Below, in pieces: positions 1-64,000 of a stretch of DNA of 64,000 nucleotides. Where the stretch lies: the NCBI GenBank assembly GCA_046563655.1, contig JAJCTO010000009.1, forward strand, positions 806,001 to 870,000. The letters are read 5' to 3'. The notes beneath the pieces were generated by a model. It searched no databases. It saw only the letters and a list, made by a program, of their open reading frames with translations, and was not told where the DNA came from. This stretch comes from Yuukianura sp. NJ FZ-2021 (taxonomy: Eukaryota). How positions within the stretch are numbered: the first letter of the stretch is position 1; each line of letters starts with the position of its first letter. A program made the translations under genes and the position numbers.

Positions 1-3000
1 TTTGTTATTTTGATTTAAATTGTTAGGAAAGACTTTTTATGTCATACTACCACCTTGCACTTTCAATAAAGCACACCTCAGTAACTGATGTTCAACAATA
101 ATCTGGAATTATATCTTACCCCAACTCCACTATGCAACAAATGCATTAATCTAACCGTCATTTAGGTTTAACTAATGTGTGAACAATACAACGAAATTTT
201 AAACATACTGAAAAATGGAATTTATGCCTTGTTATCGCTTATAACCATCTTCATGGAACGCATCTAATACCGGTCCACTTTGTCGTAGTGCATCAACGAA
301 TATTATACACGGTGAACCACTTGTTGTCAGCCTTCATCTTTGAGCACAAAGGAGAAGTGCCGGTGAAATGACAAGCTCGCCCTCACTACAGATACCAACC
401 AGTACTCATTTTGACACTATGAATCACAATGACTCAGACGGCAACTGAACTTCAGGGGAAATCACATTATTACATTTTCTAAATCAAAATCGAACATTCA
501 GCATTATTTGTTATTTTGATTAAAATTTTTAGGAAATACTTTTTTATGTCATACTACCACCTTGCACTTCCAATAAAGCACACCTGAATAACTGGTGTTC
601 AACAATAATCTGGAATTATATTTTAGCCCAACTCCACCTTGCAACAAGTGCATAAATCTAACTGTCATTTTGGTATAAACTAATGTGGGAACTATACAAC
701 GAAGTTTTAAACATACTGAAAAATGGAATTTATGCCTTGTTATCGCTTATAACCATCTTCATGGAACGCATCTAATACCGGTCCACTTTGTCGTAGTGCA
801 TCAACGACTATTACACACGTTGAACCACTTGTTGTCAGCCTTCATCTTTGAGCTCAAAGGAGAAGTGCCGGTGAAATGACAAGCTCGCCCTCACTACAAA
901 TACCAACCAGTACTCATTTTGACACCATGATACACAATGACTCCGACGGCAATGGAACTTCAGGGGATCCCATTATTACATTTTCAAAATCAAAATCGAA
1001 CATTCCGCATTATTTGTTATTTTGATTAAAATTTTTAGGAAATACTTTTTTATGTCATACTACCACCTTGCACTTCCTACAAAACACACCTGAATAACTG
1101 GTGTTCAACAATAATCTGGAATTATATTTTAGCCCAACTCCACTATGCAACAAGTGCATAAATCTAACTGTCATTTTGGTATAAACTAATGTAGGAACTA
1201 TACAACGAAGTTTTAAACATACTGAAAAATGGAATTTATGCCTTGTTATCGCTTATAACCATCTTCATGGAACGCATCTAATACCGGTCCACTTTGTCGT
1301 AGTGCATCAACGACTATTACACACGGTGAACCACTTGTTGTCAGCCTTCATCTTTGAGCTCAAAGGAGAAGTGCCGGTGAAATGACAAGCTCGCCCTCAC
1401 TACAAATACCAACCAGTACTCATTTTGACACCATGAATCACAATGACTCAGACGGCAACTGAACTTCAGGGGAAATCCCATTATTACATTTTCTAAATCA
1501 AAATCGAACATTCAGCATTATTTGTTATTTTGATTAAAATTTTTAGGAAATACTTTTTTATGTCATACTACCACCTTGCACTTCCAATAAAGCACACCTG
1601 AATAACTGGTGTTCAACAATAATCTGGAATTATATTTTAGCCCAACTCCACTATGCAACAAGTGCATAAATCTAACTGTCATTTTGGTATAAACTAATGT
1701 GGGAACTATACAACGAAGTTTTAAACATACTGAAAAATGGAATTTATGCCTTGTTATCGCTTATAACCATCTTCATGGAACGCATCTAATACCGGTCCAC
1801 TTTGTCGTAGTGCATCAACGACTATTACACACGTTGAACCACTTGTTGTCAGCCTTCATCTTTGAGCTCAAAGGAGAAGTGCCGGTGAAATGACAAGCTC
1901 GCCCTCACTACAAATACCAACCAGTACTCATTTTGACACCATGATACACAATGACTCCGACGGCAATGGAACTTCAGGGGATCCCATTATTACATTTTCA
2001 AAATCAAAATCGAACATTCCGCATTATTTGTTATTTTGATTAAAATTTTTAGGAAATACTTTTTTATGTCATACTACCACCTTGCACTTCCTACAAAACA
2101 CACCTGAATAACTGGTGTTCAACAATAATCTGGAATTATATTTTAGCTCAGCTCCACTATGCAACAAGTGCATAAATCTAACTGTCATTTTGGTATAAAC
2201 TAATGTAGGAACTATACAACGAAGTTTTAAACATACTGAAAAATGGAATTTATGCCTTGTTATCGCTTATAACCATCTTCATGGAACGCATCTAATACCG
2301 GTCCACTTTGTCGTAGTGCATCAACGACTATTACACACGGTGAACCACTTGTTGTCAGCCTTCATCTTTGAGCTCAAAGGAGAAGTGCCGGTGAAATGAC
2401 AAGCTCGCCCTCACTACAAATACCAACCAGTACTCATTTTGACACCATGAATCACAATGACTCCGACGGCAATTTAGCTTCAGGGGATCCCATTATTACA
2501 TTTTCTAAATCAAAATCGAACATTCCGCATTATTTGTTATTTTGATTAAAATTGTTAGGAAAGACATTTTTATGTCATACTACCACCTTGCACTTCCAAT
2601 AAAGCACACCTGAATAACTGGTGTTCAACAATAATCTGGAATTATATTTTAGCCCAACTCCACTATGCAACAAGTGCATAAATCTAACCGTCATTTAGGT
2701 TTAACTAATGTGTGAACTATACAACGAAATTTTAAACATACTGAAAAATGGAATTTATGCCTTGTTATCGCTTATAACCATCTTCATGGAACGCATCTAA
2801 TACCGGTCCACTTTGTCGTAGTGCATCAACGACTATTACACACGGTGAACCACTTGTTGTCAGCCTTCATCTTTGAGCTCAAAGGAGAAGTGCCGGTGAA
2901 ATGACAAGCTCGCCCTCACTACAGATACCAACCAGTACTCATTTTGACACTATGAATCACAATGACTCAGACGGCAACTGAACTTCAGGGGAAATCACAT

Positions 3001-6000
3001 TATTACATTTTCTAAATCAAAATCGAACATTCAGCATTATTTGTTATTTTGATTAAAATTTTTAGAAAATACTTTTTTATGTCATACTACCACCTTGCAC
3101 TTCCAATAAAGCACACCTGAATAACTGGTGTTCAACACTAATCTGGAATTATATTTTAGCCCAACTCCACTATGCAACAAGTGCATAAATCTAACTGTCA
3201 TTTTGGTATAAACTAATGTGGGAACTATACAACGAAGTTTTAAACATACTGAAAAATGGAATTTATGCCTTGTTATCGCTTATAACCATCTTCATGGAAC
3301 GCATCTAATACCGGTCCACTTTGTCGTAGTGCATCAACGACTATTACACACGGTGAACCACTTGTTGTCAGCCTTCATCTTTGAGCACAAAGGAGAAGTG
3401 CCGGTGAAATGACAAGCTCGCCCTCACTACAGATACCAACCAGTACTCATTTTGACACTATGAATCACAATGACTCAGACGGCAACTGAACTTCAGGGGA
3501 AATCCCATTATTACATTTTCTAAATCAAAATCGAACATTCCGCATTATTTGTTATTTTGATTAAAATTGTTAGGAAAGACTTTTTATGTCATACTACCAC
3601 CTTGCACTTTCAATAAAGCACACCTCAGTAACTGATGTTCAACAATAATCTGGAATTATATTTTAGCCCAACTCCACTATGCAACAAATGCATTAATCTA
3701 ACCGTCATTTAGGTTTAAACTAATGTGTGAACAATACAACGAAATTTTAAACATACTGAAAAATGGAATTTATGCCTTGTTATCGCTTATAACCATCTTC
3801 ATGGAACGCATCTAATACCGGTCCACTTTGTCGTAGTGCATCAACGACTATTACACACGGTGAACCACTTGTTGTCAGCCTTCATCTTTGAGCACAAAGG
3901 AGAAGTGCCGGTGAAATGACAAGCTCGCCCTCACTACAGATACCAACCAGTACTCATTTTGACACTATGAATCACAATGACTCAGACGGCAACTGAACTT
4001 CAGGGGAAATCACATTATTACATTTTCTAAATCAAAATCGAACATTCCGCAGTTTTTGTTATTTTGATAAAAATTGTTAGGAAAGACTTTTTATGTCATA
4101 CTACCACCTTGCACTTTCAATAAAGCACACCTCAGTAACTGATGTTCAACAATAATCTGGAATTATATTTTAGCCCAACTCCACTATGCAACAAGTGCAT
4201 TAAATCTAACCGTCATTTAGGTTTAAACTAATGTGTGAACGATACAACGAAGTTTTAAACATACTGAAAAATGGAATTTATGCCTTGTTATCGCTTATAA
4301 CCATCTTCATGGAACGCATCTAATACCGGTCCACTTTGTCGTAGTGCATCAACGACTATTACACACGTTGAACCACTTGTTGTCAGCCTTCATCTTTGAG
4401 CTCAAAGGAGAAGTGCCGGTGAAATGACAAGCTCGCCCTCACTACAAATACCAACCAGTACTCATTTTGACACCATGATACACAATGACTCCGACGGCAA
4501 TGGAACTTCAGGGGAATCCCATTATTACATTTTCAAAATCAAAATCGAACATTCCGCATTATTTGTTATTTTGATTAAAATTTTTAGGAAATACTTTTTT
4601 ATGTCATACTACCACCTTGCACTTCCTACAAAACACACCTGAATAACTGGTGTTCAACAATAATCTGGAATTATATTTTAGCCCAACTCCACTATGCAAC
4701 AAGTGCATAAATCTAACTGTCATTTTGGTATAAACTAATGTAGGAACTATACAACGAAGTTTTAAACATACTGAAAAATGGAATTTATGCCTTGTTATCG
4801 CTTATAACCATCTTCATGGAACGCATCTAATACCGGTCCACTTTGTCGTAGTGCATCAACGACTATTACACACGGTGAACCACTTGTTGTCAGCCTTCAT
4901 CTTTGAGCTCAAAGGAGAAGTGCCGGTGAAATGACAAGCTCGCCCTCACTACAAATACCAACCAGTACTCATTTTGACACCATGAATCACAATGACTCCG
5001 ACGGCAATTTAGCTTCAGGGGATCCCATTATTACATTTTCTAAATCAAAATCGAACATTCCGCATTATTTGTTATTTTGATTAAAATTGTTAGGAAAGAC
5101 ATTTTTATGTCATACTACCACCTTGCACTTCTAATAAAGCACACCTGAATAACTGGTGTTCAACAATAATCTGGAATTATATTTTAGCCCAACTCCACAT
5201 TGCAACAAGTGCATAAATCTAACCGTCATTTAGGTTTAACTGTGTGAACTATACAACGAAATTTTAAACATACTGAAAAATGGAATTTATGCCTTGTTAT
5301 CGCTTATAACCATCTTCATGGAACGCATCTAATACCGGTCCACTTTGTCGTAGTGCATCAACGACTATTACACACGGTGAACCACTTGTTGTCAGCCTTC
5401 ATCTTTGAGCTCAAAGGAGAAGTGCCGGTGAAATGACAAGCTCGCCCTCACTACAGATACCAACCAGTACTCATTTTGACACTATGAATCACAATGACTC
5501 AGACGGCAACTGAACTTCAGGGGAAATCACATTATTACATTTTCTAAATCAAAATCGAACATTCAGCATTATTTGTTATTTTGATTAAAATTTTTAGAAA
5601 ATACTTTTTTATGTCATACTACCACCTTGCACTTCCAATAAAGCACACCTGAATAACTGGTGTTCAACACTAATCTGGAATTATATTTTAGCCCAACTCC
5701 ACTATGCAACAAGTGCATAAATCTAACTGTCATTTTGGTATAAACTAATGTGGGAACTATACAACGAAGTTTTAAACATACCGAAAAATGGAATTTATGC
5801 CTTGTTATCGCTTATAACCATCTTCATGGAACGCATCTAATACCGGTCCACTTTGTCGTAGTGCATCAACGACTATTACACACGGTGAACCACTTGTTGT
5901 CAGCCTTCATCTTTGAGCACAAAGGAGAAGTGCCGGTGAAATGACAAGCTCGCCCTCACTACAGATACCAACCAGTACTCATTTTGACACTATGAATCAC

Positions 6001-9000
6001 AATGACTCAGACGGCAACTGAACTTCAGGGGAAATCCCATTATTACATTTTCTAAATCAAAATCGAACATTCCGCATTATTTGTTATTTTGATTAAAATT
6101 GTTAGGAAAGACTTTTTATGTCATACTACCACCTTGCACTTTCAATAAAGCACACCTCAGTAACTGATGTTCAACAATAATCTGGAATTATATTTTAGCC
6201 CAACTCCACTATGCAACAAATGCATTAATAACCGTCATTTAGGTTTAACTAATGTGTGAACAATACAACGAAATTTTAAACATACTGAAAAATGGAATTT
6301 ATGCCTTGTTATCGCTTATAACCATCTTCATGGAACGCATCTAATACCGGTCCACTTTGTCGTAGTGCATCAACGACTATTACACACGGTGAACCACTTG
6401 TTGTCAGCCTTCATCTTTGAGCACAAAGGAGAAGTGCCGGTGAAATGACAAGCTCGCCCTCACTACAGATACCAACCAGTACTCATTTTGACACTATGAA
6501 TCACAATGACTCAGACGGCAACTGAACTTCAGGGGAAATCCCATTATTACATTTTCTAAATCAAAATCGAACATTCCGCATTATTTGTTATTTTGATTAA
6601 AATTGTTAGGAAAGACTTTTTATGTCATACTACCACCTTGCACTTTCAATAAAGCACACCTCAGTAACTGATGTTCAACAATAATCTGGAATTATATTTT
6701 AGCCCAACTCCACTATGCAACAAATGCATTAATCTAACCGTCATTTAGGTTTAACTAATGTGTGAACAATACAACGAAATTTTAAACATACTGAAAAATG
6801 GAATTTATGCCTTGTTATCGCTTATAACCATCTTCATGGAACGCATCTAATACCGGTCCACTTTGTCGTAGTGCATCAACGACTATTACACACGGTGAAC
6901 CACTTGTTGTCAGCCTTCATCTTTGAGCACAAAGGAGAAGTGCCGGTGAAATGACAAGCTCGCCCTCACTACAGATACCAACCAGTACTCATTTTGACAC
7001 TATGAATCACAATGACTCAGACGGCAACTGAACTTCAGGGGAAATCACATTATTACATTTTCTAAATCAAAATCGAACATTCCGCATTATTTGTTATTTT
7101 GATTAAAATTGTTAGGAAAGACTTTTTATGTCATACTACCACCTTGCACTTTCCAATAAAGCACACCTCAGTAACTGATGTTCAACAATAATCTGGAATT
7201 ATATTTTACCCCAACTCCACTATGCAACAAATGCATTAATCTAACCGTCATTTAGGTTTAACTAATGTGTGAACAATACAACGAAATTTTAAACATACTG
7301 AAAAATGGAATTTATGCCTTGTTATCGCTTATAACCATCTTCATGGAACGCATCTAATACCGGTCCACTTTGTCGTAGTGCATCAACGACTATTACACAC
7401 GGTGAACCACTTGTTGTCAGCCTTCATCTTTGAGCACAAAGGAGAAGTGCCGGTGAAATGACAAGCTCGCCCTCACTACAGATACCAACCAGTACTCATT
7501 TTGACACTATGAATCACAATGACTCAGACGGCAACTGAACTTCAGGGGAAATCACATTATTACATTTTCTAAATCAAAATCGAACATTCCGCATTATTTG
7601 TTATTTTGATTTAAATTGTTAGGAAAGACTTTTTATGTCATACTACCACCTTGCACTTTCAATAAAGCACACCTCAGTAACTGATGTTCAACAATAATCT
7701 GGAATTATATTTTACCCCAACTCCACTATGCAACAAATGCATTAATCTAACCGTCATTTAGGTTTAACTAATGTGTGAACAATACAACGAAATTTTAAAC
7801 ATACTGAAAAATGGAATTTATGCCTTGTTATCGCTTATAACCATCTTCATGGAACGCATCTAATACCGGTCCACTTTGTCGTAGTGCATCAACGACTATT
7901 ATACACGGTGAACCACTTGTTGTCAGCCTTCATCTTTGAGCACAAAGGAGAAGTGCCGGTGAAATGACAAGCTCGCCCTCACTACAGATACCAACCAGTA
8001 CTCATTTTGACACTATGAATCACAATGACTCAGACGGCAACTGAACTTCAGGGGAAATCACATTATTACATTTTCTAAATCAAAATCGAACATTCAGCAT
8101 TATTTGTTATTTTGATTAAAATTTTTAGGAAATACTTTTTTATGTCATACTACCACCTTGCACTTCCAATAAAGCACACCTGAATAACTGGTGTTCAACA
8201 ATAATCTGGAATTATATTTTAGCCCAACTCCACCTTGCAACAAGTGCATAAATCTAACTGTCATTTTGGTATAAACTAATGTGGGAACTATACAACGAAG
8301 TTTTAAACATACTGAAAAATGGAATTTATGCCTTGTTATCGCTTATAACCATCTTCATGGAACGCATCTAATACCGGTCCACTTTGTCGTAGTGCATCAA
8401 CGACTATTACACACGTTGAACCACTTGTTGTCAGCCTTCATCTTTGAGCTCAAAGGAGAAGTGCCGGTGAAATGACAAGCTCGCCCTCACTACAAATACC
8501 AACCAGTACTCATTTTGACACCATGATACACAATGACTCCGACGGCAATGGAACTTCAGGGGATCCCATTATTACATTTTCTAAATCAAAATCGAACATT
8601 CCGCATTATTTGTTATTTTGATTAAAATTTTTAGGAAATACTTTTTTATGTCATACTACCACCTTGCACTTCCTACAAAACACACCTGAATAACTGGTGT
8701 TCAACAATAATCTGGAATTATATTTTAGCTCAACTCCACTATGCAACAAGTGCATAAATCTAACTGTCATTTTGGTATAAACTAATGTGGGAACTATACA
8801 ACGAAGTTTTAAACATACTGAAAAATGGAATTTATGCCTTGTTATCGCTTATAACCATCTTCATGGAACGCATCTAATACCGGTCCACTTTGTCGTAGTG
8901 CATCAACGACTATTACACACGGTGAACCACTTGTTGTCAGCCTTCATCTTTGAGCTCAAAGGAGAAGTGCCGGTGAAATGACAAGCTCGCCCTCACTACA

Positions 9001-12000
9001 AATACCAACCAGTACTCATTTTGACACCATGAATCACAATGACTCCGACGGCAATTTAGCTTCAGGGGATCCCATTATTACATTTTCTAAATCAAAATCG
9101 AACATTCCGCATTATTTGTTATTTTGATTAAAATTGTTAGGAAAGACTTTTTTATGTCATACTACCACCTTGCACTTCCAATAAAGCACACCTGAATAAC
9201 TGGTGTTCAACAATAATCTGGAATTATATTTTAGCCCAACTCCACTATGCAACAAGTGCATAAATCTAACTTTCATTAGGTTTAAACTAATGTGTGAACT
9301 ATACAACGAAATTTTAAACATACTGAAAAATGGAATTTATGCCTTGTTATCGCTTATAACCATCTTCATGGAACGCATCTAATACCGGTCCACTTTGTCG
9401 TAGTGCATCAACGACTATTACACACGGTGAACCACTTGTTGTCAGCCTTCATCTTTGAGCTCAAAGGAGAAGTGCCGGTGAAATGACAAGCTCGCCCTCA
9501 CTACAGATACCAACCAGTACTCATTTTGACACTATGAATCACAATGACTCAGACGGCAACTGAACTTCAGGGGAAATCCCATTATTACATTTTCTAAATC
9601 AAAATCGAACATTCCGCATTATTTGTTATTTTGATTAAAATTGTTAGGAAAGACTTTTTATGTCATACTACCACCTTGCACTTTCAATAAAGCACACCTC
9701 AGTAACTGATGTTCAACAATAATCTGGAATTATATTTTACCCCAACTCCACTATGCAACAAATGCATTAATCTAACCGTCATTTAGGTATAAACTAATGT
9801 GTGAACAATACAACGAAATTTTAAACATACTGAAAAATGGAATTTATGCCTTGTTATCGCTTATAACCATCTTCATGGAACGCATCTAATACCGGTCCAC
9901 TTTGTCGTAGTGCATCAACGACTATTACACACGGTGAACCACTTGTTGTCAGCCTTCATCTTTGAGCACAAAGGAGAAGTGCCGGTGAAATGACAAGCTC
10001 GCCCTCACTACAGATACCAACCAGTACTCATTTTGACACTATGAATCACAATGACTCAGACGGCAACTGAACTTCAGGGGAATCCCATTATTACATTTTC
10101 TAAATCAAAATCGAACATTCCGCATTATTTGTTATTTTGATTTAAATTGTTAGGAAAGACTTTTTATGTCATACTACCACCTTGCACTTTCAATAAAGCA
10201 CACCTCAGTAACTGATGTTCAACAATAATCTGGAATTATATTTTACCCCAACTCCACTATGCAACAAATGCATTAATCTAACCGTCATTTAGGTTTAACT
10301 AATGTGTGAACAATACAACGAAATTTTAAACATACTGAAAAATGGAATTTATGCCTTGTTATCGCTTATAACCATCTTCATGGAACGCATCTAATACCGG
10401 TCCACTTTGTCGTAGTGCATCAACGACTATTACACACGGTGAACCACTTGTTGTCAGCCTTCATCTTTGAGCACAAAGGAGAAGTGCCGGTGAAATGACA
10501 AGCTCGCCCTCACTACAGATACCAACCAGTACTCATTTTGACACTATGAATCACAATGACTCAGACGGCAACTGAACTTCAGGGGAAATCACATTATTAC
10601 ATTTTCTAAATCAAAATCGAACATTCCGCAGTTTTTGTTATTTTGATTTAAATTGTTAGGAAAGACTTTTTATGTCATACTACCACCTTGCACTTCCAAT
10701 AAAGCACACCTGAATAACTGGTGTTCAACAATAATCTGGAATTATATTTTAGCCCAACTCCACTATGCAACAAGTGCATAAATCTAACTGTCATTTTGGT
10801 ATAAACTAATGTGGGAACTATACAACGAAGTTTTAAACATACTGAAAAATGGAATTTATGCCTTGTTATCGCTTATAACCATCTTCATGGAACGCATCTA
10901 ATACCGGTCCACTTTGTCGTAGTGCATCAACGACTATTACACACGTTGAACCACTTGTTGTCAGCCTTCATCTTTGAGCTCAAAGGAGAAGTGCCGGTGA
11001 AATGACAAGCTCGCCCTCACTACAAATACCAACCAGTACTCATTTTGACACCATGATACACAATGACTCCGACGGCAATGGAACTTCAGGGGATCCCATT
11101 ATTACATTTTCTAAATCAAAATCGAACATTCCGCAGTTTTTGTTATTTTGATTTAAATTGTTAGGAAAGACTTTTTATGTCATACTACCACCTTGCACTT
11201 TCAATAAAGCACACCTCAGTAACTGATGTTCAACAATAATCTGGAATTATATTTTACCCCAACTCCACTATGCAACAAATGCATTAAATCTAACCGTCAT
11301 TTAGGTTTAACTAATGTGTGAACAATACAACGAAATTTTAAACATACTGAAAAATGGAATTTATGCCTTGTTATCGCTTATAACCATCTTCATGGAACGC
11401 ATCTAATACCGGTCCACTTTGTCGTAGTGCATCAACGACTATTACACACGGTGAACCACTTGTTGTCAGCCTTCATCTTTGAGCACAAAGGAGAAGTGCC
11501 GGTGAAATGACAAGCTCGCCCTCACTACAGATACCAACCAGTACTCATTTTGACACTATGAATCACAATGACTCAGACGGCAACTGAACTTCAGGGGAAA
11601 TCACATTATTACATTTTCTAAATCAAAATCGAACATTCCGCAGTTTTTGTTATTTTGATTTAAATTGTTAGGAAAGACTTTTTATGTCATACTACCACCT
11701 TGCACTTTCAATAAAGCACACCTCAGTAACTGATGTTCAACAATAATCTGGAATTATATTTTACCCCAACTCCACTATGCAACAAATGCATTAATCTAAC
11801 CGTCATTTAGGTTTAACTAATGTGTGAACAATACAACGAAATTTTAAACATACTGAAAAATGGAATTTATGCCTTGTTATCGCTTATAACCATCTTCATG
11901 GAACGCATCTAATACCGGTCCACTTTGTCGTAGTGCATCAACGAATATTATACACGGTGAACCACTTGTTGTCAGCCTTCATCTTTGAGCACAAAGGAGA

Positions 12001-15000
12001 AGTGCCGGTGAAATGACAAGCTCGCCCTCACTACAGATACCAACCAGTACTCATTTTGACACTATGAATCACAATGACTCAGACGGCAACTGAACTTCAG
12101 GGGAAATCACATTATTACATTTTCTAAATCAAAATCGAACATTCCGCAGTTTTTGTTATTTTGATTTAAATTGTTAGGAAAGACTTTTTATGTCATACTA
12201 CCACCTTGCACTTCCAATAAAGCACACCTGAATAACTGGTGTTCAACAATAATCTGGAATTATATTTTAGCCCAACTCCACCTTGCAACAAGTGCATAAA
12301 TCTAACTGTCATTTTGGTATAAACTAATGTGGGAACTATACAACGAAGTTTTAAACATACTGAAAAATGGAATTTATGCCTTGTTATCGCTTATAACCAT
12401 CTTCATGGAACGCATCTAATACCGGTCCACTTTGTCGTAGTGCATCAACGACTATTACACACGTTGAACCACTTGTTGTCAGCCTTCATCTTTGAGCTCA
12501 AAGGAGAAGTGCCGGTGAAATGACAAGCTCGCCCTCACTACAAATACCAACCAGTACTCATTTTGACACCATGATACACAATGACTCCGACGGCAATGGA
12601 ACTTCAGGGGATCCCATTATTACATTTTCTAAATCAAAATCGAACATTCCGCAGTTTTTGTTATTTTGATTTAAAATTGTTAGGAAAGACTTTTTATGTC
12701 ATACTACCACCTTGCACTTTCAATAAAGCACACCTCAGTAACTGATGTTCAACAATAATCTGGAATTATATTTTACCCCAACTCCACTATGCAACAAATG
12801 CATTAATCTAACCGTCATTTAGGTTTAACTAATGTGTGAACAATACAACGAAATTTTAAACATACTGAAAAATGGAATTTATGCCTTGTTATCGCTTATA
12901 ACCATCTTCATGGAACGCATCTAATACCGGTCCACTTTGTCGTAGTGCATCAACGACTATTACACACGGTGAACCACTTGTTGTCAGCCTTCATCTTTGC
13001 GCACAAAGGAGAAGTGCCGGTGAAATGACAAGCTCGCCCTCACTACAGATACCAACCAGTACTCATTTGGACACTATGAATCACAATGACTCAGACGGCA
13101 ACTGAACTTCAGGGGAAATCACATTATTACATTTTCTAAATCAAAATCGAACATTCCGCAGTTTTTGTTATTTTGATAAAAATTGTTAGGAAAGACTTTT
13201 TATGTCATACTACCACCTTGCACTTTCAATAAAGCACACCTCAGTAACTGATGTTCAACAATAATCTGGAATTATATTTTACCCCAACTCCACTATGCAA
13301 CAAATGCATTAATCTAACCGTCATTTAGGTTTAACTAATGTGTGAACAATACAACGAAATTTTAAACATACTGAAAAATGGAATTTATGCCTTGTTATCG
13401 CTTATAACCATCTTCATGGAACGCATCTAATACCGGTCCACTTTGTCGTAGTGCATCAACGACTATTACACACGGTGAACCACTTGTTGTCAGCCTTCAT
13501 CTTTGAGCACAAAGGAGAAGTGCCGGTGAAATGACAAGCTCGCCCTCACTACAAATACCAACCAGTACTCATTTTGACACCATGATACACAATGACTCCG
13601 ACGGCAATGGAACTTCAGGGGATCCCATTATTACATTTTCTAAATCAAAATCGAACATTCCGCATTATTTGTTATTTTGATTAAAATTTTTAGGAAATAC
13701 TTTTTTATGTCATACTACCACCTTGCACTTCCTACAAAACACACCTGAATAACTGGTGTTCAACAATAATCTGGAATTATATTTTAGCTCAACTCCACTA
13801 TGCAACAAGTGCATAAATCTAACTGTCATTTTGGTATAAACTAATGTAGGAACTATACAACGAAGTTTTAAACATACTGAAAAATGGAATTTATGCCTTG
13901 TTATCGCTTATAACCATCTTCATGGAACGCATCTAATACCGGTCCACTTTGTCGTAGTGCATCAACGACTATTACACACGTTGAACCACTTGTTGTCAGC
14001 CTTCATCTTTGAGCTCAAAGGAGAAGTGCCGGTGAAATGACAAGCTCGCCCTCACTACAAATACCAACCAGTACTCATTTTGACACCATGATACACAATG
14101 ACTCCGACGGCAATGGAACTTCAGGGGATCCCATTATTACATTTTCTAAATCAAAATCGAACATTCCGCATTATTTGTTATTTTGATTAAAATTTTTAGG
14201 AAATACTTTTTTATGTCATACTACCACCTTGCACTTCCTACAAAACACACCTGAATAACTGGTGTTCAACAATAATCTGGAATTATATTTTAGCTCAGCT
14301 CCACTATGCAACAAGTGCATAAATCTAACTGTCATTTTGGTATAAACTAATGTAGGAACTATACAACGAAGTTTTAAACATACTCAAAAATGGAATTTAT
14401 GCCTTGTTATCGCTTATAACCATGTTCATGAAACGCATCTAGTACCGGTCCACTTTGTCGTAGTGCATCAACGACTATTACACACGGTGAACCACTTGTT
14501 GTCAGCCTTCATCTTTGAGCTCAAAGGAGAAGTGCCGGTGAAATGACAAGCTCGCCCTCACTACAAATACCAACCAGTACTCATTTTGACACCATGAATC
14601 ACAATGACTCCGACGGCAATTTAACTTCAGGAGATCCCATTATTACATTTTCTAAATCAAAATCGAACATTCCGCATTATTTGTTATTTTGATTAAAATT
14701 TTTAGGAAATACTTTTTTATGTCATACTACCACCTTGCACTTCCAATAAAGCACACCTGAGTAACTGGTGTTCAACAATTATCTGGAATTATATTTTAGC
14801 CCAACTCCACTATGCAACAAGTGCATAAATCTAACCGTCATTTAGGTTTAACTAATGTGTGAACTATACAACGAAATTTTAAACATACTGAAAAATGGAA
14901 TTTATGCCTTGTTATCGCTTATAACCATCTTCATGGAACGCATCTAATACCGGTCCACTTTGTCGTAGTGCATCAACGACTATTACACACGGTGAACCAC

Positions 15001-18000
15001 TTGTTGTCAGCCTTCATCTTTGAGCACAAAGGAGAAGTGCCGGTGAAATGACAAGCTCGCCCTCACTACAAATACCAACCAGTACTCATTTTGACACCAT
15101 GATACACAATGACTCAGACGGCAACTGAACTTCAGGGGAAATCCCATTATTACATTTTCTAAATCAAAATCGAACATTCAGCATTATTTGTTATTTTGAT
15201 TAAAATTTTAGGAAATACTTTTTTATGTCATACTACCACCTTGCACTTCCAATAAAGCACACCTGAAAAACTGGTGTTCAACACTAATCTGGAATTATAT
15301 TTTAGCCCAACTCCACTATGCAACAAGTGCATAAATCCGACTGTCATTTTGGTATAAACTAATGTGGGAACAATACAACGAAGTTTTAAACATACCGAAA
15401 AATGGAATTTATGCCTTGTTATCGCTTATAACCATCTTCATGGAACGCATCTAATACCGGTCCACTTTGTCGTAGTGCATCAACGACTATTACACACGGT
15501 GAACCACTTGTTGTCAGCCTTCATCTTTGAGCTCAAAGGAGAAGTGCCGGTGAAATGACAAGCGCGACCTCACTACAAATACCAACCAGTACTCATTTTG
15601 ACACCATGATACACAATGACTCCGACGGCAATGGAACTTCAGGGGAAATCCCATTATTACATTTTCTAAATCAAAATCGAACATTCCGCATTATTTGTTA
15701 TTTTGATTAAAATTGTTAGGAAAGACTTTTTTATGTCATACTACCACCTTGCACTTCCAACAAAACACACCTGAATAACTGGTGCTCAACACTAATCTGG
15801 AATTATGTTTTAGCCCAACTCCACTATGCAACAAGTGCATAAATCTAACTGTCATTTTGGTATAAACTAATGTGGGAACTATACAACGAAGTTTTAAACA
15901 TACCGAAAAATGGAATTTATGCCTTGTTATCGCTTATAACCATCTTCATGGAACGCATCTAATACCGGTCCACTTTGTCGTAGTGCATCAACGACTATTA
16001 CACACGGTGAACCACTTGTTGTCAGCCTTCATCTTTGAGCTCAAAGGAGAAGTGCCGGTGAAATGACAAGCGCGACCTCACTACAAATACCAACCAGTAC
16101 TCATTTTGACACCATGATACACAATGACTCCGACGGCAATGGAACTTCAGGGGATCCCATTATTACATTTTCTAAATCAAAATCGAACATTCCGCATTAT
16201 TTGTTATTTTGATTAAAATTGTTAGGAAAGACTTTTTTATGTCATACTACCACCTTGCACTTCCAACAAAACACACCTGAATAACTGGTGTTCAACACTA
16301 ATCTGGAATTATGTTTTAGCCCAACTCCACTATGCAACAAGTGCATAAATCTAACTGTCATTTTGGTATAAACTAATGTGGGAACTATACAACGAAGTTT
16401 TAAACATACCGAAAAATGGAATTTATGCCTTGTTATCGCTTATAACCATGTTCATGGAACGCATCTAATACCGGTCCACTTTGTCGTTGTGCATCAAAGA
16501 CTATTACACACGGTGAACCACTTGTTGTCAGCCTTCATCTTCGAGCACAAAGGAGAAGTGCCGGTGAAATGACAAGCTCGCCCTCACTACAAATACCAAC
16601 CAGTACTCATTTTGACACCATGATACACAATGACTCAGACGGCAACTGAACTTCAGGGGAAATCCCATTATTACGTTTTCTAAATCAAAATCGAACATTC
16701 AGCATTAATTGTTATTTTGATTAAAAGTTTTAGGAAATACTTTTTTATGTCATACTACCACCTTGCACTTCCAATAAAGCACACCTGAAAAACTGGTGTT
16801 CAACACTAATCTGGAATTATATTTTAGCCCAACTCCACTATGCAACAAGTGCATAAATCCGACTGTCATTTTGGTATTAACTAATGTGGGAACAATACAA
16901 CGAAGTTTTAAACATACCGAAAAATGGAATTTATGCCTTGTTATCGCTTATAACCATCTTCATGGAACGCATCTAATACCGGTCCACTTTGTCGTAGTGC
17001 ATCAACGACTATTACACACGGTGAACCACTTGTTGTCAGCCTTCATCTTTGAGCTCAAAGGAGAAGTGCCGGTGAAATGACAAGCGCGACCTCACTACAA
17101 ATACCAACCAGTACTCATTTTGACACTATGAATCACAATGACTCAGACGGCAACTGAACTTCAGGGAAATCCCATTATTACATTTTCTAAATCAAAATCG
17201 AACATTCAGCATTATTTGTTATTTTGATTAAAATTTTTAGAAAATACTTTTTTATGTCATACTACCACCTTGCACTTCCAATAAAGCACACCTGAAAAAC
17301 TGGTGTTCAACACTAATCTGGAATTATATTTTAGCCCAACTCCACTATGCAACAAGTGCATAAATCTAACTGTCATTTTGGTATAAACTAATGTGGGAAC
17401 TATACAACGAAGTTTTAAACATACCGAAAAATGGAATTTATGCCTTGTTATCGCTTATAACCATCTTCATGGAACGCATCTAATACCGGTCCACTTTGTC
17501 GTAGTGCATCAACGACTATTACACACGGTGAACCACTTGTTGTCAGCCTTCATCTTTGAGCTCAAAGGAGAAGTGCCGGTGAAATGACAAGCGCGACCTC
17601 ACTACAAATACCAACCAGTACTCATTTTGACACCATGATACACAATGACTCCGACGGCAATGGAACTTCAGGGGATCCCATTATTACATTTTCTAAATCA
17701 AAATCGAACATTCCGCATTATTTGTTATTTTGATTAAAATTGTTAGGAAAGACTTTTTTATGTCATACTACCACCTTGCACTTCCAACAAAACACACCTG
17801 AATAACTGGTGCTCAACACTAATCTGGAATTATGTTTTAGCCCAACTCCACTATGCAACAAGTGCATAAATCTAACTGTCATTTTGGTATAAACTAATGT
17901 GGGAACTATACAACGAAGTTTTAAGCATACCGAAAAATGGAATTTATGCCTTGTTATCGCTTATAACCATGTTCATGGAACGCATCTAATACCGGTCCAC

Positions 18001-21000
18001 TTTGTTGTAGTGCATCAACGACTATTACACACGGTGAACCACTTGTTGTCAGCCTTCATCTTTGGGCACAAAGGAGAAGTGCCGGTGAAATGACAAGCTC
18101 GCCCTCACTGCAGATACCAACCAGTACTCATTTTGACACCATGATACACAATGACTCAGACGGCAACTGAACTTCAGGGGAAATCCCATTATTACGTTTT
18201 CTAAATCAAAATCGAACATTCAGCATTAATTGTTATTTTGATTAAAAGTTTTAGGAAATACTTTTTTATGTCATACTACCACCTTGCACTTCCAACAAAA
18301 CACACCTGAATAACTAACTGGTGCTCAACACTAATCTGGAATTATGTTTTAGCCCAACTCCACTATGCAACAAGTGCATAAATCTAACTGTCATTTTGGT
18401 ATAAACTAATGTGGGAACTATACAACGAAGTTTTAAACATACCGAAAAATGGAATTTATGCCTTGTTATCGCTTATAACCATGTTCATGGAACGCATCTA
18501 ATACCGGTCCACTTTGTCGTAGTGCATCAACGACTATTACACACGGTGAACCACTTGTTGTCAGCCTTCATCTTTGAGCACAAAGGAGAAGTGCCGGTGA
18601 AATGACAAGCTCGCCCTCACTACAGATACCAACCAGTACTCATTTTGACACCATGATACACAATGACTCAGACGGCAACTGAACTTCAGGGGAAATCCCA
18701 TTATTACGTTTTCTAAATCAAAATCGAACATTCCGCAGTGTTTGTTATTTTGATTAAAATTGTTAGGAAAGACTTTTTTATGTCATACTACCACCTTGCA
18801 CTTTCAATAAAGCACACCTGAGTAACTGATGTTCAACAATAATCAAGAATTATATTTTAGCCCAACTCCACTATGCAACAAATGCATTAATCTAACCGTC
18901 ATTTAGGTTTAACTAATGTGTGAACAATACAACGAAATTTTAAACATACTGAAAAATGGAATTTATGCCTTGTTATCGTTTATAACCATCTTCATGGAAC
19001 GCATCTAATACCGGTCCACTTTGTTGTAGTGCATCAACGACTATTACACACGGTGAACCACTTGTTGTCAGCCTTCATCTTTGAGCTCAAAGGAGAAGTG
19101 CCGGTGAAATGACAAGCTCGCCCTCACTACAAATACCAACCAGTACTCATTTTGACACCATGAATCACAATGACTCCGACGGCAATTTAGCTTCAGGGGA
19201 TCCCATTATTACATTTTCTAAATCAAAATCGAACATTCCGCATTATTTGTTATTTTGATTAAAATTGTTAGGAAAGACTTTTTATGTCATACTACCACCT
19301 TGCACTTCCAATAAAGCACACCTGAATAACTGTTGTTCAACAATAATCTGGAATTATATTTTAGCCCAACTCCACATTGCAACAAGTGCATAAATCTAAC
19401 CGTCATTTAGGTTTAACTGTGTGAACTATACAACGAAATTTTAAACATACTGAAAAATGGAATTTATGCCTTGTTATTGCTTATAACGTCTTCATGGAAC
19501 GCATCTAATACCGGTCCACTTTGTCGTAGTGCATCAACGACTATTACACACGGTGAACCACTTGTTGTCAGCCTTCATCTTTGAGCTCAAAGGAGAAGTG
19601 CCGGTGAAATGACAAGCTCGCCCTCACTACAGATACCAACCAGTACTCATTTTGACACTATGAATCACAATGACTCAGACGGCAACTGAACTTCAGGGGA
19701 ATCCCATTATTACATTTTCTAAATCAAAATCGAACATTCAGCATTATTTGTTATTTTGATTAAAATTTTTAGAAAATACTTTTTTATGTCATACTACCAC
19801 CTTGCACTTCCAATAAAGCACACCTGAATAACTGGTGCTCAACACTAATCTGGAATTATATTTTAGCCCAAATCACTATGCAACAAGTGCTTAAATCTAA
19901 CTGTCATTTTGGTATAAACTAATGTGGGAACTATACAACGAAGTTTTAAACATACCGAAAAATGGAATTTATGCCTTGTTATCGCTTATAACCATCTTCA
20001 TGGAACGCATCTAATACCGGTCCACTTTGTCGTAGTGCATCAACGACTATTACACACGGTGAACCACTTGTTGTCAGCCTTCATCTTTGAGCTCAAAGGA
20101 GAAGTGCCGGTGAAATGACAAGCTCGCCCTCACTACAAATACCAACCAGTACTCATTTTGACACCATGAATCACAATGACTCCGACGGCAATTTAACTTC
20201 AGGAGATCCCATTATTACATTTTCTAAATCAAAATCGAACATTCCGCATTATTTGTTATTTTGATTAAAATTTTTAGGAAATACTTTTTTATGTCATACT
20301 ACCACCTTGCACTTCCAATAAAGCACACCTGAGTAACTGGTGTTCAACAATTAATCTGGAATTATATTTTAGCCCAACTACACTGTGCAACAAGTGCATA
20401 AATCTAACCGTCATTTAGGTTTAACTAATGTGTGAACTATACAACGAAATTTTAAACATAATGAAAAATGGAATTTATGCCTTGTTATCGCTTATAACCA
20501 TCTTCATGGAACGCATCTAATACCGGTCCACTTTGTCGTAGTGCATCAACGAATATTATACACGGTGAACCACTTGTTGTCAGCCTTCATCTTTGAGCAC
20601 AAAGGAGAAGTGCCGGTGAAATGACAAGCTCGCCCTCACTACAGATACCAACCAGTACTCATTTTGACACTATGAATCACAATGACTCAGACGGCAACTG
20701 AACTTCAGGGGAAATCACATTATTACATTTTCTAAAGCAAAATCGAACATTCAGCATTATTTGTTATTTTGATTAAAATTTTTAGGAAATACTTTTTTAT
20801 GTCATACTACCACCTTGCACTTCCAATAAAGCACACCTGAATAACTGGTGTTCAACAATAATCTGGAATTATATTTTAGCCCAACTCCACCTTGCAACAA
20901 GTGCATAAATCTAACTGTCATTTTGGTATAAACTAATGTGGGAACTATACAACGAAGTTTTAAACATACTGAAAAGTGGAATTTATGCCTTGTTATCGCT

Positions 21001-22424
21001 TATAACCATCTTCATGGAACGCATCTAATACCGGTCCTTTTTGTTGTAGTGCATCAACGACTATTACACACGGTGAACCACTTGTTGTCAGCCTTCATCT
21101 TTGGGCACAAAGGAGAAGTGCCGGTGAAATGACAAGCTCGCCCTCACTGCAGATACCAACCAGTACTCATTTTGACACTATGAATCACAATGACTCAGAC
21201 GGCAACTGAACTTCAGGGGAAATCCCATTATTAAGTTTTCTAAATCAAAATCGAACATTCAGCATTATTTGTTATTTTGATTAAAATTTTTAGAAAATAC
21301 TTTTTTATGTCATACTACCACCTTGCACTTCCAATAAAGCACACCTGAAAAACTGGTGTTCAACACTAATCTGGAATTATATTTTAGCCCAACTCCACTA
21401 TGCAACAAGTGCATAAATCTGACTGTCATTTTGGTATAAACTAATGTGGGAACTATACAACGAAGTTTTAAACATACCGAAAAATGGAATTTATGCCTTG
21501 TTATCGCTTATAACCATCTTCATGGAACGCATCTAATACCGGTCCACTTTGTTGTAGTGCATCAACGACTATTACACACGGTGAACCACTTGTTGTCAGC
21601 CTTCATCTTTGGGCACAAAGGAGAAGTGCCGGTGAAATGACAAGCTCGCCCTCACTGCAGATACCAACCAGTACTCATTTTGACACTATGAATCACAATG
21701 ACTCAGACGGCAACTGAACTTCAGGGGAAATCCCATTATTAAGTTTTCTAAATCAAAATCGAACATTCAGCATTATTTGTTATTTTGATTAAAATTTTTA
21801 GAAAATACTTTTTTATGTCATACTACCACCTTGCACTTCCAATAAAGCACACCTGAAAAACTGGTGTTCAACACTAATCTGGAATTATATTTTAGCCCAA
21901 CTCCACTATGCAACAAGTGCATAAATCTGACTGTCATTTTGGTATAAACTAATGTGGGAACTATACAACGAAGTTTTAAACATACCGAAAAATGGAATTT
22001 ATGCCTTGTTATCGCTTATAACCATCTTCATGGAACGCATCTAATACCGGTCCACTTTGTCGTAGTGCATCAACGACTATTACATACGGTGAACCACTTG
22101 TTGTCAGCCTTCATCTTTGAGCTCAAAGGAGAAGTGCCGGTGAAATGACAAGCGCGACCTCACTACAAATACCAACCAGTACTCATTTTGACACCATGAT
22201 ACACAATGACTCCGACGGCAATGGAACTTCAGGGGATCCCATTATTACATTTTCTAAATCAAAATCGAACATTCCGCATTATTTGTTATTTTGATTAAAA
22301 TTGTTAGGAAAGACTTTTTTATGTCATACTACCACCTTGCACTTCCAACAAAACACACCTGAATAACTAACTGGTGCTCAACACTAATCTGGAATTATGT
22401 TTTAGCCCAACTCCACTATGCAAC
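1..22424. repeat. Tandem satellite array, ~506-508 bp monomer, about 44 copies (continues left of window)
   Basis: The same unit recurs throughout (e.g. TGAAAAATGGAATTTATGCCTTG...CTCACTAC). Recurrent ORF starts at 685, 1699, 3218, 5750, 8281, 8787 fall at multiples of ~506. Confidence 0.98.
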
Positions 22425-22857
22425 TGTGACCTCCCAGCCAGGGTGAACCTGGACATGGGTCACACACGTCGCCGCTTGGTCGGCGGTCTACTGGTTCGTC
22501 GACCTCTGTGCCCAGGTCCGAACACCACCGAAGTGGCGCAGGCCCTGGGTGCCAGCTCTAAGAATCGTGGCTGAGGAATATGGCTGAACGCTGTCACAAG
22601 GAAAGTCGTAGACGAAGGCAAAGTGTGGCTACGTTCCTTTATTGTCTCTAGAACCTCCCTACTCCAGTGACTGGACTCCGCCGTGACTCTCGGTCGGAAG
22701 AGGAACCATCTGGAAGATAGTTCCTCCTCGACCAAGCGCTCATCACTCACTGACTGACCATCGGGATATGACTGAGAACCTAGCCTCATCCCGAGTGCCG
22801 TCACACACCTCTGCTTGGAGACAAAGTGAGGAATCCCGCCCGGCGGGGTTACTCACA
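22425..22857 (-). repeat. 3' LTR (433 bp)
   Basis: TGTGACCTCC...TTACTCACA. I could see 4 substitutions versus the other LTR. Minus-strand AATAAA at 22638-22643. Confidence 0.96.
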
Positions 22858-22865
22858 TATTCCCC
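22858..22865 (-). promoter_or_regulatory. Short polypurine tract
   Basis: Minus strand GGGGAATA directly abutting the TGT of the 3' LTR. Confidence 0.65.
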
Positions 22866-23599
22866 GGGTCACGGCGAAATTCCTGTCAAGGAATTTGAAC
22901 AGAGTCTGTTTACAAATGTCATTGCTCAATATGCTAACATTTTGGTGTTTTTATGTGTTTTTTGACTATTTGCTATTAGACTAAGATTCGTACAACATTC
23001 AAATAATATATATGTCAATACAATGTTGGATTACAGGATATGTATGTTACTACATAGCTACTAATAGATTACGAACATAGAAGGAAAAAGTTTTAAAAGT
23101 TGTAAGCACATGCATACTACTGTCAAATGATGTTATATTATATTGTATCGAGAATGTATGAATTAAAGAGAGAAAAAATAGATAACGTGAATAGGGTAAG
23201 TGTTAGTACTGACAATGAATTACTTAAACCGGACAGAGAAAAAACATTGTATAAGACGTAATAAAGAAAAGCAAAGTATTGTGAAACATGAAAGAAAAAA
23301 TTCAAGGATTGGAAATAAATCTACACTAAATTAGAGCTATATGTGTGTGTTTTACTTTTCGAAAACTGTTTGTTTACGATTGATGGATTTCTCGGTTATC
23401 AGTAGGGTACCCACAAGTGTCCAACCCCATTTTTAAGTATGCTTTGTGGATTTTGTTTTTTTTTGTATATTTGTTGAGCGGTTGATTGTGGATGGTTAGA
23501 ACAAGGATAGAGCAGGTTAGGTTGTGTTCTTAAAAGAAATTAGATGAAGAAATTGGTCGTTGGATGGATCCGCAGATCACGAAAGAGCGGCGGTAGTGA

Positions 23600-24242
23600 G
23601 TTCTAGTTCTTGATATACCCGTTGCTACTTTGCTCAGTTAAATTCTGGAGGAAGGTTCCTTCCACTTGATATGACGAGGGATATGTGGAAGGATTGTGGT
23701 TTGGGAAACTGGTTCGGGGTCTTTGTATGTGAGACGAATTTGAGAGTTTGGGTTCAGAACGTTGGTCTTTCGTTAGGTGTCGGATCTGCGAAGATATGAA
23801 CAGAGCGGCGTGCTGCATTTAACGGCAGTGTCAATCGTATCCACCGTTGACTAATCAAGCTGCACGGTCTCTTCTATTGTAGACACGCCAAATAACTATT
23901 CCGATGGACGAATATCGCAGGTGACAGAATGACAGTGGAATGGTAACTGTCTACAACCTGAAACAAAGCCAAGCGCTCAGAGAGGGACTATTGGTAATAG
24001 GTCCAAGTCGTGGACGCAATTCGAGTCGGAGTAACAAGTTCAGGCAATCAGCATGTATGCGTTGCTGGAAGTCGAAAAGTAAACGATCCAACGTAGGAGT
24101 CACAGAGTTAGAATGTAGGTGGCTTCGGAGTTAAAGATGAAAAGTAGACACGATGTAAGGCTTCATCATCGGCGGAAGGAAACGCACAATTGATCATGGA
24201 GATGTCGAGAAGAAGGATTATCTCGACGAGTAGAAGTCGCAT
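23600..24242 (-). pseudogene. Possible env-like third ORF remnant
   Basis: Minus-strand reading from ATG 24242 gives MRLLLVEIILLLDISMINCAF...TF*LCDSYVGSFTFRLPATHTC*. Hydrophobic N-terminus and Cys motif in the env position, with several stops. Confidence 0.35.
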
Positions 24243-25039
24243 GTTGTTGACGCTGCCTTGCGATGATACAATTGTAAATGAAAAAGGTTTAGACTAAGTT
24301 GATAATTTTGACTTAAATTATGAACATTCACACTAGAGAGTGAGATACGAGCTAAAACTAAAACCAAAATGCTTGTTGCCAACTCAAAACTTGGAATAGG
24401 TAAGGCGATCTGGTGTTTTAGTGATCCTACGTGGTCGCGTTCTTTCTAACAACTCAGAAAACTCTGTTGCTCAGATTTACGAGGAGTGGAGCCCGGATAT
24501 ACACGAGGTAAGTTTAGGAGGAAGAGAAGGTAACTCTGGAAACATTGGAAGGGCGTGCGACCATTTTTCTGACCATATTTCTGTGTGAAGGTCAAACTCA
24601 ACAGGTTTCCGCTCAATACTGGGTAACGGAGCGTCTAATGGCGCCAATGCTGAGCAGCGTACCTCCTTCTGAAACCCACATTTCTCAGTTTGCAAAAAAG
24701 TTAAAATTCGGTCATAATGCTTTGATTGCGGCAAAATGTGCATCAGAACCGCAAAAATGGAAATGTACATTCGATGGTGCATCGAAGAAGGCAATACGGA
24801 GAAAGAAAACACTCCTCCCAGCCTTCCCCAATAATAGTAGCATCGGTAGACAATAAATTGCCTCGAGTATTTCCAGAGATTAACCGGACTTGATAACAGA
24901 TGAATAAAAGACACCTCCGACTGATTAATTGCGCCTAAGTGTCATTAGATTTGTTAATATTTTACGTTATAGGGTTGACGGAATTAATCGGAATAATATC
25001 AGTAAATTTATGCGCCAAACAAATTGATTAAAATTTGTG

Positions 25040-26402
25040 CATCAGTACTTGGGCTCTTGCGGTATAGAATTGGTTTTTGCGTTGTTGCTCCGCAATCTCA
25101 GTCTGAATTTGCGACCCTAATGCTTGCAACGCTTCTTGTTTCGTTTCGGAAGTCCCGATTGTTAATCACCGCAACATAAATGTAATAAGCGAATCCAAAT
25201 AAAAATAATCTACACAAAATCGATTTGGGACTAAATCTTTGTCTGAAAAGTAGAAGTACATGGTACCATTCATTGTGTTTTAGTAATTTTTTAATTTGTT
25301 ATTATCGAATGACGGCATTTCCGTTGTTCGACGGGACGGTTGGCTTTGAAGGTATGGGCATTACTCTGAGGAATTACGTGGGCATAGTGTAATTAGTACT
25401 TAGGTTACATTGGTGAGAAGGATATAGTATAATTTCGCCAATGTGTCTCTTGTAGGCAAAAATATCGTTGAACTCAACCAAAAGTTCCTGTAACTGAGCC
25501 TTTGGTCTGGTTCCGACTCGGGATTTATTCTCAGTAATGTCCGATTGCTGTGATAGTTCATTACGTTCTCATGTTAGGTTAAAAATACTAAAGTTGGTAA
25601 ATTTTTTAATCTGCTTCTTGTTCTGCCGTACTTGGGTCGATTACCTCCGATATGTGATGATGATTTATCAACGTGTGTAGACCGTGTGGATACTGTATTT
25701 CACTGGGGAGGTGAGGACCTTCGCGCCAGTGCTCCTTCGTACCATGGCCACTGATACCGAAGAAGGTTTCATTGCATATCTCATTGCAATCTTCCCGGGG
25801 TTTAACTCTTCGCTATACTCTGACAAATCTGACTCAGGGACCCTTGTATGAATCAAATTCGGAGTTTCAGCGGGACTCTCGATTAACTCATTGAAATGCT
25901 CCATGTCATCGTTAGTGTATGTCATCATGCTCATGTTCGTTTCGAAAACGTGTAGGTTGGGCATTACAGGTCGACCAAGTCCTATTTCCGCCGAAACAAA
26001 ACTTTGGGAACACCAACCCACACTATTTCGATTTGGCGCCGAGGGAGAACAAAAGCATGGGAGTAAGAGGGACAGCCTGGGCTGTGTAATCTTCTTTTGT
26101 GGTATCGTAAATGTATATACAGCACAACAGAATAAAATTCTACCATCGTGTGTTGTGCCTTCCCAATTAATAGCTAAACGGTCGAAATCGATTATGCCAC
26201 GTTGATTCCGAAGAAAATCGGCTCCCAAAAGTACTTGTAGAGCAAAATCTTGCAACATTATTGTATGATCTGGCGACTGAATATAGTTAGATTTAACGAA
26301 AGTGGAATTGACTAAGCTTATTCCCGCTCCTGTATTTAACCTAATTTGCGGTGAGCGTTCTACGACATAACCACATACCTTCAAAAGACCATTTGTGCCC
26401 AT
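25040..26402 (-). pseudogene. pol: Degenerate gypsy pro/pol remnant (protease, start of RT), largely deleted
   Basis: LNTGAGISLV (catalytic DTG mutated to NTG) and VLLGADFL protease motifs. LQELLVEFNDIF near 25470. RT motif RFCVDY at 25205-25222. No YxDD, RNase H or integrase core found. Confidence 0.75.
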
Positions 26403-26550
26403 TTTTAAAACAAAAAGCGATGTCGGATAGAGATGTGTAAATGTGGGAATGGTGACATAATACGAGGCGAGTTGATCGTGATTGTGGTGGTTAAGGGGAG
26501 TAACTGGTGTTCAAGGATTCTACGACTGGATCGGATTTGCGGCTCGTCAC

Positions 26551-27750
26551 TTATGTCAAGAACGGATGGGCGTTGGCCGCTGTCTCCATCCACTGACCGT
26601 TTTTTGGCTGAGCACGGCACTCTGCGTCGCCGTGTGTCGCGGATTGATGCAATGAGCACCATACACCGGTTTCAGTTAGGTTGCGCCCAGAAGCTGCACT
26701 CTCTCCACAATTTTGCTGTTGTAATATGAATGTTTGCATTTGCTCGATGATTCGTCCGAATTTGTCTAATTGTTCTGTCTGTGCCACCAGAACAGCTGGA
26801 GCTTGGGTCATAACATTGACATCTTTTTGGTGTAAAAGTAATTCGTTCGTTTCTTCTATGGATTTTAACGCTTTTAAGAATTCGTCAATGGTTTTAGGTT
26901 TGTGGATGCCCAATGCAGTTAAGTTGGATGGTCGTAGGTTACGTATTAACCAACGTACTTGGCGCGATTCAGGCATATCCGGATCCATCAGACGAAGAAG
27001 GTTGGTCAGATTGTAAGTGTATTCCGTAGCGGATTCATTCAAGTGTTGTCGTCGATTGATAACTTTTTGTTCAGCTGACATCGTACTGCTGTTTCCAAAC
27101 GCTTTAATCAGAGCTTGTTCCACCATATTGTAGTCAACCAAAAGGGCCGAGGCCGGAGGCGATGTGGAACATCGGGTTGATTCCAAAAAAGAGAAAAGCC
27201 AATCTTCAGCCGTACCGGTCAAATGATTACTCAGCAAAATCGGCCACTCCGACTTCGGGATGGAGTTCCCGGTCATGGCCAATTGAAACTTGGTCAGATA
27301 ACGCACAACATCTTCTTCGGGTTTGCCGCTGAACGTTGGTACTTTAATTTTATAGTATGTGGTTTTCGATTCGGACTTAGAACCGCCCGTCGGTGTTGCT
27401 TGGGACATATTGATGGGAAGACTGGCTGAAAATTTCAACGGTGTCGTAGGTAATTGTGAGGAAGTGGGGATGTGCGAAGGTAATTTACTACCGCTGATGG
27501 CAGATGGAGGGATCACTTGAGGGAGAGGTAGCGGTGAAGGGATATATGGTGGTGGATTGGTGGGATTAAGCGACGCTTGTGACTTGGGTTTCGGGAGAGG
27601 TGGGGCGGTAGGAATGGAAGACGGCAGGACTACTCGAGGCTGTAAGTTCAGTTTCCCCTGGTGTTGTGAAAATCCGGGAGTTTGTAATTGCTCGGTTTCA
27701 GGATTAGGAGGAGGCGATTGGGCGGAGGACCGTGTTGTTATCTTTGGCAT
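26551..27750 (-). CDS. gag: Ty3/gypsy-type Gag (capsid plus Cys/His knuckle), 399 aa, open
   Basis: Pro/Ser-rich N-terminus, KVPTFSGKPEEDV, RRQHLNESATEY...LIRNLRP capsid-type motifs, C-terminal WCSLHQSATHGDAEC. Confidence 0.85.
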   Translation of the reverse strand: MPKITTRSSAQSPPPNPETEQLQTPGFSQHQGKLNLQPRVVLPSSIPTAPPLPKPKSQASLNPTNPPPYIPSPLPLPQVIPPSAISGSKLPSHIPTSSQLPTTPLKFSASLPINMSQATPTGGSKSESKTTYYKIKVPTFSGKPEEDVVRYLTKFQLAMTGNSIPKSEWPILLSNHLTGTAEDWLFSFLESTRCSTSPPASALLVDYNMVEQALIKAFGNSSTMSAEQKVINRRQHLNESATEYTYNLTNLLRLMDPDMPESRQVRWLIRNLRPSNLTALGIHKPKTIDEFLKALKSIEETNELLLHQKDVNVMTQAPAVLVAQTEQLDKFGRIIEQMQTFILQQQNCGESAASGRNLTETGVWCSLHQSATHGDAECRAQPKNGQWMETAANAHPFLT

Positions 27751-30630
27751 TATTGCTCAAACATAAGTAAACTTACTGTTCTACGGTACTGCAGGCGTTG
27801 AGTCTGAGGGTAGTTACTGGGCCTTCGGGTTGTGTGGACCAAAACTGACGAGGTGAGGTGTTATCTGTTGCTGTTCGTGGAGAGAGAAAGAAAAGACTGC
27901 GTGGACGTGCATTAGATTTACTTGAATTTATACTCTGGTCAATTGTGCGGTTACTTGTCCTCCTAGGAGTTCCGAAAGCTCAAGTGTATTACGCAACTAT
28001 ACCTCGGGCAAACACTGAGACAGTATATTCCAACGCTATGCCAAAAGTTTGAGTCTGGGGTTGAATAGGGTGGAATCGGTCACGCGCCAATCTCCACTCC
28101 CGGGGCTTGCTCTGACCAATGAGCCACCAGGACCCATCGTATATCTTACTGTATCGCAACTACTTGCCCAATCTTTCGTTCCGTCACAACTTGGAAAGAA
28201 GCTGGCTGCCAAATAGTTGTCGAGGCGATTTTCTACGTTTTCTCTAGACTAGACGGGAAATAAGGCTTGATTTCAACAAAATTTTTGCAACCATTTTCAA
28301 AGGGACGAAAACGGTTTTTTTCCCGCTGTGTAAAGTCGAGTTCACACACCAACCGCTAATTTGAATTGAAACAATCGTTTATTTGTTTTTGCGTTCGGTG
28401 TGAAACTGGCTTAAGCGCCATTTTTTCTCTTGGTTACGGGAGATTTTTTGGTTTCAAAACACTCAGGCTTATTTCCCTTCTAAAAATAAAATTCTTGTAA
28501 TCTTGTAACAAGATAGTGTGTATTTAGGACGCGACCACTTCCCTTATGGTAAAGTATACGGATGGTGTGTATAGTTAGCGTGACTACTTTCCAATGCGAG
28601 TACGCGCTAAACAAAAGCAAGACGCTGCAGAAATAAAAAAATGTGAGGAGATTGATGCTAGAATAAAAAAGAGTTAAGAGGTTAAGGCTAAAACCAGAAA
28701 AACATGTCAGGTTATGTTCTTCATCAGGATGGAATGCTGCGTTTGATGATGCGGTTAGCGACGATTTAGGCTTTAACATAAGATCAAAATTCCGTCTCAA
28801 AGTCATAATAAATGGACAGAGCCTAGGAAAATTCTATACTAGAAATTTGCACCGTGGGATACTGTAGAACCGTTGATGCATGTAATTAGGGGCAGTTGGC
28901 ACGAGTCCGCACCGTTTTATGTTGGTAGTAAAGAGAGTGGGGCCAACTTGGCACCAAGTGGGTGGAAATAATTTTAAATATTTTAAATAGCACGCAAACA
29001 GTTCAGAGCTCTATTTAGTTAGCATTTGGCAAAACTTCTTTTGCAACAAGTCCGTTTCCAATAATCGCAGTAACAACATCACCACGCGTAAAACCAATAC
29101 CCAACCCTTGAGCATCGATCTTCCGCGATTATCCACCGACAACACGCCGGGACTGACGGACAGTTTAATTTCACAAATATGTACTATTATGTACATATTT
29201 GTACATTATGTACAAATATGTACGGATTCAAGCTTCCTTGGCAACCTTGTGTCTTCTCTAACAGGTTGCGTAATACCTCCGTTGTTCACCAAAAATAATG
29301 AGAATAACAAAAAATTTATTACCATTATGTCAATGCAAAAATAACTTGGGACCAATAAAAAGAGTTTCGGTTCTCAAAACCGTTTCCGTTCAATTCACAC
29401 GTTAAAAATCGAAGCTCCCAAAATTGTAACCTGTTGCTAACGGTAACGTTTCTTAGTATAATTGTAAGTCCAGTATCAGTGTAGCATTTGAAGTTGGCAT
29501 TGCAGAAACGTTACAGATTGTAACTGGTTCACAACAGAGTTTCCAAACGTCGAACCGGAAATAATTCAAAAATTCATTCGAGTATGGACGTTCATCAGGA
29601 TCGGACACTTGAAATTTAAGGTTTAAAGCTGCAAAATCTAGACATAACATGCTAAAAAAGTCAACCCTGTTCTATTAGCTCATATTGTTTCCGACTGGAA
29701 GTATTTATAAGCAAAAAAAAAATTGAGAAAGTTGGAATTGCTTCATTTACCATTCATTTATATATTTCATATATGACAACGGATTCGTGAAGGTGTGAAC
29801 TAAAAGTGAACTTTCTTTCAGAATTGGAAGAAAACATGAGGTATTACGCAACCTTGAAAGGCAAATTAAATTTATAAACCTTGTACTTGATGTGCAATAT
29901 TTTGGGCCCAATCCAAAGCGGTTAGTGATTTCAGAGTTTGAAAGCTGATTAAAAGAAAATTTCCAACACCATTGTTATGAACCTCTGCGACAATTGAAAG
30001 CAAATAACAGGGTGCGAGTCAGAGTGGGCGGACTGAATTTGCAACATGAATTGAATCATAAGTTTCAAAAATCCTTTGATACTCAAAGTCAATGCGCGCT
30101 AAGTATTAGTTAAAAAAGTTCTTGTCTGAAAGAATACGTTTCACCATTGGAAGAAATTAATGACCAGGAAAACCAGTTTTTTGCAAACTGCTGTATGCTA
30201 CATGTGTGTTATTTTTGTTTTCTGCTTATTTTTTGTCCTCCCTACAGCATCTGTGTCCGAAATCTTTCGTATGGTGGAAATTAATTGCGTAGAATTTGCG
30301 AAGTTGTAAAAACCCCTACTAATAATTACGCAGCAAAAAAGCAAGCAAAAAAGGTTGGACTGTGTGAAGAATAAAGATTACGTTTTTTACTTGATGCGAC
30401 GAGAATGGGAGAGTGAGCTTCCTTGAGTAGGTTGGGGATGAGATTTACGCCCAAATTAACATGCTTTTTGTTGTGTCTGAAACTGGTTTTCGTGTTAAGG
30501 TGTGTCTACTAATCCCATCGTCATGCTTCTGCCGGAGTATGGACATTGTAATGGGATTCAAAATCAAGTAAAATTATGCTTCCTGGACAGGACAACTAGC
30601 TGCGTCTTTAATAAGAAGAAGCAATAACTA

Positions 30631-31984
30631 GGGGAGACCGGGTACGATTGAATCGGGGTGCGATTGAATCAGTCGCGTTAATTCGGTATTGACATGCGCA
30701 AAAAATACCAAAAAATTAACCTAGGCGGGGAACGATCATACCTTTCATTGGCAATTGAGTAAAACGCGCCAGCATTAGTTTGCACTTAGAAATAAATATT
30801 TGTTTATTTTTGATGTCAATTTTGAAACATTTCATGACCTACATAAAATCGCCTAGGGAAGTCAGTTTTGCGAAAATCGAGGTAAGTTATTTGCAAGCAG
30901 CTTACCATAAGTGGCTCGGTTATTGTTTATCATTGGCAATTTTTATAAAAATAATTTACCATATCAACCACTTATTTGAAGATCATCGGGCAGATCGGGG
31001 ACAATTGAATCACGGCATTCGGGTACAATTGAATCATTCTCTGATGTTAGTCATATTCAATTATCTTATTTTATGCAGTTGTTTTTTTCAAGCAGAATGC
31101 CCAGGCAGAGGATCAAAAAAACTTTAAGGGGCTCTGCTACCGATTTGGTAGTTCGTGGAAGCGAAATATGCCTAAATAACTGGACAAACTATTCCACCGC
31201 ATTTCGTGTTTCCTAGAAAGAAGTTTAAGCAACATTTTGTAAACGATGGTCCGGTTGGATTTATTGGGTCCTCAAATGGATCACGGTGGATTCAAGCCGA
31301 AGAATTTTTGGAGTTTGTTAAGTATTTTAAAATGCTTAATACTAGCAATAATACTAGCAATTGCTACTCATGCTCGTGCTTCAACTGTGAGTCAGTCATG
31401 AATTTAAGTTAACCAAAGTAAAGGGTTGTGTTATGTCTATGTGTAATGTTTGTAACAATTTTGTTCAAATTTTCACAGAATAAGAAGGTTCCACTGATAA
31501 TTGATAACCTCGAGTCACATATTTCTGTAGCAACCATAGATTTTTGCAAGAGTAGCGGCATCACGCTTTCACGCTCCTCACCTTTCCACCACACTGTTCT
31601 CACAAGTTGCAGCCGCTGGATAGAACAGTTTGGCCCTTTAAAAAAATTTGTAAACGGAGCGTGCGATTCATTACTAATGCGATAACCTATGACTTATTTA
31701 AATAATAATATATTAGTTAAATCTTAATTAAAACGTACCTGATTCAATCGTACCCGAGTAGTGATTCAATCGTACCCGTGCATGGGTACAATTGACTCAA
31801 AAAAGTGAAGTTAATTAAACTTCGTTATCAGCAAGACTGATAAAATATTCATCAATTAAAAAATTATTATAATGCTGTAATCGTATACCGGTAAGTGTGC
31901 CATCTTCACAAATTAAATTACTACAACGGCCTAGCCGGAAACAAATCAAATGTAAAAAGTGATTCAATTGTACCCGGTCTCCCC
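30631..31984 (+). mobile_element. Defective pogo/Tigger-like (Tc1-mariner superfamily) DNA transposon nested in the LTR element
   Basis: TIRs GGGGAGACCGGGTACGATTGAATC / GATTCAATTGTACCCGGTCTCCCC flanked by TA on both sides. Repeated subterminal GGGTACRATTGAATC motifs. DDE_1-type fragments inside. Confidence 0.9.
31200..31685 (+). pseudogene. pogo-like DDE transposase fragments
   Basis: FPRKKFKQHFVNDGPVGFIG...W...FLEF and LIIDNLESHIS...FCK...FGPLKK, typical of DDE_1 pogo transposases. Frameshifted and interrupted. Confidence 0.8.
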
Positions 31985-32836
31985 TACTACAAAAAAAAAC
32001 AGATTCAAGAATTTTTCCTCGACGCAGTTTTTCGTAAGTCTAGAACCACAAAGGTCACGAAGTGGTCTCCTGAAATTTTTACGCTTTCACTCTCGCTTCT
32101 GCGTGATTTTCATGGTTCGTCGCAAGACGCAACAGCGGATCGTACGCTGATATAACGCAGTAAAAAAAATGTGTGGGCAGGCTAACTATTGTTTCATTGA
32201 AAATAATGGCAAATTAATGGTGTAACTTAACCCGATACTTAAGTTGTGAATCCCTTACTCACACATTAAATTTCGATGGTAATTAACCCTAATACAGCTA
32301 ACTGAAGAGCTTGGTTATGTTAGTCATGCCTTTTAGGGTTGAGTGAAACAAGTGTAGGTCCCATTGTAACCATCCCCGCGATTGGAAGCAATTTATGTTA
32401 GGGCAATAGCTGGATCTGCTGTACAGACTTAATTGTAACCAAATTTGTTGTCTCGCAATATTATTTGAATTTAGTAAAATAAATTTGGAAATTTATATCG
32501 GAATAAACTATGGCGGACAGGTTATATGTGTAAAATCTGCATGAATTTGCGTTCTGCCCTTAGCATGTCGGGTGTAAAACTTTGCGCGGATGTTATCAAA
32601 GTGCGCATAAGGTTTTATAACGTTGACGGCATGGAACCAAAGTTCTTGACCAATTTCTGAAAACACTATGGCTGAATAGGTTCTGCTATTTGAAATCTGC
32701 ATGGAGTTGCCTTAAGGGGTTGGCTGCTTGTGGTTTTGGTTTTGTAGGTTGCGCAATGATAATTACTACTATAACGAAAAAAAAACGTACCCTACAGTAC
32801 CTGTTGTTGCATTACCTTAACTGGGCAAGAAAGTCG

Positions 32837-32853
32837 ATCCGGTCGAAGGGCCA
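32837..32853 (-). promoter_or_regulatory. Primer binding site, tRNA-Tyr-like
   Basis: Minus strand TGGCCCTTCGACCGGAT, 4 nt after the LTR. Close to the complement of the eukaryotic tRNA-Tyr 3' end (TGGTCCTTCGAGCCGGAT) with one substitution and one gap. Confidence 0.75.
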
Positions 32854-32857
32854 TTTA

Positions 32858-33290
32858 TGTGACCTCACAGCCAGGGTGAACCTGGACATGGGTCACACAC
32901 GTCGCCGCTTGGTCGGCGGTCTACTGGTTCGTCGACCTCTGTGCCCAGGTCCGAACACCACCGAAGTGGCGCAGGCCCTGGGTGCCAGCTCTAAGAATCG
33001 TGGCTGAGGAATATGGCTGAACGCTGTCAAAAGGAAAGTCGTAGACGAAGGCAAAGTGTGGCTACGTTCCTTTATTGTCTCTAGAATCTCCCTACTCCAG
33101 TGACTGGACTCCGCCGTGACTCTCGGTCGGAAGAGGAACCATCTGGAAGATAGTTCCTCCTCGACCAAGCGCTCATCACTCACTGACTGACCATCGGGAT
33201 ATGACTGAGAACCTAGCCTCATCCCGAGTGCCGTCACCCACCTCTGCTTGGAGACAAAGTGAGGAATCCCGCCCGGCGGGGTTACTCACA
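32858..33290 (-). repeat. 5' LTR (433 bp)
   Basis: TGTGACCTCA...TTACTCACA, followed on the minus strand by the PBS. Confidence 0.96.
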
Positions 33291-36200
33291 GCAACAAGTG
33301 CATAAATCTAACTGTCATTTTGGTATAAACTAATGTGGGAACTATACAACGAAGTTTTAAGCATACCGAAAAATGGAATTTATGCCTTGTTATCGCTTAT
33401 AACCATGTTCATGGAACGCATCTAATACCGGTCCACTTTGTCGTTGTGCATCAAAGACTATTACACACGGTGAACCACTTGTTGTCAGCCTTCATCTTTG
33501 AGCTCAAAGGAGAAGTGCCGGTGAAATGACAAGCTCGCCCTCACTACAAATAACAACCAGTACTCATTTTGACACCATGATACACAATAACTCCGACGGC
33601 AATGGAGCTTCAGGGGATCCCATCATTACATTTTCTAAATCAAAATCGAACATTCCGCATTATTTGTTATTTTGATTAAAATTGTTAGGAAAGACTTTTT
33701 TATGTCATACTACCACCTTGCACTTCCAACAAAACACACCTGAATAACTGGTGTTCAACAATAATCTGGAATTATATTTTAGCTCAGCTCCACTATGCAA
33801 CAAGTGCATAAATCTAACTGTCATTTTGGTATAAACTAATGTAGGAACTATACAACGAAGTTTTAAACATACTGAAAAATGGAATTTATGCCTTGTTATC
33901 GCTTATAACCATCTTCATGGAACGCATCTAATACCGGTCCACTTTGTCGTTGTGCATCAAAGACTATTACACACGGTGAACCACTTGTTGTCAGCCTTCA
34001 TCTTTGAGCTCAAAGGAGAAGTGCCGGTGAAATGACAAGCTCGCCCTCACTAAAAATAACAACCAGTACTCATTTTGACACCATGATACACAATAACTCC
34101 GACGGCAATGGAGCTTCAGGGGATCCCATCATTACATTTTCTAAATCAAAATCGAACATTCCGCATTATTTGTTATTTTGATTAAAATTGTTAGGAAAGA
34201 CTTTTTTATGTCATACTACCACCTTGCACTTCCAACAAAACACACCTGAATAACTGGTGTTCAACAATAATCTGGAATTATATTTTAGCCCAACTCCACT
34301 ATGCAACAAGTGCATAAATCTAACTGTCATTTTGGTATAAACTAATGTAGGAACTATACAACGAAGTTTTAAACATACTGAAAAATGGAATTTATGCCTT
34401 GTTATCGCTTATAACCATCTTCATGGAACGCATCTAATACCGGTCCACTTTGTTGTAGTGCATCAACGACTATTACACACGGTGAACCACTTGTTGTCAG
34501 CCTTCATCTTTGGGCACAAAGGAGAAGTGCCGGTGAAATGACAAGCTCGCCCTCACTGCAGATACCAACCAGTACTCATTTTGACACTATGAATCACAAT
34601 GACTCAGACGGCAACTGAACTTCAGGGGAAATCCCATTATTAAGTTTTCTAAATCAAAATCGAACATTTAGCATTATTTGTTATTTTGATTAAAATTTTT
34701 AGGAAAATGCTTTTTTATGTCATACTACCACCTTGCACTTCCAATAAAGCACACCTGAATAACTGGTGCTCAACACTAATCTGGAATTATATTTTAGCCC
34801 AACTCCACTATGCAACAAGTGCATAAATCTAACTGTCATTTTGGTATAAACTAATGTGGGAACTATACAACGAAGTTTTAAACATACTGAAAAATGGAAT
34901 TTATGCCTTGTTATCGCTTCTAACCATCTTCAGGGAACGCATCTAATACCGGCCCACTTTGTCGTTGTGCATCAACGACTATTACACACGGTGAACCACT
35001 TGTTGTCAGCCTTCATCTTTGAGCTCAAAGGAGAAGTGCCGGTGAAATGACAAGCTCGCCCTCACTACAGATACCAACCAGTACTCATTTGGACACTATG
35101 AATCACAATGACTCAGACGGCAACTGAACTTCAGGGGAAATCCCATTATTAAGTTTTCTAAATCAAAATCGAACATTTAGCATTATTTGTTATTTTGATT
35201 AAAATTTTTAGAAATACTTTTTTATGTCATACTACCACCTTGCACTTCCAATAAAGCACACCTGAATAACTGGTGTTCAACAATAATCTGGAATTATATT
35301 TTAGCCCAACTCCACTATGCAACAAGTGCATAAATCTAACTGTCATTTTGGTATAAACTAATGTGGGAACTATACAACGAAGTTTTAAACATACTGAAAA
35401 ATGGAATTTATGCCTTGTTATCGCTTATAACCATCTTCATGGAACGCATCTAATACCGGTCCACTTTGTCGTAGTGCATCAACGACTATTACACACGGTG
35501 AACCACTTGTTGTCAGCCTTCATCTTTGAGCTCAAAGGAGAAGTGCCGGTGAAATGACAAGCTCGCCCTCACTACAAATAACAACCAGTACTCATTTTGA
35601 CACCATGATACACAATAACTCCGACGGCAATGCAGCTTCAGGGGATCCCATCATTACATTTTCTAAATCAAAATCGAACATTCCGCATTATTTGTTATTT
35701 TGATTAAAATTGTTAGGAAAGACTTTTTTATGTCATACTACCACCTTGCACTTCCAACAAAACACACCTGAATAACTGGTGTTCAACAATAATCTGGAAT
35801 TATATTTTAGCTCAGCTCCACTATGCAACAAGTGCATAAATCTAACTGTCATTTTGGTATAAACTAATGTAGGAACTATACAACGAAGTTTTAAACATAC
35901 TGAAAAATGGAATTTATGCCTTGTTATCGCTTATAACCATCTTCATGGAACGCATCTAATACCGGTCCACTTTGTCGTAGTGCATCAACGACTATTACAC
36001 ACGGTGAACCACTTGTTGTCAGCCTTCATCTTTGAGCACAAAGGAGAAGTGCCGGTGAAATGACAAGCTCGCCCTCACTGCAGATACCAACCAGTACTCA
36101 TTTTGACACTATGAATCACAATGACTCAGACGGCAACTGAACTTCAGGGGAAATCCCATTATTAAGTTTTCTAAATCAAAATCGAACATTCAGCATTAAT

Positions 36201-39200
36201 TGTTATTTTGATTAAAAGTTTTAGGAAATACTTTTTTATGTCATACTTCCAATAAAGCACACCTGAGTAACTGGTGTTCAACAATAATCTGGAATTATAT
36301 TTTAGCCCAACTCCACTATGCAACAAATGCATTAATCTAACCGTCATTTAGGTTTAACTAATGTGTGAACAATACAACGAAATTTTAAACATACTGAAAA
36401 ATGGAATTTATGCCTTGTTATCGCTTATAACCATCTTCATGGAACGCATCTAATACCGGTCCACTTTGTCGTAGTGCATCAACGACTATTACACACGGTG
36501 AACCACTTGTTGTCAGCCTTCATCTTTGAGCTCAAAGGAGAAGTGCCGGTGAAATGACAAGCTCGCCCTCACTACAGATACCAACCGGTACTCATTTTGA
36601 CACTGTGAATCACAATGACTCAGACGGCAACTGAAGTTCAGGGGAAATCCCATTATTACATTTTCTAAATCAAAATCGAACATTCCGCAGTGTTTGTTAT
36701 TTTGATTAAAATTGTTAGGAAAGACTTTTTTATGTCATACTACCACCTTGCACTTTCCAATAAAGCACACCTGAGTAACTGGTGTTCAACAATAATCTGG
36801 AATTATATTTTAGCCCAACTCCACTATGCAACAAGTGCATAAATCTAACTGTCATTTTGGTATAAACTAATGTGGGAACTATACAACGAAATTTTAAACA
36901 TACTGAAAAATGGAATTTATGCCTTGTTATCGCTTATAACCATCTTCATGGAACGCATCTAATACCGGTCCACTTTGTCGTAGTGCATCAACGACTATTA
37001 CACACGGTGAACCACTTGTTGTCAGCCTTCATCTTTGAGCTCAAAGGAGAAGTGCCGGTGAAATGACAAGCTCGCCCTCACTACAAATAACAACCAGTAC
37101 TCATTTTGACACCATGATACACAATGACTCCGACGGCAATGGAGCTTCAGGGGAATCCCATTATTACATTTTCTAAATCAAAATCGAACATTCCGCATTA
37201 TTTGTTATTTTGATTAAAATTGTTAGGAAACACTTTTTTATGTCATACTACCACCTTGCACTTCCAACAAAACACACCTGAATAACTAACTGGTGCTCAA
37301 CACTAATCTGGAATTATGTTTTAGCCCAACTCCACTATGCAACAAGTGCATAAATCTAACTGTCATTTTGGTATAAACTAATGTGGGAACTATACAACGA
37401 AGTTTTAAACATACCGAAAAATGGAATTTATGCCTTGTTATCGCTTATAACCATGTTCATGGAACGCATCTAATACCGGTCCACTTTGTCGTTGTGCATC
37501 AAAGACTATTACACACGGTGAACCACTTGTTGTCAGCCTTCATCTTTGAGCTCAAAGGAGAAGTGCCGGTGAAATGACAAGCTCGCCCTCACTACAAATA
37601 ACAACCAGTACTCATTTTGACACAATGATACACAATGACTCCGACGGCAATGGAGCTTCAGGGGATCCCATCATTACATTTTCTAAATCAAAATCGAACA
37701 TTCCGCATTATTTGTTATTTTGATTAAAATTGTTAGGAAAGACTTTTTTATGTCATACTACCACCTTGCACTTCCAACAAAACACACCTGAATAACTGGT
37801 GTTCAACAATAATCTGGAATTATATTTTAGCTCAGCTCCACTATGCAACAAGTGCATAAATCTAACTGTCATTTTGGTATAAACTAATGTAGGAACTATA
37901 CAACGAAGTTTTAAACATACTGAAAAATGGAATTTATGCCTTGTTATCGCTTATAACCATCTTCATGGAACGCATCTAATACCGGTCCACTTTGTTGTAG
38001 TGCATCAACGACTATTACACACGGTGAACCACTTGTTGTCAGCCTTCATCTTTGGGCACAAAGGAGAAGTGCCGGTGAAATGACAAGCTCGCCCTCACTG
38101 CAGATACCAACCAGTACTCATTTTGACACTATGAATCACAATGACTCAGACGGCAACTGAACTTCAGGGGAAATCCCATTATTAAGTTTTCTAAATCAAA
38201 ATCGAACATTTAGCATTATTTGTTATTTTGATTAAAATTTTTAGAAAATACTTTTTTATGTCATACTACCACCTTGCACTTCCAATAAAGCACACCTGAA
38301 AAACTGGTGTTCAACACTAATCTGGAATTATATTTTAGCCCAACTCCACTATGCAACAAGTGCATAAATCTGACTGTCATTTTGGTATAAACTAATGTGG
38401 GAACTATACAACGAAGTTTTAAGCATACCGAAAAATGGAATTTATGCCTTGTTATCGCTTATAACCATGTTCATGGAACGCATCTAATACCGGTCCACTT
38501 TGTCGTTGTGCATCAAAGACTATTACACACGGTGAACCACTTGTTGTCAGCCTTCATCTTTGAGCTCAAAGGAGAAGTGCCGGTGAAATGACAAGCTCGC
38601 CCTCACTGCAGATACCAACCAGTACTCATTTTGACACTATGAATCACAATGACTCAGACGGCAACTGAACTTCAGGGGAAATCCCATTATTAAGTTTTCT
38701 AAATCAAAATCGAACATTTAGCATTATTTGTTATTTTGATTAAAATTTTTAGAAAATACTTTTTTATGTCATACTACCACCTTGCACTTCCAATAAAGCA
38801 CACCTGAAAAACTGGTGTTCAACACTAATCTGGAATTATATTTTAGCCCAACTCCACTATGCAACAAGTGCATAAATCTGACTGTCATTTTGGTATAAAC
38901 TAATGTGGGAACTATACAACGAAGTTTTAAGCATACTGAAAAATGGAATTTATGCCTTGTTATCGCTTATAACTATCTTCATGGAACGCATCTAATACCG
39001 GTCCACTTTGTCGTAGTGCATCAACGACTTATACACACGATGAACCACTTGTTGTCAGCCTTCATCTTTGAGCTCAAAGGAGAAGTGCCGGTGAAATGAC
39101 AAGCTCGCCCTCACTACAAATAACAACCAGTACTCATTTTGACACTATGAATACACAATGACTCCGACGGCAATGCAGCTTCAGGGGATCCCATCATTAC

Positions 39201-42200
39201 ATTTTCTAAATCAAAATCGAACATTCCGCATTATTTGTTATTTTGATTAAAATTGTTAGGAAAGACTTTTTTATGTCATACTACCACCTTGCACTTCCAA
39301 CAAAACACACCTGAATAACTGGTGTTCAACAATAATCTGGAATTATATTTTAGCTCAGCTCCACTATGCAACAAGTGCATAAATCTAACTGTCATTTTGG
39401 TATAAACTAATGTAGGAACTATACAACGAAGTTTTAAACATACTGAAAAGTGGAATTTATGCCTTGTTATCGCTTATAACCATCTTCATGGAACGCATCT
39501 AATACCGGTCCTTTTTGTTGTAGTGCATCAACGACTATTACACACGGTGAACCACTTGTTGTCAGCCTTCATCTTTGAGCAGAAAGGAAAAGTGCCGGTG
39601 AAATGACAAGCTCGCCCTCACTACAGATACCAACCAGTACTCATTTTGACACTATGAATCACAATGACTCAGACGGCAACTGAACTTCAGGGGAAATCCC
39701 ATTATTACATTTTCTAAATCAAAATCGAACATTCATCATTATTTGTTATTTTGATTAAAATTTTTAGGAAATACTTTTTTATGTCATACTACCACCTTGC
39801 ACTTTCAATAAAGCACACCTGAGTAACTGGTGTTCAACAATAATCTGGAATTTATTTTAGCCCAACTCCACTATGCAACAAATGCATTAATCTAACCGTC
39901 ATTTAGGTTTAACTAATGTGTGAACAATACAACGAAATTTTAAACATACTGAAAAATGGAATTTATGCCTTGTTATCGCTTATAACCATCTTCATGGAAC
40001 GCATCTAATACCGGTCCACTTTGTCGTAGTGCATCAACGACTATTACACACGGTGAACCACTTGTTGTCAGCCTTCATCTTTGAGCTCAAAGGAGAAGTG
40101 CCGGTGAAATGACAAGCTCGCCCTCACTACAGATACCAACCAGTACTCATTTTGACACTATGAATCACAATGACTCAGACGGCAACTGAACTTCAGGGGA
40201 AATCCCATTATTACATTTTCTAAATCAAAATCGAACATTCAGCATTATTTGTTATTTTGATTAAAATTGTTAGGAAAGACTTTTTTATGTCATACTACCA
40301 CCTTGCACTTTCAATAAAGCACACCTGAGTAACTGATGTTCAACAATAATCTGGAATTATATTTTACCCCAACTCCACTATGCAACAAATGCATTAATCT
40401 AACCGTCATTTAGGTTTAACTAATGTGTGAACAATACAACGAAATTTTAAACATACTGAAAAATGGAATTTATGCCTTGTTATCGCTTATAACCATCTTC
40501 ATGGAACGCATCTAATACCGGTCCACTTTGTCGTAGTGCATCAACGACTATTACACACGGTGAACCACTTGTTGTCAGCCTTCATCTTTGAGCTCAAAGG
40601 AGAAGTGCCGGTGAAATGACAAGCTCGCCCTCACTACAAATACCAACCAGTACTCATTTTGACACCATGATACACAATGACTCCGACGGCAATGGAACTT
40701 CAGGGGAAATCCCATTATTACATTTTCTAAATCAAAATCGAACATTCCGCATTATTTGTTATTTTGATTAAAATTGTTAGGAAAGACTTTTTATGTCATA
40801 CTACCACCTTGCACTTCCAACAAAACACACCTGAATAACTAACTGGTGCTCAACAATAATCTGGAATTATATTTTAGCCCAACTCCACTATGCAACAAGT
40901 GCATAAATCTAACTGTCATTTTGGTATAAACTAATGTGGGAACTATACAACGAAGTTTTAAACATACTGAAAAATGGAATTTATGCCTTGTTATCGCTTA
41001 TAACCATCTTCATGGAACGCATCTAATACCGGTCCACTTTGTCGTAGTGCATCAACGACTATTACACACGGTGAACCACTTGTTGTCAGCCTTCATCTTT
41101 GGGCACAAAGGAGAAGTGCCGGTGAAATGACAAGCTCGCCCTCACTACAGATACCAACCAGTACTCATTTTGACACTATGAATCACAATGACTCAGACGG
41201 CAAATGAACTTCAGGGGAAATCCCATTATTACATTTTCTAAATCAAAATCGAACATTCAGCATTATTTGTTATTTTGATTAAAATTTGTTGGAAATACTT
41301 TTTTATGTCATACTACCACCTTGCACTTTCAATAAAGCACACCTGAGTAACTGGTGTTCAACAATAATCTGGAATTTATTTTAGCCCAACTCCAGTATGC
41401 AACAAGTGCATAAATCTAACTGTCATTTTGGTATAAACTAATGTGTGAACAATACAACGAAATTTTAAACATACTGAAAAATGGAATTTATGCCTTGTTA
41501 TCGCTTATAACCATCTTCATGGAACGCATCTAATACCGGTCCACTTTGTCGTAGTGCATCAACGACTATTACACACGGTGAACCACTTGTTGTCAGCCTT
41601 CATCTTTGAGCTCAAAGGAGAAGTGCCGGTGAAATGACAAGCTCGCCCTCACTACAGATACCAACCAGTACTCATTTTGACACTGTGAATCACAATGACT
41701 CAGACGGCAACTGAACTTCAGGGGAAATCCCATTATTACATTTTCTAAATCAAAATCGAACATTCAGCATTATTTGTTATTTTGATTAAAATTTTTAGAA
41801 AATACTTTTTTATGTCATACTACCACCTTGCACTTCCAATAAAGCACACCTGAATAACTGGTGTTCAACACTAATCTGGAATTATATTTTAGCCCAACTC
41901 CACTATGCAACAAGTGCATAAATCTAACTGTCATTTTGGTATAAACTAATGTGGGAACTATACAACGAAGTTTTAAACATACCGAAAAATGGAATTTATG
42001 CCTTGTTATCGCTTATAACCATGTTCATGGAACGCATCTAATACCGGTCCACTTTGTCGTAGTGCATCAACGACTATTACACACGGTGAACCACTTGTTG
42101 TCAGCCTTCATCTTTGAGCTCAAAGGAGAAGTGCCGGTGAAATGACAAGCTCGCCCTCACTACAAATACCAACCAGTACTCATTTTGACACCATGAATCA

Positions 42201-45200
42201 CAATGACTCCGACGGCAATTTAGCTTCAGGGGATCCCATTATTACATTTTCTAAATCAAAATCGAACATTCCGCATTATTTGTTTTTTTGATTAAAATTG
42301 TTAGGAAAGACATTTTTATGTCATACTACCACCTTGCACTTCCAATAAAGCACACCTGAATAACTGGTGTTCAACAATTATCTGGAATTATATTTTAGCC
42401 CAACTCCACTATGCAACAAGTGCATAAATCTAACCGTCATTTAGGTTTAAACTAATGTGTGAACTATACAACGAAATTTTAAACATACTGAAAAATGGAA
42501 TTTATGCCTTGTTATTGCTTATAACGTCTTCATGGAACGCATCTAATACCGGTCCACTTTGTCGTAGTGCATCAACGACTATTACACACGGTGAACCACT
42601 TGTTGTCAGCCTTCATCTTTGAGCTCAAAAGAGAAGTGCCGGTGAAATGACAAGCTCGCCCTCACTACAGATACCAACCAGTACTCATTTTGACACTATG
42701 AATCACAATGACTCAGACGGCAACTGAACTTCAGGGGAAATCACATTATTACATTTTCTAAATCAAAATCGAACATTCAGCATTATTTGTTATTTTGATT
42801 AAAATTTTTAGAAAATACTTTTTTATGTCATACTACCACCTTGCACTTCCGATAAAGCACACCTGAATAACTGGTGCTCAACACTAATCTGGAATTATAT
42901 TTTAGCCCAACTCCACTATGCAACAAGTGCTTAAATCTAACTGTCATTTTGGTATAAACTAATGTGGGAACTATACAACGAAGTTTTAAACATACCGAAA
43001 AATGGAATTTATGCCTTGTTATCGCTCATAACCATGTTCATGAAACGCATCTAGTACCGGTCCACTTTGTCGTAGTGCATCAACGACTATTACACACGGT
43101 GAACCAATTGTTGTCAGCCTTCACATTTGAGCTCAAAGGAGAAGTGCCGGTGAAATGACAAGCTCGCCCTCACTACAAATACCAACCAGTACTCATTTTG
43201 ACACCATGAATCACAATGACTCCGACGGCAATTTAGCTTCAGGGGATCCCATTATTACATTTTCTAAATCAAAATCGAACATTCCGCATTATTTGTTTTT
43301 TTGATTAAAATTGTTAGGAAAGACATTTTTATGTCATACTACCACCTTGCACTTCCAATAAAGCACACCTGAATAACTGGTGTTCAACAATTATCTGGAA
43401 TTATATTTTAGCCCAACTCCACTATGCAACAAGTGCATAAATCTAACCGTCATTTAGGTTTAACTAATGTGTGAACTATACAACGAAATTTTAAACATAC
43501 TGAAAAATGGAATTTATGCCTTGTTATTGCTTATAACGTCTTCATGGAACGCATCTAATACCGGTCCACTTTGTCGTAGTGCATCAACGACTATTACACA
43601 CGGTGAACCACTTGTTGTCAGCCTTCATCTTTGAGCTCAAAAGAGAAGTGCCGGTGAAATGACAAGCTCGCCCTCACTACAGATACCAACCAGTACTCAT
43701 TTTGACACTATGAATCACAATGACTCAGACGGCAACTGAACTTCAGGGGAAATCACATTATTACATTTTCTAAATCAAAATCGAACATTCCGCAGTTTTT
43801 GTTATTTTGATTTAAAATTGTTAGGAAAGACTTTTTATGTCATACTACCACCTTGCACTTTCAATAAAGCACACCTCGGTAACTGATGTTCAACAATAAT
43901 CTGGAATTATATTTTACCCCAACTCCACTATGCAACAAATGCATTAATCTAACCGTCATTTAGGTTTAACTAATGTGTGAACAATACAACGAAATTTTAA
44001 ACATACTGAAAAATGGAATTTATGCCTTGTTATCGCTTATAACCATCTTCATGGAACGCATCTAATACCGGTCCACTTTGTCGTAGTGCATCAACGACTA
44101 TTACACACGGTGAACCACTTGTTGTCAGCCTTCATCTTTGAGCACAAAGGAGAAGTGCCGGTGAAATGACAAGCTCGCCCTCACTACAGATACCAACCAG
44201 TACTCATTTTGACACTATGAATCACAATGACTCAGACGGCAACTGAACTTCAGGGGAAATCACATTATTACATTTTCTAAATCAAAATCGAACATTCCGC
44301 AGTTTTTGTTATTTTGATTTAAAATTGTTAGGAAAGACTTTTTATGTCATACTACCACCTTGCACTTTCAATAAAGCACACCTCAGTAACTGATGTTCAA
44401 CAATAATCTGGAATTATATTTTACCCCAACTCCACTATGCAACAAATGCATTAATCTAACCGTCATTTAGGTTTAACTAATGTGTGAACAATACAACGAA
44501 ATTTTAAACATACTGAAAAATGGAATTTATGCCTTGTTATCGCTTATAACCATCTTCATGGAACGCATCTAATACCGGTCCACTTTGTCGTAGTGCATCA
44601 ACGACTATTACACACGGTGAACCACTTGTTGTCAGCCTTCATCTTTGAGCACAAAGGAGAAGTGCCGGTGAAATGACAAGCTCGCCCTCACTACAGATAC
44701 CAACCAGTACTCATTTGGACACTATGAATCACAATGACTCAGACGGCAACTGAACTTCAGGGGAAATCACATTATTACATTTTCTAAATCAAAATCGAAC
44801 ATTCCGCAGTTTTTGTTATTTTGATTTAAAATTGTTAGGAAAGACTTTTTATGTCATACTACCACCTTGCACTTTCAATAAAGCACACCTCAGTAACTGA
44901 TGTTCAACAATAATCTGGAATTATATTTTACCCCAACTCCACTATGCAACAAATGCATTAATCTAACCGTCATTTAGGTTTAACTAATGTGTGAACAATA
45001 CAACGAAATTTTAAACATACTGAAAAATGGAATTTATGCCTTGTTATCGCTTATAACCATCTTCATGGAACGCATCTAATACCGGTCCACTTTGTCGTAG
45101 TGCATCAACGACTATTACACACGGTGAACCACTTGTTGTCAGCCTTCATCTTTGAGCACAAAGGAGAAGTGCCGGTGAAATGACAAGCTCGCCCTCACTA

Positions 45201-47537
45201 CAGATACCAACCAGTACTCATTTGGACACTATGAATCACAATGACTCAGACGGCAACTGAACTTCAGGGGAAATCACATTATTACATTTTCTAAATCAAA
45301 ATCGAACATTCCGCAGTTTTTGTTATTTTGATTTAAATTGTTAGGAAAGACTTTTTATGTCATACTACCACCTTGCACTTTCAATAAAGCACACCTCAGT
45401 AACTGATGTTCAACAATAATCTGGAATTATATTTTACCCCAACTCCACTATGCAACAAATGCATTAATCTAACCGTCATTTAGGTTTAACTAATGTGTGA
45501 ACAATACAACGAAATTTTAAACATACTGAAAAATGGAATTTATGCCTTGTTATCGCTTATAACCATCTTCATGGAACGCATCTAATACCGGTCCACTTTG
45601 TCGTAGTGCATCAACGACTATTACACACGGTGAACCACTTGTTGTCAGCCTTCATCTTTGAGCACAAAGGAGAAGTGCCGGTGAAATGACAAGCTCGCCC
45701 TCACTACAGATACCAACCAGTACTCATTTTGACACTATGAATCACAATGACTCAGACGGCAACTGAACTTCAGGGGAAATCACATTATTACATTTTCTAA
45801 ATCAAAATCGAACATTCAGCATTATTTGTTATTTTGATTAAAATTTTTAGAAAATACTTTTTTATGTCATACTACCACCTTGCACTTCCAACAAAACACA
45901 CCTGAATAACTGGTGCTCAACACTAATCTGGAATTATGTTTTAGCCCAACTCCACTATGCAACAAGTGCATAAATCTAACTGTCATTTTGGTATAAACTA
46001 ATGTGGGAACTATACAACGAAGTTTTAAGCATACCGAAAAATGGAATTTATGCCTTGTTATCGCTTATAACCATGTTCATGGAACGCATCTAATACCGGT
46101 CCACTTTGTTGTAGTGCATCAACGACTATTACACACGGTGAACCACTTGTTGTCAGCCTTCATCTTTGGGCACAAAGGAGAAGTGCCGGTGAAATGACAA
46201 GCTCGCCCTCACTACAGATACCAACCAGTACTCATTTTGACACTATGAATCACAATGACTCAGACGGCAACTGAACTTCAGGGGAAATCCCATTATTACG
46301 TTTTCTAAATCAAAATCGAACATACAGCATTAATTGTTATTTTGATTAAAAGTTTTAGGAAATACTTTTTTATGTCATACTTCCAATAAAGCACACCTGA
46401 GTAACTGGTGTTCAACAATAATCTGGAATTATATTTTAGCCCAACTCCACTATGCAACAAATGCATTAATCTAACCGTCATTTAGGTTTAAACTAATGTG
46501 TGAACAATACAACGAAATTTTAAACATACTGAAAAATGGAATTTATGCCTTGTTATCGCTTATAACCATCTTCATGGAACGCATCTAATACCGGTCCACT
46601 TTGTCGTAGTGCATCAACGACTATTACACACGGTGAACCACTTGTTGTCAGCCTTCATCTTTGAGCACAAAGGAGAAGTGCCGGTGAAATGACAAGCTCG
46701 CCCTCACTACAAATACCAACCAGTACTCATTTTGACACTATGAATCACAATGACTCAGACGGCAACTGAACTTCAGGGGAAATCATATTATTACATTTTC
46801 TAAATCAAAATCGAACATTCCGCAGTGTTTGTTATTTTGATTAAAATTGTTATAAAAGACTTTTTTATGTCATACTACCACCTTGCACTTTCAATAAAGC
46901 ACACCTGGGTAACTGAAGTTCAACAATAATCTGGAATTATATTTTAGCCCAACTCCACTATGCAACAAATGCATTAATCTAACCGTCATTTAGGTTTAAC
47001 TAATGTGTGAACAATACAACGAAATTTTAAACATACTGAAAAATGGAATTTATGCCTTGTTATCGCTTATAACCATCTTCATGGAACGCATCTAATACCG
47101 GTCCACTTTGTCGTAGTGCATCAACGACTATTACACACGGTGAACCACTTGTTGTCAGCCTTCATCTTTGAGCACAAAGGAGAAGTGCCGGTGAAATGAC
47201 AAGCTCGCCCTCACTACAAATACCAACCAGTACTCATTTTGACACTATGAATCACAATGACTCAGACGGCAACTGAACTTCAGGGGAAATCACATTATTA
47301 CATTTTCTAAATCAAAATCGAACATTCCGCAGTGTTTGTTATTTTGATTAAAATTGTTATAAAAGACTTTTTTATGTCATACTACCACCTTGCACTTTCA
47401 ATAAAGCACACCTGGGTAACTGAAGTTCAACAATAATCTGGAATTATATTTTAGCCCAACTACACTATGCAACAAATGCATTAATCTAACCGTCATTTAG
47501 GTTTAACTAATGTGTGAACAATACAACGAAATTTTAA
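33291..47537. repeat. Same ~507 bp satellite, about 28 copies, between the LTR element and the LINE
   Basis: Resumes in register at GCAACAAGTG right after the LTR element and ends at ...CGAAATTTTAA before the LINE tail. Confidence 0.98.
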
Positions 47538-47757
47538 TCAATCAATCAATCAATTATTTATTTGATTTGGCCTTTTGCCCTATCAATACAAATCCTGCAG
47601 CTCGTTTAAGTTAAAGTAATAAATCAAATTAGCATGAGTCAAAACACGTAAAAAAAGGTAAAATAAGTAAGATGATGTAAGTAATACAGAGTCCATTATG
47701 AAATTTGGAGGATTTGATGATGTGTACCATGGGGGAGAATTTCCGGGGTGCCCGGGT

Positions 47758-50700
47758 TCATCGGTTCAGCGTTGGCTCGAACATTGACAGCACTCTTGGA
47801 TTTAATATGTGGAGGTTCTTGATAAATGTGATGTCTTTGGAATGTGAACTAACCCATACAATTGGGCATTGGTGCGGTGGGATGTGCAGATGGTTTCGGT
47901 GTGTATTAGTCTGTGGACAGGCCCATAGAGCGTGGTAATAAGACAGTTGGTCCCCACAGAAACTGCAGTACTTTTCTTTGAACTGGCCGAGGTCAAGCCA
48001 TTTTCGGTTGTGGTAGATCTGGTTCATGTTCAGTCGGATCTGAATGACTGTTCTGGTGAGGTAGGCCGGGAACCGTTTAGACAGTAATTCCTTCGCTGGG
48101 AAATCTTCCTCGAGGATAGAGTAGTGTGGTATGGAACGGGACAACGAAGCCCTTCTCTTGTCTGATTCCCGGTAGAAGTTCGCAAGGTTCTTGATTACTG
48201 TTTTTGTTTTTGCTCTGATGTCTTGAATGTTTCCACCATCATAGGCGCCCTCTTCCCCGATTTGAGTAAGGACAGCTCTAAGCTGTAGGCACCAGCTGTA
48301 TTTTTGGTCAGGTTGGAGTGACGTAACTTTCCTTAGTTGTTGATATGCGTTTTTGGTGAGGTCAGAACAGGATTTGGTATGTAATTTTGCGAACAAGTGC
48401 CAGGCTCTTTTGACAATTTCGAATTCTAAAGGAAGAGACTCAGTTTCCAGCCGTATGAAGTACCTGGGAGTAGTGAACGGTAATTGGAAAACTCGTTTGT
48501 AGTAGTTTTGTTGAACCGTTTCTACTAAGTTAGAGTGGGGTAAACCCCATGTTTCACAGTTGTATAAGGCTGTGGATTTTACTAGTGAATTTAGTAGCTT
48601 TTTGGCCGTCCATAGGTCGATGTACGCAGATTTCTTGAGTAAGCCAAAAACTGCTCCTTGTGCTGAAGTTCCTTTCTCTACTGCGCTCTTTGCATTTTTT
48701 TGGAATGTGCCGTTAGATTGGAAGGTCACACCAAGGTACTTATATTCTGCCACTGTTTCTATTCGAGTTCCATTCCAAAAGAACAGGTCGTCTTTCCGTA
48801 GTCTCCCCGATCGACGGAATGGTACAACCTTTGTTTTTGTGAGGTTGACCTGGAGACCTCTGGCTTTGAAGAAGTTGGAGGCGATTTTGATTTTCTCTTG
48901 AAGCAGCTCCTTGGACTGTGCTGTGATGACAAGGTCATCAGCGTATAAAAGAACATGAATAATGCGGGAGCCCAGAGTGTAGCCTTTGAGTAATGAATTG
49001 GTAAACCTGTTTACGAGGTCTTCAATGAACAGATTGAAAAGGGTGGGACTGGCAGATTCACCTTGGAGCACCCCTTTCATTATTTTAATCGGATCTGTAA
49101 GTCCTTCGCTGGTATTAACTTGGGTAGTGGCGTTGTCATAGAGGGACTTGAACACTTTTAGAAATTTGGTTGAGACGCCCATGTTTCCCAGGACCTCCCA
49201 TAGTAGAATGTGGTTTGGGGTGTCAAAAGCCTGTGACAAGTCAACGAATGCGACATATAACTCCTTTTGTTTCAACATCTGGCATTGAATCATAGCCATT
49301 AATGTAAATATGTGGTCAGTGCAGGATCTAGATTTTCTGAAGCCAGCTTGAAAATCCGAAATTTTGTTGTTGACATTTATCCAGTTGTTGAGTCTTGTGT
49401 TCATCACTTTAGTAAACAGCTTTAGAATCGTATTCATCAGCGAAATTGGACGGTAATTTTGCGGCTGGTCTTTTGGCCCTTTTTTGTATAATGGGAGTAT
49501 TCGAGTATTACACCAGTGAGTTGGCAGTATCCCGTTCTGGAGGATGTTTTGGAAGAGTGTAACTAGGAATATTAGAATGTTCGGGGTGGCCGCTTTCCAT
49601 AACTCATTCGGGATTCTGTCGGGGCCTGTTGCTTTGCGAGTTTTCAACGACTTTGTTGCCATCCTTATCTCAATTGCTGTTACGTCTCGATCTAGTATTT
49701 CATTTTCTACTAATGGTGTATGTAGGATTTGATGATTCGGGACGTCACGGGCTTTGAAGAGGTCCTGGAAATGTTGAAACCACGTATCCTTCGGGATTTT
49801 GTCTTGTGAGGTTGTTTGGGCTGTAAAGTATTTTACCGCCTTCCAGAAGTTTGCCGGGTCTTTGGATGAGTGTAGATGCGAGACAAAATTCGACAGGAAC
49901 AATGATTTCTTGTTAATTAGTTGCTGTTTGTATAGTTTCTGGGCTTCTATATAGAGTTGTGCACATGCCGCTCTGTTCTCTTCGTTGCACCTTCTTAACT
50001 TGCGGAGGGCATTGTTTTTCCTCCATTTCAAGGAGTTCAGCTCCGCGTCAAACCACTTAGGCTTTGGTCTTATTGGTTTTGGCTTTGACTTCGTGTGGTT
50101 GCCTGTTACCTTCGCTGTTTCTACGACTGTTTGTTGTAGTTGAAGGCTAGCTTCGTTTGCATCCTTGATGTCATAATTCAGTGAGGTCTCAAGAAGTTTA
50201 TAGAAGTCGTATTTTGCCATTTTTTCTGTAGGAATTATTAATTTCTCTTGGGTCAGGCCGCTGTGGTTCTGCGGTTGGTTCACCGTGTTTTGAAGGGAGA
50301 CGAGCAAAGGGAAGTGATCGGAGTGATGCCAGTCTAGTATTTTCAAGTCCCTAACGTTGCCTTGCCAGTTCTGGGATGTGAGCACAAGATCTACCACACT
50401 GCACCCTGCGTTTGCTGGGTTTATCATGGTTATTTCTCCTTGTTCATCTCCTGTTATTGCTCCATTACAAATTGTAAGGTTACTCTCGGCCGCAACTGAT
50501 AGCAGGTTTCTCCCGTTTCCATTTATGAACTTGTCCTTGCTTTTTCTTTTGTACAATGGAGTGGTGTTTCTGTCCCCGGTTCTTGAATTTAAGTCACCCA
50601 TTAGCAGTATTGGTTTGTTTGTGAATTTCAGAGTTTCAAGTGTATCAGTCACTAGTTTTTGGTTGGATTTGTCCGGAGGAATGTAGGCGAATAGCAGGAG

Positions 50701-51006
50701 AAATTGTGATTGATGATTGCGGACGGCTAGTAGTATTGAGTGCTCCGTCGTTTCTAGTAAAGTGATTTCTGAGTCTATTGAGCTGTGCCAGCCAAAAATG
50801 AAACCCCCGTAAGGACGTCCCCTGTCTTGTTTTTTGGCTAGGATTTGGTGAACTGTATATTGTTGCTGTAGTATGTGGTTTTTATAATTTTCCCATTGCA
50901 TTGATTCTGATAGGCAGAAAAGAGAAGGTTGGAGTGTCAAGAATTCGTTCCAGAAAGTCGGTCCTAAGTTATTTACACTTTTTGCATTCAAATAGAAGAT
51001 TGTCAT
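47758..51006 (-). CDS. LINE ORF2: AP endonuclease + reverse transcriptase + C-terminal Cys/His motif, 1082 aa
   Basis: CLSE, GDLNSR, SDHFP (APE). GPDRIP, NYRPISL, QAGFR, DLSQAFD, GVLQG, LYADD, YKYLG (RT). CSFCG...H...CP. Confidence 0.96.
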   Translation of the reverse strand: MTIFYLNAKSVNNLGPTFWNEFLTLQPSLFCLSESMQWENYKNHILQQQYTVHQILAKKQDRGRPYGGFIFGWHSSIDSEITLLETTEHSILLAVRNHQSQFLLLFAYIPPDKSNQKLVTDTLETLKFTNKPILLMGDLNSRTGDRNTTPLYKRKSKDKFINGNGRNLLSVAAESNLTICNGAITGDEQGEITMINPANAGCSVVDLVLTSQNWQGNVRDLKILDWHHSDHFPLLVSLQNTVNQPQNHSGLTQEKLIIPTEKMAKYDFYKLLETSLNYDIKDANEASLQLQQTVVETAKVTGNHTKSKPKPIRPKPKWFDAELNSLKWRKNNALRKLRRCNEENRAACAQLYIEAQKLYKQQLINKKSLFLSNFVSHLHSSKDPANFWKAVKYFTAQTTSQDKIPKDTWFQHFQDLFKARDVPNHQILHTPLVENEILDRDVTAIEIRMATKSLKTRKATGPDRIPNELWKAATPNILIFLVTLFQNILQNGILPTHWCNTRILPLYKKGPKDQPQNYRPISLMNTILKLFTKVMNTRLNNWINVNNKISDFQAGFRKSRSCTDHIFTLMAMIQCQMLKQKELYVAFVDLSQAFDTPNHILLWEVLGNMGVSTKFLKVFKSLYDNATTQVNTSEGLTDPIKIMKGVLQGESASPTLFNLFIEDLVNRFTNSLLKGYTLGSRIIHVLLYADDLVITAQSKELLQEKIKIASNFFKARGLQVNLTKTKVVPFRRSGRLRKDDLFFWNGTRIETVAEYKYLGVTFQSNGTFQKNAKSAVEKGTSAQGAVFGLLKKSAYIDLWTAKKLLNSLVKSTALYNCETWGLPHSNLVETVQQNYYKRVFQLPFTTPRYFIRLETESLPLEFEIVKRAWHLFAKLHTKSCSDLTKNAYQQLRKVTSLQPDQKYSWCLQLRAVLTQIGEEGAYDGGNIQDIRAKTKTVIKNLANFYRESDKRRASLSRSIPHYSILEEDFPAKELLSKRFPAYLTRTVIQIRLNMNQIYHNRKWLDLGQFKEKYCSFCGDQLSYYHALWACPQTNTHRNHLHIPPHQCPIVWVSSHSKDITFIKNLHILNPRVLSMFEPTLNR

Positions 51007-51081
51007 GTTGGTTAAAAATGCTTCACTGCAGGATCCTGTACTTGTTTTGTTTGGTAGGCTATTGATAGGGCGGCCGAGTCC

Positions 51082-51843
51082 TCATTTTGGGGCAGGGAAT
51101 GAGCTTCGGGTGGCCGAAGCAAAAGTTCTGGGAATAGTAGGATTGGATGTTCCTGGCGCTAGAGTTCGGGAATCAGCGGCCCGTTGTCTTAACTCGCGAT
51201 TTTTTTGCCGTTCCATTCTGGTTTCCAGAGTAAGGTCTTCGGTAATGGAGTGTATGTCTTTATTTTGAATGAAGGTCTTCCGAAGCTGAAGGGCTTGCAT
51301 GCGTTGAGCGAATGTCGAAATGCGCACTTTGATTGGACGGGGCTTATCAGACGATGGGTTGAATTTTCCAATTCTGAATGCGTCTTCCACGTTGATCCGA
51401 ACTTTGTAGTGGTTAAAAAAGTCGTTGGTGATGTTCAACGTGTTTTCATTGGTAGTTTCCGAGAGTCCGTGGATCAGAATGTTGTTTCGTCTTAATTCGT
51501 CTGTAAGGCGGGAGTTCATTTTTTTCAGTTGATCAATTTCGTTTTGTTGTCGTTCCGTTTTGGATTGTAACTCTTCAATTTGTTCCTGGTATTTCTCAAG
51601 TTTGAGTTCAATGGAATCGCATCTAGCGTCAATTTTTGTTTCAATTCTTGTTTCCAAGTTTGCAAACATTTTTGTCATTGCCTCCATTAAGTCGTCGTTC
51701 GAATGATTTGATCGTTTTGAACTTGGTTCGATTCCAGCGTTTGGTTCCGAATCGGCAGCTCGTTTACTACCTTTACTTTGTGGCAGGAACGGAAGAGTTG
51801 TTTGCGACATGTTCTGTGATACGGGAGAACGTGAGATTGGCAT
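51082..51843 (-). CDS. LINE ORF1: coiled coil + RRM-type domain, 253 aa
   Basis: Coiled-coil region followed by LRRNNILIHGL, AFRIGK, PRPIKV, ITEDLT. Lies directly upstream of ORF2. Confidence 0.9.
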   Translation of the reverse strand: MPISRSPVSQNMSQTTLPFLPQSKGSKRAADSEPNAGIEPSSKRSNHSNDDLMEAMTKMFANLETRIETKIDARCDSIELKLEKYQEQIEELQSKTERQQNEIDQLKKMNSRLTDELRRNNILIHGLSETTNENTLNITNDFFNHYKVRINVEDAFRIGKFNPSSDKPRPIKVRISTFAQRMQALQLRKTFIQNKDIHSITEDLTLETRMERQKNRELRQRAADSRTLAPGTSNPTIPRTFASATRSSFPAPK

Positions 51844-51855
51844 CGACTGTCCTGT

Positions 51856-52563
51856 GGATTACTTTAACCAAGTTATCCTGAGGATTACTTTAACCAAGTT
51901 ATCCTGTGGATTACCTTCACCAGGTTATCCTGATGGATTACTTTAACCAAGTTATCCTGTGGATTACTTTAACCAAGTTATCCTGTGGATTACTTTAACC
52001 AAGTTATCCTGTGGATTACCTTCACCAGGTTATCCTGATGGATTACTTTAACCAAGTTATCCTGTGGATTACTTTAACCAAGTTATCCTGTGGATTACTT
52101 TAACCAAGGTATCCTGTGGATTACCTTCACCAGGTTATCCTGTTTTGATGGATTACTTTAACCAAGTTATCCTGTGGATTACTTTTACCAAGTTATCCTT
52201 TGGATTACTTTAACCAAGTTATCCTGTGGATTACTTTAACCAAGTTATCCTTTGGATTACTTTAACCAAGTTATCCTGTGGATTACTTTAACCAAGTTAT
52301 CCTTTGGATTACTTTAACCAAGTTATCCTGTGGGTTAGGTTAAGATAGATTTCCTGGAGATTGGTTAGACGCAGATGATTTCTTCAAAACTGGGTATGTC
52401 GATGTCCCTTTTACGCTTCCGTATGTTTGAAATGTGAAAACGATTTGTAGATATGTTTGACCGTCGGAGTTGGTTATCCTGTTTTGATGGATTACTTTAA
52501 TCAAGTTATCCTGTGGATTACTTTAACCAAGTTATCCTGTGGGTTATCCTAACCAGGTTATCC
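51856..52563. repeat. 26 bp minisatellite in LINE 5' UTR (18 tandem units at 51856-52328 plus 3 at 52489-52563)
   Basis: Unit GGATTACTTTAACCAAGTTATCC(TGT). Variant GGATTACCTTCACCAGGTTATCC at units 3, 7 and 11. Confidence 0.96.
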
Positions 52564-53159
52564 TGTGGAGATTGGTTAGAAAGATGTTTTATCAAAACTG
52601 GATATCTCGATGTCACTTTTACGCTTCCGTAATTTTCAGTTGACGAGTGGCACTTGCCTTTGCCGTTTAGTAGTTGATTGTTATTGATTATTGGTAGTCT
52701 GTTAGCCACTGATGATTCGTTTGTCCCGAGACACCAGGGTATTGCGTTACCTTGATTAGTGTTTGTAGTTGTCCACAAGTACGAAATTCGGTCAGCTGAT
52801 CGAAAAGTACTAAAAAATCCCACAATTAACTGCCTGGTACTGCCAATAGTGGTATCAGCGTGTTCGGGAAGAGTTCCTCTGTTGAATTCCAGTTGTTTCC
52901 AGTGACTCAGGTTAGTTAATTGGTAGTTAAAAATGATTAATTAGAGAGTCTATCTGCAGTCCTATCTGTGTCTGCACCCGGAAGAAGAGGAACCGATGAT
53001 GGGGGGTCAAGTAGTGGGAGTGTGACTCCCTCAGCTAGTTGTAAGGTTTTGAGTGTATGGATACTAACTGGCAACTGTAACCACAAATTCCAGAGATAAG
53101 TTGAATTATTGCTAAATGTTAATTAATACTGAACAGAACAATGAGATGAGATGCACTGG

Positions 53160-54976
53160 CTGAAAAATGGAATTTATGCCTTGTTATTGCTTATAACCAT
53201 CTTCATGGAACGCATCTAATACCGGTCCACTTTGTCGTAGTGCATCAACGACTATTACACACGGTGAACCACTTGTTGTCAGCCTTCATCTTTGAGCACA
53301 AAGGAGAAGTGCCGGTGAAATGACAAGCTCGCCCTCACTACAAATACCAACCAGTACTCATTTTGACACTATGAATCACAATGACTCAGACGGCAACTGA
53401 ACTTCAGGGGAAATCACATTATTACATTTTCTAAATCAAAATCGAACATTCCGCAGTGTTTGTTATTTTGATTAAAATTGTTATAAAAGACTTTTTTATG
53501 TCATACTACCACCTTGCACTTTCAATAAAGCACACCTGGGTAACTGAAGTTCAACAATAATCTGGAATTATATTTTAGCCCAACTACACTATGCAACAAA
53601 TGCATTAATCTAACCGTCATTTAGGTTTAACTAATGTGTGAACAATACAACGAAATTTTAAACATACTGAAAAATGGAATTTATGCCTTGCTATCGCTTA
53701 TAACCATCTTCATGGAACGCATCTAATACCGGTCCACTTTGTCGTAGTGCATCAACGACTATTACACACGGTGAACCACTTGTTGTCAGCCTTCATCTTT
53801 GAGCACAAAGGAGAAGTGCCGGTGAAATGACAAGCTCGCCCTCACTACAAATACCAACCAGTACTCATTTTGACACTATGAATCACAATGACTCAGACGG
53901 CAACTGAACTTCAGGGGAAATCACATTATTACATTTTCTAAATCAAAATCGAACATTCCGCAGTGTTTGTTATTTTGATTAAAATTGTTATAAAAGACTT
54001 TTTTATGTCATACTACCACCTTGCACTTTCAATAAAGCACACCTGGGTAACTGAAGTTCAACAATAATCTGGAATTATATTTTAGCCCAACTACACTATG
54101 CAACAAATGCATTAATCTAACCGTCATTTAGGTTTAACTAATGTGTGAACAATACAACGAAATTTTAAACATACTGAAAAATGGAATTTATGCCTTGCTA
54201 TCGCTTATAACCATCTTCATGGAACGCATCTAATACCGGTCCACTTTGTCGTAGTGCATCAACGACTATTACACACGGTGAACCACTTGTTGTCAGCCTT
54301 CATCTTTGAGCACAAAGGAGAAGTGCCGGTGAAATGACAAGCTCGCCCTCACTACAAATACCAACCAGTACTCATTTTGACACTATGAATCACAATGACT
54401 CAGACGGCAACTGAACTTCAGGGGAAATCACATTATTACATTTTCTAAATCAAAATCGAACATTCCGCAGTGTTTGTTATTTTGATTAAAATTGTTATAA
54501 AAGACTTTTTTATGTCATACTACCACCTTGCACTTTCAATAAAGCACACCTGGGTAACTGAAGTTCAACAATAATCTGGAATTATATTTTAGCCCAACTA
54601 CACTATGCAACAAATGCATTAATCTAACCGTCATTTAGGTTTAACTAATGTGTGAACAATACAACGAAATTTTAAACATACTGAAAAATGGAATTTATGC
54701 CTTGCTATCGCTTATAACCATCTTCATGGAACGCATCTAATACCGGTCCACTTTGTCGTAGTGCATCAACGACTATTACACACGGTGAACCACTTGTTGT
54801 CAGCCTTCATCTTTGTGCACAAAGGAGAAGTGCCGGTGAAATGACAAGCTCGCCCTCACTACAGATACCAACCAGTACTCATTTTGACACTATGAATCAC
54901 AATGACTCAGACGGCAACTGAACTTCAGGGGAAATCACATTATTACATTTTCTAAATCAAAATCGAACATTCCGCA
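53160..54976. repeat. Same satellite, ~3.6 nearly identical edge-variant monomers
   Basis: Resumes at CTGAAAAATGG. Carries the GTTATAAAAGAC / CTGGGTAACTGAAG variants also seen at 46850-47470. Confidence 0.97.
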
Positions 54977-55472
54977 TGTAGAATATAGCGCTAACCAACT
55001 ACCCGTCGATTACGCTATATCAATGGGAGTTCTGTAACTTGGCCGGCTCTCAAACGCTGCTAAATGGACTGATCGAATGGGCTGTGATGTTGTTAGTTTT
55101 ACTAGTTTATTAATATTCTTTACCAATTAAATCCAATTCTGACAACTTAGAAAACTTAACTTATGTGTTGTCTCTTCAAAGTCTGAATCTTGTCTTTTTT
55201 CTTACTTATTCTTATGGGAACACAACAAAAAGGGAAGGGAGACCAAAAAGCAGAATAGCCGGAGGACAGACGCGGACGCTATCCCTCGCACCCTATCTCC
55301 ACCCACTACACACAAACGCGACTTATGGCGAAGCTATAACTTATAGGAAACACTATAAATACTTAAATCTATAGGCCCACCAAGTCTCATGAAAAACTGA
55401 CCTTTCGTTTTTAAAGGGCGGGAAGTCAAACTTAAAAATAACAGAAAATATAAATAACCAAGTTATCCTACA
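54977..55472. mobile_element. Solo LTR (496 bp) of a second LTR family
   Basis: Ends TGTAGAATA...TATCCTACA (8/9 inverted). 5 bp TSD CCGCA at 54972-54976 and 55473-55477. Satellite continues in register. Confidence 0.88.
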
Positions 55473-55689
55473 CCGCATTATTTGTTATTTTGATTAAAAT
55501 TGTTAGGAAAGACTTTTTTATGTCATACTATCACCTTGCACTTCCACTAAAACACACCTGAATAACTTGTGTTCAACAATAATCTGGAATTATATTTTAC
55601 CCCAACTCCAAAATGCAACAAGTGCATAAATCTAACTGTCATTTTGGTATAAACTAATGTGGGAACTAAACAACAAAGATTTAAACATA
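55473..55689. repeat. Terminal, more diverged partial satellite monomer (array edge)
   Basis: CCGCATTATTTG...GGGAACTAAACAACAAAGATTTAAACATA matches the monomer with several extra substitutions, then similarity stops. Confidence 0.93.
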
Positions 55690-55876
55690 ATTTTGAGATT
55701 TTTTAAATTTTTATTTTGCTTTTTTTAACCTTTTTGACGACGAACCCCACTAAAGTAGATTGTGGTGGGGGAAAATCCACCACTACCAAATTGATTTTGT
55801 GAAAAAAATGAATCAACAGGAAAGTCTCCAGCACAATTGTAGGGGAGGGAGGCAGAGTGGTGTCCAGACGTTGACC

Positions 55877-56812
55877 TCATGTCTTCCGTTCGCGAAAGCG
55901 AAGTGTAGCCGTGAGGTTACCAAACTCAAATGGCATCCTCTCTCCCACCTCGTTCATTATATACAAATGAATAGTATCAAATTGTGAGACGGCCAGCTGC
56001 ATGTAGTGGGCATGAGTGAATTCATGAGAGTGTTGTTTTCGAAATTTTCCCTCATAGTTGACCACTCGAAGAATTGGTGCAAGAGCATCTCCAATGAATT
56101 GAGGCCGGATTAGGTTGCAGTAGACGAAAAGTTTTGTTTGTCCAGCATTCAAAAGACTGGATACGCTCCTTCTCCTTCGTAAAGATAGAATCCATCTGCA
56201 GGTAGGGCTCCTCTGACGACTTGGTTCGCTGTCTGCAATTCTCCTCCACCCATCCCCAGAATGTCGGCTACTTGTGGAGAAAACTTGATTGTAGTTCCTT
56301 CCTTCAAGGGTATGCGATACTTGAAGATGCTGGATTTGATTCGAAACTGAGAGTTGGGTAGCATATCGTGCAGAAAACTCAATAGTAAGTGTCAGTCATC
56401 AAACGTCGGTGTGTTTTGATTGGAATTTCCAAAACTTTTGGAGGTGAAAATGCACGCTGATTAGCAGAGCGGCGCTGTCTTTCTCGAAACGAAATGCTCT
56501 TGTCATTCATATCCAGTTCATGTACAGCAGCAGCGACTGTCTCTGCACCTGTTGGCGCGCGACAAAAGATGGTGGTGGCAACTGGACCAGTTTTGTAAAA
56601 ATTGTTCTTCCTGCTCCGACAAACGCATTTCCATAAGTATAGCTCAAGTCGGTCAAGGCCACCTCCCATTGATATCCAGGAAGTCTGATGGAACTTGCCA
56701 ACTTATTCTTGAAATCGCAAATTAAATTGCCTGGAAAATAGTCCATCGAAGCATTCGATTGAAGCGTAACGTAGAAAGAGTTGGATGTACTCGAACCAGT
56801 TGCAGTCATCAT
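55877..56812 (-). pseudogene. Polinton minor capsid (penton-like) gene, frameshifted
   Basis: N-terminus SFYVTLQSNASMDYFPGN...WEVALTDLSY and C-terminus LFVYCNLIRPQFIGDALAPILRVV...PF..G..TATLRFR lie in different frames. Confidence 0.8.
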
Positions 56813-56827
56813 CTTGTCGTTGTCAAA

Positions 56828-57083
56828 GCACGAATCCTTATAAATAAAAGCGCGAATCCATAAAAATGTGAGGCACGAATCCTTAAAATTGGTTAGCACG
56901 AATCCTTTTAATCTAAATTAAACTTACCTCAAATCCAAAAATACGTAAGTAGGGATGAATAGAATTGTAAGCTCGAATCCACAAGAATGGCTGGCACGAA
57001 TCCTTGAAGTCTTTTCTCAACAATTTGTGTTGATCCAAAAGAAGCAAAAGCACGAATGAACAAAATCGCTGGGCACGAATCCT
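56828..57083. repeat. Eight copies of GCACGAATCC(T)-like motif
   Basis: Starts at 56828, 56850, 56873, 56896, 56971, 56994, 57050, 57073. Confidence 0.9.
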
Positions 57084-57191
57084 CAAAAAATGATCACGCT
57101 GGATCCTCCCCACACAACGTTCGGCTGCCCGATCAGCCCCCTCACGGGCGCGCAAGGGGGGGGGGACCTTGCGTCCGACTCCATTTCTCCT

Positions 57192-58196
57192 TCAAAACTT
57201 TTCCCAACGACAGACGTTTCCTCCTCCTCCTCCTCTTTGACTCTTGGTCCCTCCTTTTCTGAACACATCTTTTCCAGTTGGATTAGCAGCCCTCCTAACA
57301 AGCCTCTTTGCAATAGGTGTAGCTTTAGCTCTAGTAGGTGAGGGACGATGAATTTGAAATGGTGGTGGTGGTTGGGGGTTTTCTTCAAAAACGTCTTCTA
57401 TCTCTTCCTCTTCCTCCTCTTCCTCATCGGTTCCCCTTTCATTCTGGCTGGCACTTGGAGTGTTGTAATTTGATCCCGCCAGGTTCTGTTGTTGTTGTTG
57501 TCTTTGCTCAAAAAATATTGCTGGGGAAGTGATTAGGCGTGAAATTCCAGAGTTTGGAGCAGATCCATCGGAAGTTTTTGGAGAAATGTACCTCTGCAAT
57601 TGGTCTCGAACTTGTATGAATCCTTCGGGAGCTCTAATATGCTTTCGATCCTTGAGGTTTATGAAATATTGTAGTATGCTTACAATGTCAGATCCTAGTA
57701 GACGTTGCTTTTGAATCAAAACTTCAAACTTTTCATTCCATACAATGTCATTGTAGCGCATCAAATGCAAAAGTTTTCTTGCATTTTTACTTCCTTTTAG
57801 CTGCTCCAAAATGTATGGTTCAGTAACATCTAGAAGATTTTCCACTCTGATGCTGGGATTGGAAATCATACTATCTCCAAGTTGATTACCGTATAATAGA
57901 TTTGATTCATTTTCGTCGTCTTCTTGAAATCCCTCATGTTGACGGTCACGGAAACCCGCAACATTTTTCACCAAAATTGGTTTGGATTCTAAAATTTGAC
58001 GTTTTTGATGGAGACGACGAGCTAGGTCTTGATACAAAATTGCTTTTATGTCATCTGGTATGTTTGAATTTGACAACACGCTCAGTTTCGGGTCTGCGGA
58101 ATCGACGGCAGGGATAGAAACGTCATTTCCAACTAATTTGGTTTGCTGTTGAAGTTTTTGAAAATCTGCTTCGTTCACCAACCTCATTCGCGTCAT
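57192..58196 (-). CDS. Polinton conserved hypothetical protein, 334 aa
   Basis: Open ORF inside the Polinton cluster. IVWNEKFEVLI...GSDIVSIL...PEGF resembles a recurrent Polinton unknown ORF. Q- and E-rich C-terminus. Confidence 0.65.
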   Translation of the reverse strand: MTRMRLVNEADFQKLQQQTKLVGNDVSIPAVDSADPKLSVLSNSNIPDDIKAILYQDLARRLHQKRQILESKPILVKNVAGFRDRQHEGFQEDDENESNLLYGNQLGDSMISNPSIRVENLLDVTEPYILEQLKGSKNARKLLHLMRYNDIVWNEKFEVLIQKQRLLGSDIVSILQYFINLKDRKHIRAPEGFIQVRDQLQRYISPKTSDGSAPNSGISRLITSPAIFFEQRQQQQQNLAGSNYNTPSASQNERGTDEEEEEEEEIEDVFEENPQPPPPFQIHRPSPTRAKATPIAKRLVRRAANPTGKDVFRKGGTKSQRGGGGGNVCRWEKF

Positions 58197-58548
58197 TCCG
58201 GCTGAGTTTTCTTTTTGAAGAATCCTACGGCAGTACTAATTAAAGAGGGTAGTACAGCTCCCAACAAAAGAGGTAGTACCGCTCCTCCTTTTGAGACAAA
58301 AGTCGTTTTTTCTTCAACTTGAGACTTGACCTACGTCGCCCCTTGATTATAGCTAGAATTGTTCTCTTGAAGGGTTTTAGACGTTTCACTGTGTTTGCCT
58401 TAACGCTCACGTTCCCCTTGTATACGTTGAGTATACATTCACAAATGCCTTTGCTTGCGTTTTTAATCAATTCTCGCCGCTGCTTAGGTGACGTTGCTTT
58501 GGACAAATAGCTCAAAAACTCTCTGTTTTGCGCTACACACTTGGACAT
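58193..58548 (-). pseudogene. Polinton small basic protein with QKGG + hydrophobic tail, 1 bp frameshift
   Basis: ICECILNVYKGNV...KKKRLLSQK. The shifted frame continues GGAVLPLLLGAVLPSLISTAVGFFKKKTQPE*. Confidence 0.7.
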
Positions 58549-58649
58549 GTTGACCAGTCAAGGAGTTGGGCGTCAATCAACCTTTTCACGTCAGAAGCTG
58601 CTAACAATAAAGACCATGACACTTGTCGCATTTTAATTTAGTCGTCAAA

Positions 58650-59582
58650 ATGTCAGAGCTAGACAAACAAATCAAAGAGGATTACGTAAATCCAAATGTC
58701 CAGCACAGCTTTTTGGGTGCATATCAAGTTAAAAAAAGTTTGAAAAATCATTCAAAAGATGTCGAGCAGTCACTCTACTCCATACCAGCATATACTCTGC
58801 ACAAACGAGCTCGGAAAAGATATCCTAGGCGAAGAGTATTCATTCCTGGACTTAAGCAACAAATGGTAGCAGATCTGATTGACGTAAGCAAGTATAGCGA
58901 CTCAAACAACGGATACAAGTTCTTGTTGACTTGCATCAATGGGTTTAGTAAAGTTGCGGATGCAATTCCACTCAAGAATAAAAATGCACCAACTGTGCGA
59001 AATGCTCTGGCAAAGATTATAGAGAAGCGAGGACCTTGCAAGTACTTGCAGGTAGACCGGGGCAAAGAATTCATCAACAAAACTGTGGAAAAGTTACTCA
59101 AACAGCATGGAATCGATTTGTTCAGTACAGGATCCGAGTTGAAGGCGGTGATTGTGGAGAGATTCAACCAGACTCTTATGAATAGGATTGCTCGCTACAT
59201 GACTTACAAGGGAACGGAGAAATTTTACGACGTTCTGCCTGCGATCGTTGAGAATTACAACAATTCATACCACTCTTCCATCAAATGTGCACCGAATCAA
59301 GTCAATGAAGAAACGAAAACTGACGTTTTTCTAAATCTCTACAAAGACAGAGTCGTAAAGCGTCGTAAAAAGACGAAATTCTCCGTTGGGGACACTGTTC
59401 TGATTAGTAAACTCAAAAAAATCTTTGAAAAGGGCTACTCGAGGTCTTGGAATCGAGAGCAGTTCAAGGTTTCCAAAGTTTTTTATACTTTTCCAACCAG
59501 CTATCAGCTTCAGGATTTAAAAGGAGAGTTCATCTTTGGTGTATTTTATGATCCGGAACTCCAGAAAATTCTTCATTCCTAA
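58650..59582 (+). CDS. Polinton retroviral-like (rve) integrase
   Basis: YTLHK, ADLID, LQVDRGKEF, VERFNQTL (D,D,E intact), YNNSYHSSI, FEKGY, FYDPELQ. First ATG at 58650. Confidence 0.92.
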   Translation: MSELDKQIKEDYVNPNVQHSFLGAYQVKKSLKNHSKDVEQSLYSIPAYTLHKRARKRYPRRRVFIPGLKQQMVADLIDVSKYSDSNNGYKFLLTCINGFSKVADAIPLKNKNAPTVRNALAKIIEKRGPCKYLQVDRGKEFINKTVEKLLKQHGIDLFSTGSELKAVIVERFNQTLMNRIARYMTYKGTEKFYDVLPAIVENYNNSYHSSIKCAPNQVNEETKTDVFLNLYKDRVVKRRKKTKFSVGDTVLISKLKKIFEKGYSRSWNREQFKVSKVFYTFPTSYQLQDLKGEFIFGVFYDPELQKILHS

Positions 59583-59597
59583 CCTTGAAGTCAGCGG

Positions 59598-60128
59598 GTG
59601 ATGAACTGTGGTTGCATTTTTAGTATCTGGAGATCATTTTCCGAGTTTTTGTGTAAACGAAATTCTACAACTACAATCACAGTGTGTAAATCCTTTTCTT
59701 GCAACTGCAACTTGAACAAATCGTCACGAGGACAATCTGTGAAGCTACACCCACCCACCCAAGAAATGGCTACTCCTGGACCAAGCTTTGTACCATCCGA
59801 AGACATGGAAGGTCACGAAAGTTCACCTCCATACACCATACATTCTACTCGTCATAAGAAAAAGAAGCATTATCCAGCCCACACGCGCAAAGTATCATCG
59901 GTTCCCATGATTGTGGAGATTCGTAAACAATTCCCAAATCCTCTTCCGCCGCCTCAAGTCATGCTCGAGAATGGATGGACCCTCTTTTTTGCTGATCATC
60001 TTGGGAATACTACAGACAACTCTTATCTTCACATTCGAAACCAGTTGGAACCGGGTGTTGGAATCTGTATTCCTGCAGATTTGTTTGACTGTCTAGTTCA
60101 AGGACTACTTGAACTCAAACGAACTTGA
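59598..60128 (+). CDS. Hypothetical Polinton accessory protein (start uncertain)
   Basis: Open frame filling the gap between integrase and the convergent ATPase. No motif recognised. Confidence 0.35.
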   Translation: MMNCGCIFSIWRSFSEFLCKRNSTTTITVCKSFSCNCNLNKSSRGQSVKLHPPTQEMATPGPSFVPSEDMEGHESSPPYTIHSTRHKKKKHYPAHTRKVSSVPMIVEIRKQFPNPLPPPQVMLENGWTLFFADHLGNTTDNSYLHIRNQLEPGVGICIPADLFDCLVQGLLELKRT

Positions 60129-60147
60129 GGGGTAAGTTACCTTGAAT

Positions 60148-60802
60148 TTATTTTTTCAAATAGACGATGCATGATGGGTCGGGAAAAAGATTTGAACGGA
60201 AACGGTGTTCATCATCCTGCTGTTGACTCAAGTCCATAAACAAGTAACTGTTTGGCTTGCTTTTGTTGCGTCCTCGTATGCAGCTTCAAGGACGGGATGA
60301 CTTTTTCCATTGTTCATTTGTCTTCCCAGAAACTGAATAATTGTAGAGTCTCGTGGATTTCGAAATAACGCCAAATATTTGCTGTTTAACGTCAAGTTTC
60401 TACAGTTTTTGTAGAAAAAGTTTTGCATTGTAATGATTAGAGACATTCATCTGTGATGACTCCCTCGTGTCACCATTGTGCAAACATCCTTGGATATTGC
60501 AATCTCTTCCATAAAGTCGTCGAGAATTACGAGAGTGGGAACTCGGTTTCCCTCGGCCACGTCCACCTCCATACCTTATGAAATTCAACACAAACGTCCT
60601 CCTTGTCCTTGAAAGCTTCATGCACAGAACTTGCAAACGAAGGCAAATCTTCGCCGTAGCAATAGATTACTCGTTCAATTCTAAGCTCAATCACTTCATC
60701 CTTTGTTAGAATTAATTCATGAATTAATGTACTCTTTCCAGATTGTGTGGCTCCTGCACAAACCATCACAAACGGATGACTCATCCCGAAATGAAAACTC
60801 AT
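60148..60802 (-). pseudogene. Polinton packaging ATPase (A32/FtsK-like), frameshifted
   Basis: HPFVMVCAGATQSGKST Walker A, QNFF...LNSKYLALFRNPRD...LGRQ, AYEDAT, RFRSNLFP spread over several frames. Confidence 0.85.
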
Positions 60803-60896
60803 CTCTACTACAACTAAAAAAAAACACTTGTGTTTGGTCAAACGGTTAAATTCAAACTAAAATTTAAATTTTTATTTAATTGGCTTAAATAATAAC

Positions 60897-63800
60897 TTAA
60901 ACTTGTTGCATTTGTTCGTCTTGTTGTTGTTGTTCTTCTTCTTCTTGTTGGTACATTGGGATTTGGTAGTGACCAAATCGGAGAGACTCGATTGGGGAAA
61001 TGTAGTAGCCCGACTTGTCTTCCAAGGCAGAAAGGCTCTGCTTGCATACGGTCGTTGTGTAAACTCGGTGGTCCAAACTTCGAATTGTGGTCATCCTAAC
61101 ACTGAGTGAAGATGACTCATCCAGCACACGAAGATAGTCATCAAAACGAAGTTGATTCCTCACCGCAGCTCTCACCGTGCCCTTGGCTTTTTTTCGGTCC
61201 GAGACGATGTTGTTCTGGTCCAGAGAGCGGACGCAGTACAGTTTTGGCTTGAGTGCAACCACCTCAATTACAATTGAATTGGCAAATTCGTCCTTGAAGT
61301 AGCCGCACTTTCCTTGATGTCGCTGGGAAGACAAGTGTCCGAGGGTTGGATGCTTTGGATCATAGTTGGAAGTGTCGAGTCGGCAGTCTGGATCTTGGGT
61401 CATTTGGTAAAAGTCTTGGTAGAGATCTGGAGTCTTGATGTGCAACAGGAGACTGTCCGTGTCCGTCATAACCAGTCTCATGCTTTCGCCATACTTTTTC
61501 TGCATGACATTGTAGTAGAAATCGTACATGATTCGTTTGCTATCATCCAAAACTGTTAGTCCAGCACTAATGTGTTTGTTTAAGCAAACAGAGAGCTTTT
61601 TCATCATGAACAAAACACACTCTTCGTGTAAAATTTTGAAACGTTTCACGGTTGGTTTTTTTCCATACTCGAAAACTTTTTGACGAGTCAGCGCAATGTT
61701 GATTCTCTTGTGCTTTCGAACATTTTGCAACAGTTTCCCAAACACAATGTTTCCCATCGCTTTCCAAAATATCACATCAACCGGATTCGTGGCACTTCTC
61801 CTTCTCTGGATGCACATTTCAATGTAGGGACGCATAAGTGGGGCTTGTGTGAAACGAAGACCTCGGTGGATTTTTGTCAACTTGAGTCCCAACTGCAAAA
61901 ACAACTTGAGCAGTCTGTAGTGGATAATGTAATTTTTTTGGGTAAAAGGTGCCCATCAGTTTGGATTTGTTGACTGAGGTCGGTCTAACACCCAAATTTT
62001 CCATCACGTTTTTTGTGTAGGGGGACAAGTTTTCATATTCAATCATTCCTCGTTCTACTGCCAGTGGATAGTCATTGTGCTGATCATGCAGTTCATCTGG
62101 ATAGTCCAAGTCAACTTCCAAAATGAGCCCTTCTCTCTCATCATCTCCCATCCTCAAAATTCTTGCAACTGCACTCTCCAAATCTGCGGTTCGTGCTTCA
62201 AAGCTCGGATCCCAGCGGAAATTCTTCCAAGGAACAAAGCATCTCAAACATGTGCTGTAGAGAAGATTGGCGTCCAACAAGCACAAGTAGCTTAGTGGTT
62301 TCGACGGGTCGTATTGAGCTCCCATGTAAGGATTGTTTGCTTTTGCATATCGAAGCCCCACAGCACAATTTCCACCACGAATTCCTTTCTCACACACAGT
62401 GTTGCTGGATATCCACTTTTTCGACATTTCATCCACGGCTGGATATCCAGTGGAAGAAATGGACGAAATGGATGAATCCAAAGGGGCGGAGCTTTGCCCG
62501 CGGGGTATGAATATTTTGATAAAAAGGGTGGAAACAAATTAAAAAGTCTACAAAAACAACCGCAAATAGTGCTAAATTAAGTTCTAAATAACGAAACCAA
62601 TCAAACAAAAGTGGTTTAAATGCTTAATTAAACTATTTCATAATATTTAATTTAGATTTATTTGAAATCCGCGCTGAGTTTTTAAGCTCAGCTGATTTCA
62701 TCCATCCACCGTCCAGTAGGACCCCATTTCTTCCACTGGATATCCAGTGGAAGTGGCAATTAAGCCACTGGACGTTTAAGCATCCAGCAACACTGCTCAC
62801 ACCACATGTACATGTCATCCACTTTCAAGTAGTCATAATCGACTCTTCCAACCAACATTGCAGCATCGTATGCAATTCCTGGAAGGGTCACGTAATGAGC
62901 GGGTCTAAGCGGAAATTTGTAATCATCGTATCTCTCAAGTCCTGGAAACAATCTGCCAACAAGCAAACGTCCAACTTCACATAAAGGTTGTGATAGTCTC
63001 TCAAGGTTCTACATCCAAACTCTTCCCACACCTTCAGTGCTCTTTCGTAATCTTCGTCGGAAATTCCTTCCCCTCTCAGTTCACTGTAGAAGGCTTCCTT
63101 GTCTGCCAGTCCAGTCTCATCCATCTTTTCAAAACTGTCCATGTACTCGTATTGGTAGACCCCCTTTTGAAGCAGAAAAGACATTGCTCTTGGATGATGA
63201 CGAAATGCACTTTTGGTCACTTGGAACTTGTTCACATCCTTTTTGGCCATCATCTCCACCAAGTCTGCCAAGCTGGAACTGATAAACTGATAAGAGTCTA
63301 TAAACTTGAGCGCATTTCCGGCATGAGTTGTACACTCCATTGATGTAAACTTTTCTTCTGACGTAGGTAGGGGTAAAACATGTTTGAACAAGTTGCTTTT
63401 CAACGCTTGAACTATAAAGTGAGAGTCATAGTTTCGAAAATTGTGAAAAACGATGGGGATTTTTTTGGTGACTTGAAGTTGTAAGTTGCAATTGTTACAA
63501 CTCACTCCTCGGATACGTCCCGTGAGATGACAGTGGTCAATCACTGTGTCTCTCACTATTTGAAACTGAACACCACAGTGGATGCAGTTTGTGGCTGCGG
63601 TTATCATATTATAAAAATCGATTTCAGTGTATGATGGGTCACGTCCAACATCTTGTTTCAATTTTATAAAATATGGTTCAGTAATGTTCACCAAATCTTC
63701 GAGTAAATGCTGAGCAGCGTTTCGACCACAAAAGGTCAATGGTTCCTCGCACATCCTCCCGGTTGGTCCTAGAACAACAAAACTGTAGCCACAGTCAACG

Positions 63801-64000
63801 TGTTCATTCAGCACATTTCCAATTCGCATTGTTCCACTTTCTTGTCGTAAAATGCACTCAAAGTCACAAACAATGACAAACGACACAGGTAGTGTGTGGC
63901 GAATGTGCTTAAATGTGTACTTGAATTCTGGTGGAAAGCACACACCCTGTGGTTCTACTGCGGCACAGAAAATTTGATGTCTGTCCAGTGTCTCCTTTGA
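60897..64000 (-). pseudogene. polB: Protein-primed family B DNA polymerase, disrupted (5' part outside window)
   Basis: CDFECIL, DHCHLTG, FHNFRNYDSHFI, FIDSYQF, EKGIRGG, LDANLLY, KAMGNIVFGK, TDTDS, LKPKLY, KKAKG. Frameshifts near 62900 and 61935 plus a MITE insertion. Confidence 0.93.
62397..62795. mobile_element. hAT-type MITE (399 bp) inside polB
   Basis: 14 bp TIRs CAGTGTTGCTGGAT / ATCCAGCAACACTG. 8 bp TSD CTCACACA / CTCACACC (7/8). Removal restores YMWCEKGIRGG. Confidence 0.9.

What the first reader, a model, noticed from the sequence alone, without database searches (positions are those of the whole stretch)
51856..52563. Array of ~21 hairpin units with a compensatory base-pair change, ending 12 bp before LINE ORF1
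Seen: on the LINE sense strand each unit reads GGAUAACUU-GGUUA-AAGUAAUCC, a 9 bp stem with one A.A mismatch and a 5 nt loop. The variant at units 3, 7, 11 (plus strand GGATTACCT-TCACC-AGGTTATCC) changes both partners of one pair, so the stem is kept. It recurs every fourth unit (105 bp higher-order repeat). Inference: a multivalent RNA stem-loop array (ORF1p loading or translation control) or a dyad DNA-binding array acting as a modular promoter, analogous to mouse L1 monomers but much shorter. Each unit also holds GGATTA (TAATCC, the K50 homeodomain site). Caveat: the three variant copies probably descend from one event.
Basis: partly seen in the sequence, partly recalled or inferred. Interest (0 to 1): 0.72.

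Follow-up and report, generated by a model that had tools for sequence, protein, structure and literature searches.

The report
LINE shares hairpin arrays with Gypsy
A jumping gene carries about twenty copies of a small RNA hairpin just before its first gene, and three kinds of such hairpin block each recur before the capsid gene of an unrelated retrovirus-like jumping gene in the same genome, which suggests that one element borrows the other's RNA docking signal.

Summary
The array is real: 18+3 units in the AUG-free 1.1-kb leader of an intact LINE, ending 12 nt before ORF1. Across 326 units in 19 elements, 5 of 8 stem pairs change on both sides, and the central A·A persists in 325. The new result is the sharing. 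This hairpin (type A), a homologous type B and an unrelated hexaloop type C each lie before ORF1 of this LINE lineage, and each also lies, in sense, before gag of a Ty3/Gypsy lineage. Of 287 genome-wide exact A/B matches, 286 are in these leaders. Type follows the Gypsy RT tree (few copies) but is scattered on the LINE tree, so the blocks were exchanged, probably Gypsy to LINE. ORF1p-specific loading, a TAATCC site and a monomer promoter are not supported. Best reading: a multivalent RNA docking cassette for Gypsy Gag, pirated by the LINE (0.38). A host RNA-binding protein is nearly as likely (0.32). No RNA, binding or cross-species data were obtained, and the strand test is weak. The scan had already noted multi-copy hairpins in LTR elements of this genome, but not LINE-Gypsy sharing.

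The parts
51856..52328 (-). Main type-A hairpin array: 18 units (8 bp + A·A, GGUNA loop), 105-bp higher-order repeat in the ORF1-proximal part
52332..52354 (-). Degenerate unit at the 5' edge of the main block
   Evidence: 8 mismatches
52489..52563 (-). Upstream mini-array of 3 units (one degenerate), part of a ~208-nt duplication in the leader
51844..52961 (-). LINE 5' leader, 1118 nt, with no sense-strand ATG
   Evidence: 5' end inferred from the shared boundary of other copies
52796..52961 (-). Type-I 5' block, probable promoter module; 84% identical to sequence 247-411 nt upstream of the host RPB1 start codon
51082..51843 (-). ORF1, 253 aa, coiled coil plus probable RRM; a second in-frame ATG lies 33 nt downstream
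   Evidence: weak match to L1 ORF1p, E 0.045
47758..51006 (-). ORF2, 1082 aa from the first Met, AP endonuclease + reverse transcriptase, open frame
47536..47553 (-). (TTGA)n 3' tail
52979..53159 (-). Extra 182-bp piece at the 5' junction, 99% identical to a locus on another contig (possible template switch)
33291..47537 (.). ~507-bp satellite on the 3' side of the LINE; no target-site duplication, 5-7 bp missing at the site
53160..54977 (.). Same satellite resuming on the 5' side

Best explanation
The array is a multivalent RNA docking cassette in the mRNA leader, and it is not the LINE's own invention. SHOWN: each unit can fold into a short hairpin whose pairing, central A·A and RGU(N)A loop are kept while stem letters change. 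SHOWN: three motif types (A, B, C) each occur, in sense and next to the first AUG, in both this LINE lineage and a Ty3/Gypsy lineage, with identical main units. INFERRED (about 0.6): the blocks arose in the Gypsy clade, whose subfamilies each have their own repeated leader hairpin, and the LINE took them over at least three times, by template switching or conversion between RNAs or cDNAs. INFERRED (weakest step): the partner is Gypsy Gag, through its nucleocapsid. The hairpins would be subfamily-specific packaging or translation-switch sites, and a LINE RNA carrying them would be bound and possibly encapsidated by Gypsy Gag, gaining protection or transport.
For: Covariation: pair 8 occurs as U-A 179, C-G 115, A-U 11, U·G 9, G·U 6 and unpaired 6 of 326 units. 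93% of cells pair against 82% in shuffles and at most 52% in slid controls. The pairing axis lies inside the unit (296 of 301, against 214 of 301 across spacers), and spacer lengths vary from 1 to 10 nt. Sharing: type A before gag in L097-L099, B in L161 and L167, C in L179, with a shared ~45-nt flank for C. All 167 A and 120 B exact hits are accounted for, 286 of 287 in these leaders. Trees: the Gypsy RT tree is ((A,B),C),(D,F), matching motif relationships. The LINE ORF1 tree needs 4 type changes and rejects A monophyly, p = 1.7e-5. Window LINE versus its B-type sisters differs at 15-28% of ORF2 four-fold sites, Gypsy A versus B at 38% of pol sites. Gypsy holds the richer repertoire for A (7 versus 3 repeated variants) and C (15 versus 6-7). 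Gypsy C hairpins are spread over 1.1 kb. Gypsy D and E leaders have their own repeated hairpins, F two. Gag of A, B, C, D and F has a CCHC knuckle. None of 24 distant LINE loci shows such an array outside flanking satellite.
Against: No binding, expression or structure-probing data. Gypsy sampling is thin (A 3, B 2, C 1 copy with gag), so tracking of the tree is weakly tested. B and C monophyly in the LINE is not rejected (p = 0.14 and 0.08). The B repertoire is 4 versus 4. LINE lineages that carry arrays are as old as the Gypsy ones (up to 57-69% of four-fold sites differ), so LINE-to-Gypsy transfer remains possible. The strand test is weak: 34 G·U against 18 A·C units, but 11 against 10 distinct states, and 5 of 17 recurrent minor states are broken pairs. 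3 of 13 Gypsy leaders lack repeated hairpins, one of them with a knuckle-bearing Gag. The E-type Gag shows no CCHC match, and its total hairpin count does not exceed shuffles. Gag bound next to the ORF1 AUG could harm LINE translation. All data come from one genome.
Confidence: 0.38

Rival explanations
1. The same RNA cassette, exchanged between the two lineages, but bound by host RNA-binding proteins that promote translation, export, stability or germ-line localisation of intronless element RNAs.
For: Two elements with non-homologous first proteins use identical units, which a host factor explains most simply. The array abuts the AUG (8-25 nt in 13 of 19 elements) in AUG-depleted leaders. Host recognition of paired stem-loops, including one from a LINE, is known for Egl-BicD (PMC13186709, passages).
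Against: Loops differ between Gypsy subfamilies in step with the tree, which a fixed host protein does not predict. No host gene carries the A or B motif (286 of 287 hits are in these leaders). The units are short.
Confidence: 0.32
2. A DNA-level array of factor-binding sites (enhancer or insulator), like the gypsy, ZAM and Tirant 5' UTR repeats, with symmetry kept by arm-to-arm copying.
For: Precedent for tandem 5' UTR repeats and for a 13-bp DNA motif shared by LTR elements and a LINE (PMC8872304). The common arms fit RRRTAAYYY in direct orientation. The strand test is weak, and the main B units fold as well on the opposite strand.
Against: Stem letters vary freely while pairing is kept, including A-U and U-A transversions that break RRRTAAYYY. 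Arm copying should repair the central mismatch, yet 0 of 326 units do so. The orientation is always sense. TAATCC is in 1 of 155 B units.
Confidence: 0.13
3. One reading: the hairpins load the LINE's own ORF1p.
For: Position next to ORF1; ORF1p probably has an RRM.
Against: Array type is uncoupled from ORF1p sequence, and identical arrays precede gag in Gypsy elements.
Confidence: 0.07
4. No function: slippage-amplified palindromes, perhaps from AACCT-like simple repeats, moved about by gene conversion.
For: Tandem expansion copies variants many times, so unit counts overstate events. GGTAACCT-type simple repeats exist elsewhere. A type-A Gypsy copy lies in the same satellite about 40 kb from the window, which could favour conversion.
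Against: Three motif types sit at the same position in both lineages; at least 8 distinct both-side changes keep pairing; there are no free-standing arrays.
Confidence: 0.05

Closest known systems
Tandem 5' UTR repeats of Drosophila gypsy, ZAM, Tirant and accord; TERM motif also in the LINE Doc5 (PMC8872304; seen: first fifth of the text and passages)
   Same: Tandem repeats in retrotransposon leaders, and a motif shared between LTR elements and a LINE.
   Different: Those are described as DNA sites for host proteins, and the text has no 'stem' or 'hairpin'. Here whole arrays of covarying hairpins, of three types, are shared with identical main units.
Mouse and rat L1 5' UTR monomers and recurrent 5' UTR replacement in L1 (PMC5381506; passages)
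   Same: A LINE lineage that repeatedly swaps 5' modules and has tandem units in its leader.
   Different: Monomers are ~200-650 bp promoter units separated from ORF1 by a tether. These are 22-44-nt hairpin units abutting the AUG, and the apparent exchange partner is an LTR element.
Retroviral and Ty1 packaging signals bound by Gag (search listing and abstract starts only; details recalled)
   Same: Stem-loops near the 5' end of the RNA, with a CCHC-knuckle Gag in the Gypsy carriers.
   Different: Here there are 15-30 near-identical short hairpins, also present in a non-LTR element that encodes no Gag. Gag binding is untested.
Egl-BicD localisation stem-loops, including the I-factor signal (PMC13186709; passages)
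   Same: A LINE uses RNA stem-loops, and multivalency matters.
   Different: Those are bent, bulged stems with two spaced U-A pairs, used in pairs. These are 8-bp units with a symmetric A·A in tandem arrays.
ORF sharing between retroelement classes in bdelloid rotifers, DEDDy ORF3 (PMC5408684; passages)
   Same: Module exchange across retroelement classes; the Gypsy lineage here also has a 3'-5' exonuclease ORF3.
   Different: There the shared modules are protein-coding; here they are non-coding RNA arrays.

Membership tests
APE-type non-LTR retrotransposon (LINE) | ORF2 with AP endonuclease and RT | tested here: met
   PF14529, PF00078; best PDB match L1 ORF2p, E 5.5e-52
APE-type non-LTR retrotransposon (LINE) | ORF1 with coiled coil and RRM | tested here: inconclusive
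   Only coiled-coil-type Pfam hits below cut-off; L1 ORF1p E 0.045; Atlas leads
APE-type non-LTR retrotransposon (LINE) | 3' simple-repeat tail | tested here: met
   (TTGA)n
APE-type non-LTR retrotransposon (LINE) | Target-site duplication | tested here: not met
   5-7 bp missing instead, plus a 182-bp extra 5' piece
APE-type non-LTR retrotransposon (LINE) | Clade assignment by RT phylogeny (RTEX, L2, CR1, etc.) | not tested
   No clade-labelled references among the 120 listed homologues
Mouse L1-type monomer promoter | Long (~200 bp) monomers joined to ORF1 by a ~250-bp tether | tested here: not met
   26-bp units ending 12 nt before the AUG, with a separate 5' block upstream; feature from PMC5381506
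Mouse L1-type monomer promoter | Promoter activity of the units | not testable with these tools
   Needs a reporter or start-site data
gypsy/ZAM-type DNA insulator or enhancer repeats | Tandem repeat in the retrotransposon 5' UTR | tested here: met
gypsy/ZAM-type DNA insulator or enhancer repeats | Primary sequence motif conserved rather than base pairing | tested here: not met
   5 of 8 pairs change on both sides
gypsy/ZAM-type DNA insulator or enhancer repeats | Protein binding to the DNA, insulator or enhancer activity | not testable with these tools
   Needs a bench assay
Gag packaging signal (Psi-like) | Stem-loops between the 5' LTR and the gag AUG | tested here: met
   Gypsy copy C9b: 1307 nt from LTR end to AUG, array in the last ~650 nt; primer-binding site not looked for
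Gag packaging signal (Psi-like) | Cognate Gag with a nucleocapsid knuckle encoded in cis | tested here: not met
   Met for the Gypsy A, B and C carriers; the LINE of the window encodes no Gag
Gag packaging signal (Psi-like) | Specific Gag binding and encapsidation | not testable with these tools
   No protein-RNA test is offered
Egl-BicD localisation signal | Bent, bulged stem with two spaced U-A pairs | tested here: inconclusive
   A single unit is 8 bp + A·A; longer rods of several units can form in silico; feature from PMC13186709
Any Rfam family | Match at gathering score | tested here: not met
   Only MIR6217 at 14.6 bits against a cut-off of 110

The most novel reading that the evidence does not exclude
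This LINE lineage parasitises Gypsy capsids. It has repeatedly captured the subfamily-specific Gag-docking hairpin array of whichever Gypsy subfamily was active, so that its RNA or ribonucleoprotein is packaged, shielded and carried by LTR-element particles. That would be a non-LTR retrotransposon pirating an LTR element's packaging code.
Probability: 0.2. Interest if true: 0.92.

Novelty: new variant of a known kind. Interest (0 to 1): 0.78.

Why it matters
LINEs and LTR retrotransposons are treated as having separate RNA-protein logic. Three structured leader cassettes, each shared across the two classes in one genome, show that non-coding RNA modules move between them and are worth keeping. 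The system supplies natural compensatory series (types A, B, C, plus Gypsy-only D, E, F) matched to divergent Gag proteins. That makes two open questions directly testable: how Ty3/Gypsy Gag selects its RNA, and whether LINE RNA can use LTR-element particles. If a host protein is the partner instead, the arrays point to an undescribed multivalent translation, export or localisation element. I found no description in ten full-text searches of an open-access library. Subscription journals, Repbase and supplementary files were not seen.

Tried and rejected

Metagenome pattern scan: 2 loci, a GGTAACCT-type simple repeat and an isolated match, neither in a related element.

Viral-contig scans with Gag and ORF2 alignments: no relatives. 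Rfam: nothing.

Loose RRRTAAYYY pairs: 48 hits against 47 for the control with a 5-nt gap, and 37 against 16 with a 4-nt gap. No new array type appeared; three of the hits pointed to B arrays.

A loose type-C pattern was too noisy (238 hits against 63). The tight one (17 against 1) gave known carriers plus Gypsy-C relics.

The alternative pairing axis across the spacer was rejected. The K50 homeodomain site was rejected.

The Gypsy ORF3 exonuclease as hairpin binder is disfavoured: it was not detected in the C and F copies, which have hairpins, and is present in one copy that lacks them. The C copy is broken, so this is weak.

An RFX X-box at B junctions, nuclear-receptor half-sites, IRE and Smaug elements (all recalled, from no call) fit only one type or lack the required stem, and were dropped.

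Masked alignments found no shared flank for A or B beyond the units. The type-II 5' block was found only in the LINE copies and one short fragment; that fragment was not examined.

Rows dropped: two of three tandem-triplicated C3 copies from the unit table; isolated units more than 200 nt from an array; C4b from the ORF1 tree (54 codons); four ORF1 hits without a recognisable leader (L063, L065, L069, L070). The first ORF1 tree had insertion artefacts and was replaced. Copy C4a was labelled type II in the trees but has a type-I-like 5' end.

Full report
OBSERVATION. The array is as described, with small corrections. There are 18 units at 51856-52328, a degenerate unit at 52332 and three units at 52489-52563. 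The variant sits at units 3, 7 and 11, 105 bp apart. On the minus strand a unit folds as 4 bp, A·A, 4 bp and a 5-nt loop (-5.9 kcal/mol; variant -8.3). 19 of 21 units are fully paired. The array ends 12 nt before the first ATG of ORF1.

CONTEXT. The element is a minus-strand LINE from about 52961 to 47536, with ORF1 of 253 aa, an open ORF2 with AP endonuclease and RT and a (TTGA)n tail. It is inserted in a ~507-bp satellite without a target-site duplication. Its clade was not determined. The named relatives listed are arthropod LINE proteins, among them Folsomia and Orchesella. The 1118-nt leader has no sense ATG, against 14 antisense and about 14 in shuffles. Nine LINE leaders have 0-2 sense ATGs, except one with an insertion, which has 8. 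The array therefore most likely lies in a scanned mRNA leader.

THREE ARRAY TYPES IN THE LINE FAMILY. Searches of the 98.7-Mb genome gave relatives whose leaders carry one of three arrays next to ORF1. Type A is the window's. Type B is a homologous 22-nt unit (AGGUAACYC-AGUA-GRGUAACCU) that differs from A by three both-side changes, with the A·A kept. Type C is a 44-nt unit built from 4-bp stems with hexaloops. None of 24 loci of distant LINE families shows a repeated hairpin, apart from 6 where flanking satellite supplies one; some of these may be 5'-truncated.

THE SAME THREE TYPES IN A GYPSY LINEAGE. Type A lies in sense directly before gag in three Gypsy copies, type B in two (in L167 the gag start region is damaged) and type C in one, plus relics. 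These are LTR elements: gag with a CCHC knuckle, pol with protease, RT, RNase H and integrase, and LTRs in one copy. Exact patterns give 167 A and 120 B hits genome-wide with 0 control hits. All are accounted for, and 286 of 287 lie in these leaders. The main units are identical between the two classes. For C, about 45 nt of flank is shared too; for A and B none was found.

IS IT AN RNA STRUCTURE? I parsed 326 A/B units in 19 elements (14 LINE, 5 Gypsy). The A·A is kept in 325 and never repaired to a pair. Pair 8 takes five paired states (U-A 179, C-G 115, A-U 11, U·G 9, G·U 6) against 6 unpaired. Pairs 1, 3, 6 and 9 also change on both sides. On the 56 distinct units, broken ones included, 93% of cells pair against 82% in shuffles (0 of 500 reach it) and 21-52% in slid controls. 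The count of both-side pairs alone is not beyond shuffles (67 of 500), and the tool warns that relatedness inflates the first measure. Pairing is within units (296 of 301), not across spacers (214 of 301). For type C, 74 of 85 candidate stems in four leaders are fully Watson-Crick paired, with several stem spellings. Against: the strand test is weak (34 G·U against 18 A·C units, 11 against 10 distinct states), and 5 of 17 recurrent minor states are broken. Tandem copying means that units are not independent events. I put selection on an RNA hairpin at about 0.85.

HISTORY. In Gypsy the RT tree is ((A,B),C),(D,F) with starred support. D, E and, weakly, F leaders have their own repeated hairpins, and 3 of 13 leaders have none. 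In the LINE, type needs 4 changes on the ORF1 tree. A monophyly is rejected (p = 1.7e-5); B and C are not (0.14, 0.08). Identical B units sit in LINEs 55% identical in ORF1p, while A and B sit in LINEs 85-93% identical. The 5' blocks are shuffled independently of the arrays. Gypsy has more repeated A variants (7 against 3) and C variants (15 against 6-7), and equal B (4 against 4). Its C hairpins are dispersed over 1.1 kb. Exchange between the classes is very likely (about 0.9). The direction Gypsy to LINE is favoured but not shown (about 0.6), because Gypsy copies are few and array-bearing LINE lineages are also old.

MECHANISM. The partner should be trans-acting and not ORF1p-specific. Subfamily-specific loops that follow the Gypsy tree fit an element-encoded binder, most simply Gag. 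The LINE would then be pirating a packaging or translation-switch signal (0.38). Identical units in two unrelated elements beside the AUG fit a host RNA-binding protein nearly as well (0.32). A DNA-level array (0.13), ORF1p loading (0.07) and neutrality (0.05) fit worse. No step beyond structure, position and sharing is shown. No RNA run was listed and no leader from another species could be obtained.

COMPARISON. Tandem 5' UTR repeats and a DNA motif shared by LTR elements and a LINE are known in Drosophila (PMC8872304; first fifth of the text and passages). L1 monomers and 5' UTR replacement are known (PMC5381506; passages). ORF sharing across retroelement classes, including a DEDDy ORF3, is known from rotifers (PMC5408684; passages). 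Egl-BicD binds LINE stem-loops (PMC13186709; passages). PMC11203168 (passages) did not help with the clade. Gag packaging papers were seen only as a listing. Ten searches and Rfam gave no description of hairpin arrays shared by a LINE and a Gypsy element. Supplements and subscription journals were not seen. Earlier unchecked notes of this scan report multi-copy covarying hairpins in pol-less or non-coding LTR elements of this genome and suggest capsid docking. I had the Gag idea before reading them (note) and saw the E-type loop myself. They are leads, not support, and none shown mentions a LINE carrier.

VERDICT. Real, structured and surprising because of the three-fold sharing across retrotransposon classes; the mechanism is untested. 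New variant of a known kind, interest 0.78. If the LINE rides Gypsy capsids (probability 0.2), interest would be 0.92.

Noticed in passing
window 52796-52961 and L027 (G000:C2:8176744-8176908): The LINE's first ~165 nt are 84% identical, in the same sense, to sequence 247-411 nt upstream of the RPB1 start codon, between RPB1 and an S18 ribosomal-protein gene, with no LINE body nearby. A 73% copy lies at L239. It may be a captured host promoter or leader, or a stray LINE 5' fragment.
   Followed up: partly
L161:1-1416 (-) and related Gypsy copies: The Gypsy lineage has an ORF3 with a 3'-5' exonuclease domain (PF01612, E 6.5e-21), evolving faster than RT; it was not detected in the C and F copies.
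   Followed up: partly
L173-L180, L185-L191, L218-L224: Other Gypsy subfamilies have their own repeated leader hairpins: D (loops like UYGAW), E (CUGWAGA) and F (UAGAR, two copies). No LINE counterpart was found.
   Followed up: partly
window 52979-53159 and L100: 182 bp at the LINE's 5' junction is 99% identical to a locus on contig C8, suggesting a template switch during insertion.
   Followed up: partly
window 1-22424, 33291-47537, 53160-54977; L165/L166: A ~507-bp satellite at about 93-99% identity fills most of the window. A type-A Gypsy element lies in the same satellite about 40 kb away, and another in a 75% related satellite.
   Followed up: partly
window 55877-62538: A cluster with an integrase (PF00665) and frameshifted ORFs that look like a protein-primed DNA polymerase (recalled resemblance, no Pfam hit): Polinton-like.
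   Followed up: no
window 24477-27756: A Ty3 capsid-like ORF (PF19259) with degraded downstream ORFs inside the block that interrupts the satellite.
   Followed up: no
L066 and L067: The same ~340-bp solo-LTR-like sequence has inserted into two divergent B-type LINE copies, once inside a hairpin unit.
   Followed up: no
window 51810-51843; Gypsy gag starts: LINE ORF1 and the Gypsy A, B, C and F gag genes each have a second in-frame ATG after a short N-terminal extension; in these Gags the extension carries a TRSG(R) motif.
   Followed up: no
L009-L011 (G000:C3:1.23 Mb): An ORF1-plus-leader fragment without ORF2 is tandemly triplicated at about 3.1-kb spacing.
   Followed up: no
L162:2769-2791 and L232:3789-3842: A solitary perfect A-type unit lies outside any recognised element. 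Two C-like hairpins lie 40 bp apart near a gene that looks like poly(A)-binding protein (recalled resemblance).
   Followed up: no
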